The notes beneath the pieces were generated by a model. That model saw nothing but the letters and a program-made list of their open reading frames with translations. It had not been told where the DNA came from and did not search any database. A stretch of DNA of 64,000 nt from Mobula hypostoma. Lineage: Eukaryota. The DNA is taken from assembly GCF_963921235.1 (NCBI RefSeq), contig NC_086107.1:115012001-115076000 (forward strand), written 5' to 3'. Made by a program: the position numbers and the translations under genes. Positions 1 through 64,000 of the stretch are shown one piece after another. Numbering within the stretch: the first letter of the stretch is position 1; each line of letters opens with the position of its first letter.

Positions 1-210
1 CTCTTTGTAAGGAGCTTGTACCTTCTCCCCGTGACCGAGTGCGTTTCCTCCGGGCGCTCCGGTTTCCGCCCATCCTCCAAAGGCGTATCGGTTGGTAGGA
101 TTATTGGTCATTGTAAACTGTCCCGTGATTAGGCTAGGATTAAATTGGGGGCTGCTGGGTAGCGTGGCTTGGGCCTATTCCATGGTGTATCTCAATAAAT
201 AAATAAATAA
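1..210 (+). mobile_element. V-SINE (HE1/Mermaid-like) 3' part
   Basis: Core TTCTCCCCGTGACC..GTTTCCTCCGGG.GCTCCGGTTTCC..CC, ending in an (AAAT)n tail; related copies at 34930 and 35430. Confidence 0.75.
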
Positions 211-970
211 AGAAAATTTAAGAAAAGCACACAACAATGCTTTTACTTCCCCAGGGGGCTATAAAATCAGTATTGTCGCTGTAGACTCTTAACGACGTTT
301 ATCAATATACTTTGCATTCTGTCCGGACGCACAGATCAGCAATAAACCGCAGAGTTGCGGACACAGCTCAGCACATCACGAAAACCAGTCTCCTCTCCGT
401 TGCCTCAGGAAAGCAGCCAGAATAATCAAAGACCTCTCTCACCCCGGACATACTCTTTTCTCACCCTTCTCGTCGGGCAGAAGCCTGAAAACATATTCCA
501 CCAGCCTCCCCGACCTCTCCTTGTAGCCGATGCCCTCTAATGCAGAGCGCATCCCGGTCGAACTCTCTTTCACCCTCTCCGAAGCCCCCTCCCCCCCCCC
601 ACCGTCCTGTAATGAGTCGTCCGGAAGGGCGCACAGTGTTCAAACTGTGGTGTGACACGTTCCATATAATTGCAATATGACTTTCTGACTCTTGTACTTA
701 ACCAATGAAGGCGAGCCTTCTTTAGCACCGATCTGCATGTGTGACCACTCTCAGGATGTGGTGGAGGTGATTCTGACCGCCCCCTTTAGGTCAACGTTGC
801 CAAGGAGCCTGTCATTAACTCCTCCCTTTACATTTGACCTTCCAAAGTGCAACACATTTTCTCTCACATAAACTCTCTCACACACTCTCTTTCACACAAA
901 CTCTCTCTCACACAGATTCTCTCTCTCAAACAATCTCTGTCTCACAGACTCTCTCTCTCACTCTGGGTCC

Positions 971-1955
971 ATCATTAGATTAGATTAGATTCAACTTTAT
1001 TGTCATTGTGCCGAGTACAGATACAAAACCAATGAAATGCAGATAGCATCTAAGCAGAAATGCAAAGAATAGTGTTATTTACAAAATAACTGCGAATAAA
1101 AAGTAAGTGCTACAGCACTCAAATATAAAAGTACTGAGACAGTACAATATGGGTGCAATACTGCTTAGCGCTGTGATGTGAGGTTCAGCAGGGTCACAGC
1201 CTCAGGGAAGAAGCTTTTCCTGTGCCTGCTGGTGCGGGAGCGGAGGCTCCTGTAGTGCCTATCGGATGGGAGGAGAGTAAAAAGTCCATGGTTAGGGTGA
1301 GATGCATCCATGATAATGCTTTTCGCCCTGCCCAGGCAGCGTTTATGGCAGATGTTCTCAATAGTGGGCGACTGGGTGCCGATAATCCGCTGGGCAGTTT
1401 TCACCACACGCTGGACTGCTTTGCGGTCTGATACGGGACAATTGCCATACCACACTGAGATGCAGTTGGTGAGTATGCTGTCAATGGTACAGCGGTAAAA
1501 GTCCGTCAGTATCCTGGGACAGAGGTGAGCTTTCTTCATGCTCCGCAGGAAATAAAGGCACTGTTGCGCCTTTTGGATCCGGATGCAGGAGTTCGGGGAC
1601 CAGGTGAGATCCTCGGAAATGTGGGCACCAAGGAATTTGAAGTTTGATACATGCTCCGCTACAGCTCCGTTGATGTAGTTGGGGACGTGAGTGTGGCTCC
1701 TAGCACGCCTGAAATCCACAATGATCTCCTTGGTCTTCTGGGTGTTAAGGGCCAGGTTGTTGTCGGTACATCACCCGGCCAGGTGCTGGACTTCATCCCT
1801 GTAGGCCGTCTCGTCATCCCCTCTGATCAGGCCACCCACTGTGGTGTCGTCTGCGAACTTGATTATGGAGTTAGAACCATGTACAGGAACGCAGTCACGG
1901 GTGAAAAGGGAGTACAGAAGAGGGCTCAGCACACAGCCCTGAGGCACGCCGGTGT
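971..1955 (-). mobile_element. Rex-Babar-type LINE, 5'-truncated (RT C-terminus and 3' tail)
   Basis: ORF 1165..1719 (KAQQCLYFLRS...WYGNC...HPNHGLFTLLPS). Upstream GCVLSPLLYS and KFADDT motifs. Short-repeat tail. Confidence 0.88.
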
Positions 1956-2406
1956 CTAACCTCCTCCCTCATAGCTCTGCTGGCTGTTCCACTTTCTTTA
2001 CTGGAGAGAGATGTGACTGTCGGCATTCTCTGATCTTCCAGCGCATCAATCTAAAGACGGTCCGAGGAGGGGTAAACGACACATTTGAGCATTTCTACAC
2101 TCCGTCATCGAGAGACTTTCTCTCTCTCTGTCTCTCCCTGTTTCTCACTCACACGCAAACACACGCACTGCCCCTCTCTCTCATTCACACACTTACACTC
2201 ACCTGCAGCCAGATAAACATTCAGTCACACACGGACACAAACGTAGACACAGACACACAGATACACACGCGGAGATACACAGAAAAACACACCCAGACAT
2301 ACATATACACACTCTCTCAGTCACATGCATACTCTCGATCACACAGTCACAGAGACAAATCCACTCTCTCACGACCCGCCCTCCCGCACAGAGACACAGA
2401 CAATTT

Positions 2407-3100
2407 ATAGTCATAGTCATACGTTATTGATCCCGGGGGAAATTGGTTTTCGTTACAGTTGCACCATAAATAATAAATAGTAATAGAACCATAAATAGTT
2501 AAATAGTAATATGTAAATTATGCCAGTAAATTATGGAATAAGTCCAGGACCAGCCTATTGTCTCAGGGTGTCTGACAACTTCAAGGGAGGAGTTGTAAAG
2601 TTTGATGGCCACAGGCAGGAATGATTTCCTATGACGCTCTGTGTTGCATCTCGGTGGAATGAGTCTCTGGCTGAATGTACTCCTGTGCCCACCTAGTACA
2701 TTATGTAGTGGATGGGAGACATTGTCCAAGATGGCATGCAACTTGGACAGCATCCTCTTTTCAGACACCACCGTCAGAGAGTCCAGTTCCATCCCCACAA
2801 CATCACTGGCCTTACGAATGAGTTTGTTGATTCTGTTAGTGTCTGCTACCCTCAGCCTGCTGCCCCAGCACACAACAGCAAACACAATAGCACTGGCCAC
2901 CACAGACTCGTAGAACATCCTCAGCATCGTCCGGCAGATGTTAAAGGACCTCAGTCTCCTCAGGAAATAGAGGTGGCTCTGACCCTTCTTGTAGACAGCC
3001 TCAGTGTTCTTTGACCAGTCCAGTTTATTGTCAATTCGTATCCCCAGATATTTGTAATCCTTCACCATGTCCACACTGACCCCCTGGATGGAAACAGGGG
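2407..3100 (-). mobile_element. Rex-Babar-type LINE 3' fragment
   Basis: ORF 2499..3074 (YKYLG..DNKLDW...LYFLRRLRSF...SHPLH); short-repeat tail at 2407. Confidence 0.85.
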
Positions 3101-3289
3101 TCTCTCACGCACAAACAGAAAAAGGCACGCACAGACACACTAACACAAAGACACTCACATCGACACACACACACTGACATACAGCCACACAGTCGGTCAT
3201 ATACACACTCATTCACAAACACACATTCACAGATACCTACACTGTCTCACGCACACTCACTCAGAGATACATGCACAGATATTCTCAGA

Positions 3290-3317
3290 CACAGGCGCGC
3301 GCGCGCGCACATACACA

Positions 3318-3370
<53 letters not shown>
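3290..3370. repeat. (GC)n-(CA)n microsatellite within a degenerate CA-rich region (2120-3600)
   Basis: Direct inspection. Confidence 0.9.
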
Positions 3371-3373
<3 letters not shown>

Positions 3374-3599
3374 CTCTCATGCACACACTTTCTCATTTTC
3401 TGACTTGGACACGCACACACAGGCACCTTTCCACTCATGTGCACGCAGAGAAAGACTCCCCCCACCCCATCACACAGGAAAGCAGCAGACAGACATGCAC
3501 AATGACACAAAGTACAGATACATAAAACACACACAAGCACATACACACACAGACAGACTGATACACACACACACACACCTCAGTCATCCACACGCACTA

Positions 3600-6500
3600 C
3601 ATAACAAAAGAACATAAGGAATAGGAACAGGAGCAGGACAGCCGGCCTGTCGAGCCTGCTCCGCCATTCAATAAGATCATAGTTGATCTGGATATGGACT
3701 CACCTCTGCCTTTTCCCCGTAACCCTTACATCCCTTATTATGCAAAAATCAATCCAACCTTGTCAGTACCCCACCCCTCTTCCCCATCATCTAGAACGGG
3801 GATCGATGACTTACTGCGGCTAGACCCCCCCGTCCAACAAGACTAGCCTCAGCACTGTCGATCTCTGGTGTCCTGTGTGCAGATTTGGGCATCCTTTTAT
3901 AGGTAAGACATTGTCGAGCTGGAGGGGATGCAGAGAGATCTGGAAGATAGAACAGCACAGGCTCTTCAGTCCCTGAGGAAGAGCCGATGTTTTGACTTAC
4001 TCCACTATCGACCTAACCATTCCTTCCTACATAGCCTCCATTCTCCATTTTTCTTTCACCCACGTGCTTTCCGAGTCTCTTAGCTGTCCTTAATATGTCT
4101 GTCTCTAACATCACTCCTGGTAGTGTGTTCCATGTTCCCTCCACCCTGTGCGAAAGTAGTCTACGCTGATATCCCGTCTCCCACCTTTTTTCCTTCAATC
4201 ACCTTAAAATTATGCCTTCTCCTATTAATTATTTCCGTCGTGGGAAAAATATCTGACTGTCTACTTAAACTAATGATCACAGATATTAGCAGTTTTCGCC
4301 CTGGCATAAAGGCGCTGGCTATCTACCTTATTTATTGAACATAGAAATTTACAGCACAGTACAGGCCCTTTGGCACACAATGTTGTGCCGACTATGTAAC
4401 CTACTCTAGAAGCTGCCTCGAATTTTCCTACCGCATAGCCCTCTATTTTTCTAAGCTCCATGTACCTATCCAAGAATCTCTTAAAAGACCCTATTGTATC
4501 CTCCTCTACTACCGCCGCCGGCAGCGCATTCCACACACCCACCACTCTCCGCGTGAAGAACTTACCTCTGACATCCCCCTTGTACCTACTTCCAAGCACC
4601 TTAAAACTATGCCCCCTCGTGTTAGCCATTTCAGCCGAGGGAAAAAGCTTTTGGCTATTCACATGATCAATGCCTCTCATCATCTTATACACCTCTATCA
4701 GGTCACCTCTCATCCTCCGTCACTCTATGGAGAAAAGGCCAAGTTCACTCAAACTATTCTTATAAGGCACGCTCCCCAATCCAGGCAACATCATTGTAAA
4801 TCTCCTCTGTACTCTCTCTATAGTATCCACATCCTTCCTGTAGTCAGGTGACCAGACTGAGCACAATACTCTAAGTGGGGTCGAACCAACGTATATATAG
4901 CTATAACATTACCTCACGGCTCTTGAACTCAGTCCCACGGTTGATGAAGGGGATCACACCATATGCTTTCTTAACAACACTGTCAACCAGCACAGCCGCT
5001 TAGAGTGTCCCAAGGACACGGACTCCAAAATCTCGCTGATCCTCCAAACTGCCAAGAGTCTTACCATTACTATTATAGTCTGTCTTCAAATCTGACCTAC
5101 CGAAATGAACCACTTCACACTTACCCGGTTTGAACTCCATCTGCCACTTCTCAGCCCAGTTCTGCATCCTATCGATGTCCCACTGTAAGCGCAGGGATTT
5201 CAGAATGGACCTCTGCGGAACACTATTAGTCATCGACCTCCAAGCAAGAATACTTCCATCTATTACCACTCTCTGCTTTTTGTGGGCAAGCCATTTCGAA
5301 ATCCACGCAGCCGTTTCCTTGGATCCCATGGTTCCTGACTTTCCGAAAGACCCAACCATCGAACCTTACCGAAGGCCTTGCTAAAATCCATACATACCCC
5401 AACCATTGCTCTACCTTCGTTAATGTTTATTTTTAATTTCCTCAAAGACATCAATCAGGCTGGTGAGTCATGTTCTGCCCCACCCAAAAACATGCTGACT
5501 ATTCCTAATCAGATTATGCTTCTCCAAATACTCATAAATCCTGTCTGTAAGAATCTTCTCCAGGAGTTTGCCCAACATTAAACTAAGACTCACTGATTCT
5601 CAGAAGTATCCCTACTCCCTTTCCTGAACAAAGGAATAACACCTGTCAACCTCCAATCGTCTTGTACTACTCCTGTGCCAGTCGGGATGCAAAGATCATT
5701 GCCAAAGGAGCAGCAATCTCTTCTTGTGGCGATCTGGGACATGACCTATTCGGTCCAGGGGACTTTTCTATCCAAATCTTTTTCAAATGTTCCTGCACAC
5801 CCTCCTTCTTAACGTCGACATGTTCTAGCTCATTCGCCGGTGTTACACTGTCCTCACATTTGTTGAGGTCTCTCTAACTGGTGAATACTGAAGCAGATAT
5901 TCATCAATGACCTCTCCTACCTCCTCCAGCTCCAGGAACGTGTTTCCTTTTGTATCCCTTATCGGCACTACCTCACTCTGGCCATCCTTCTGTTGTTCAC
6001 AGACGTACAGAACACTTTCGGGATTTCGCCAACGTCTTCTTATGAACGCACCAGTCTATTCTTGAGTTCCTTCCTGGTCATTTGCAATTCCCTAGAGTCC
6101 TATCTGATATCTGCTTCCTAAACATTGAAAAAGCTTCCTTCTTCTTGTAGACCAGATGTTCCACTTCTGTTATCAAATATTGTTCCTTCAATGTCTCATC
6201 CATTCCCTACCTCAATGGGACAAACCCATCCAGAACCCAGTGCAAGTACTCCCTACGTTTCTGTTGTGCATTACAGCGAGTACTTCTGAGCCGAATTCAC
6301 ACTCCAAAGTTCCTGCCTAATGTCATCATAATTCTCCCTCCTCCAATTAAATACTTTCCCATACCGTCTGCTCCTGTCCCTGTCTAAGGCGATGGTAAAG
6401 GTCAGGCAGCTGTGGTCACTTTCTCTCAAATGGTCTCTCACTGAAAGATCTGTCACCCGATCAAGTTCATTGCCGAGTAACAGATCTAGTAATGCCTCTC

Positions 6501-7450
6501 CTCTAGTTGCTTGTCTGCATATTGTGAAAGGTGGATAGACGTTTGCATACTAGGGGAATTAAGAGCTGTAGGGAAAAAGCAGGTAAGTGGAGATGAGTCT
6601 ATGAGTCTAACATCAGACATGTTCGTATTGAATGGCCTGCTCCTGCTCCAATGTCCTTATGAAGGCTTCTTGGTCACACCAAAAAGTTACGCCCCATGGT
6701 AAGATTTTTCACTGAAGAAGCGCCAATCAATATTAAAGAAGTTGAAGTTATCTATGACAATAACCCTGTTATTTTTGCACCTGTCCAAAATCTGCTTCCT
6801 GATCTGTGCCTCGATATCTCCTTTGCTATTGGGAAATCTATAGAATACTTCGAATAGAGTGATTGCTCCCGTCCTGGTTCTGGCTTCCACCATTCCCCCC
6901 CCCCCCCCCCACATATTGACTCAGTATACGAACCCTCCACGATGTTCTCCATTTTGTGAACTGTGATTCTATCCCTGATTAGCTGTGATTCTCTCCTCTC
7001 CAGCCTCCCCTCTTGTTCATTTTGAATCATCTGCGGCCCGGACTGTCCAGTCCTACCCCTGTGACAGCCAAGTCTCTATAATGTCAGAACTTCGTAGTTT
7101 CCTGTACTGACCCACGCCCCAGTTTCATCAGAGTCACAGAGCACCACAACACAGAGGCAGGCCTGTTGGCCTACTTAGTCCATGCTGAACTATTGTTCTG
7201 CCGATTCCCCTCGATCTTCCCACCGTGCCCCCTCCCATCCATGTCCTTATCCGAACCTCTGTCATATCACGAAATCAAACCCGCATCCACCATTTCCGCG
7301 GGTAGCTCTTTCCACACTTTCACAGCCCTCTGAGTGCGGAAGTCTCCCTTCATGTTCCCCTGAAACATTTCACCTTTCATCCTTAACCCACGGCCTCTAT
7401 TTCTAGTCTCACCCGGTTTTCTGACCAGCTGCATCGGGAACTGGAAGGCT
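3600..7450 (-). mobile_element. Cluster of degraded CR1 LINE ORF2 fragments
   Basis: ORFs with MRGDLIEVYKMMRG...[33 protein letters not shown] and SDH endonuclease remnants; many stops and frameshifts. Confidence 0.85.
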
Positions 7451-7869
7451 ACCGACCACAAGTCCATACAAAGTATTGTGAGGACTGCAGAAGAGATCAT
7501 CACCTTTGTTCCCGATACTTCTAGCATTAAGATAGACACAATTCAACCCACCCCACTGGCTGTTGTTGTGCTCTTCCCACTGTATATTTGTTCCTCACAT
7601 TTAAGAGAAGTTTGGCTAGGCCCAAGGGCCTGGTGCTCTATGACTCTTCCTGCAGGCTGCAGAAAAGTCCCCATTCTGACTCGGTTCTTATCCCATCTCT
7701 CCTCCTCGCCTGCACATCAACTCTCTGTGGTTCCCCCTCCTCCTCCCCTGTGTTCCACATTCCACTGTCTTTTCCTGTGAGCCTCCTTCTCCCTCCGCCC
7801 TTTACCTCTTCCGCCGATCACCTCCTAATTTCGCACTTCCTTCCCCCCTCCCCACCCACGCACCCTTCC

Positions 7870-9900
7870 CCTCGACCGGTCTCAAGTGAGAAACGGGACA
7901 AAAGAGTGGAAACTGCCCTGGAGAAACTGAAATAGGCTAGAACCACTCTGAACAAAAAGAAACGCAAGTTTGCAAAGTTGGAGGCGACTGTCCTCAGAGG
8001 AAATTCAACCAGATTCAGACAAACTGGCAGGAATATGGATCAAGCTACGAATGTATGAGAGATCTGAAGTTTCTTTGGTATGTTAACCCAATTGGGAAAG
8101 TTAGTCAAAGTCATAGTCATACTTTACTGATCCCGGGAGAAATTGGTTTAGTTACAGTTACACCATAAATAATAAGTAGTAATAATCCTGTGAGTACGGA
8201 TGGCCAGCTGATGCTCACGAACTCAATTCCTTACTGTCTTGCCATTCTTGATGGTTTGCTGCCTGAGAGCTCCAGACTCGTCATTCCTGCCTCTATACAA
8301 GCCAAAATCATCAGTCAAACCCACCAAGGACATCAAGGCATCGAAAAATGTCGCCTAAGAACACAGCAATCCATCTGGTCTGACCACACAGCGGGGAAAT
8401 TATGTAAAGCAATGTGAAGCATGTAGAAAACTGAACAAAAATCATAGAACCATAGAACCACAGAACATTACAGCACAGAAACAGGCCTTTTGGCCCATCT
8501 TGGCTGTGCCGAACCATTTTTCTGCCTAGTTCCACTGACCTGCACACGGACCATATCCCTCCATACACCTCCCATCCATGTATCTGTCCAAGTTTTTCTT
8601 AAATGTTAAAAGTGAGCCCACATTTACCACTTCATCTGGCAGCTCATTCCACACTCCCACCACTCTCTGTGTGAAGAAGCCCCCCCTAATGTTCCCTTTA
8701 AACTCCCCCCCCCCCCACCCTTAACCCATGTCCTCTGGTTTTTTTCTCCCCTTGCCTCAGTGGAAAAAGCCTGCTTGCATTCACTATCTATACCCATCAT
8801 AATTTTATATCTTTTAAATCCTAGGCCCAGGTTTGCCAAGTACTCGGATTTAACATCACATCTGGGTAGCAAATGTACCTGAATGAAATCTGCTTTCCAT
8901 TCAACCTCTGCAGGTGTAAATGGATTTCATAAATCAACAGTTGTGTGTGAAACACAAGCAAATACAACAGCCTTGATGGAACTGTCCTCTGCACGGGAAT
9001 TCAGAAACTCTTTTGGCAGGAAGATGCAGTTCTTTTGTTGGTGTCTTGGAACAGTGGAGCATAAAAACGTAACGGTAAAAGGAGAAATGGGGAATGTTAA
9101 AGAGGCGAGATTTAAAGGCAATGTGAGGGGCAAGTTCTTTACCCACAGACCGGTGAATGCCTATACTGGGTTTCCAGGGGTGGGCGTGGAAACAAGCAGA
9201 CTGGTGCCGTTTTTAGACAGACACACAAAAGTGAAGAGTATGGAGGGATATGGATGATTCACAATGGAACATTTAATATAAATTGGCATCAAGATCGGCA
9301 AAACATTTTGGGTTGAATGAGAGAAGGGTTCCCCCCCTCCACTTGCTGCCTTTCTCCATTCCCTATTCTGGTTACTCCTGTCCCCGCTTCTCTTCTCAAC
9401 ACCGCCCTCTGGTGCTCCGTCTCCTTCCCTTTCCCCCCTGGCCCGCTCTTCTCTCCTATTAGGTTCCTCTTTTTCAGCTCTTCACCTCTTCCTCCTATCT
9501 CCATGCCCTCTCTCTCTGTCCCACAGAATTCCCAGACTTTCCATGGGAAATTGCAGACCCAGACATTTTCTAGATGAAAAGACAGAAATATCTTCTCGCT
9601 GTGAATGAAGGCTGAGGAGTCCAAGCTGTCCCCTGCATCCTCAGCAGCACCTGAAAGCTGTATTTGCTCACCATGGGATAGCACACGTACTTGTGTCAGG
9701 CACGGTCCACAATCCAGCTGCTCACGATTGAACGCCTATGTTAGGACCCTTGAGTTCAAACAACGGAAAAGCACTCCAGAGTACCCGCTGGCAAAATGAG
9801 AAGCGGAAAGAGCAGTGTGCGAGGTTTGTTAACATTTTCCCATTGAAGGCAAAAGGCCCCTACAACGCACCGCTAGCTTATCGCTACACACTTCTGGTAC
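7870..9900 (+). pseudogene. Gypsy/Ty3 LTR-retrotransposon pol (RT-integrase) relic, split by later insertions
   Basis: RLVIPASIQAKIISQTHQGHQGIEKCRLRTQQSIW (integrase Zn-binding region); KSTPEYP..*EAERAV-like integrase core near 9770-9825. Confidence 0.7.
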
Positions 9901-9984
9901 AGGCAATATCCTCATAATTCCGTTCTGCGCCCTACCCAGATAGCTTTTCCTTGGAGAGACGGAGGATGAGAGGTGGCCTGATAA

Positions 9985-10325
9985 GATGATGAGGGACATT
10001 GATCGTGTGGATAATCGGAGGCTTTTTCCCAAGGCTGAAATGGCTAGAACGAGAGGACACCGTTTTAAGGTGCTTGGAAGTAGGTACGGAGGAGATGTCA
10101 GGGGTAAATTTTTTTGCACAGAGAGTGGTGAGTGCGTGGAATGGGCTGCCGGCAACAGTGGTGGAGGAGGAAATGATAGGGTCTTTTAAGAGACTCCTGG
10201 ACAGGTACATGGAGCTCAGAAAAATAGAGGGTAACCCGAGGTAATTTCTAAGGTAAGGATATGTTCGGCACAGCTTTGTGGGCCGAAGGGCTGTAGGTTT
10301 TCTATGTTTCTGTGTTTTATATGAA
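9985..10325 (+). mobile_element. CR1 3' end
   Basis: TRGHRFKVLGSRY..DVRGKFF; same subfamily as 4338-4720. Confidence 0.85.
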
Positions 10326-11418
10326 AGTAGACAGGGTGGCGAACAAAGCGTTTGTCGCTGGCCTTCATCAACCGGAGCACTGGATATGAGTTGGGACGTC
10401 ATGTTGCTGTTGTATAAGATGTTACCGAGGCTTCATTTGGTGTGTCGTCCGCATTGCCACTCGCCCAGGTTCATTAAAATAGCTGCTATCGTTTTCCGTG
10501 GGGCGAAGTGTCTAAAACTTACATATAAGTTAAGGGGGGAAAGTTTAAAGGAATAGATGTATTGGTTTATTGCTATCACTAGCACAGTGAAAAGCTTCCC
10601 TTGCATACGGTTCCTGCAGATCAAAACATCACGCTGAGCATTGAGATACAACGTTAGAAGAATGCAGAGCGAACTGATACAGTTACGGAGAAAGGGGAGT
10701 GCAGACAGACAATAAGATACAAAGGCCACGGCGAGGTAGATTGTAGGTTAAAAGCCGTCCTATTGTACAAGAGACCGTTCAATAGTCTTACAGCAATGGG
10801 GTAGAAGCTTTCCTTGATTCTGATGGGACGTGCTTTCAGGCTTTCGTATTTTCTGGCCGGACGGCGAGGTGGAGGGGCAGTTTGGGGTAGTAGGGATGGA
10901 GATTGGAGGAGGGAGATGTGGATGGGATCAGTACCGAGGGGCCATGGTGCAGGCCCGGTTCCAATGGGCCCAACCATCGGATTCTGTGCGGTAGCGGTAT
11001 ATGGCACTATATGCGAACCTGGAGAGTGGTGACTGTCTGGAATGCCCTGTCAGGGGTGGTGCTGGAAGCAGATGCAATAGAGGCGTTCATTGCGCTCTTA
11101 GATAGGTAGGCACATGGATGTGCAGTCTGTGGAAGGATATAGGACGTAGGCAGAAGGGATTAATTTAGTTGGGCGTTTGATTACTGTTAATTAATTCGGC
11201 ACAGCCGTATGGGTGGGAGGGCCTATTCTTGTGTTGTCCTGTTCGGCCCTGCCTTCATTGATCTTCTTGATTACTTCCGCCCAAGAGCTCCAGTGGTTCG
11301 ATTCCGACCACTGCCTCTGTCCGTGTGTGGCGTACGTACCTTCCCCCAGTCTCCTCCGGGCGTTTCGAACCCTTCCACATTCCAACGACATACGGGGCGG
11401 GTGGATGGGTGAATCAGT

Positions 11419-11420
<2 letters not shown>

Positions 11421-11493
<73 letters not shown>

Positions 11494-11508
11494 TTGTGTG
11501 TTTGTGTG

Positions 11509-11543
<35 letters not shown>

Positions 11544-11545
11544 GT
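11421..11545. repeat. (TG)n microsatellite
   Basis: Direct inspection. Confidence 0.95.
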
Positions 11546-11659
11546 GGGGGGGGTGTAGAATCTGGTGGTGGGAGGATGGGCCCATTCCCATGTCTAATTC
11601 AGTTTTTATGCAGTGCTCGAGTTCAAGTTCCAGTTCTGGTCACTCTTTTTTTGTTATGT

Positions 11660-12160
11660 TAGCCCATGGCCTCCTCTACTACCGCGATGAGACCACACTC
11701 AGGTTGGAGGAGCAACACCTTATATTCCGTCTGGATAGCCTCCAACCTGTTGGCATGAACATCGATTCCTCGAACTTCTGGTAATTTCACTCCCCACCCT
11801 CCCGTCATCATGCCCTATTCCCATTTCCTTCCTTCTCTTTATCTGTCCGTCACCATCCTTTGGTGTCCTCCCCCTTCCCTTTTTCCATGGCCTTCTGTCC
11901 TCTCCTATCAGTCTCCTTCTTCTCCAACCCTTTATCTCTTTTACCTATTGACATTCTAAGTCTTTACTTCAATGACACCCCCCCCCCCCCGCGGTTTCAC
12001 CTATCCCTACTATCTTGTACTTCTTCCTCTCTTCCCCCAACCTCTTAGGCTGACGTCCTTATCTCTTTTTTCCAGTCCTAATGAGGGGTGTCGGCCCGAA
12101 GTGTTTACTATACTCTTCTCCATAGATGCTGCCTGGACCGCTGAATTCCTCCAGCAGTAC
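11660..12160 (+). mobile_element. Penelope-like element 3' remnant (GIY-YIG C-terminus and pLTR)
   Basis: HGLLYYRDETTLRLEEQHLIFRLDSLQPVGMNIDSS, then a pyrimidine tract and a decayed hammerhead-like motif at ~12073-12109. Confidence 0.7.
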
Positions 12161-14819
12161 AGGTATTACTAGCAATGAAACAGGATCGGGGTAAATGTCT
12201 CTGACCGATCTGTGGACAACACCCCCACCTAGCGGTCTTCCCCCGCGATGCACCTTCCTCTGGATCTGCGGAGAACCGCGAGCAGATTCCGGTTGTCACC
12301 GGAGACGCCAACAAATTTCTACGGATGTACGGTGGAGAGCATTCCCACTGGTCGTGTCAGTGCCCGATACGAGAATTCCAACGCACAGGATCGCGAGAAG
12401 CCCCAAGATGTTGTAGATTCAGTCAGCTGCATCATGATGGATACAAGTCTCAGCACCACCGAGGACTCCTTCAAGTGTTCGTGTCTCAAAAGGGCATTGT
12501 CACTCACTAAAATCCTCACCACTTGGGACATGACTCCTTCTTGTTACTACTATCGGGGAAGGGGTACAAGACACTTGAGACTCACACTCGGGACCAGCTC
12601 CTACTCTGCTATCAGATTTATGAATGGCCCATGAACTCTGCCTTATTATTCTTCATTTGCTCTCCTAGTTTGTAACTTGCAGTTTTTGTCTTACATGTTT
12701 CTGCAAAACATTATTTTTCAGGAGATAACTCAACGATATAAACCCGATTCTGATTCCTGGTGGTATGCTCCAAGAAAGCCAAGCCCGACCGACCGAGGCC
12801 GGGAGTGACCCGGGGCCTGAGATTCTTTGGACCACGTTTCCATTCGCGTCAAACACTTCACGATTTCTGACACCGCCCCGGCGGTGGGAGGGGATGCAAG
12901 GCTCCAACTTGGCATCCCCTCCTCGCAACATCTCACACCATTCAAGCACCCAAAGACCACTTGATGAAGTAAAAGGCGCTGGCCAGTACACGGGGGGAGG
13001 TAGAGAGCTCAGTAATGTGGTTCAAAGACTGAAAGAGGATTCAAAGGTTCAAAGTACATTTATTGTCAAAGTATGTACGCAGTATACAGCCCCGAGATTC
13101 CTCTTCCCCGAAGACAGCCACGAAAAGAAGAAAAACATGGAACCTATTCAAATAAAATAATCAACTCCACGTGTGCAAAAAAAAAGCAGCTCAAACTGCA
13201 ACCACAGCAAAACACGAGCGAAAACCACATAATTTAAAATACAAAACTGAAGGACTCCAGGCAAAATTCAGTTCAACTCAGCGTCGTTATCTGCAGGCCG
13301 CTCCGATTCAATGTCGCCCAAAATTGCAACAGAAAAGGGAGGGACCAGAAACCAGTAACACATCGTAACGTGAACTACAGAGACTAACTCACAATCCGCG
13401 TCGATTAAACTTTGCCCTAGACCCAGGACTCCAGTACCATCTTCCGACAACACCAAGGGAGCGAGAGAGACCATTCGAACACAGGGTCTCCTTCGGAAGT
13501 AGCGAGCGAGGGGGCGGGGTATACGGTCACACGCGGAGACCTTTCGCAGGTGGCAACGAGCGAGGGGCCGGTAGAATAGACGGTGCTGAACACTCGCTAG
13601 CCTTCCGCGCTGGCCTCAGTGGTTTCAATCTTTGTCGGGGTCGGTGAGAAGTGGAGATTCGCGCCCCGTCTTGAAGCTTCTTGGCCTCGAGGCCGAACAC
13701 CTCACAGGACCTCCTCGGAGACAGCAAAGCGCCAGATTGCTCAATCGGCCCGAAAACACTCTGTTAAACTGTAGGTCACAGGCGCCAACAGCATCAGAAC
13801 CAAATTTGAAAGAAGACGCAAAAGAAGTTAAAGGAACTCGTTTCCTGAACTCTATGAGGATGTCGCCCTTGATCGGGTACGCTGACGCCACCTTCTGAAG
13901 GATGAATGGTGCTATAACAACACGCATTCCCTCAAGACAATAGAGCTGGCCATCGACTTCAGGAACGGGATCGATGCACACGCTCCTGTTTACATCAGCG
14001 GCCCAGAGGGCTCAGAGCCTCAAGTTCCTCCTCTGTGCTGGTCCATCAACGTGTTCGCCACAGCCAAGGAGGCGCAACAACTGGAACCATTTGTCTGAAC
14101 AGTATGCAAGGTGAGCTTTTCGCTGCAGCTCGGTTCATGCAAGAATAAGAAAATAATTTATGTTTCGCTTCTTCCTCTTCCCCTCCCCACCGGCAGAAAA
14201 TACAGAAGCCCGAAAACACACCCCACCATACTGAAGGACAGCTTCCAACCCAAGACACACGGGGCAGCAGCTATGGAGAATCTCTGCCGGAAACGTCAAA
14301 CGTTTATTCCTCTCCACAGATACTGCCTGACCTGCTGAGTTTCTCCAGCATTTTCTGTGTGTTGCTGAAAGGTTTCAGCATCTGCAGAATTTCTTCTGTC
14401 TCAGCTTCCACCTCACCGTTCTGATTCTCAAAAGATGGACAATTGATCTCACAATGTACCTCAGCGTGGTCCCAGCACCTTATTGTGTGCCTGTACTGAA
14501 ACTTTTCTGTAACTGTTGCACTTTATTCTGCAGTCTGTTATTGTTTTACCTGGTTCTACCTCAATCCACAGTGTAATGATCTAATCTGTATGGACCGTAT
14601 GCGAATCAATTTTTTACTCTATCCCCGCACGCGTGAGAATAATTATAAGGCAATTCCAATACTAAAGGGTCCTTCATGCTTGAAATAACTACTCATTTTT
14701 ATATCTTTCCACAAAGTTGTCTCTATCCCTTGGTTACAAGCTTTTTCTGCATCATCGACTCCGACACCTCACACCCGTTATCTTCCCAGCCGCCTCCCTC
14801 ATGTTTATTAAAACTGGGA

Positions 14820-14833
14820 CCACCAGGTGGCAG
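14820..14833 (+). promoter_or_regulatory. CTCF motif match (CCACCAGGTGGCAG)
   Basis: Matches the CCASYAGRKGGCRS core consensus; lies in non-repeat DNA 3' of the integrin gene. Confidence 0.5.
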
Positions 14834-17800
14834 TGTTGCACACCGATTGAGAATGGTGGTCACGGCGATGGGGAGGAGTGCGTGGCACGGCCGGAGTCAC
14901 GGAGACGCGAGGGGTGGAAAGTGGAAGTGGCTTCACAGACGAGAAAGGAGGAATGGAAGGGAGAGGGTCTCAGAGACGAGAAGGACTGTAGGAACCGGAA
15001 GAGATCACGACCATGGGAAGAGGTGTAGCAGTGGGTGGAACGGAACAGAGACGGAGAGCAGAGTAGGGCCCGAGTGGGATACGGAGACAGCGAGGTGTGT
15101 TGGGGAGGGAGGATGTCACAGAGACGGGGAAGGATGTAGGAGACGGAGGGGGTCTCTGAGACGAGGTTGTGTGCAGGGAGGAAGGGGTGTTCTGGAGAAT
15201 GGGAGAGATGAAGGGGTAGATGGGGTTCGCTGACACAGCGAGGGGTGAGACAGGTAGAAAAGACGGCAAAGAAAGCGTTTGGCACGCTGGGGGGGGCGCT
15301 GAGTACAGGGGTTCAGACGTTATGTTGCAGTTGTCAAGACCTTGGTGAACCCGCATTTGGAGTATAGCGTTCATTTCTGGCCCCGTGAAGGCTGCAATTA
15401 TAAGTAGAAAAAATATTCACGGCAATGTTGCCGGGACTTGAGGGCGCGAGTTATAAGGAGACTCTGGACAGTCTGGGACTGTTTTCCCTGGAGGAAAGAG
15501 ACTGAGGACGAGGAGCACAGATAGGGTGAACGCGCACAGTCTTTATCCCGATGGGTGGGAAATCCAGAACCGAGGGCGCAGGTTTGAGGTGAGGTGGGGG
15601 CGGGGGAGAGATTTAATACGGACGTGAGGGACAACATTTTCACCCAGGGAGCGGTCCGAATGTGGAAGGAGCTGCCAGCGAAAGTGGAATTAACAATTAC
15701 GATGCATCTGGACGTGTTCTGGGTCAAGCAATTCGCAAAGGATCACAGTAGTGGATCAACGACGGCAGGTGGGATCGGTGTGGATTGGCAAGAGGGTCAG
15801 TACAGACGAGATGGGCAGAATTGCCTGTCTCCGACTGCAGAGGTCGGTTTCGTTAGCTTTTTCTACATCAAAGGCTAAGGGTTGGGGGACGGATTATGTC
15901 GGGAGCGCTGGTATCTTGCGGGAGGGAGGGTCAGGAAGAGAGAGGGCAGGGACTGAGGAAGGGAGAGGGAAGGTCCAATTGAGGGGGTGACAGGGTGGGC
16001 GAGAAGACAAGACGGTGATAGAGATTGAAGAGAGAATGGGAGGGAGCTCGGAGAGACGGACAGTGAGAGAAGGGGACTGTGAGAGGGGCGGGGGACGGGG
16101 GAGAACCAGGGAGGGAGAAGCAGAGGCAGGTGCGAAAGGAGATGGAGGGAGAGAGGAACTGAGTGAAAGGGCGAAGAAATGGATGGAGAAGAAAAGATTG
16201 AGAAGTGATGGACGAAGGATATGGAAAGAGAGATGATGGGGACGGAGGAAGGGATGGGTAAAGAGCAGGTTGGGGTGGGGAAGGAAGGACGGGTTGAGGA
16301 AAGGGTTGGGCGGAGAGGAAGAGCCGGATGGTGGCGGGGCGGAGTGCGGAGATGGGGATTGGGGATGTGGTAGGTGGTTGGGGAGTGGGGAAAGCGTGAC
16401 GAGAGGGAGGGGAGGAGTTGGGAAGAGTGTTCAGTGGGCTCAGAGGGGGGAGAAGGAGACATGGAACGGGGTAAGAGGGTTGTGGAGGGCGGGAGAGAGG
16501 GGACGAGGCGATAGGGATGGAAAGTGGGCAAAGCGGAGATTGGGAGAGATGAAGGTACGGGGAGAGAATTGTCAGGTTGACAGCAATCACGAAAGGAGCG
16601 TTGGCGGGGAAAATGGAAGCCGGGGCTCGCCGATATATTCCACAGTTCTGCCCAGTAGGATTCTTCCGGACTACCACAGGGTGCCCCTCAACGGACTGGA
16701 GATGGGGTGGGGGTTTCGCAGAGAGCGGCCTCCTCCGCCCCATTCGGCACTGACTTCTCCATCCCGTCCAGGTCGTTCTCACAGACCATCCCTTCAGAAT
16801 GCCGAGGGTAACCGCCCGCCTGCTCTACCCCTATCCCAGACCGTTCCCTCCACCTCATTCCCACTAAAAGCTTGACAGCCCCGGGCTCCGCTGTCGAGTT
16901 TCCGGTACCCCTCACCTCGTTCATATCCCCTTCCCGGTCCAGGCCTTTGCACCTTATTGTCGGCCTGCTCGACACTTTCCCTGTAGTTTATTCTGCATTC
17001 TTTAATTGTTTTATCGTGTGCTACCGCCATGCACCCTGTAATGAACTGATCTGTGCCAACAGATTACAAGCTTTTCACTCTGTCTCGGGCCAATAATGAA
17101 GCAATTCCGTTTCCAAACGCTTTTCACGGTATCTCAGTCGACACAACAATAATGAAATTGATCACCAGGGTCCATGACCAGAAGCCGATTCGGGAGGAAC
17201 TTCAGTCCCACCATTTCTGGCAGGGAACCGCGGACGGGGAAGAAGCCAAACGTCCCGTTGGCGGACGAGGCCGATACGCCTTGCGAACGGCCCTCCGAAA
17301 GCGGCACCAAGGCAAACGTTGTTTCCCACCCCCCCAGCACCCACCCCACCCAAACCCAGCCCTCCCCCAAATTGATCCCATCCCTCCCTTCCCACTCTCT
17401 CCCACCCCCCAATCCCATCCCACCCTCCCTCTTAGCTGCAATCGCTGCTTCCTCCCTCAATACTCCCTCTTTTCCTCTTCCCTTCTTCCCTCTCTCATAC
17501 TGATAGGCGCTACCTCCTTCCGTTCTCCGACGCTACCAACTCTATTCCCTCCCTTTCCTTCCATCTCTCTCCCTCCCTCACTGTCTCCCCCTTCTACCTC
17601 TTCACTCCCTTCCCACACTCTCCCCCTCCCTCTACACCCCACCTATCCCCTATTCCTCCTCCCTCTTTCCCTCTTCCCTCCATTGCTACCCTCCTTCTCG
17701 CGCTCTTCTCTACTTCTTTCCGCCTCCCTTTCACTCTTCCCCTTCCTTTTCTGTCCCAACATCTGTTCATCTTCCTTCTCCTATTTTCCTCGCTTTCATT

Positions 17801-18392
17801 CCCTCCCCTTCCCACTCATCCTTTATCCTCCCCCCCACTCACACTCCACCCTCTCACCTCCTCTTATCTATCTCTCTACTCCCTCCACACATTTTCGCCG
17901 CCTTCTCCTCAGCTCCTTCCTTTCCGCTCCACACCATTTCTCCCGTTCCTTCCTCGCCTCTCTCCTACTCTCACCCTACGAACCTTCCCACCCACTATTA
18001 CCTTCCCCATTTTCTCCATTGTTCCCCTTCCACCCCACATCTCTCCCCATCTCCCTCCACTCTCTCTCCCATTTCTCCCTCCCTCTATTCCTTTCCTCCT
18101 CTCGCTTCTCCAACTTCCAGACAAGTAAACTCTTAGTTGCTCTATCTTGCTGTTGATTAGCTCACTGTTGCCCGACAGCGCACAGCCCAACCCCTCGCCT
18201 CCCCCACCCTTCAAGCGGAGCGGCTGAGATCCCAGATCGAAGACAATATGACCCCAGTCCATTGTGTGGATGCAGTTAAGGGAGAATGAGACGGGGGGAC
18301 ACGGAACTGAGGAGTGGGCAAGGGAAAAAGGGTATCACGACGCGGGAGTATTGTAGGGGTTAACAGGGAAAGGGCCGGGCATGGGAAGAGGA

Positions 18393-18614
18393 TTAAGGAG
18401 ACGGGGAAGTTTCCGCACTGGTTAACGTCGCGTCGTCATTGGACGGTGCCGTCTGGTCATTGGGCGGTGAAGAGCTGCCGTTCGCCGGTTCCTTGTTGTC
18501 ATTGGCCATTGCCGAAGCGTCCGCATTCCCGTCCATTCCCATCATTTTCTGATTCTCAGCTGCTTGCATCCCGCCGCCAAAATCCTTCGGGGAGGTTCGC
18601 TTGAAGAATCCGAA
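18393..18614 (-). CDS. integrin alpha exon 30, cytoplasmic tail (FGFFKRTSP...SPSP*)
   Basis: GFFKR motif directly after the ttcccAG acceptor; TAA at 18395-18393. Confidence 0.95.
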   Translation of the reverse strand, partial: FGFFKRTSPKDFGGGMQAAENQKMMGMDGNADASAMANDNKEPANGSSSPPNDQTAPSNDDATLTSAETSPSP

Positions 18615-21600
18615 CTGGGAACCAGGGAGAAGGGCTGGAGTCAGGGGGTAGAGATCTGACCCAGATGGAGCGCGGCCAATCCCAGCCCATGTCCAAAGCA
18701 ACTGTCCAATAAGGGGCTCCCTCCGCCCACGCAATCCCGCCGGCGGCCGCTTCTCCCTTCTCGCCGCCCCTCCTCTCTCTTTTTCCTATCTCCCCTTTTT
18801 GCTCTATCCCCTCCTCAATCCACCGCCTAGCTCATCCCTTCTTGCCCCTTATCACCCCTCCCACACTCCATCCTTCCCCCCCCCCGCGCCACACTCTTCT
18901 TCACGTTCCGCCGGTGCTCCCCCTCAGCCCGACGCTCCGAGCGCAAACCTCCTTTCTCGCTGCCCCCTTCAGCAGCGCTCCCTCGCTCCTCGCCGTCCTT
19001 GCCTCCATCCCAGAGATGTAGCGCCCTAACCTTCCAGAGGATGAGGATGATAATCAGGAGGATGAACAGCCCAGACAAGCTGCCGATGATCATCAGGGTC
19101 CTTCTGCTCTTTGGGTCGATTTGCACCTCCGTTTGTCCCTGCGTGGGGAGTCACACAAATCGCAACGGTGAGCGGACGCTAGAGATCAACATGCAGCGGC
19201 GGAGTCCCGTCGGGAGGGCGGAATGAATGGGTGAATGTGGAAGTGCGGGGTCCTGCTGGGAGTGCGGACGATGGGAGTCAATAGGAAGTTGTGCGTCTCA
19301 ATGGGAGTGTGTAAGATGGGAGAGAACCGGAAGGGTGGGGTCCCGTTGGGAATTTGGACGGTGGGAGTAAACGGGAATGTGTTGTTCCCATTGGGAGTGC
19401 GGAAGGCAGGAGAGCCGGGAAGGTGCAAGATCCCGTTGGGTGTGTCCCATTGTGGCTGCGGGCGGCGGGAGTGAATAGGAAGGGGTGGGAATGTTTTAAT
19501 GAGTGATTTGTGGGGAGATTTTTTTGGGAATGTAGCTGAGACGGGTGGGACGGATTCTTGAACATTCTCACAGCCTCGCCACGCCCAGATCTTGGGATCA
19601 GGCTGTGCGCATTCATTACCTTCGCCTTCTGGCTGCGTTCTTCGTTTTGGCTGACGTGGCGGTAGCTGTTCACAGAGAGGAGAGCCGAGCTCCGCAGGGT
19701 CATCGTGGGTGTGTCCCCGCTAGGCTGTGGGGAGGCGCAAACAGGGTGGGATCAGAGACGGCTCGAACACACTCACAGATTCCCCTCCCAGAAACCTCTT
19801 CTCCTAAGCCCGTCTGTGACCCTCCCCTCCCCCAGCACCCCTCCGTCTCCGTGAACCCCACCATTCCCCCCCCCAGCACCTCCCCGTCACCGTGACACCC
19901 CTACGCACGTCCCGTCCCCATTCCACCCCCTTTTTCCCCATCCCCTCAGTACCAGTAGCTGTGTGAAGCCGTTCAGGTGGAATGTGGTTATCTTGTTGGG
20001 GATTGAGCGAAAGTTGCAGACGACCGTCTGGACCTGAATCCCAGGGATCTCCTGGGGGTGGTGGGGGGGGGGGGAAGAGAAGAGTCTGTGGTCAGCAAAA
20101 GCAACAGAGGAAAACTCTCCCCCGCCCCCCACTTCGGACTGTACGAGCAGCGCTCCAGAGCTACACACAGTTCCTGGCCTTGTTGTCCGAGAGAGCGCTG
20201 GGTGCTGGTGGGCCGGTCGAGAGGTTGTGTCTCGGGTGGGGGAGTGATCTGGGATGTTTCGAGGAGGGCGGAGTTGGGAACCGAAGGAAGAGACGGAAGT
20301 CGGTGGTACCGGGGCAAAGGTGCGTAGGGAGAGAAGGAGAGATGGGGATGGGGAGGGAAGGGGCAGATAGGTGTCTTGTCGGGAGGGTTGAGTGGAGTAA
20401 AGTTCGGGGGGGGAAGGGTTCGGGGAGTAGTCTGGGAGGGGTGGAAAGGGAAGAGAGTCGGAACTGCAGAGCGAGGGGATGATGTAGCCAGGGCAGGAGG
20501 GGCTGGGGCGGGTAGGGGAAGAGTGGGTTCTGGGGACAAATGTAGATGGGTTAGTTGTCGGGGCTGGAGAGGGGTGGCAAGTCGGGGGGCCGGGTGCGAG
20601 GGTTGGGGGAGAATGTGGAGCATAAATAGAGAGTGGTGGATCAAGGAGTGGGGGAGGGGTTGTCGGGGTATTGAGGGAGGGAGAAGGCTGAATAATCTGG
20701 GAAGGGGAAGCGCGCGGGTTGGGCGGAGAAGGAGGAGAGAGGCTTTCCGGAGCTCCCACCTCCTTCTTAGCCTCTCCCTTCGCACCTTCCGCCCTTTCCA
20801 CGGCTCTACCTCCCCACTCTACCGCTGTCCCGCGCCGAACCGTCTCTCCTTCCATGCTGCCCCGCATTTGCTTCCTCTAACCTCTTCCTTGAGGAGATCC
20901 TGGATGGCGTCTTTCGGAGAGTCCATGGGGTCACTACACTTCAGATTCTGGCTCTGTAGGTGGGAACAGGTCACGTTAGTGTACTCTTTACACAGAACAC
21001 CCCTCCCTTGGCTGTCTGTAACCTCCCTCTCTCCCCCTCCTCACTTCCCTCTCCATCTCTCGCCCACTCCGTGATTCACGCCCCCCCCCACCGCCACTCT
21101 CCTCTTCATTTCTCCCTGCACTCCATCTTCCTCTCTCTGTCCGTCTCTCCCTACCTCCCTCTCCTCACCCCTTCCCCTCTCTCTCCTCCGTACGTCTTTC
21201 ATACCTACTCTCTTCCACTCCTCTCCCCTACTCTCTCCACCACCCACCCTCACTCATTCGCCGTCCCCATTCTCTCACCCTTCTCTTCCATCTTCTGCCT
21301 CCACTCTCCCTTCCTCCTCCCCTCTACTCGTTCACCTCCCATTTACGCGCCTTCTCCCATCTACTCATTCTCCCCTCTCTATTTTCCTGTCCCTCCCCCT
21401 CTCTCATCTCCTTCCCCTTCAATTCCCCCCTCCCCCCCCCCCACGTCCTCTTCTTCTCCTTCTCTCTACTTCGCTCCGGTCCATTTCTCCACCCTCTCTC
21501 TCACTTCCTTACACCACTCCTATCCCCCTACCTTTTCCACCCGGATCTCCCTCTTATTACCCCCCCCCGCCGTCCTACCCTTGCCCTCTTTGTCTTCCTC

Positions 21601-24600
21601 CTCTTTCTTTCTTTCTTTCTCTCTCTCTCTCATCCCGCCTTTCTCTTCCCGCTATCCCGATCCCCGTGAGGCTCGAACAGACCCCCCTATGTTACTAGGG
21701 TAACTGGTTGTCTGAACAGCCAATTCGGACCCGCTGGAGAGCCCGCACCTGTGCTCACATCATCCTTGGGTACGGGGGTAAAGTGTCCACGCTCCAAGAT
21801 TAGTGACCGAGACTCACCACAGTGCCTTCATGATCAACCTGCGCTCTCCATGAAACAAAGTTCCCGATCTTCGAGGTGAAGCTGATGTTCAGTATGAGCG
21901 GGACAGGGTAGGGGCCCAGATTTTCCACCTGGGAGAAAAGAGAGAGGCGTGAGAAACTTTCGACAGGACACTGTCCTTTCCCACTCACTCCCATCGTCCG
22001 CGCCCCGACGGGACCCCGGCCCATCTTAATCACTCCCATCGCCCGCCTTTCTGTCGGGACACGGCCCCTTCCCGTTCGCTCCGATCGTCCGCAGTCCCGC
22101 CGGGGCCCCACTCCTTCCCGTTCATTCATCGTCCTCGGTCCCGACGGAACCTCGCACCTATCGGGCTGGAGGTGGGAGGGAGGAGAGAGGGAGGGGAGGG
22201 CGAAATTATCGAAGGGTGGTGCATGGGGAGGCGAATGGAGCCTAGATGTAGAGGAGTGGGAGAAAGGTAGGGTAGGGTGGAAGGGGTGGGAGAGGGAGCA
22301 GAAGGGGGAGGTTGCTGGTGGTTTGGAATTGGCGGCTGCGGAGGTAATATGGTGGGTGGAGGGAGTCTGGAAGTGAGGGGTAGGGGTAGGAGGTTGTAGG
22401 GGCGGGTGGTTAGAGGGTAGAAACCGAGAGGGTAGAGGGGAGGACGCATGGGCTGGAAAAAAGTTGAGGAGAGAGGGATGGGAATGAGAGGGAAGGGTAA
22501 GTGGAGGGGAAGACAGCTTACTGAGGTAGTACCTTGTAGGTGTGAGCCACCTCCTTTTGCTGCTGATCGTCCCCCGTGAACCGTATGTAGTGTGTGGCCC
22601 GAGGACTGCGAGGAAACGAGTTTACAGTCAGTCTGCGCATTAACAGACCATCGCCTCTCTTCTCAGTCCCGTCCCCTCCTCCTGCCCGTCTCCCCATTCC
22701 TGTTCCCCTCCTGTATTGCCTTCTCCACTGCCCATCCCCCCATCCTTTGAGTCATCTTCACCCTGCTCTCCTCTACCCCGTACCATTCCCCCTCTCTGTC
22801 CCATCTCCTGTCCTTTCCCCTCTCACCCTGCCCTTAATCCTCTCCCCTCTGTTTGTTCTCCAAAATCCCGCCCCTTCTCCCCCTCCCTTGATTCCATTCC
22901 CTTCTCCCCCTCTGCTCAGTCAACTCCCCCCTCTCTCTCCCCCTGTCCCCTCCCCTGTATCCCCAATCTCCCCCTGCACTCAATCTCCTGCCCTCTCCCC
23001 TTTCCTCCTGTCCCCTCCATTCTCCCGATCCTGCCCACCCCTCAGTCCCCTCCCCAACGCGGGTGGGGGGGGGGTGGCTGGCGAGACCTCCGGAGGCTCA
23101 CCTGCTCACCACGACATCGACGGCATACTTAAAGGGTATCTTTACGTTGCGGGTTGTCTCGTCGGTAATGCTGTCCGTGTTGGAGCTGCAGAATTAATTG
23201 GGAAGTGTAAGAGCGGAACTGGAATTTTTAAGTTGGTTTATTGTCGTCACGTGCACCGAAGTTTTGTAGTTGGAATGGTCTATGATTATGGAATGGACCA
23301 GTGGTCCTGAATACTGTTCATATTGTCAAATCCTCACAGTGAATTGAAGTAGAACGTGGAAAAAACAACAACACAATACAGAATAAAATGTTACTATTAC
23401 AGAGGAAGAGCAGTGAGGTGCAAGATCATTACGAGGTAGATTGTGAGGTCAACATTCCATCTTATCGGACGAAGGGACCATTGAACAGTCTTAGAACAGC
23501 GAGATAGAAGCTGTCCTTCCGCCTGGTGTTATGCGTTTTTTCAGTATCTTCTGGTGAAGGGGGAGCAGATGCGATTATCGGTAAATTGTTTTATTATTGT
23601 CACATGTGCAATGAAAAGTCAGCTCTTTTCCCCCCAGGGCGGAAATGGCGGACGCGAGGGGCGTTTTAAGGTGATTGGAGGGAGGTATGGTGAGGGTGGG
23701 GTGTCAGAGGTAGAGTTTCGCACACAGGAAGTGGTAGGGTGAACGTACTTGCTGGGTGCTGCTAGGAGCAGACACATGAGGAGACTACGCACATGGTCGA
23801 TAGAAAACTGGAGGGCTGTGTGGGAAGGAGGCATTGGATTGGACTTGGTTAAACCAACATGATGCCCGAAGTACAGTACCTGTACTGTCCATGCTACACT
23901 GCCAATAAAAAGTACCCCCCCCACCCCACACCCATGGAAGTTTTCACGTTTTATTGATTTTTTTGTTTTACAACATAGAATCATAGTGGATTTAATTTGC
24001 CATTCTGACACTGATCAACAGAAAAAGACTCTTTCGTGTCAAAGTGTAAACAGATCTCCACAACATGGCCTAAATTAATTACAAATATAAAACACAAAAT
24101 AATTGATTGCACAAGTATTCACTCCCTTCAAGTCAGTATTTAGTAGATGCACCTTTGGCAGAAATTATAACCTTGAGTCTGTGTGAATAGGTCTCTATCA
24201 GCTTTGCACATCTGGACACTCGCTGATATTTTCCCCAATCTTCTTTACAAAAGTACACAAGCCTCGTCAGATTGCATGGGGATCGTGAGTGAACAGCCCT
24301 TTTCATGTAGAGCCACAAATTCTCAATTGGATTGAGGTCTGGACTCTGAGTTGGCCGCTCCAGGACATTAACTATGTTGTTTTTAAGCCATTTCTGTGTA
24401 AATTTGGCCGTTTGCTTGGGGTCATTGTCTTGCTGGAAAACAATTCTTCTCCCAAGTCGCAGTTCTCTTGCAGACTGCATCAGGTTTTTTCTCCAGGATT
24501 TCCCTGTACTTTGATGCGTTCATTTTAGTCCCTACCTTCACAATTCTTCCAGGGCCTGTTGCAGTGAAGCATCCACAGAGCATGATGCAGCCACCACCAT

Positions 24601-27600
24601 GCTTCACAGTTGGGATGGTGTGTTTTTGATGAAGGTGCGGTTTTATCAGACCATAGAACCTTCTTCCAGCTGACCTCAGAGTTCCCACATGCCTTCTGGG
24701 ATACTCTAGCCCAGATTTCATCCGAGTTTTTCTCTTTGCCACTCTCCCATAAAGCTGCGACTGGTGAAGCACCCGGGCAACAGTTGTTGTGTGCGCAGTC
24801 TCTCCCATCTCAGCCACTGAAGCTTGTAACTCCTCTAGAGTTGTCATAGGTCTCTTGGTGGCCTCCCTCACCAGTCCCCATCTTGCACAGTCACTCAGTT
24901 TTTGAGGACGGCCTGTCCTTGGCAGATTTACAGCTGTGTCATATTCTTTCCATTCCTTGATGATTGACTTAACTGTACTCCACGAGATATTCAGTGACCT
25001 GGAAATGTTCTGGTATCTATCTCCTGACTTCTAATTTTTAATAATCTTTTCGTGGAGTTGCCTGGAGTGTTCTTTTGCCTTCATGGTGTAGTTTTTGCCG
25101 GGATACTGACTCACCAGCGGTTGGACTTTCCAGATATAGCTGTGTTTTTACTACAATGAATTGAAACGCTTTGACTGCACACGGGTCTCTAAAAACAGTC
25201 TCCATTTAGCTAATTATGTGACTTCTAAAACCAGTTGGCTGCACCAGTAATGATTCGGTGTGTCACATTAAAAGGGGCGAAGACTTCTGCAATCAATTAT
25301 TTTGTGCTTTATATTTAGAGTTAATTTAGATTACTTTGTAGAGATCTGACACGGGAGAGCCTTTTTCTGTTGATTAGTGTCAAAAAAGTCAAATTAAGTC
25401 CACTGTGATGCAATGTTGTAAAAACAATAAAACATGAACATTTCCAAGGGCGGGGGGGGGGGGAAGGAGTGAATATTTTTTATGGGCGAGATATATGTTC
25501 TATCTCCTTTGTATATCTCTTTCAATGAAAAGAGGTGGTGGTGTTGGAGGTTGGGGGGCAGGGGGTTGGTTAAACGCAGAATTAACGACGGATGGGCACG
25601 TACCTGAGGGCTTCAACCTCTATCTTCGCCTTTTCTCCCCAGTCCGGTCGCCCCTGAATATCGAAACTCAGATTCAGGTTGATCTGGAAAGGAATGGAGA
25701 GGTGGATCTGAATGCAGCCGCCTGCCCGGAGGTGAAACTGGTGGGAGTGGAGGAGTGAAGAAGGAGGTGTGGTCTTACCGTAGTAGGGAACTACTCCATA
25801 GTTCTATAACAGCGGATAGATTGCGACTGCGGGTGGAGAGGAATGAGGGAGGCAGGGGGAGTCAGACCAGGAGAGAGAGATGGAAGAAAAGCAGATGCGG
25901 TTGGATTGTGGGAGAAACCGGGCCGGGGAGGAGGGAGAGGAAGAGAATCAGTGGGGAGGGAGGGAGGAGTGGGTGGGGGGGGGGGGGTCAGTCAGACCGG
26001 GAAGGGTGGGGAAGAAGATGAAGGGAGGAGGAGAGTGAGACTGGGAGGGGTAAGAGATGGATCAGACCCGGGGGCTGACACGGAGGAGGTGAAAGTCAGA
26101 TCGGGAGGAAGAAGGGGGTGAGGTTCAGACAAGGGAAGGATGGGAGGAGGGAGGGGATTTTCGAGGGTGTAACCCGATACCGGGGACTTACCTGGTGGTC
26201 CTGCCTGAAGATGGGGTGACTGATGAAACAAACTAACATCCCGCGATGGCCCTGGACCGGATCTGGGCTGGAGCTGCACTCGACCCTACTGTCCTGGGAA
26301 GAGAGGTAGAGAGTGTGGGTGCTGAGGATGGGGTGAACTTGAGGAGGGATGGGTGAAGAGAAGGAGTGGGGCGACGTGCGAGAGCGTGGGGCGAATAGGA
26401 ATATCTGTATGGGGTAGGCGACAAAGAGGGAACAGTGTGGGAGGGAACAGAGCGCTGCCTCTAAGTGGGGGGGGGGGCAAGGTCGGTTGAGGACGGAGAA
26501 CTTTCTTAGGGAACCGAGATTGAGACTGGAGGGCAAATGCGAAGGAAGCAGTGAAGAAGGAAGGCAAGGAAGCGGCGGCCATGAGGGAACAGCGTTGAGA
26601 AGGGAGGCGAACCGCAGGTGGGTCAGCGGATTGAAGGAAAGCTACGGAATGGAGGCAGAGAGGAACGTGGCTTTGCGGGAGGCTGGAGAATAATGAAGGA
26701 GCTCGGGGGCAGAGGGACTGAGATAAATGCGGAAGTCCCATGGGAAGGACGGGGAGCAATAAGGGAACGCTACGGATGGGAGGCGGAGGGGAATTAAGGA
26801 GTTCCGCAATAGAGATGGTGGGAGTTTCGAGAGAGAGAGCGAGAGAGGGCGGCGGGGCGGGGGGGGGGGGTGGGGGTGGAGAGAGAGAGAGAGAGAGGAA
26901 TGAGAAAGCTCGGGTGAATGGTCGGAAAGGAATGAGACCGCGAGGTGGGAGGACAGAGAGAAACGAGGGAGCTCGTTGGGAGAGCGTGCGTGAGCCGGCG
27001 GGGAACGAGGGAATTCTGCAGGAAGGTCAGAGGAATGATGGAGCGCCAGCGCTGTTTCGGGGAACCCCTCGTTCCCTCCTTCAGTTTTCCCTCACACTCA
27101 CCTTGGCGATATGGATGCGGCGTTGCTGGAGGCCGGGCGGGTGCCGGATGCGGAGGGAGGTGCTGTAGGAATCTTCGCCCCGGTTCTCCAGCAACAGCCA
27201 TAGGTACAGAGTGGTGTCCCGGCCCAGCACGAGGGTCTGTCTGACAGTGAGGGAGGGACAGAGGGTTAGTCCGGGGGTGGCAAGAGGGATCGGGCAGTTT
27301 AGGAGAGGGTGGGGTCTGGGAGAGAGGTAGAGTCAGTGTGTGGACGAGGGGTGAATTGGTACGACGAGGTCAGTGTGGGGAAAGGAGACACTTTGGGGAA
27401 GTCATTGGGAGGCTGGGTCGATGTGTGTGGGGAAGTCGGTGTGGGGCGTTTCAGGTGGGGAAAGGACAGGGAGAGGAGAAGCATTCTTCCCTCTGTCTTG
27501 GCGCTTTCTTACCCGCTGTATTTCACGTTGAGAATAAGGCGATCTGTGCATATCTCGTCATTCCCACAGTTACTCTCCATATGGAGCTGAAGAGGAAATG

Positions 27601-30600
27601 GCAGCGGATGAGTGTCCGATCAGGAAACACGCCCCTCTGCACCCCTCAGAGAGACATCTCTCCCTTCCCTCCTTCCCCATTGCCCATCACCTCATCACGG
27701 TCTATCACTCTCCTTCCTCCCCTATCCCCTTCCCGTTGTTCTTTCCGCTACTTCCTCTTATATCCTCTCTCGTCTCTCCCCCCCTCCCCTGTATTCTCTC
27801 CCCGCTCTCCCCTTCCTCATCCTCTCCCTGCCCTCTTTCCTCCCCTCTCCTCTCTCCCTGTCCCCCACCCTCTCTCCAACTCCCCTTTCCTCCTCATCCC
27901 TCTGCGCTACTCCCTGCCCCTGCCGAATGCCACCCTCCTCTCCCCCCACGCCACACCTTACCCGATGGTCGAGGGAGGTGCGACAGCGGTGGCTCAGAAC
28001 GGGAAGGGGGTGCTCCGTCACTCCTTCCGACGGCGGGTACGGTGTCACTGAGAAGTTGACGACGAGCAGCAGAGGGGTTAGCGAGTCCTCGACGCAGACC
28101 TGGGGGTAGAGCGCGGGAGAGCAGGCCAGTTAGTGCGAGACAGAGTTAGACCCGCCCTCCAAATGCTCCAGTCTCTGCCGGTATTACCAGGATTCCCACC
28201 CTCAGAAATCCCGGGATTTCACTGTCAGAATTCCCATGATTCCACCACCTGGCACCCCAGCATCCCACAGCAAAATTCTTATGATCCATCCCATGACATT
28301 CCCATGGTCCAGCTGCAGGATTTTCGGGATCACAGCGCCTACGTTTCAGCGTCCCATTACATAATTCCTGTAATTCCACCGCCATCATTCCTAGAAAACT
28401 ATTGCAGAATTCCCGTGGTTCTAACCCCTGTAGTTACCAGGGTTCATGTGCTAGAATTGCTGGGATCCCTGCGTCTGGAGTTCCTGGATACTCTCGCTGC
28501 CTTATGCACCAGGGATCCCACAGCCGGCACTTCCAGCAAACTGTTCCTCGGGATCCATTGCCCGGCGTTCCGGGCATTACCTCGCCCGGCACCCCCGGGT
28601 TCGCACTACCTCTCGCTCCCGGGATCCCAGCACCGTTATAAGGATATCCAACCACCAGAATTCCCGGTATCTAACCGTCGACAGATGTCTTATATTTCAA
28701 TAACCTCCCATTCCCTGTATCCCATGACTACCGTCATTCCAGGAATCCCACAACCTCCTGTTGTTAGCATCTCGGCGCCCAGTGTTCCCGGGACGCCACT
28801 GAAGAAGACTGAATAGTGAGGAGTGCCGAGGAACAGAGAGACCTCTGTATATGAAGGTATACGTCGATGTATAACGGTAGGACACGCACTACAGGGGTTT
28901 GACCAAATTCCCCTTCGGGGAGGTGGTGTAATTCGGACCCCAGAGGCTATATTTTGAGGAGTAGGGTGAACACCCACCGGCAACCAAATGTTGTGCTGGA
29001 CGCACGTGCTGTCTCCGGACAGGTTGAGGGAGCGGGTGAAAGGGTGTTCGCTTGTCTCCAGCTGAGCCCGGGGAGAGTGACGATTCCTGTCCAGGTCCAG
29101 CTGGTAGGTCAGGATCACAGTCAGCGGATCTGGAGGCGGCAGAAGTGGGAAGAGTTAACACAAATCATAGTACGGGCTATTCGGTCCACTCCATTGTGCC
29201 GACCTTGTAACCTAGCCCAAGATCAATCAAATGCTTCCCATCTACATTCCATCCACTCTTCTTTCAAATACGACCTTCTCAAAAAGTTCCGTACATATCC
29301 CTAGTGTACATGTCTCTATCACACCCACCAATCCGGAAGCAAATTCCACACACCCACTACTGTGTAATAAACAACCCACCTCCGGCATTCCCGCCGCCCT
29401 ATACTCCTCTGCAATCACTTTAAGTTGATGTTCTCCCGTACTGGCACCCTGGGGGTGGGGGTGGGGGGAGAGGCTCTCTCTGTAACTCGATCTATGCCTC
29501 TTATCGTCTTGTACACTTGTATCAAACCGCCTGCTATTTTCCTTTGCTCCGAAGAGTAAAGCCCGACGTTTCCTAATGAGACGTGTCTCCTTCAGGTCCG
29601 GAAAAAACAAAACTCAGGCAAGACCGTCTACGCATAAAAATATTCATAAACGCCTGTCCGATAATCGCCCGGCGTGCGGGGCTGGGAATCACGGGCACCA
29701 CTGACTGCGCCGGGGGAAAAAAACAGCGTCGCCGGTACCAGTCTTCGACGCCCTAAACAACTCCTATTAACTCGAGGCGTGCAACACAACGCTCGCCCCA
29801 ACAGCTTCCTCTCCCAGGTGAGCAGCCGTTGTCTGTGACAGCAGCAGGCGTGGGAAGGACTCTGCAGAGAGTTAACCACCGAAAAGGTGCCGGGCCAGAC
29901 AGCATCCCAGGCCGCTTACTCGGGGAATGTGCACACCAGCTCACTGACGTCATCACGGATACCTTGCACACGTCACTCACCCAGGCTGCTGTCCCCACGG
30001 GCTTCAAATCAGCCACCATTCTACCACCTTCAGAACTAAACTTGGCACTGGCGCCAATCATCGTGCAGTGCTTTGAATGGCCTGCAATGACACACAGCAA
30101 GACTTTCATCCCTACCAAATGGACGCTTTACAAATATGCTTACCGTCAGGAACGCTCGCCAGCAGATGTCATAGCATATGCCGTGCAGCTGGTCCTGATA
30201 CGCTTAGAAAACAGGGACACTTACGTAAGAATGCCGTTTCCGGATTTCAACACTCTTGCCCCACAGACCATGGGTGTTGAACTTCCTAACCAACAGAAGA
30301 TATTCAGGATGCACAATCGCTCCTCTCCATCATCCTCAACACGGGTGCCCCCAAGGCTGTGAGCTGAGCGCACTGTACACTCTGCTCACACGTTACTTCT
30401 GCGTGAACTGTACGCCGTAACCTACGCAGTAGCGTACGCGCGTTGTGAGCATTTATACCTGTGCGTTGGAATGTTTGCGTCGCTCGGCAATGCGCGCATG
30501 TCACGCATGCGCACTCACCTGCCCGCGCAAGGCTTCATGGTCATGGTAGTCTCGGGGTAAAGACGCGAGCGTCTTTTAAAACGCAAACAACAGGAATTCT

Positions 30601-33600
30601 GCAGATGCTGGAAATTCAAGCAACACACATCAAAGTTGCTGGTGAACGCAGCGGGCCAGACAGCATCTCTAGGAGGAGGTACAGTCGACGTTTCAGGCCA
30701 AGACTAACTGAAGGAAGGGTTAGTAAGAGATTTTTCAACTGAAGGAAGAGTTAGTAATGTCGCCTGTACCTCTTCCTAGAGATGCTGCCAGGCCTGCTGC
30801 GTTCACCAGCAACTTAGATGTGTGTTGCTTGAATTTCCAGCATCTGCAGAATTCCTGTTGTTTGCATTTTAAAATTCACTACGGCGAAGCCTCTTCCGGT
30901 GATGCCTATACCGAAGAAGTTTAGGTCTACCAAGCGGACCAATCACAGCTGCTGCAGTCTGCGTGTGCGCGTCGCAGCAACGCAAACTCTCGCGTAGGGT
31001 CTGCGTCGACGCAGACCTTACGGCGACGCGTAGAGCAGAGGTATAAATCAGCCTTAAGTATAAACCAGGCTTACTGCACGGCCAAATCCCTGAGTAATCA
31101 CACTGCCAAGGTCGCTGAGGACTCTATAGTAGTCGGGCTCATCACCAACTGCCTATACCAGAGGATCTGGAAGAGCTCAAGGCCCGGTGCCGGGCAAATA
31201 ACCTCTTTCTCAATGGCATTAAGGGAAAGTAGATGGTATTCGACTTCAGAAAAAAATGCACCACCTACACCCCTCTTTACATCGGCGACACGGGCTCTCA
31301 TGGTCCCAGAACACACCCTACACTAACAAGTAAATCAAAAATGCCTCTACTTTCTGAGAAGACTGAAGAGAGCTGGACTATGTACATAAATACTCACGTC
31401 CTCCTACAGATACGTCGAGAGTATCATAACATCACCGTGCGAATTAGAAACTGTACCTTAGGGGGCAAGAAAGCTCTACAACAGGTAGTCAAAACTGGTC
31501 AACGCGTCACCAGCACTCGCAGCCTATCCCTCAACAAGGGCATACAGCAAACTACCGGAAAGGAGCCAGCAATATCGTGAAGGATCCCAGCCACCCTCCT
31601 AATGGACTGTTTGTCCCACTAACATCGGAGAGGAGACTACGTAGCATCCACGCCAGGACCACTAGACTCAAAATCTGTCACTTTCCCCAAGCAGTGAGGC
31701 TGACAAACTCCTCTACCCACTGACCCACACAACTCCCCGTCACTCTCTGTCAGAATCACGTTATGTACAGATACCCCTATACCTAGCGTCATTCTATGTA
31801 CATACGACCAATCTATCCATATAAGCCATCTTATGTATCTATATTTATTGCGTTTTTGTGTTGCATCGGGTCCGGAGTATCAATTATGTCGCTCTCTTTC
31901 ACAACGATGCACTGGAAATTACATTAAACTATTTCGATTCTCTAATCCAGGCTATATTCCGGTAAATCTCTTCGGCACCCTCTCTGATGCTTTCACATCC
32001 TTTCTATAATGAAGGGACCAGAACTGAACACGTTTGATGCGATGCAAAAATATGTTGTTCTGTGGCAGCAGTGGGGGAGGAGGGAGGGAATACCGGGAGG
32101 GAGGAGTTACCTGGAGGAGCATGTCCCTTCACTGACAGATTAAAGCAGATGCTGACGTTGTTGACGAGCCGCGTCTTGGAATCGGACCACGGACACCGGT
32201 AACTCTGCAGACCCAGCACCTCCGGCTGGAACTGCAGATCCACGTCTACCTCCAGTACCGGCCTGGAACTGCACACAATGAAGGAAAATCGGTCTCTCCA
32301 TTACTGTTACCCCATACCGAAATACGGAAGAGAGGGAGCGGTAGGAATCGGGGGTTAAGTTTGAAGACGGAGAAGCGCGGGATCAGACTACGGTGGGGCC
32401 TGAGATCGCATCGGATTGCAGGCTGTGTTCAGCGCTGTTGTGGAGTCAGAAGCCTGTGGGAGAAGGGTTATGGTGGATCAGAGGTTATCGAGCCGGGTAT
32501 GAAGGGCGGGCTGTATTGAGACCAGAGGGCGCAGGAGGCTGGACATTTCTGGGGTCGGTTGTCATGTAACGAGGCTCGGTGGAGACGGGTCTCACCGGAG
32601 GAGGACGACGTTCCCGGCCGCACTGACCACGATGTCTGTCAGTTTATCACCCGTCATGTCCATAGACCCCTGCACTGATTGTCCGAAGAACATCAGGGGC
32701 GGGGAGAATTGGCCGCCAGTGATTCGCTGTGAGGAGAGAGGAGTCAGAGCCAGTTAACTCCCCAGGTAACTGTTAGCATCCTGGAAATGGCAATCGCCCT
32801 GGCAGCGGTAACAATGCTGGCAACGCCACCACCTTGGGAAAGTTTACCATCCCGGCCGCGGAGGTAATTCCGGCACGGTCACCGCTCTTGACTCTTTAAC
32901 TTTTCCCCACCCCATTAACCCCGCACCTCACCAGCCCTTTTAATCCTCCCCAAAAACCATTAACCCCCACTGACGCCTGTGACGGGTTCCTGAATTATCC
33001 CTTATGGACTGTGCTTTTAAAAGACAGAGCGAGAGCTGTGCAGCACAAACACTTTGTTATTAAGAGAGAGACCGACGAAGACTGCTCACAGTTTGTTTGG
33101 GAATTCTGCAAGGACACTGCCAGCTTCTGAGTTCCTACAGAGAGAGACGGGAGCAGCTACTTGATGGACAGCTGGTGTTCAGCATGCTGAGACAAATACC
33201 AGGTCGGCTGGTTGTTAGACACACCTGGTTTTGGACACTGGATGAGCTTTGTTGTGCCCACAGAAAGGTGGGTTTGTACAGGATCGATCAGGAGAATCAA
33301 TCAGTGGCTCTCACAGTGTGGAAAAGGTGTGACCGGTGGGAAGTTATTAGTGTGGCCAACCCTCGCCTGGGTTGATAACTCCACCACAGAAAACAGTCCC
33401 CTTGTTGTGGTCACATTCGGTGACATCCAAAGGATTTCAGAGGACAACGGGAAGAATCGACGGCATCGGCTTGCTCGAACAACCACAACACCTCTCTACC
33501 TCTCCATCACTGCTCAACTCAATACCACAGACTGAACTGAACTTTACCCATCACCGTAAGGCTGTGTCCATTTTACCCCTAGGCTTGAAGAAGCTGGGTT

Positions 33601-33614
33601 TTCACATTTCCACA

Positions 33615-33656
<42 letters not shown>

Positions 33657-36600
33657 CTTTGCTAACCTGTTTGATTTATCTGAATTTATATTATTGTATT
33701 GCATAGTTACTAATAAATAGCATTAGTTAACAGCAATACCACACTCCAAAGTGTTTTCCATTCCTGCTGGTTCTTTAACCCATCACAGGGTACGTGTCAC
33801 CCCATTGATCTTCCCGACTCCGTTAACCTCTCTCAGATCCCGTTAACCCTTCTCCCGGCTCATTAACTTTCGTCGCCGAAGCCATATATCTTCACCAACT
33901 CTATTTACCCTATCCCTGCCCCTTTACCCTCCCCAACCCATTAATCTCCCCGGCCAACCCCATTCTGCCTATTAGCAAAAATAGAGAGGAAGGGGTGGAG
34001 AGAGCAGGGAAGGGGGTGAGGAAAGAAAGAGACAGGGGGTGAGAGATACAGAGAAGCTGTGCAGGGAGGAAATCATTGTGGGGAGAAAATGTGTTGGCTC
34101 CCGATCAGAGGAGAAGCCCCCTGTCCCCCTATCGCTTTACCTGACTGTAGCCCTTCTCCAGCCCCCCGGAGACACCCTGGTAGATGTAGACGCTGCCGCG
34201 ATGGTCATTCTCCAGCGGGGCCCCCACAGCGACGTCTGACAATCCGTCTCCGTTCAGGTCTCGGAGGACCGCGATGGAGGACCCGAAACGTCCCAGTCCA
34301 TCCCCCTCTTTACCTCGCAGTGAGCCGTTGCAGACGAAATTGCCCTGGGAGTTGGATGGGGGGAAAGAGAGGGAAGAGAGTTGCGACGGGGGGGGGGGGT
34401 GGAGGTTATCCGGTAAACCGGGAGGGGGGGGGAGACAGAGAGATGGGAGCAGAGGGGGAGAGAGGAGAAGGGGAGTGAGGTGCGAGACGGAGAGGAAGAG
34501 GACGGAATAGAAGTGGGAAACAGAGGAGGGGAAAAAGGAGAGAGAGGTGGGAGAGAAGACGGCAAAGGAAGAAAGAGGGGCGGGAGTTCGTGGGTGGTGG
34601 GGGAGAGTGGAGGAAGGGCAGAGAGTGGAGAAGAACGATCACTACTATTCCAGGTATGATAGAGATAAACAATCGTGGATACATTTTGGCATAAAGTATC
34701 AAACATTTTGCAAGTTATGGCTCTTAACTGTTTGGATTTTCTCAGTCTATAGTTCATTGGTTTGTTTCTCCCAGTAAGTTTACTTTCTGTCTTCGCTGAT
34801 CAAGGAAATTGTCTATTTTTTTCATATAGCTCTGATTGCGGTGTTTAGACTACTACAGACCTCTAGCAAAAAGAAATCGTTTTCTTTTCAGATCTTTGGC
34901 GTGTACCTACAATATTTAACTTGTATGGTAGGCATCATGGTAGAGTATCAGTTAGCGTAACGCCTTACAGCGCCAGCGACCGGTGTTCAGTTCCTGCCGC
35001 TGCCTACAAGGAGTGTGCGCGATCTCCGCGTGGTCACGTGTGTTTCCTCCAGGTGCTCCCGTTCCCTCTCACATTCCAAAGGCTTAGGGGTTAGGAGATA
35101 GTTGGTAACATAGGTGTAGTTGACCAGCGAGCGTTCAGTGGCCCAGAATGGCCCGTTACTGTGCTGTATCTCTAAATTAATAAGTAAATTACTTGCCCCA
35201 TCTAGAGGCTCCGCTTCATTACCTTTCTATAAATATTTTCTCCCATTCTTTTTCCCTAGAGTAAAACATATTTTTCAAGTTTTGATTCTATTTCCTTCCG
35301 TAAGTTTCTATAGGATCGCTTGTACATTGAAGTTTGACAAGGCCATGAAAGTTTTCATCAGTGCTTTCTCACGACTATTCATAACTTTAAGCAAGACTAT
35401 AATATAGCGGACCACGTTGGGTAGGCCGGCCAGCACGGTGGCATGGCAGCTCGCGTAAAGCCCCGATCTGGCCTCAATTCCTGGAGTTTGGAGTTAGGAG
35501 TCTGTAAGTTCTCCCCATGACTGCGTGGGTTTCCTCCGTTAGCGCTGGTTTCCTCCCACATTCGAAAGACGGAGGTTAATGTGGTTGGGGTTTGGGGTTT
35601 GTGAGTTTTTGTTTCATCCTCCTTTTTTGTGCGGGGGCAAGGGTGTTGTCTTTTCTTTCAAAGGCAGTCATGGTTTTTCTGTTTCATGGCTATCTGGAGA
35701 AGACGAATCTCAGAGTTGTATTCTGAATACATACTTTGATAATAGAATTAATCTTTGAACCTTTAAAGCTTTAGACAGTGTTGGCCGTTCAATCAAACGA
35801 CTCATTTCACTGTATGTTTCGATATTTTGATGTACATGTGATACATAAAGTTAATCTTTATCTTATCTTCTGTGTACTTAGGAGAATAACGACTCCCTCT
35901 AGCCTCTCCAAGTAAACATTCACCACTATAATATAGAACTAAGACGCGCGGAGGGAGAGCGGGGAGGGGAGTCTGTTTAGGAGATGTTAGTGCTCGGCTC
36001 TTCTCTGGCCCTCACCTCGGGAGAGAGGGAGCAGACCTTGACCATTCCGCCGTGTCCAGGCTGGTAGTAGAGAGGAGCTCCGATCAGAAGCAGATCAGTC
36101 CCACCGTCCCCATCCAGGTCTAGGACGCAGATCTCCGCGCCAAAGTAGGAACCGACCTGGGAGGGAGAGACACAAAGTGCAGTTTCCGCCACACGGTCCT
36201 AAAACACTTTCGGGGTGAGACAGAGCGCAGCCCCATCACGCCGTCGCATCATACACTCCCGCAGTGATGGTGTGATGGTTTGTTCCCACCGCCCCAACAC
36301 ACTATCAGGGTCACACATTACCGGAGTTAGACAAAGAATGAATATCCCTCCACACCGTCGGGCCCCACACTCCAATGACACCCCTCGCACACTGATTCTC
36401 TCTCTCTCTTCCTCCTCAGAGGACCGAACCTGTTCTCCGTTAATGTGCTGCATTGGTTCCCGATGGGTCTCGTTGCTTCCCTGGCCGAAGACGACGACTT
36501 TTCCCTTGTGCTGATAGCGGGGAGCACCCACCACGTAGAGGGAGGCGTTCCCATATACAGCCCTCCCCATGGAGTAACCTACAGCGAGCAGAGAGGCCGA

Positions 36601-39600
36601 AACAACATTAGTGCTGCGGGAGTGGGATCACGGAGATGGTGAGGGACGGGGTCACAGACAGGGAGGGAAGGGGTCACAGAGACAGGGAGGGAGGGCGTCA
36701 CAGAGACGTTGAGGGATGGGACCGCAGAGACGGTTAGGGACGGGGTCACAGGGACGCTGAGGGATGGTGTCACAGAGATGCTGAGGGACGGGGTCACGGA
36801 GACGCTGAGGGACGGGGTCACAGAGACTCTGAGGGACGGGGTCACGGAGACGGTTAGGGACGGGATCACAGAGACGGTTAGGGACGGGGTCACAGGGACG
36901 CTGAGGGACGGGGTCACAGAGACAGGGGGGGACGGGGTCACAGAGACGGTGAGGGACGGGGTCACAGAGACAGGGAGGGAAGGGGTCACAGAGACGCTGA
37001 GGGACGGGGTCACAGAGACAGGGAGGGAAGGGGTCACAGGGACGCTGAGGGACGGGGGCACGGAGACGGTTAGGGACGGAGTCACAGAGACAGGGAGGGA
37101 AGGCGTCACAGAGACGTTGAGGGATGGGACCGCAGAGACGGTTAGGGACGGGGTCACAGAGACGCTGAGGGACGGGGTCACGGAGACGCTGAGGGACGGG
37201 GTCACAGAGACGGTTAGGGACGGGATCACAGAGACGGTTAGGGACGGGGTCACAGAGACAGGGAGGGAAGGGGTCACAGAGACGCTGAGGGACGGGGTCA
37301 CAGAGACGGTGAGGGACGGGTCACAGAGACGCTGAGGGACGGGGTCACAGAGACAGGGAGGGACGGGTCACAGAGACGCTGAGGGACGGGGTCACAGGGA
37401 AGGTGAAGGACGGGGTCACGGAGACGCTGAGGGACGGGGTCACAGAGACGGTTAGGGACGGGATCACAGAGACGGTTAGGGACGGGGTCACAGAGACAGG
37501 GAGGGAAGGGGTCACAGAGACGCTGAGGGACGGGGTCACAGAGACGCTGAGGGACGGGGGCACAGAGACAGGGAGGGACGGGTCACAGAGACGCTGAGGG
37601 ACGGGGTCACAGAGACGCTGAGGGACGGGGTCACAGGGACGGTGAGGGACGGGGTCACAGAGACAGGGAGGAACGGGATCCCAGAGACGCTGAGGGATGG
37701 GGTCAGAGAGACGCTGAGGGACGGGGTCACAGAGACGCTGAGGGATGGGGTCACAGAGACGCTGAGGGACGGGGTCACAAGACGCTGAGAGACGGGGTCA
37801 CAGAGACGGTGAAGGATGGGGTCGCAGAGGTGGGGAGGGCGTTGCTGAGATGATAGAGGTGTCTCTTTATGGGGATTTACCATTGTTTGCATGTGGTGTA
37901 CGGGACGGATTGTGCGTGGGAGGGAGATGGGGTTTTGGGGTTCTCACGTTTTCTGGCATTCATTTGCGTTTTTCTGTTTAATGGATGTCTGTGAAGGGTA
38001 AGAATTTCCGGTTGTATACTGTATACATTCTCTGATATTAAATTGAACGACTGAATCATTGAATTGAGAGAAAGATGTGTACAGGTGAGGAAGAGTGTAG
38101 CGAGGGAGGGAGTGACAGACGGGTAGGTGAGTAGGGAAGGGATAAAGGCACAGAGAGGAGAAGGCACGGTGTCGTAGAAAGGATGTCTAGGAGAGAGGGT
38201 GTTACAGAGACGAAAGGAGTGTGGGGAGGCAAGGTTCGCAGAGACGGGTTGGTAGGAAGTGTGGAGACGTGAGGGGTGTAGGGGAGGGAGAGACTGCAGG
38301 GTCGGGGAAGATCGGAGGGGTGACAATGTAAACTCGTGTCTCCCCTCCCTAGCCCGTTCCTCTGCTCTCCTTACCTTCCAGTCCAGTCACTGGATCTCTC
38401 CATGAACCCGACACAGTTCCGCCGCGGCTTCTTTTCCCCTGCCCCCCATCACCACTCCCACCTCCCCTGCACGACCCGCCCACCCCAGTCGTTCTGTATC
38501 GTTACCTAGGTAGGAGTTCTTCATGTCGCGGTGACTCTTGGAGACGTTAATGAAGGTCCTCTTCTCGTCGTGAATCTCGACCAGGCCTCCAGACCAGTCA
38601 TAGGCCCCCACGGCGCCCAGGATGACGGAGTCCTGGAAAGGGAGGAGAGAGAGGGAGTCAGTTTTCGGGAATGCTAGCATTCATCCCATCGAGGCTATAG
38701 CGGGGTGGGAGGGGAAAGGGATGTCAACGTTTATTGTTCATCCCCAGTTGCCCTTGAGAATGCAAGTATCTTGCCAGTACAGAGCCCATCGCCAATCGAC
38801 CCTCGAGAAGATGAACAAATGCCAGCATTTTTCAGCTATCCCAATCGCCTTTTCAAATGAGGCAGACTGCAGTCTCTTTCACCCAATCATAAGTGTCCCT
38901 CGACAAGGTGCAGGGGACGCCAGCACTTATCGCCCCGGTCGCTCTTTCAGAAGGTGGGGTAAGTCTTTCTTTTCCCATCCTCTCTGGTATCGAGGATCTC
39001 GCAGCACTGGTAGCTGACGGAGTTCCGGTACTCGGAACTGGCCCCGGCGAAGGGAAGCCGAAATACTTCTGCGGTGGGTACTTAAAGGGAAGGGTGCGGC
39101 ACCTAAGGGTGATGGTCGTAGTTGTGTTCGCTTCCTCGCACTCTCTGCAGCTGTGATCCCATCTTCCCACCGCTGGGCACATCTACAAGGAGCGGTGTTC
39201 GGTGAAACCGCATACAACAACAAGGTACCCCGCCATCCGGACCAGGTTCTCTTCTCTCTGTTGCCATCATTTGATGGTGTTTCTTTGTATTGACTGTGAA
39301 TGCTCACACAAATCAATCTCAGAGTTGTACCTGGTGACATATATATACTGCGATAATAAAGTTACTTTGGACTTCTGGACTTGTTCTGTGTAAGTGTGTA
39401 AGCACGGGACGGCAGGAATGAACTTTTTGGCATCCCGGCAAAGGTATCTATATCTTGGCTAATCAGAGGCGAGAGAGAGGAGGGCAAACATTGTAGCTTT
39501 ATTCAAGAAGGGCTGTAAGGACACGACAGGGAAATGCAGGCCGATAAGTCTAACATCAGTGGTGGGGAAAGTTACTAGATGTGATTCTGGGCGACGGGAT

Positions 39601-42600
39601 CTTCCCGCATTTGAATATAGAACATTTATATACATGGTTCCCTGAAAGGGCCAACAGAGCGGCGAAGAAGGGATTTCGCACGCGGCCTTCATCAGTCAGG
39701 GTACTGAGTACAGGATTCGAGATATCGTGTTGCAGTTGTTCAGTTTTGAGCTGCACTTTGAGAGGCCGCACTTTGTTTTCAGTTCTGGTCGCACTGCTAT
39801 AGGGAAACATGCCATTAAGCTAGAAACAGTCCGGAGGAGATTCACCATGAATTTGCCGAGATTTGAGGGTCTGACTTACAGAGAAGGTTAGGGTTAGAGA
39901 CGTACAGAGGGTGAAAGCAAACAGGCTTTTTCCACAAGATTCGGAGGAAGAGGGCTGCGGGTGAACAGCTAGGGATTTCCGGAGCGAAGGCATTTTTACT
40001 ACTTGGGGTAACAGAGAGGCAAGACTGCGCAGGCGCGTGACGTCGGCCAGTAGAGCGGGAAAAATTTAAAAAGAAGTCCGTCATATCCAGCGGGCAGCGG
40101 AGTGAGAGGTAGCAGAGTGAGAGGGCTTTGGCTCAACGGGCTTAGGCGGTAACGAGGTGAGGTAGACTTACCTGTGTTAATTGCGGAAAGTAGTAGTATG
40201 TGTGTGAGGCCGGTTTTTTACTGCTCGGTGTCGGATGTGGGAGGTCCTGCAGTCTCCCAGCCTCCCGGACGGCCATACCTGCACCCGATGCGTCGAGCTG
40301 CAGCTCCTAAGGGACTGTATTAGGGAACTGGAGATGCAGCTCAATGACCTTCGTCTGGTCAGGGAGAGCGAGGAGGTGATAGAAAGGAGTTGTAATCAGG
40401 TGGTCACACCAGGACCACGGGAGACAGACAAGTGGGTCACAATTAGGAGAGGGAAGGGGAAGAGTCAGGTACTACAGAGTACCCCTGTGGCTGTACCCCT
40501 TGACAATCAATACTCTTGTGTGAGTACTGTTGGGAGGGTGTGACGGCCTACCTGGGGGAAGCAACAGTGGCCGCGCCTCTAGCGCAGAGTCTGGCCCTGT
40601 GGCTCAGAAGGGTAGGGAAAGGAAGAAGGCAGAAGTGACAGGGGACTCTATAGTTAGGGGATCAGACAGGCGATTCTGTGGATGCAGAAAAGAAACCCGG
40701 ATGGTAGTTTGCCTCTCAGGTGCCAGGGTCCGGGATTTTTCAGATCGCGTCCAAGATATCCTGCAGTGGGAGGGAGAACAACCAGAGGTCGTGGTACATA
40801 TTGGTACCAATAACATAGGTAGGCAAAGGGAAGCGGTGCTGAAAACAGACTACAGGGAGTTAGGAAGGAAGTTGAGAAACAGGACAAAAAAAAGGTAGTA
40901 ATCTCAAGGTTACTGCCTGTGCCAAGCGACAGTGAGTATAGGAATAGAATGAGGTGGAGGATAAATGCGTGGCTGAGGGATTGGAGCAGGGAGCAGGGAT
41001 TCAGATTTCTGGATCATTTGGACCTCTTTTGGGACGGATGTGACCTGTACAAAAAGAACTTGTTGCACTTGAATCCCAGGGGGACCAATATCCTGGCTGG
41101 GGGGGGGGGAGGGGTTGCTAAGGCTACCGGGGAGAGTTTAAACTAGAATTGTTGGGGGGGGGTGGTTGGGAACCGAACGGAAGAGACTGGGGAAGAGGTG
41201 GTTGGTCAATGGGAGAGAGGGACAGAAGAGCAGAACTAGAGGGAGGTGATAGACAACTAAGGCGAAGAAAAGGAGTGAGAGAAGGGCCAGACCGGAGAAT
41301 GGAGAAGGAGAAAATGTAGGGGGAGAGATACTCCTTTAGAGAAATTGAATTTCACGCCATCAGGACGGTGGCTACACGGAAAGTATATGAGATGTTGCCT
41401 CTCTAAATTGAGTTTGGATAATCGTGGCAGTAGATGAAGCTATGGACAAGTATGTCAGAATGTGAATAGGAATTCGAATTATAATGTGTGGCCATCAGGA
41501 GACCTTGCCTTTTGGACAAAGGTTCAAAGCTTCCTTTTATTATCAAGAATATACGCAGAATACAACTCTGAGATTAATTTTCCCCAGATAGCCACAAAAT
41601 ACAGAAAAAAAAACATGGTTCCCCCGCCCGCACGAAAAAGAATAAGAAACAATGCTCGCCAACTCGCCCCAACCTTCTCACTCGCACGAAAACTATCTGA
41701 TAGCCAGCTCGGACACGGCAGCTAAAACATCAAACCCTAACCCACCCTAACCCCTCCCACGCAATCAAACAGCGGTAATACCATCAAACACCAAACCCCT
41801 CCCTCGCCCCAGAAAGTAACATATCGCCCACCCGCCAATCAGCATCAAGAAAGAAAACAGAGAAGCACTGAAGGAGACCAATATAAACTAATTATCATTG
41901 ATTAAAAGTGGCCTCCCGTGGAGAGAGACGGGTACATCAATTGGAAATTTGGGCTCAACTGGGTCAAATGGGATTGGCTCAGAAGGGGATGGGTTAAACT
42001 CAGGCAAATGGGACAGATTCAGATGGGGAAAGGGATAAACTCAGGCAAATGGGACAGCCTCAGATGGGGAAAGGCTTAAACTCAGGCAAATAGGACAGGT
42101 TCAGATGGGGAAAGGGTTAAACTCAGGCAAATGAGACAGGTTCAGATAACTCAGGCAAATGGGACAGCCTCAGATGGGGAAAGGGTTAAACTCAGGCAAA
42201 TGGGACAGCCTCAGATGGGGAAAGGGTTAAACTCAGGCAAATGGGACAGGTTCAGATGGGGAAAGGGTTAAACTCAGGCAAATGGGACAGGTTCAGATGG
42301 GGAAAGGGTTAAACTCAGGCAAATGGGACAGCCTCAGATGGGGAAAGGGTTAAACTCAGGCAAATGGGACAGGTTCAGATGGGGAAAGGGTTAAACTCAG
42401 GCAAATGGGACAGGTTCAGATGGGGAAAGGGTCTGTTTTCCTTATTTTAGGAATCAGAGTGGTGGCTTCCAGAGTCACTCCTCTGAGAGATATTCCCCAT
42501 CGATCTGAGAAGACTGGGGAGCGGATTTCATTCTTCTGAGGGGTCAGCAGGTGCAGAGGGGCGGAAGGGCTCTCACCTCGTTGAAGAGGACGCTAAATCC

Positions 42601-45600
42601 CACCTGGGACATCTCCATCTCGAAGGAACTCTCGCTGGAGGATTGCGTTCCTGTGGAAAACAGCGTAATGTCATGGGGGCATGGCGTGGGAGAGGGATCG
42701 GGTAGTTGAGGGTAAACGGTAGGGGAGGGGATGAAGAAAGGAAGTGAGAGATGGCGAGGGCTCACAAACTGTTAGGACGCAGGTGAGTGCGGGGGAGAGC
42801 AGGGTTATGGGAGGAGAATCGACCTGGTGGAGGAGGGGAAGATTCACGGAATGTGGGATGGGGTAGAGTGGGAGGGCAGGGCAGGGAGAGAGAAAAAGAG
42901 GGAGATTGATAAAGAAAGTGGGAGGAGGGGAGTAGAGGGGGAGGGTATGGGGTTTATGGAGAGGGGAGGGGGCGAAGAGTGAATGGAAGATGAGTGAGGA
43001 GAGTAGGGAGTGGAGCGAGGAGAGAGGGAGAGGGGCAAAAGGTGAAGGGGAGAGGGAATGAGCGGGCAGGGAGAGGGTGGTGGGCGGTAAGAGAGAGACG
43101 GAGGTGCCGGGAAGGGTGGGTGAGGGACTGTTGGTGAGGAATGGCTAGAGGGCGACAGCAAGGAAAAGGCGGAAAGGGACGGGAAAAGTAGACTTGGACG
43201 AAGTTGGAGGGAGCGAGAGGGACCCCGGTGTCCCGTGTGAAGCCACATCCTCGTTTTGAGTCCTCACCCTCGATCTCGTAGATTTTGGACTTGAGATCCT
43301 GGAAGACAGATTGCAGCTCACTGTAATCTTTCACCTTGATCAGATAACTGGGGGACGAGGCGATTAATGTCAACTCCGTCAGACCCTTGCTGCCACTCTC
43401 GAAACTATTTCCAACCTGTGAAAAGGGCAGAATTAGAAACGGGCTCAAGGTTTCAGTTTCACAGGGGAGAGGAATGGCGTTAGTAATCAGGGATCGTGTC
43501 ACAGCTGCAAAAAGGAAGGATATCGTGGCGGGATTACCTACTGGAGAATGCCGTGCGGGATACTGAGGCTCTAGAGATGGTAGGTAAGAACATAGGGATC
43601 TCTATCCGTTTGGTGTGACGGCAGACGATTCCAGCATCTTCAACGTGATTCTACCACTAAGCATATCTTTCCCCTCTGCTCTCCTTCATATTTAATAGGG
43701 ATCACCCTTCCCTCGCCTCTGATGTTTGCCTGGCACTTACCCCGGCAAGAGTGACGCGCCCCTACACCTCCTTTCTCACCACCAGTCAGGGCTCCAAATA
43801 GTCATTCCAGGTGAGGCGAGACTACACCTGCGAGTCGCTCGTGGTCATCCAATGCTACCGCTACGGATGCGCCACAAAAGGCAGATCTCCCGGTGGCGAA
43901 CCATTTCAATTCGACTTCCCATTCACATTCCGATATGCCTGTGCATGGCCTCCTCTAGCCAAAGTGAGACCAAGCTTATGTCGGAGAAGCAACATCTCAG
44001 ATTCTGTGTGGGTAGCCTCTAACCTGACGGTATAAACATCAATTTCTCTAACTTCCAGTAATTTCTGCCCCTCCATCCCTTTCTTCGTTGTTCATTACTC
44101 TGGCTGGTTACCCTTTCACCCCCTCTCTTCTCCTCATCTGTCCATTATCTCCCGCTGGCGCTCCTCCTCCTTTCATTTCTCCCAAAGTCCTCTATTAACC
44201 ATATAACCATATATAGCTATATAACAATTACAGCACGGCAACAGGCCATCTCGGCCCTTCTAGTCCGTGCCGAACTCTTACCCTATCCTAGTCCCACCGA
44301 CCTGCACTCAGCCCATAACCATCCATTCCTTTCCTGTCCATATAGCTATCCAATTTAACTTTAAATGACAACATAGAACCTGCCTTAACCACTTCTGCTG
44401 GAAGCTCGTTCCACACAGCTACCACTCTCTGAGTAAAGAAGTTCCCCCTCATGTTACCCCTAAACTTTTGTCCTGTAATTCTCAACCCATGTCCTCTTGT
44501 TTGAATCTTCCCCACTCTAACCACGTCAACTCTATCAATCCCCCTCATACTTCAAAAAACCTCTATCAGGTCCCCCCTCAACCTTCTATGCTCCAAAGAA
44601 TAAAGACCTGCCTTGTTCAACCTTTCTCTGTAACTTAAGAGATGAAACCCAGGCAACATTTTAGTAAACCTCCTCTGTACTCTGTCAATTTTATTGACAT
44701 CTTTCCTATAATTCGGTGACCAGAACTGCACAGAATACTCCAGATTTGGCCTTAACAATGCCTTATACAAATTCAACATTACGTCCCAACTCCTATACTC
44801 AATCAACAGGAATTCTGCAGATGCTGGAAATTCAAGCAACACACATCAAAGTTGCTGGTGAACGCAGCAGGCCAGGCAGCATCTCTAGGAAGAGGTACAG
44901 TCGACGTTTCGGGCCGAGACCCTTCGTCAGGACTAACTGAAGGAAGAGTGAGTAAGAGATTTGAAAGTTGGAGGGGGAGGGGGAGATCCATCGATTCTGA
45001 TCTCCCCCTCCCCCTCCAACTTTCATATCTCTTACTCACTCTTCCTTCAGTTAGTCCTGACGAAGGGTCTCGGCCCGAAACGTCGACTGTACCTCTTCCT
45101 AGAGATGCTGCCTGGCCTGCTGCGTTCACCAGCAACTTTGATGTGTGTTCTTATACTCAATGCTCTGATTTATAAAGGCAAGCAAACCAAAAGATTTCTT
45201 CACCGCTCTGTCCACATGAGATTCCATCTTCAGAGAACTATGCACCCTTATTACTAGATCCCTCTGTTCTACAGCATTCTTTAATGCCCTACCGTTTACC
45301 ATGTATGTCCTATTTTGATTAGTTCTACCAAAATGTAGCACCTCACATTTTTCAGCATTAAACTCCATCTGCCATCTTGCAGCCCACTCTTCTAACTGCC
45401 CTAAATCTCTCTGCAAGTTTTGAAAACCTACCACATCATCCACAACTCCACCTATCTTAGTATCATCTGAATAATTACTAATCCAATTTACCACCCCATC
45501 ATCCAGATCATTAATGTATGTGACAAACAACATTGGACCCAGTACAGATCCTTGAGGAACACCGTTACATACCGTCCTCCAATCTGACACACAGTTATCC

Positions 45601-48153
45601 ACCACTACTCACTGCTGGATCAATTTTACTGCTTCAATATTAATACCTAATGATTGAACCTTCCTAACTAACTTTCCGTGTGGAACCTTGCCAAAGGCCT
45701 TACTGAAGTCCATATAGACAACATCCACCGTTTTACCCTCGTTAACTTTCTTAGTAACCTTATCAAAAAATTCAGTAAGATTTGTCAAACATGACCTTCC
45801 ACGCACAAACCCATGTTGACTGTTCCTAATCAGACCCTATCTATCCAGATAATTATATATACCATCTCTAAGAATACTTTCCATAAATTTATCCACCACT
45901 GACGTCAAACTCACAGGCCGATAACTGCCAGGTTTACTCTTAGAACCCTTTTTAAACAATGGAACAACATGAGCAATACGCCAATCCTCCGGCACCATCC
46001 CCGTTTCTAATGACATTTGAAATATTTCCGTCAGAGCCCCTGCTATTTCTACACTAACTTCCCTCAAGGTCCTGGGGAATAACTTGTCTGGACCTGGAGA
46101 CTTATCCACTTTTATATTCCTTAAAAGTGCCAGTACTTCCTCTTCTTTAATCGTCATACTTTCCATAACTACCCTACTTGTTTCCTTTACCTTACACAAT
46201 TCAATATCCTTCTCCTTAGTGAATACCGAAGAAAAGAAATTATTCAAAATCTCCCCACCTCTTTTGGCTCCGCACATAGCCGCTTATAGATAGCAATATT
46301 ATATAGCAAATTTTAGAACTCTTCTTCCCTTTATCTCTTTCTGCAGCTTCGTACGACAACTCCTCTCCCTATATCCATGCACGACCCATGTCCCTCATCT
46401 CGTCTCACCTATCACCTGCCAACTTGTACCCCCCTCCCCGCCTTCTTATTCTGACCCGCCCATTCCTTTCAAATCTTCATGAAAATGTATCTATTAATTC
46501 CCCTCATAGATGCTGCCTAATCGGTTGAGTTCCTCCAGCAGTTTGTATGTGTTGCTCAATTTTGTAGCATCTGCAGAATTTCTTGTGTTGGGAAAGATGA
46601 AAAATAACAGGGTTATAGGGTGACTTCCACTTCCCAAATATTGATTTGCACCTCCATAGGGCAAGAGGATTAGATCAAATTGAATTTGCAGATGCGTCCA
46701 GAAACGATTCTTGACACAACGTGTAGACAGGCCGACTCGAGTACAGACTATACTGGATCGGTTACTAGGCAATTAATCAGGTCAGGAGACGTTTTGGAGT
46801 CAGTGACCACAACGCCATGACCTTTACAAGGATCGGAACAGACGGCATGTGAAAATATTTAACTGGGGTACGACGAATCAGGTAGGAACTTGTGAGTGTA
46901 AATTGGGAGCAGATACTGTCAAGGAAATGAACCAAGGAAATGAACCAAGGAAATATGGAGGTTGGTTAAGGAGTATTTTCGAGGAATTCTTGATGTTTGT
47001 TCCATTGAGGCATGAAAAGGATGGTACGGTGAGATGAGGAACATATAGTCAAGAAGAAGAGGAAAGCACAGAACAGAACAGCCTAGTACTGTATGTGTTG
47101 TGCCGAACTTTTAACCTACTTCTAGATAAAGCAATCTTCCTTTCATCCGTGCGTATCGAAGAGTCTTTTAAATGTCAGCAATGTATCTGTCTCGACCGCC
47201 AGCCATGGCAGGGCGTTCCATGCACTTACCACGCCCTGTGTAAAACATTTACATCTGACATTCCCCTATATATTCGAGAAAACATCTTAAAATTATGCCC
47301 CCTCCCCCGGGGGAAAGGGTACTGGCTGTCCACTCTATCTATGCCTCTTATCATCTTATACATCTCTGTCAAGTCGCCTCTCGTCCTCCTTCTCTCCAAA
47401 GAGAAAACTGTAGCTTTTGCTCCAGATGCTCTGCTGCGGTCGCCGCTGACATTTAATTGTCCTTTCGTGTTTTTGAGTAAGTGGAGTTAAGGATCATGTT
47501 AGGATTCTGGGGACAGTTATAAGGGAGAATGAGAGGAATTAGAGGTGTTGCCGGAATTTTGGTTCCTAAATCTCCGCTACGCGTTTGAAGAACGCCGACG
47601 CAACGCAGGCATAGGATATCCCAGTGCAGAGACGGGATGTTTAACCGGACTTTGGGCTGACAGACCAGCGTGAACGAAAGCTGGTAGTTCCGCCAGCAGC
47701 GAAATCTCGGCGGGCTCCAGAGTGCGAGTTCCACGCTGCTGGAGCAACGAGGTCCGATGCTGCCGGAGCTAAGTGGTTTCGGGAATCGGTGAGACCAGAG
47801 TTCGAAGCCTAGCGTTTCAGGGGCCGGCATCGACGAGTCCGCATTTCGACGCCTGTGTACGGTGATCGGAGGTCCTGTGTTTGATGGCGACGATCGAGGC
47901 CATCGAATTGGAAGTCCGGAAGTGGAGGTCCGTCGGCCGGAGTACCGGATCTGCGAATCTCTGTGGGTTGGCTGGAGAAGTGGAAAGCCCAATATCGACG
48001 TATTGGCGTTCGACTCCGAAGCTGCAGGGTCGATGCCGAAGCATACGAACTGGAGTCTGGGGTGAGGGGACTGTGTATGTGCATGGGTAAGGAGGAGGAA
48101 TTCGGCGTGTTTTGCTGTTGCAGTGTTGTTTGTTGCATCCTGTGCGCGCGCGC

Positions 48154-48194
<41 letters not shown>

Positions 48195-48254
48195 CGCGCG
48201 CGTGTGTGTGTGCGTGCGTGTGCCTGTGTGTGCGTGTGCGCGCGCGTGCGCGTG

Positions 48255-48304
<50 letters not shown>

Positions 48305-48322
48305 TGTCTTTGCGTGCCCGTG

Positions 48323-48358
<36 letters not shown>

Positions 48359-51300
48359 CTGCATTGTTCTACCAAGGATTGTGAGCATGCTATCTTGACG
48401 CGGGGATGTATAGCAACATTTACGGGATGCCCCCAGCACATCCTTGGATATGTCGGCTGTTAACGCAAGAGGCACATTTCATTGTATGTTTCGATGTACA
48501 TGTGATAACTAAACTTGAATCTTGAACTTTGCTCAATCAATCCCTTAAGACGTGTTTACCAGGCAACATCCTGGTAAATCTGCTCTGCGCCCCCTCCGAA
48601 GTTTTCACATCTTTCCTATAATGAGGCGACTAGAAATGAATGCAGCCCTCCAAGCGTGGCATGTGTTTTACAGAGCTGTCGCAGCGCTTGAGGTCACTTG
48701 AGGTTTAGGAAGCAAACAACAGACAAGGCTCCGAAGAGTTAAAAGGTAGCTGGAAAGAAGGTTAAAAAGAGACTTAAGACAGGTGGAAAGGAACACGAGA
48801 TAGCCTTGGCGAGTAGGGTTAATGAAAATGCACAAAATACACATAAATGCTAGAGGAATTCAGCAGTCAGGCTCCATCTATTGAAAAGAGTAAACAGTCG
48901 ACGTTCGGTCTTCTTCAGAACTGAGATGGAAGGGGGAAGATGACTGAATTAAGAAGGTGGGGCGGAGGAGGGGAAAAGGCTAGCTGTAACGTGATAGGTG
49001 AAGACAGACGGGTGGAAAAAGTCCAGGGCTGGAGAGGAAAGAATCTGATAGAAGAGGAGAGCGGACCATAGGAGAAATGGAAAGAGGAGAGGACCCAGGG
49101 GGAAGTAATAGGCAGGTGGGAAGAACTGAAAGGTGGCAATGGGGAGTAGGGGAAGGGAAGGGGAATTTGTTCACCGGAAGGAGAAATCGATATTCATGGC
49201 AGGGAGGGAATTCTCATTGAAACCTCCCACATACTTAATGGCCTGGATAGAGTGGACATAGAGAGGATGTTTTCACTACTGTGAGAATATAGGCTCCGAA
49301 GGTATAGTGTCAGAATGAAAGAGGGCCTTTAAGAACTGAAACGACGACGAACTTCTTCCGCCAGATTGTAGGATTCGTTGCGACAAAGGCTGTGAAGACC
49401 AAATCTTTGGGTATATTTCCGTTAGCGATTCCCGCGCCGTCCCTCACGAAGATATCCTCTTCTTCCCTCACTGATCTCGCTCTACCTCCCACACTGAAAA
49501 TTCCCTTTCCACACGGAGACCCCGTGTCTGTGCGACACGGACCTTCCCCTCCGTCCCACATTCATCCCACCCACATACACACGGGGAGGGGGGGGGAGCG
49601 GGCACCTACCCCAATTGCACAGCGAGTGATCTTTTCCGCCTGCGCCCTCTTGATGACCTGCTCCAGATTGATGTCTCCTGGCGTGGTCGCTCCATCCGTG
49701 ATCACAATCAGGAGCTTCGCTGCCCCTTTTCTTGCCCCACCGTCCTCCGTAAACACAGAGAATCTGCGCAACACAGGAGAGAGGAGTGTCACATTAGAGA
49801 TAGGAGGAGGGAAGGCCATTCTTCCCCCCCCCCCGATTCAAATAGGTATGCATCATATGTTTTCCCTTTCACCATCTCTTCCTCTCACTCTATCTCTCTC
49901 TCCCTCCTCTCTCTGTCTCACACACACACACACACACACCCTCAGAAGCACCCCCCCCCGTTAATTTAAATCAAAACCACCCCCTTCTTTCCAGTGGCAT
50001 CACAGTACTCCAGGAATAGAAAAAAATACATCTAAATATTAGTGGTCGGGAGAGGGAGGTATTGAATCATTTCCAGAACCGAAAAACATCCCTCCACCCT
50101 GTCCCATCACACACACCCGGGATCAGACACAGAGTGAAGTTCCCTCCACACCGTCCTATCACACACTCCCGGGGCCAGACACAGAGTGAAGCTCCCTCCA
50201 CACCGTCCCATCACACACTCCCGGGGTCAGACACAGAATGAAACTCCCTCCACACTGTCCCATCACACACTCTCGGGGTCAGACACAGAGTGAAACTCCC
50301 TCCACACCGTCCCATCACACACTCCCGGGTCAGTCACAGAGTGAATCTCCCAGCACACACTCCCAGGGTCAGACAGAGTGAAATAACCTCTACACTGTCC
50401 CATTACGCATTCCAGGGTTTAGACACAGCCTGAAATAACGTGCACACGTCCCACTACACACTCCCGGGGCCAGACACAGAGCGAGGTTCACTCTATACCG
50501 TCCCATCACACCTCCATCTCCCCCCCCCCACCCCCATCCCGGGGTCGGACACACAGTGAGGCTCCCTCTAACCCTGCCGTCACACACTCCTGGTCAAGGA
50601 TTAGTTACATGGTATAATTGATCCCAGTTGCAGTAAATGTCGAACTCTCCATCAGCTCGATGCTATGCACGATATTATGCAGATTCCTTCGTTGCTCCTG
50701 GAATGTCTTAAAGTTCAGTTCCGTTCTGACTAAGGCAGAGTATTGAACGATGGCAAACTGGAGAGAGATGAAGGCTTCATTGAAGACAGAAAGAGACAGT
50801 CCTGTGTATTTCCTCGACTAGCCCCACTGACCTGCTCTATCCCCACAGTCCCATGTCACTCCCCAAACTAATCCCACTGTCCCGCCCTTTCCCCACAGCC
50901 ACGTGTCAGTCCCGAAATTTATCCCCACTATCTCGCTCTTTCCCAACAGCCACGTGTGACTCCCGAAATTTATCCCCACTGCCCCGTGCTCTCTTCACAG
51001 CCTGTGCCAGCCTCCAAACTAATACCCCTGCCAGACCCAAATCCTCTCTTTTCTCCCTCTCCTCCCCACTCCTGACGTGAACCCTGCCCCGTCACCGACC
51101 TGCATGCCGGCGTCTGATGCCTGTATCATATCCCACATGAACTTTTTGTTCGCCTCCAGGTCCCTTTTGGTGAGACTGTTGGACCCATCGAAGAGGAAGA
51201 CCACATCTACCATCTCAGGGATACACTCTGGCAGAGAGAGGGAGAGCGGCAGAGGATGAGAGAGGGATGGACGGCGAGGCACTCAGCACCTCGGGAATTG

Positions 51301-54300
51301 TAGTAAGTAGAGAGCGTCGCGCCGAGGGAGGGCATTACTGTCATATCCGTACTCCCTCCTCCCTTATTTCCTCTCCCCATCGACCTCCTTACCCTCAATC
51401 CATCCTAAACTCTCACTCATAAACATTCCTTCTCACTCTGCAAACGTCTCCCCTTCACCTTCGTCTATCTTACACCACTCCTCTCTTCTTCCACCTCTTT
51501 TTCCTCTCTTAACCCTTTCCCAGCCCCGTACCTCACTCCCTCCCCTCTCTATTTCCAATCTATTTCCTCTTCCTTTCCTCTAATTAATCCACTCTATCCT
51601 TTCCCATTCTTTCTCATTTAATTAGCCCTTCATTCCCCCTTTCCTTCTATCCTCCTCCCTTCCCCTTCTCTCTCCTTCCTCCTCTCTGTCTCACCCTACC
51701 AATCTCTCCCCTTCTCCCTTTCTTCGTTTTTCCTACTCTATTTCTCCCATTCAATCTTCCACTCTCTCTTCCTCATTATCTCTCTGCATAATATGCCCTC
51801 TCTTCACGGCCCTCCTACTTCCTCTTGCTCTCCTCACCCCCTTACTCACTCTCTCCAGGCCCAACCCTCTAGAACAGGAAGCTCCACTGGACATCCCCGC
51901 CCCCGACCATTCTTCCTTTCACCCTCCAGCCTTGACCCTCCCCTCCTCTCCCCTGTCCTCACCGATTTTTCCGATGTCCAGCGGAGCTTCCGCTTCCAGC
52001 TGGTCTCCGAACCGGATGCATTTTCCTGGGAACCACGTGTTTCTCATGCATCCGTGCACCGTGTTGGGATCACAGACCTGGGGGGGCGGGGGCGGGGAGA
52101 GAGAGAGAGAGAGAGAGTTACCAAGAGAAGCACCTTCCCCATTCCCTCCAATCACCAGTCAAGCCCTCGCCTTTCCGCCCTCGACGCCCCACCCCCAGTG
52201 ACACCAGAGGGCTACGGTTTGTGGGAGGAGAGCTAAGCACCAATGAGGGAGAGGCGCGGGCTGGAAAGAGGGACAGGTAGGAAAAAAGGGAATATTTGGG
52301 AGGGGTGGAGGGCGAGGCAGCTAGAATGTTGGAGGGAGTAGGAAAGGGAGGGCAGGGGAGGGAGTGGAAAGAAGGAGGGATGAATGGAATCTGACAGGAT
52401 GCGGTTGAAGAGGGATGGAGCGGCCATGGAAAAGAGAGAGGTCGCTACTTAGGGAGCGAAGGAGGAAGTGTTCAAATTTCAAAGTACAGCTGTAAAGGGA
52501 AGGGCGACTGGGATGAGAGCTGGGGCCTGAGAGGCGAGGATACGTAGGGTAGGGACGGAAAGGACGGGACGTGAGGAACCTACCACCAGTTGGGGCCCCG
52601 AAGAGTCCATTGTAAGCATGGCGGTGTTGTTGAAGGAGTCTGCGGGAACAGTGAGAGACACGGCCGTCAGCGTGCGCGTGCCACTGGCACAGACAATTTC
52701 CTCCTCTCCCACCACCTTGGTTCCCTTTCCACACGGCTCCACTCCCCCTCGCCTCACTCTTTCCCCTGTTCCAGCACTTTCCCTTACCCTAACTCTCCCC
52801 TTTTTCTTGTTTCCATCCACTGCTCTCCCACGTGCCTCCCCTTATCTCCCCTGACCTCTCCTGTCCGCTCCCTCCCACGCCATCATCCAACTCTCCGCTT
52901 TCCTGGCCTCTCCTCTCTCCCCTTCCTCCCCTCTCCTTTGCCTCTCCACCTTCCGGGCTCCCGGCTCCCGCCCCTCTCTCTCCTCCTTCCTTCCTCCCTC
53001 CCTCGGTCCCCGCTAACTCCAGGCCCAACAATTTCCCCCTTCCCTTCCTCTCTTGCCCCTCGCCTAAACCCTCCACGTTGCATAATTCCTTCTCACTCCC
53101 TCTACCGCATTCCCTCCACCACTCTCCTCGCCTCCTCTCTTCGCACCCTCCCTCTCCCCTCGCTCTTTTCCCTACTGTCCCCTCTATTCAATTCGCTCTC
53201 GTCCCCTCGGCTTACTTCCTCCCACTTCTCGTACCCCTACCATTGCCCCCTTCCCTCACCTCCCTCCCTTCCCTTGTGCTGTCCCCTCATTGTGTCACCA
53301 CCACCAGCCCTCCGGGATCACTCACCAGTGACGTTGGTGGGGTGGCAGTCACCGCCTGCGATCGAGCAGCGCAGTAAGATGGCGCTTCCCATCTCGTCCT
53401 TTCCCGTCACTCCGATCCTGCGGGAGTGGATAAAGGGTGCAAAGTCGTAATTCCGGGGCACCAGAAGAGGGAGGAACGAGAGGGCTGTGAGGGGTGAAAG
53501 AGGAGGGCGGGGAGGGAAGGACGACGGGGATGAGAGTGGAAGAGGGGAGCGGCGTCGAGGGATGAGAGAGGAGGGAGGACTTGAAGGTAATGAGGAGAGA
53601 GGAAGGGCCAGCACGGAGGTGGCAGAGGATGGAGTGGGTGGAGTTGTGAATCGGTAAGGAGTGGAGAGGAAGGGACGACGGAGAGATTTGGAGGTGCAGT
53701 GAGGAAGGAACGAGAGGGACGGCGGCAAGATCAGAGGGAGAAGGAAGGGGAGTGAGGTGGGAGGGTGGGGCGGCGAGGGTGGACGAATGGGGAGGAGGAC
53801 GCACTGTAGAGATGTACGGATTTGTGGAGAGAGTGGGTGCTCCGTGGAGGAATGAGTGGCAGGGAGAGAAGCGGAATGAGAGAGAGCATTGCTGGAGAGG
53901 AGGCAGGCAGGGACTCGGGGAAGCAGTGCGGAAGGAGGGGCGCTGCGTAGGATAGGAGAGCCACGGGTGGGGTGATGAGGAATAAACGCCAGTAGGGAAG
54001 GAGGGAGCACCGTGGGTAGGGAGCAGCAAGGAAACAGAGCCGTGGGAGAGGCGGTAAGGAAGGGAGGGATGGATGGGCAGGGGGGAGAGAGCACTGATGA
54101 GAAGTGGAGAGTAAGGGCGAGGATGCTGTGCTGCGGCAGCAGAGATAAGGGGAGAGCGAGGAGGGGAGGAAAGTGAGGTACGGAAAAGAATGAGTGATAG
54201 GGAGGGGCTGCGAGGAGGAAGGGACAGGAGGAAGAGAAAGCAGCTTCGAGGAACAAGAGGGAGGGACAGCCAGAAGGATGGAGTGCCGCAGGAAGGGCGG

Positions 54301-57300
54301 CTAGGAGACATTGGGTAACAGGGGGCGGTAGAAGAATGGATTAAACTTCCCAGCGGGAAGCAAGTGGATAGGCTCCCAGAGTCAGATGACAAGCCTCCCT
54401 AGTGATCTTGATGAGTGGTAGTGTGAGGGAGGCATCTTCTTAGAGCTGGCGCAGAATTTCTAGTCCTCCCTGGCTACAGCTGAGGTGCTAGAAGACTGGA
54501 GAACAACAAAACGTGGCGTCCTTACTGGAAGACGGCAGTCGGAAATAGTACTGGGGATCAGTATTCAAGTGATGGGGAGCCGTGGGAGGAAATTCTCGAG
54601 GTACTTAATCGGGGCGAACATAGAAGAGGATACTGTGTGTCCTCATCAGAGGGCAGAGGGGTCCTGTCCGGACCTGCTAAAGTCAGTTTATCCAGGCACA
54701 AGACCCTCGATGAGGGCGTCCTGGTCGATGTCATCTACACAGAGACGTCAGAAAAATACACTAATGGAGTCTGCACGGTGACCAGGAAATGAAATGAGAG
54801 CATTTGGAACCCAGGGCTCCTCGAGAAACTAGGTGCAAAGAAGGCTCAGTTGCCTAAGAGAGTACAGTATTGAGACGTCGTGTCCAAATCACGGAGAGTG
54901 ATGTGAAAGATGAGGGAAGTAATGGATTAAAAGTATTGTATATGAATGCACGGAGTATAAGAAATAAAGTGGATGAGCTTGAGGCTCAGTTGGAAATTGG
55001 CAAGTATGATGTTGTAGGAATAACAGAGACATGGCTGCAAGAGGACCAGGGCTGGGAAATGAAGATTCAACGGTATACGTCCTATCGAAAGGACAGACAG
55101 GTGGGCAGAAGGGGTGGGGTGGCTCTGTTGGTGAGGAATGATATTCAGTCCCTTGCGAGGGGTGACATAGAATCAGGAGATGTAGAGTCAGTATGGATAG
55201 AACTGAGAAATTGTAAGGGCAAAAAGAACCTGATGGGAGTTATCTACAGGCCCCCAAACAGTAGCCTGGATATAGGGTGCAAGTTAAATCAAGAGTTAAA
55301 ATTGGCATGTCGCAAAGGTAATGCTACATTTGTTAGAGGGGACTTCTACATGCAGGTAGACTGGGAAAATCAGGCTGGTACTGGACCCCAAGAAAGGGAG
55401 ATGGTGCAATGCCTTAGCGATGGATTCTTAGAGCAGCTTGTATTAGAGCCTACCAGGGAGAAGGCAATTCTGGATTTAGTGTTGTGTAATGAACCGGATT
55501 TGATTAGGGAACTCGTGGTAAAGGAGCCATTAGGAGGTAGTGACCATAATATGATAAGTTTTAATCTACAATTTGAGAGGCAGAAGGGAAAATCGGAAGT
55601 GTCAGTATTACAGTTGAACAAAGGGGATTATGAAGCCATGAAGGAGGAGCTGGCCAAAGTTGACTGGAAAGATACCCTAGCAGGGATGACAGTGGAACAA
55701 CAATGGCAGGTATTTCTGGGAATAATACAGAAGGTGCCGGATCAGTTCATTTCAAAGAGGAAGAAAGATTCTAAGGGGAGTAAGGGGCGACCGTGGCTGA
55801 CAAGGGAAGTCAAGGACAGTATAAAAATAAAAGAGAAGTATAACATAGCAAAGATGAGCGGGAAGCCAGAGGACTGGGAAACTTTTAAGGAGCAACAGAG
55901 GATAACTAAAAAGGCAATACGGGGAGAAAAGATGCGATACGAAGGTAAGCTAACCAAGAATATCAAGGAGCTTAGTAAAAGCTTCTTTAGGTATATGAAA
56001 GGAAAAAATTAGTTAAGACCAAAGTTGGGCCCTTGAAGACAGAAACGGGCGAATTTATTATGGGGAACAAGGAAATGGCAGACGAGTTGAACAGATACTT
56101 TGGATCTGTCTTCACTATGGAAGACACAAACGATCTCCCAGATGTAATAGTGGCCGGAGGACCTAGGGTAACGGAGGAACTGAAGGAGATTCACATTAGG
56201 CAGAAAATGGTGTTGGATAGACTGATGGGACTGAAGGCTGATAAATCCCCAGGGTCTGATGGTCTGCACCCCAGGGTACTTAAGGAAGTGGCTCTAGAAA
56301 TTGTGGACGTATTGGTAATCATTTTCCAATGTTCTATAGATTCAGGATCAGTTCCTGAGAACTGGAGGGTAGTTAATGCTATCCCACTTTTTAAGAAAGG
56401 AGAGACAGAGAAAACAGGGAATTATAGACCAGTTAGTCTGACATCAGTGGTGGGGAAGATGCTGGAGTCAATTATACAGGATGAAATAGCGGCATATTTG
56501 GATAGCAGTAACAGGATCGGTCCGAGTCAGTATGGATTTACGAAGGGGAAATCATGCTTGACTAATCTTCTGGAATTTCTTGAGGATGTATATATGAAAA
56601 TGGACAAGGGAGAGCCAATGGATGTAGTGTACCTGGACTTTCAGAAAGCCTTTGATAAGGTCCCATATTGGAGATTAGTGGGCAAAATTAGAGCACATGG
56701 AATTGGGAGTAGGGTACTGACATGGATAGAAAATTGGTTGGCCGACAGGAAACAAAGAGTAGGGATTCAGAATGGCAGGAGGTGACTAATGGGGTACCAC
56801 AAGGCTCGATGCTGGGACCGCAGCTATTTACAATATACGTTAATGATTTAGATGAAGGGATTAAAAGTAACATTAGCAAATTTACAGATGACACAAAGCT
56901 GGGTGGCAGTGTGAAGTTTGCGGAGGATGTCGTGATAATGCAGGATGACTTGGACAGGCTGGGTGAGTGGGCAGATGCAGTTTAATGTGGATAAATGTGA
57001 GGTTATCCACTTTGGTGGTAAGAACAGGAAGTCAGATTATTATCTAAATAGAATCGTTAGGAAAAGTGGAAGTACAACGAGATCTAGGGGTTCTCGTATA
57101 TGAGTTACTGAAAGCAAACATGCAGATACAGCAGGCAGTGAAGAAAACTAATGGCATGTTCGCCTTCATAACAAGGGGAGTTGAGTATAGGAGCAAAGAG
57201 GTCCTTCTGCAGTTGTACAGGGCCCTGGTGAGACCACACCTGGGGTAATGTGTACAGCTTTGGTCTCCAAATTTGAGGAAGGACATTCTTGCTATTGAGG

Positions 57301-59761
57301 GAGTGCAGCGTAGGTTCACGAGGCTAATTCCCGGGATGGCGGGACAGTCATATGTTGAAAGATTGGAGCGACTGGGCTTGTATACACTGGAATTTAGAAG
57401 GATGAGAGGGGATCTGATCGAAACATATAAGATTATTAAGGGATTGGACACGCTAGAGGCAGGAAACATGTTCTCGATGTTGGGGGAGTCCAGACCCAGG
57501 GGCCACAATTTGAGAATAATGGGTAGGCCATTTAGAACGGAGTTGAGGAAATACTTTTTCACCCAGAGAGTGGTGGATATATGGAATGCTCTGTCCCAGA
57601 AGTCAGTGGAGGCCAATTCTCTGGATGCTTTCAAGAAAGAGTTAGATAGAGCTCTTAATGATAGCGGAATCAAGGGATATGGGGAGATGGCAGGAACGGG
57701 GTACTGATTCTGGATGATCAGCCATGATCACAGTGAATGGCGGTGCTGACTGGAAGGGCCGAATGGCCTACTTCTGCACCTAATATCTATTCTCTGTTGT
57801 CTATTATCACACACCAATCCGGGAGTCAGACGCAGAGGAAACTCACTCTGCACCGTCCCATTACACACTCCCGGACAGACTCAGAGTGAAGTCCCCTCCA
57901 CAGAGTCATTCTCTCTCCTTGTCGCTGACCCTTGCCCACACCCTCCCATTTCCCGCCAAACTCACCAGTTATTCCGATCGTCTCCAAACTGGAACACGCG
58001 CTCACCGAACTCGGACCCATTCCCGGTGGCGATTATGGTCGGTCCGTCTGTGTCGAGATTAAAGCAGTGGGCGGTGAGCGCCAGCGATAGGACACCTGTG
58101 TGTGGGGAGAATATAGAGTGAAATTCCCTCTTCTCCGTCCTGTCACCACACTCTCAGAGTCAGACACAGAGAGAAGCTCCGTTACTGCCGTCTCGTCATA
58201 CAGAAACCTATAAAACACGCAAGGATGCAAAGGCATCACGGAAACTCCCCCCCCCCCATGGATTCTGTTTATATTTCTCGCTGGGGTGCATGGGGTGTCC
58301 AGGGGAGGGGTAACTCCTCTGGTGGCGAGCTTGTCGTGCTGCGCCCTGGGGCAGATCACCCAACTTTGGTCTCCACCTGCCACCCAGCTCTCACATGTTT
58401 TTCCAAGTACCTGTTTGCATGCGACAGCGGCCACACCCCGGGAACACCGCTTCGACAGGTGAGGGTAGCCGGGAGCCTCCAACCCCGGTGAGATAGGGAT
58501 ATGTCTACCCCAACATGCGTAGCCAGTTCAGGCGGACTGGGTGGATGAGATCAGCTACAAGATCCATCGGCCGAGACCGTGGCTCTGCAACGCTTCGTGG
58601 AGAGCGATGGGCGTGACAGGGCACAGAAGGCGGCACGGCTAATCGCTGCAGTCCAAGAAGTCTCCAATAGTGATGATCTTTCGTACCATTGGACCAAGAT
58701 ACTTGAGGCCGAGAGAATAGAATTGTCCCACCCAGTACAACGGTTTTTTCTCTATAAAACTCCTCCCGCACAGGTTTTTTTTATCTCCCATACAACTCTT
58801 CACCCAGTCAATTGATAATCTGCACAGAAATGATGGTAACCAACGAATTTCTCGCTGCCCCAGTAAAGCATCCAACAAAATCAAAGTGCCCAATCCATCC
58901 CGGATATTCTCTCTTCTCTCCCTCCTTTCGGCCGGAAGATACAAAGGAGGGGAATCACACCCACCCGGCTCAAGGATGCTTCTACTCCGCTGATATGAGA
59001 TATTGATTCGCCTCCTTGTCTGATCAGACGGACCATTTACCACTTGCACCCCTATTGTCTGCCTGCACTTGCACTGTAAACTCTGACGCTTTATTCTGCA
59101 TTCTGTTATTGCTTTATCTTACTCTGCCTCGATATACTGAATTGATCTGTATGAACAGTGAGCAAGATAAATGTTTAAGTGAACCACAGTATTCATGATA
59201 ACAATAAGCCAATGTATTACTGTCACATCAAGATAAGTGAAAAGTTTTTGTGCCGCCCAGACAGATCACTTCATACACAGGCACATCAAGGAGCCACACC
59301 TGAGCAATGTACGTTAGCCCACTACTGTATACCCTCTGAACTCGTGAATGTGCACAGCTCATTCGTCACCTATAAATTTCCCGATGCACTAGTTATTGGC
59401 TGTATCTTAGGTGGCGATGTGGGAGCGCACAGGAATGAGATAGATAGGCTGGTTGAGTCATGTCAGCAAGACTCAAGAATTGTCTGTGGACCGCGGGACG
59501 AAAGGGTCCGGATATCAAACCTGGAATAGTAGTGATCATCGAGTGATCGTTCTTCTCCCCCCTTTCCTCCCTCCACTACCCCCCTCACGACCATCCGCCC
59601 CTCCTTCTGAAACTGATAATCACTTTATTAGGTCTTGCACGATAGATGTCAGTGGTAATGAACCCAATTGTGATCCCGATTTGAGGTGGTAATGTGGGAA
59701 ACTCACCCGCTATCCCGAACAGCTCCCAGATGGATCCCGCATTCCTCGATCTCAGAAACAT
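18393..59761 (-). CDS. Leukocyte I-domain integrin alpha chain (CD11 family, integrin alpha-M/X/D/L-like); 30 coding exons, 1189 aa
   Basis: Hand-spliced exons give one open frame of 3570 nt with canonical GT/AG sites and matching phases. Motifs: FNLD, DGSNS...T...ITDG (MIDAS), KIYEIEGT, FG-GAP repeats with DLDGDG/DLNGDG/DMTGD Ca2+ loops, genu CGNDEIC, RGEDSY, TM, WKFGFFKR. The paralogue identity cannot be fixed without a phylogeny. Confidence 0.95.
19031..19138 (-). CDS. integrin alpha exon 29, transmembrane (…[23 protein letters not shown])
   Basis: Hydrophobic TM segment ending in WK, spliced to GFFKR. Confidence 0.95.
19620..19724 (-). CDS. integrin alpha exon 28 ([35 protein letters not shown])
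   Basis: cccacAG acceptor, GTAATG donor, phases 0/0. Confidence 0.85.
19953..20051 (-). CDS. integrin alpha exon 27 ([33 protein letters not shown])
   Basis: Phases 0/0; C.....F.L.G calf-2 pattern. Confidence 0.85.
20882..20953 (-). CDS. integrin alpha exon 26 ([24 protein letters not shown])
   Basis: cctacAG acceptor, GTTAGA donor, phases 0/0; unique island between low-complexity tracts. Confidence 0.8.
21818..21928 (-). CDS. integrin alpha exon 25 ([17 protein letters not shown]...W...)
   Basis: V.NLG...P motif; canonical splice sites. Confidence 0.92.
22533..22605 (-). CDS. integrin alpha exon 24 ([24 protein letters not shown])
   Basis: T.YI.FT...H.Y calf-2 motif. Confidence 0.9.
23102..23185 (-). 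CDS. integrin alpha exon 23 (SNTDS...[13 protein letters not shown])
   Basis: P.KYAV motif; 84 nt, phases 2/2. Confidence 0.9.
23897..25490 (-). mobile_element. Tc1-like DNA transposon, near full length, frameshifted transposase (intron 22)
   Basis: ORFs 24133..24480 ([22 protein letters not shown]) and 24422..24871 ([11 protein letters not shown]). ~200-bp imperfect inverted termini; left end preceded by TA. Confidence 0.92.
25604..25683 (-). CDS. integrin alpha exon 22 ([26 protein letters not shown])
   Basis: 80 nt, phases 0/2; FD...W pattern. Confidence 0.9.
26192..26293 (-). CDS. integrin alpha exon 21 (DSRVEC...[15 protein letters not shown])
   Basis: C.I.HPIF motif; GTAAGT donor. 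Confidence 0.93.
27102..27240 (-). CDS. integrin alpha exon 20, calf-1 (TLVLG...LENRGEDSY...PPGL)
   Basis: N.GEDSY motif. Confidence 0.94.
27513..27586 (-). CDS. integrin alpha exon 19, genu ([24 protein letters not shown])
   Basis: CG.D..C..DL-type genu motif; 74 nt. Confidence 0.93.
27962..28099 (-). CDS. integrin alpha exon 18 ([17 protein letters not shown]...PVL...)
   Basis: C.ED..P....NFS motif. Confidence 0.92.
28978..29129 (-). CDS. integrin alpha exon 17 ([13 protein letters not shown]...RA...CVQHNIWLP)
   Basis: Thigh motif Y.L.LD..R...RA; phases 1/0. Confidence 0.92.
30393..31072. mobile_element. Non-autonomous DNA-transposon-like (MITE) insertion
   Basis: CpG-rich insert splitting the LINE. 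TACTTCTGCG at the left end vs GCAGAGGTATAAA at the right end; 20-bp palindrome at 30998-31017. Confidence 0.5.
30574..30874. mobile_element. Penelope-derived fold-back element (ribozyme cores deleted)
   Basis: Inverted arms ACAACAGGAATTCTGCAGATGCTGG...; TTTTAAAA at both ends. Confidence 0.8.
32111..32268 (-). CDS. integrin alpha exon 16 (SRPVLEV...[13 protein letters not shown])
   Basis: RSRPV thigh-domain start; phases 2/1. Confidence 0.93.
32596..32726 (-). CDS. integrin alpha exon 15 ([43 protein letters not shown])
   Basis: Seventh FG-GAP repeat; 131 nt. Confidence 0.95.
32978..33801. mobile_element. Probable solo LTR containing a (TA)n tract
   Basis: Begins TGTGAC and ends GTCAC; AATAAA at ~33712; no coding; splits a CCATTAACCC-type degenerate repeat. 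Confidence 0.55.
34141..34344 (-). CDS. integrin alpha exon 14 (...[40 protein letters not shown]...YSQ)
   Basis: FG-GAP repeat; 204 nt, phases 0/0; this frame is not shown in the ORF track. Confidence 0.96.
34930..35185 (+). mobile_element. V-SINE, full length with tRNA-like head
   Basis: Box A/B-like head GGCATCATGGTAG...GTTCAGTTCC, V-domain core, AT-rich tail; a second partial copy at 35430-35580. Confidence 0.7.
36016..36156 (-). CDS. integrin alpha exon 13 ([30 protein letters not shown]...)
   Basis: FG-GAP repeat with Ca2+ loop. Confidence 0.97.
36430..36578 (-). CDS. integrin alpha exon 12 (YSMG...[16 protein letters not shown]...GEQ)
   Basis: GAPRYQHxG FG-GAP motif. Confidence 0.95.
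36640..37830. repeat. 24-bp minisatellite (GAGGGACGGGGTCACAGAGACGCT)n, ~49 copies, intron 11
   Basis: Direct inspection; produces the spurious ORFs (VTPSLSVS)n and (RDGVTETL)n. Confidence 0.97.
38506..38632 (-). CDS. integrin alpha exon 11 ([16 protein letters not shown]...NSYL)
   Basis: [11 protein letters not shown] motif. Confidence 0.96.
39960..41207 (+). mobile_element. CR1 5' UTR plus ORF1 (Zn-finger/leucine zipper and SGNH esterase), frameshifted, without adjoining ORF2
   Basis: MWE...[23 protein letters not shown]...[22 protein letters not shown]. Confidence 0.85.
41990..42432. repeat. 41-bp minisatellite (AAACTCAGGCAAATGGGACAGGTTCAGATGGGGAAAGGGTT)n, ~11 copies
   Basis: CTCAGG recurs at 42191 and 42232. 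Confidence 0.95.
42577..42650 (-). CDS. integrin alpha exon 10 ([24 protein letters not shown])
   Basis: SF.xEMSQ.GFS motif; 74 nt. Confidence 0.95.
43268..43415 (-). CDS. integrin alpha exon 9, I-domain end (VGNSF...IASSP...LKSKIYEIE)
   Basis: IAS.P motif and KI..IEG carrying the internal-ligand Glu; canonical splice sites. Confidence 0.95.
43620..44190 (+). mobile_element. Penelope-like GIY-YIG remnant
   Basis: [15 protein letters not shown]...[17 protein letters not shown]. Confidence 0.7.
44898..44935 (-). ncRNA. Minimal hammerhead ribozyme motif (mirror copy, sense in the integrin pre-mRNA)
   Basis: Exact reverse complement of 45052-45089. Confidence 0.65.
45052..45089 (+). ncRNA. Minimal type-I hammerhead ribozyme motif
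   Basis: TAGTC-CTGACGA-A-GGGT(CTCG)GCCC-GAAA-CG-TC^GACTG: helix I TAGTC/GACTG, conserved core, palindromic ACGT helix III. Confidence 0.65.
48141..48356. repeat. Compound (TG)n/(CG)n microsatellite
   Basis: Direct inspection. Confidence 0.95.
49610..49763 (-). CDS. integrin alpha exon 8, I-domain ([22 protein letters not shown]...AIG)
   Basis: GAR...K.LIVITDG motif; GTAGGT donor. Confidence 0.95.
50088..50590. repeat. ~52-bp satellite (CCCTCCACACCGTCCCATCACACACTCCCGGGGTCAGACACAGAGTGAAACT)n
   Basis: CCGTCC recurs at 50151 and 50203; dispersed copies at 36210-36400, 57806-57905 and 58100-58200. Confidence 0.9.
50609..50757 (-). CDS. integrin alpha exon 7, I-domain (FAIVQYS...[11 protein letters not shown])
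   Basis: Absent from the ORF track. ctctccAG acceptor, GTAACT donor; VWA motifs FAIVQYS and TFTATGI (MIDAS Thr). Confidence 0.93.
51100..51227 (-). CDS. integrin alpha exon 6, I-domain start ([17 protein letters not shown]...)
   Basis: MIDAS DxSxS motif; canonical splice sites. Confidence 0.95.
51963..52077 (-). CDS. integrin alpha exon 5 ([38 protein letters not shown])
   Basis: Three-Cys pattern of blade 2; AG acceptor and GTGAGG donor. Confidence 0.9.
52584..52639 (-). CDS. integrin alpha exon 4 ([19 protein letters not shown])
   Basis: cccgcAG acceptor, GTAGGT donor, phases 1/0. Confidence 0.8.
53326..53417 (-). CDS. integrin alpha exon 3 ([30 protein letters not shown])
   Basis: cccgcAG acceptor, GTGAGT donor, phases 2/1; carries the blade-1 C-x6-C pair. 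Confidence 0.85.
54893..57805 (+). mobile_element. CR1 LINE, near-complete ORF2 (APE endonuclease and RT) with frameshifts; possible ATCAC TSD (intron 2)
   Basis: [60 protein letters not shown] at 54888-54892 and 57806-57810. Confidence 0.95.
57966..58095 (-). CDS. integrin alpha exon 2 ([42 protein letters not shown])
   Basis: cacacAG acceptor, GTGAGT donor; FNLD is the canonical mature N-terminus of integrin alpha chains. Confidence 0.92.
59707..59761 (-). CDS. integrin alpha coding exon 1 (signal peptide start [18 protein letters not shown])
   Basis: ATG in CCGAAGATGT context. The phase-1 donor G|GTGAGT joins exon 2 to give the signal peptide ...[18 protein letters not shown]. Confidence 0.75.
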
Positions 59762-61027
59762 CTTCGGTGGCAAATATCATCCAATCAGCTCTTGTCAACG
59801 GCGGCCCAGACAGGGGGAGGCGAGGCAATACCCGTCTGTGGAGAGAGAAACCATCAACAACTGGGGTCGGGGATTGTGAGAACAGAGAGGGGAGCAAGCT
59901 TGTTTGCGGCTCGAGATGCGGCATTGTGGGGAGGTGAGGACCGGGACAGGAGGGAAGGGAATAGAGTGGAATATGGCAGGGAGGGCAGAGTGGGCGTCCC
60001 CGAAAATAGGCGAACAGCCCCGGAGTGAGCGCGGTGTGGGGGGAAGGAGTGTGGGCTGGAGGGCTGGAGGCAGATCTTGTCCTGTTACATGCCGACTGAA
60101 AGAGGACAAGGGGACACCAGCAGCTCGACTTCGTGCGGAGAATTGGTATGTCGCTGAACACTCCTGCAAACTTCTACAGATGGACCGTGGAGAGTAGGTC
60201 AGCTGGTTCAATGGTGTCGCAACAGCAACCTCGCACTCAACCTCAGCAAGGCCAAGGAACTAGCTGAGGACTTCAGGAAGAGGATATCGGGAAACATTCA
60301 GCAGTCCTCATCGAGGGGACAGTGGTGAAAAGGGGGGAAGCCCGAAGCTCCTAAGCGTTATCGCTGAGGATCTGTCCTTGGCCCAACACACTGATGCAGT
60401 CTCGACGAAGGCACACCAGCGGCTCTACATCATCAGGAGTTTGAGGGGAGTCAGTGTGTCACCAAAGGCCCTAGCAAACGTTCCAGCATTCTGCCTGGTT
60501 GCACTACCGTCTAGGGGCATCTGTTACTGCCATCAGGATGCAGGTGCAGGAGCCTGAAGTCACACCAGCAGGGATTCAGGAACACGATCTTCTCCCCTGC
60601 TCTCGGATTAATGACGCCATTAACACCACCACTACCCACCTTTCGCACTCTTTGCATAGTTTTGTAACTTTTCTTAGTCTATATGTCTCGCTCTGTACTG
60701 CTCCGGCAAAACAGGACTACAGTGCATCAGTGATAATAAACCTGATTCTGAATCGAAAAGTATCTGCATTTCATCAGGATTTAATATGATGATAGACTCC
60801 TTAACAGAACCGAGATCTTGCCGTTCAGGTCCATAGTTCACCGTGAGCAGCCACACAAGTGGGTAAGGCGGTAAGGAAGGCGTGTAACATACATGAAAGT
60901 TGCACGTGAACGCAGCAGGCCAGGCAGCATCTATTGGAAGAGGTAAAGTCGACGTTTAGGGCCGAGACCCTTCGTCAGGACTCACATCAAAGAAGACGTG
61001 TATTTGGTTTGTTAAGTAAGGAAATCG

Positions 61028-64000
61028 GGGGAGGGGGGGTGTCACGTGATGACGTGGGATTGAGACGTGTAAATCCAGCTCTCCCGCAACAAATCAGTAA
61101 AGTACCGTTTAAATAAAACAGTTGGTAAATAGTTTCTGAAAACTATTTATAAACTTTGTAAGACTACCTTACGATATGCCTCCTAAACCGCAACAAAAGA
61201 AGTCTGCTGTTGCGAAGCAGCCGCGAGACGGGAAGAAAAAAGGGCCTACTGCAACGATGGAGCCTCGGACTCAGGTTGGATCTCCTTCGGTAGAACAGGG
61301 AGCAATGGCGGTGGCAACGGTTTCTCCGAAGAAGACAACGGAAATGCGCATGCGCAAATCGACACAACGTAAACTACAAGAACCGACACCCACTGCAATT
61401 GAAAATGACTCAGAGTCAGAACTGGATTCTGCAGGGAACACAGATGAAGAAGAGGAGGAAGAATTGGAAGCGAGTGGAAGTAAAGGAGATGATAGAGACA
61501 TAAGAGAGGCTGTATTGCAATCAACGGCTGAATTAAGGAAAGTAAGAGAAGAGCTTAGAGATACGAAGAATAAAGTTATGGAAAGACAGGACAAAATGGA
61601 AAAGAAGCTTCAGAAGATGGAAAGAGAAATGGGGCTTATGAATGATAGAGTGGAAAAAACAGAAAATGATTTGCTTGTCTGGAACTCGGAAAGAAACCGA
61701 CTCTTGGAGAAAGTGGACATGTTGGAAAATTTCAGTAGACGTAATAATATTAAAATTGTTGGTCTTACAGAAGGTATGGAAGGAGAAAGGCCAATAGAAT
61801 TTTTTCAAAGAGGGATCCCGGATGTTTTGCAAATGGGAGAGGAGGTTCGACCGATTGAAATTGAGGGGGCACATAGAGCTCTAAGACCAAAACCAAAAGA
61901 TGACCAATATCCACGATCGATTTTAATAAAATTCTTAAGATTTCAAGACAAGGAAAGGATTCTACAGGCAGCTGCTCGAGCTGCCAAAGATAGAAAAGGG
62001 CCATTGATAATTAAAGGGAAACAAAGTTTTTTTCTACCCTGATATAAGTTACGAACTTTTGAAGAAAAAGAAGAAGTTTAATCCAGTGAAAAAAACCCTA
62101 TGGGATCATGGTTATCAATTTATACTGCGTTATCCTGCAACTTTGAAGATTTTTTTGCCTGGTGGAGAAAAAAGATTTTTTGATGACTACCAGAAAGCAG
62201 AGCAGTTTGTGCGAGATTCTCTGAATATTCACCAGCTACAAGAACAAACTCAGGAGAGCGAGATAGATTGAAGATGAACATTGGGTTAAAGAATGGATTT
62301 GTTGGATTTTCGAAGCTGGATGAATGTATAAATATATTATTAATTATATGAGGGGGTAAGAAAGGTTAATACTGGAGGAAATTAGTTGGGAATAATAATA
62401 CTAATTTTGTTTATATATATATAACTTTTTTTGTTGCGGGGGAGCTGGAAGAAGCACTGATCGATTGCTACGTTAATCATGTGTGCAAGCGTGGCTATTG
62501 CCACGACCCGTAAAATGGAGGGGGGTAGTGTTGTGTATCCTTTCATTCACAACATTAGTGGGGGGGGGGTATTTTGTTTTTTTTTTCTATCTCTTTTTCT
62601 TTTTGCCTGGAAGGTTGGGAGGGGGGGAACACATAGCAACATGGTGAAGTTTAAAGAGATTCCCCAAGGAACTATGAGAGTTGAGAAGATAAGTAATGTT
62701 TTAGATTGGAGTAACTTTGTTAAGAATAATGACTAATTTATTGAATTTTCTGAGTTTTAATGGTAATGGGCTTAATGGACCAGTGAAAAGAAAAAGAATC
62801 TTAACATATATTAAAAAAATGAAGATAGATTTAGCTTTTTTTTACAGGAAACGCACCTAACAGAAACAGAACATCAGAAACTAAAGAGAGATTGGGTGGG
62901 TAATGTTGTTGCGGCCTCATTTAATTCAAAAGCGAGGGGAGTAGCAATTTTGATCAATAAAACGTTACCAATTAGAATACAAAATGTAATAACTGATTCT
63001 GCGGGGAGATATGTGATTATACACTGTCAACTTTTTTCCGAACTATGGACTTTTATGAATATTTATGCACCAAACGAAAATGATGCAAAATTCATACAAG
63101 AAGCTTTTTTGAATTTGGCGGATGCACATGAAAAAATATTAATTGGAGGAGACTTTAATTTTTGCTTAGACCCAGTCTTAGATAGATCAACCAAGGCTGT
63201 TATAAAATTGAAGGTAGTAAATTTAACTTTATCATTGATGAAAGATTTAAATTTGATTTGATATATGGAGATATTCTCATAGACATAAAACTTACTCAAG
63301 GATAGATTTTTTTCTATTATCAATGCATATTCAACACAGAGTGAAAAATATGGAATATAAAGCAAGAATATTATCAGATCATTCTCCTTTATTAATGACA
63401 ATAATAATGGCTGATAAGGAAGAAGTGGCTTATAGATGGAGATTTAATTCAACATTATTAAAACGTCAAGATTTTTGTGATTTTATGAAAAAGCAGATTC
63501 AATTTTTTTTGGATACAAATTTTCATTCAGTGGAGGATAAATTTATATTATGGGATGCGATGAAAGCATATCTTAGGGGCCAGATAATAAGTTATACGTC
63601 TAAAATTAAGAAAGAATATATGGCAGAGCTAGATCAATTGGAAAAAGAGATTACAAGAATAGAAAAAGAATCTCAAAGATATATGTCAGAAGAAAAACGA
63701 AGACAACTTGTCAATAAGAAGTTACAATATAATACGCTTCAGACATATAGAACGCAAAAAGCAATTATAAGGTCTAAACAAAGGTATTAGGAGTTAGGTG
63801 AGAGAGCACATAAAATTCTTGCCTGGCAGTTGAAAACAGAACAAGTTTCCAAAACAATAAATGCAATTAGAACAAGGGCAAATAAAATATCTTATAAATC
63901 TCTTGAAATAAATGAAACCTTTAAAAATTTTTATTCTGAATTATATCAATCAGAATCCCAAAATGATGTTAATGAGATAGAAAGGTTTTTATCACAAGTT
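61028..64000 (+). mobile_element. L1-clade LINE with its 5' end present: ORF1 (61176-62271, one frameshift) and ORF2 endonuclease from ~62729, running off the window
   Basis: ORF1 coiled coil and LENFSRRNNIKIVGL..IEGAHR..PRSILIKF; ORF2 LQETHL, NIYAPN, GGDFN, LSDHSPL, WDAMKAYLRG; disabling indels. Confidence 0.93.

Follow-up and report, generated by a model that had tools for sequence, protein, structure and literature searches.

Insertions of Penelope-like elements (PLEs) have been described with an inverted, 5′-truncated copy and a tail of 30-40 bp on one end (PMC8557442, accessible sections). In the rotifer element Pen2a_Av, inverted pLTRs come with target-site duplications (TSDs) of 8-10 bp and a 31-bp tail, and self-priming was proposed (PMC3846280, available excerpts). 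Penelope of D. virilis has inverted repeats that vary in size and a 34-bp repeat (PMC2377424, available excerpts). The hammerhead of PLEs is minimal, lacks helix III and needs a tandem partner, a single motif having shown no cleavage; paired minimal hammerheads are found 100-700 bp apart on opposite strands (PMC4209133, accessible portion). Finally, the protein of an anole PLE (Poseidon PAc, Anolis) cuts and extends both target strands in vitro, where insertion proceeds without hammerhead cleavage; two RT start sites bound the tail, and a dimer is predicted (PMC11167929). Inverted insertions are not a topic of its main text, where the word 'inverted' appears once, for a blocking nucleotide.

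We analysed a window of 64,000 nucleotides from the ray Mobula hypostoma (contig NC_086107.1, positions 115,012,001 to 115,076,000), in which a small palindromic insert is a real and ordinary instance of this published architecture: inverted pLTR, 30-40 bp tail and TSD. Like the inverted-pLTR units of Pen2a_Av and D. virilis Penelope, as far as the excerpts of those papers describe them, it has head-to-head pLTRs, a tail on one end, a TSD and 5′ truncation; the inverted part varies in size and the parent encodes RT followed by GIY-YIG. Unlike the units described there, its arms are trimmed to 150-190 bp with no coding sequence left. The TSDs of the ray family are mostly 13-15 bp, longer than the 8-10 bp of the rotifer cases, and the ATG of the ray parent lies downstream of the tail, not within the pLTR. 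By itself the locus, one of thousands, carries little weight; the statistics of its family bear on how Penelope-like elements form inverted repeats.

Structure of the insert and its host gene

The insert occupies 44791-45161 with its TSDs and is about 350 bases long (348-nt RNA). The fold-back geometry given in a preliminary description was re-found in full: two arms of 151 nt each (44838-44988 and 44999-45149), 99% complementary, with a sole mismatch at 44961/45026, a spacing of 10 nt, and a 34-bp extension on the left side only. Since the left arm matches the family template as far as 44990, the filler at the head-to-head junction is reduced to 8 nt (44991-44998). The tail-bearing arm (44838-44990) contains the 3′ part of the pLTR in sense on the minus strand and is 94.4% identical to the full-length copy L142; the tail-less arm (44999-45149) contains the same part in sense on the plus strand, its outer end lying ~35 nt inward of where the tail ends. 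The left extension (44804-44837, minus strand) is the Penelope tail, of the kind described in the accessible sections of PMC8557442. Full-length copies have these 34 nt after the 5′ pLTR; in the insert, the other arm lacks them.

The TSD noted earlier at the insert ends is likewise present. Its core is an exact 10-mer (44794-44803 = 45152-45161), extending to 13 nt (44791-44803 and 45149-45161) with one mismatch allowed; the longer form is probably the right one, as it fits the usual 13-15 bp of the family.

Retrotransposition into a CR1 element inside an integrin intron, as first described, is supported. The host is a LINE fragment with an RT portion, a 3′ end and several stops (44200-46290, minus strand, borders approximate), which we take to be CR1, Pfam giving RVT_1 only (E 3e-12, for the RT portion upstream). 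When the insert is excised in silico, the minus-strand frame reads through again ([12 protein letters not shown]), confirming the clean split. Contigs from sequencing runs derive from repeat copies and stop short of spanning the locus; those that seemed to read through an empty site turned out to be other CR1 copies and are no evidence for an empty allele. The fragment lies in an intron (43416-49609, minus strand; exon borders from GT/AG and translation) of an I-domain integrin alpha gene, whose minus-strand exons encode VWA pieces, FG-GAP and GFFKR motifs and whose nearest solved chains are alpha-X, alpha-M and alpha-L. Within this intron, the insert sits ~1.4 kb ahead of the next exon. The gene, of leukocyte type, extends over 18600-52000 on the minus strand, with exons from the I-domain to GFFKR.

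Remains of an older Penelope are found at 43629-44182 and 46370-46590; they comprise GIY-YIG and 3′ UTR followed by pLTR and tail, and are 70-84% identical to the young family. The CR1 appears to split this old Penelope, and the young insert splits the CR1, a nesting of three layers. A second head-to-head pLTR pair lies at 30576-30927; its centre is rearranged, and beyond the tail its right arm continues into the opening codons of the parental reading frame. Two further Penelope arms sit within CR1 RT sequence (L045 and L020), L045 at the very motif targeted here. That motif is possibly a favoured target, or the coincidence reflects the mere abundance of CR1.

The parent family and its sampled insertions

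A match to full-length copies confirmed that the arms derive from a Penelope pLTR: their sequence is that of a Penelope-like family's 3′ pLTR with its tail, 94-95% identical to L142. Longer arms of the family extend through the 3′ UTR into GIY-YIG and then RT. One 641-aa frame in a long arm matches RVT_1 (E 9e-5) and GIY-YIG (E 6e-4), both under the Pfam cut-off, and the GIY-YIG cut-off is passed by a different copy of the family; the parent ORF thus has the RT-then-GIY-YIG order of EN+ Penelope-like elements. Among 69 scored protein matches, 68 are free of internal stops and nine hold a 1,043-codon open frame. Nine loci read pLTR-tail-ORF-pLTR, with direct pLTRs 3,477-3,516 bp apart (~3.5 kb), the partial tandem arrangement of such elements. 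In five of these nine, the 5′ and 3′ pLTRs differ at subfamily-diagnostic columns, so that two different templates may sit on one RNA.

The family is abundant: 12,166 sites in the 3.48-Gb genome are identical to a 62-mer taken from the tail-bearing arm. The description of the insert as young suits the family; the window copy itself, at 94-95% to the full-length copy, does not belong to the subfamily with the open frames, as judged from the loci sampled. Its arms differ at 1/151 positions, where the sample averages 2.4% (230/9,612), so it is either recent or of typical age within a young family. The nearest sampled arm differs from it at 2/118 positions.

We sampled the first 90 of 100 listed 62-mer matches, all on one contig (C1), with flanks of 1.5 kb for 30 loci and ~5.6 kb for 60. 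The sample is restricted to arms with an intact tail 62-mer. An adjoining inverted, tail-less partner accompanies 42/90 tail arms, so the combination of a 30-40 bp tail on one end with an inverted 5′-truncated copy is common to the window and to these 42 loci. A TSD of at least 8 bp is found at 36/42 paired loci and at 28/48 solo arms; its length is 13-15 bp in 45 of these 64, a figure slightly inflated by microhomology. The pairs form a continuum from ~170 bp to 4.4 kb, 29 of the 41 complete ones totalling no more than 400 bp. At the 42 junctions, the arms overlap through microhomology in 18 cases, abut in 5 and are separated by extra sequence in 19.

One insertion, L064 (G000:C1:5524700-5530700), is an inverted 4.4-kb unit with a 14-bp TSD and both arms longer than 2.1 kb, which differ by 2.7%, subfamily alleles included.

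Origin of the paired arms

During L1 twin priming, cDNA synthesis starts from the 3′ ends of both target strands, and joining of the two cDNAs leaves an inversion with a TSD. The second L1 primer anneals at another internal site of the RNA, whereas in the ray insert both cDNAs would copy the same pLTR, hence a palindrome. A literature search returned no title or abstract that applies twin priming to PLEs, subscription papers being thinly covered.

Building on the observed family identity, TSD, tail asymmetry, unique junction, arm-length continuum and open-frame parent, we consider it likely that the insert is a doubly 5′-truncated, non-coding insertion of an endonuclease-bearing Penelope-like element, and that its palindrome was made in that single event by two primed cDNAs. 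We infer concurrent synthesis of the two, followed by end joining. The protein of the element would nick both target strands ~13 bp apart. Each target 3′ end would then prime a cDNA on pLTR RNA, one at the tail end and the other ~35 nt inward; both cDNAs would halt after ~150-190 nt, and repair would link their 3′ tips through the 8-nt filler.

The outer ends of the arms fit this scheme. Tail arms, which had to reach position 7 to be sampled, begin at positions 1-5 in 90/90 cases, and the outer ends of their partners fall at 29-46 in 34/42, matching two priming sites ~35 nt apart. Poseidon PAc has the two-start and both-strand features proposed here for the ray family, which we know as Penelope-like.

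The main alternative keeps the same Penelope origin and supposes that a single cDNA primed itself and was copied back, central deletions and gene conversion having later produced the asymmetric and discordant cases. It has a published precedent in the self-priming of PMC3846280 (available excerpts), and several junctions are short palindromes or microhomologies, the 18/42 overlaps among them. The position of the inner ends also speaks for it. Arm lengths are coupled (Spearman 0.73), with 13 pairs having both arms long, 27 both short, 2 mixed and none of the opposite mix (Fisher p 4e-9); inner ends lie within 10 nt of each other in 18/41 pairs, and in 6 of the 15 long pairs they lie within 70 nt, where 1.3 such pairs would be expected (permutation p 0.0006, one value having been hand-extended beyond the reference end). 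Such coupling speaks for copy-back or for a dimer that synthesizes both strands concurrently: a fold-back predicts it directly, and twin priming explains it only in the concurrent case. Arms are moreover more alike within a locus than between loci (2.7% against 6.6% divergence).

Other observations are difficult for copy-back. The tail-less partner exceeds the tail arm by more than 10 nt in 15/41 pairs, and the reverse holds in 8/41; since a copied-back strand cannot exceed the tail arm, a simple copy without later deletion does not account for these loci. The outer end of the tail-less arm clusters where a second RT start is expected. Rare variants are present on both arms of a locus at just 6 of 9,612 positions. 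Finally, at 23 non-CpG subfamily-diagnostic columns the arms disagree in 18/240 comparisons against 207/9,404 elsewhere (p 1e-5, totals including the window locus), although such polymorphic columns are perhaps hypermutable and later gene conversion may also yield discordance. Two or more discordant diagnostic sites occur in 4/39 loci at nominal p < 0.01, one of which survives correction for 39 tests. Altogether, copy-back seems unlikely, and we judge twin priming about four times as probable. The window locus alone cannot tell the two apart, as its arms agree at 13/13 polymorphic columns.

Twin priming, with the coupling and the discordance taken together, leads us to a tentative proposal, to which we give slightly less than an even chance: a Penelope protein dimer may act as a two-headed copier, both target strands being primed and the two RT sites advancing and stopping together on two pLTR templates. 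We propose that these could be two RNAs, or both pLTRs of one RNA. If true, this would explain how arms stay coupled up to 2 kb while occasionally carrying different subfamily alleles, and would yield tail, TSD and inverted repeats in one step. The coupled lengths, the longer tail-less arm and the mixed-allele arms point to concurrent priming on both target strands, which agrees with the in vitro results of 2024. The more than 12,000 near-intact arms are a ready data set for this question.

The inner ends are not evenly spread: 48/129 fall at family positions 124-143, at the 5′ edge of hammerhead helix I, including 25 at 130-135. In window coordinates this hot spot corresponds to 44924-44943 and its mirror, with a pyrimidine tract and an AG just upstream; the inner ends of the window copy itself lie past it, at family positions 188-190. 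The hot spot also shows in contigs from other organisms; a joint of both arms at position 133 recurs in 11 contigs of one such run. The simplest reading may be that an RNA 5′ end lies at the hot spot. Several other explanations were set aside. Truncation at the hammerhead cut site concerns 5/129 inner ends (at 100-104), too few to call, and a spliced template using the AG just 5′ of helix I is not supported, as the sequences beyond the hot spot have no common exon. An apparent fixed stop or scar at tail-arm positions 188-191 was a ranking bias of the top BLAST matches toward the query, as 0/90 unselected tail arms end at 183-207.

The preliminary description treats the insert as a young, non-autonomous unit that moves as a palindrome, which would mean that the complete fold-back is copied into RNA and inserted anew. 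The check suggested for it, a count of other palindromic copies with their own TSDs, does return many; ordinary Penelope insertions pass the same count, so it leaves the readings unseparated, and the identity of the junction is what distinguishes them. A 42-mer across the window loop has one match in 3.48 Gb with up to one mismatch allowed, the best genome-wide matches to the complete insert are all joined differently, and the remaining 40 sampled fold-backs all have junctions of their own. Given this diversity and the spread of sizes, the window copy takes its place among ordinary insertions whose sizes grade into one another. MITEs are likewise small non-coding fold-backs, but they are fixed units with identical interiors, present in several copies with the same inner junction and separate TSDs, against the single match found here. 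Non-LTR retrozymes (10.64898/2026.07.22.740005, accessible portion) resemble the insert in being small, non-coding and hammerhead-bearing, but consist of tandem direct repeats of hammerhead monomers, where the insert has two copies in inverted orientation only. What speaks for mobility as a palindrome is the free sense tail at the end of the minus-strand RNA, and one pair among the 42 sampled fold-backs that has a common junction with separate flanks, in exactly two genomic copies. For this assembly the idea is largely refuted, and we regard it as very improbable.

The two loci of that pair, L054 (G000:C1:3842161-3842285) and L065 (G000:C1:5740556-5740680), are 1.9 Mb apart. They have an identical junction and a private variant in common, differ in flanks, in TSDs and at two positions of the tail arm, and are the only such copies genome-wide; they may represent a re-copied fold-back or ectopic gene conversion.

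That the palindrome is an assembly or library artefact, a hairpin chimera, is hardly credible in view of the TSD at both ends within an in-frame host CR1, the one-sided tail, the arm mismatch, the same geometry at nearly half of the sampled loci and similar fold-back joints in short-read contigs from other organisms.

Hammerhead motifs and predicted fold of the hairpin

The hammerhead motif claimed for each strand was found on both, by motif search and inspection: CTGAnGA...CGAAAC occurs once per strand of the insert and nowhere else in the window. The first copy lies at 44898-44935 on the minus strand, with a predicted cut between 44903 and 44902, and the second at 45052-45089 on the plus strand, with a predicted cut after 45084. 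Each consists of a 5-bp helix I, CUGACGA, an extra A, a 4-bp helix II and GAAAC-GUC. Inspection and folding against the accessible portion of PMC4209133 identify a minimal PLE hammerhead, with C3-A9 core, extra base, G10.1-C11.1, GAAA, palindromic 15.2-16.2, NUH triplet and helices I and II. The type I core, the extra nucleotide between 9 and 10.1, G10.1-C11.1, the palindromic 15.2-16.2 and the lack of helix III are all as described there; the window motif, known here from its sequence, differs in its 4-bp helix II and in that each copy faces its full complement.

An Rfam scan of the insert returned no hammerhead family at E up to 1. Matches to Rfam miRNA models stayed below gathering scores and mirror the hairpin. 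In isolation, the hammerhead motif folds no better than shuffled sequences (z -1.2). The hairpin of the whole insert has a folding z-score of -35 against 100 shuffles.

Folding predicts a long hairpin, in agreement with the ~150-bp double-stranded RNA anticipated in the integrin pre-mRNA. The minus-strand transcript would form a rod of -333 kcal/mol. Forcing one hammerhead fold raises the energy from -333.3 to -258.9, a cost of 74 kcal/mol; whichever strand is transcribed, the antisense arm precedes the sense arm, and each transcript contains one sense motif. Both the cost and the order of transcription make cleavage unlikely, the hammerheads being predicted to be buried in the rod. The motif would then be a passenger of the pLTR, inactive inside the rod. 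The rod was first pictured as a ribozyme-bearing RNA that is the same for transcription from either side; the ribozyme is predicted to be masked, and the sense tail ends the minus-strand RNA only.

As an intronic duplex of 151 bp, the predicted hairpin would be a plausible substrate of ADAR. Should short fold-backs make up about a third of the 12,000 arms, as they do in the sample (29/90), the genome would hold several thousand near-perfect hairpins of 100-200 bp, many of them intronic. As the sample implies thousands of similar hairpins, nothing marks that of the window as selected.

Other repeats surround the insert in the window. A tandem array of ~1.2 kb with a 24-nt-like unit lies within the integrin gene at 36613-37839, and more arrays are found at 41951-42432 and 50084-50593. 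From their translations, the fragments at 23918-25463 are presumably Tc1-like transposase, and those at 61140-63787 what we take to be an L1-like ORF1/endonuclease remnant.
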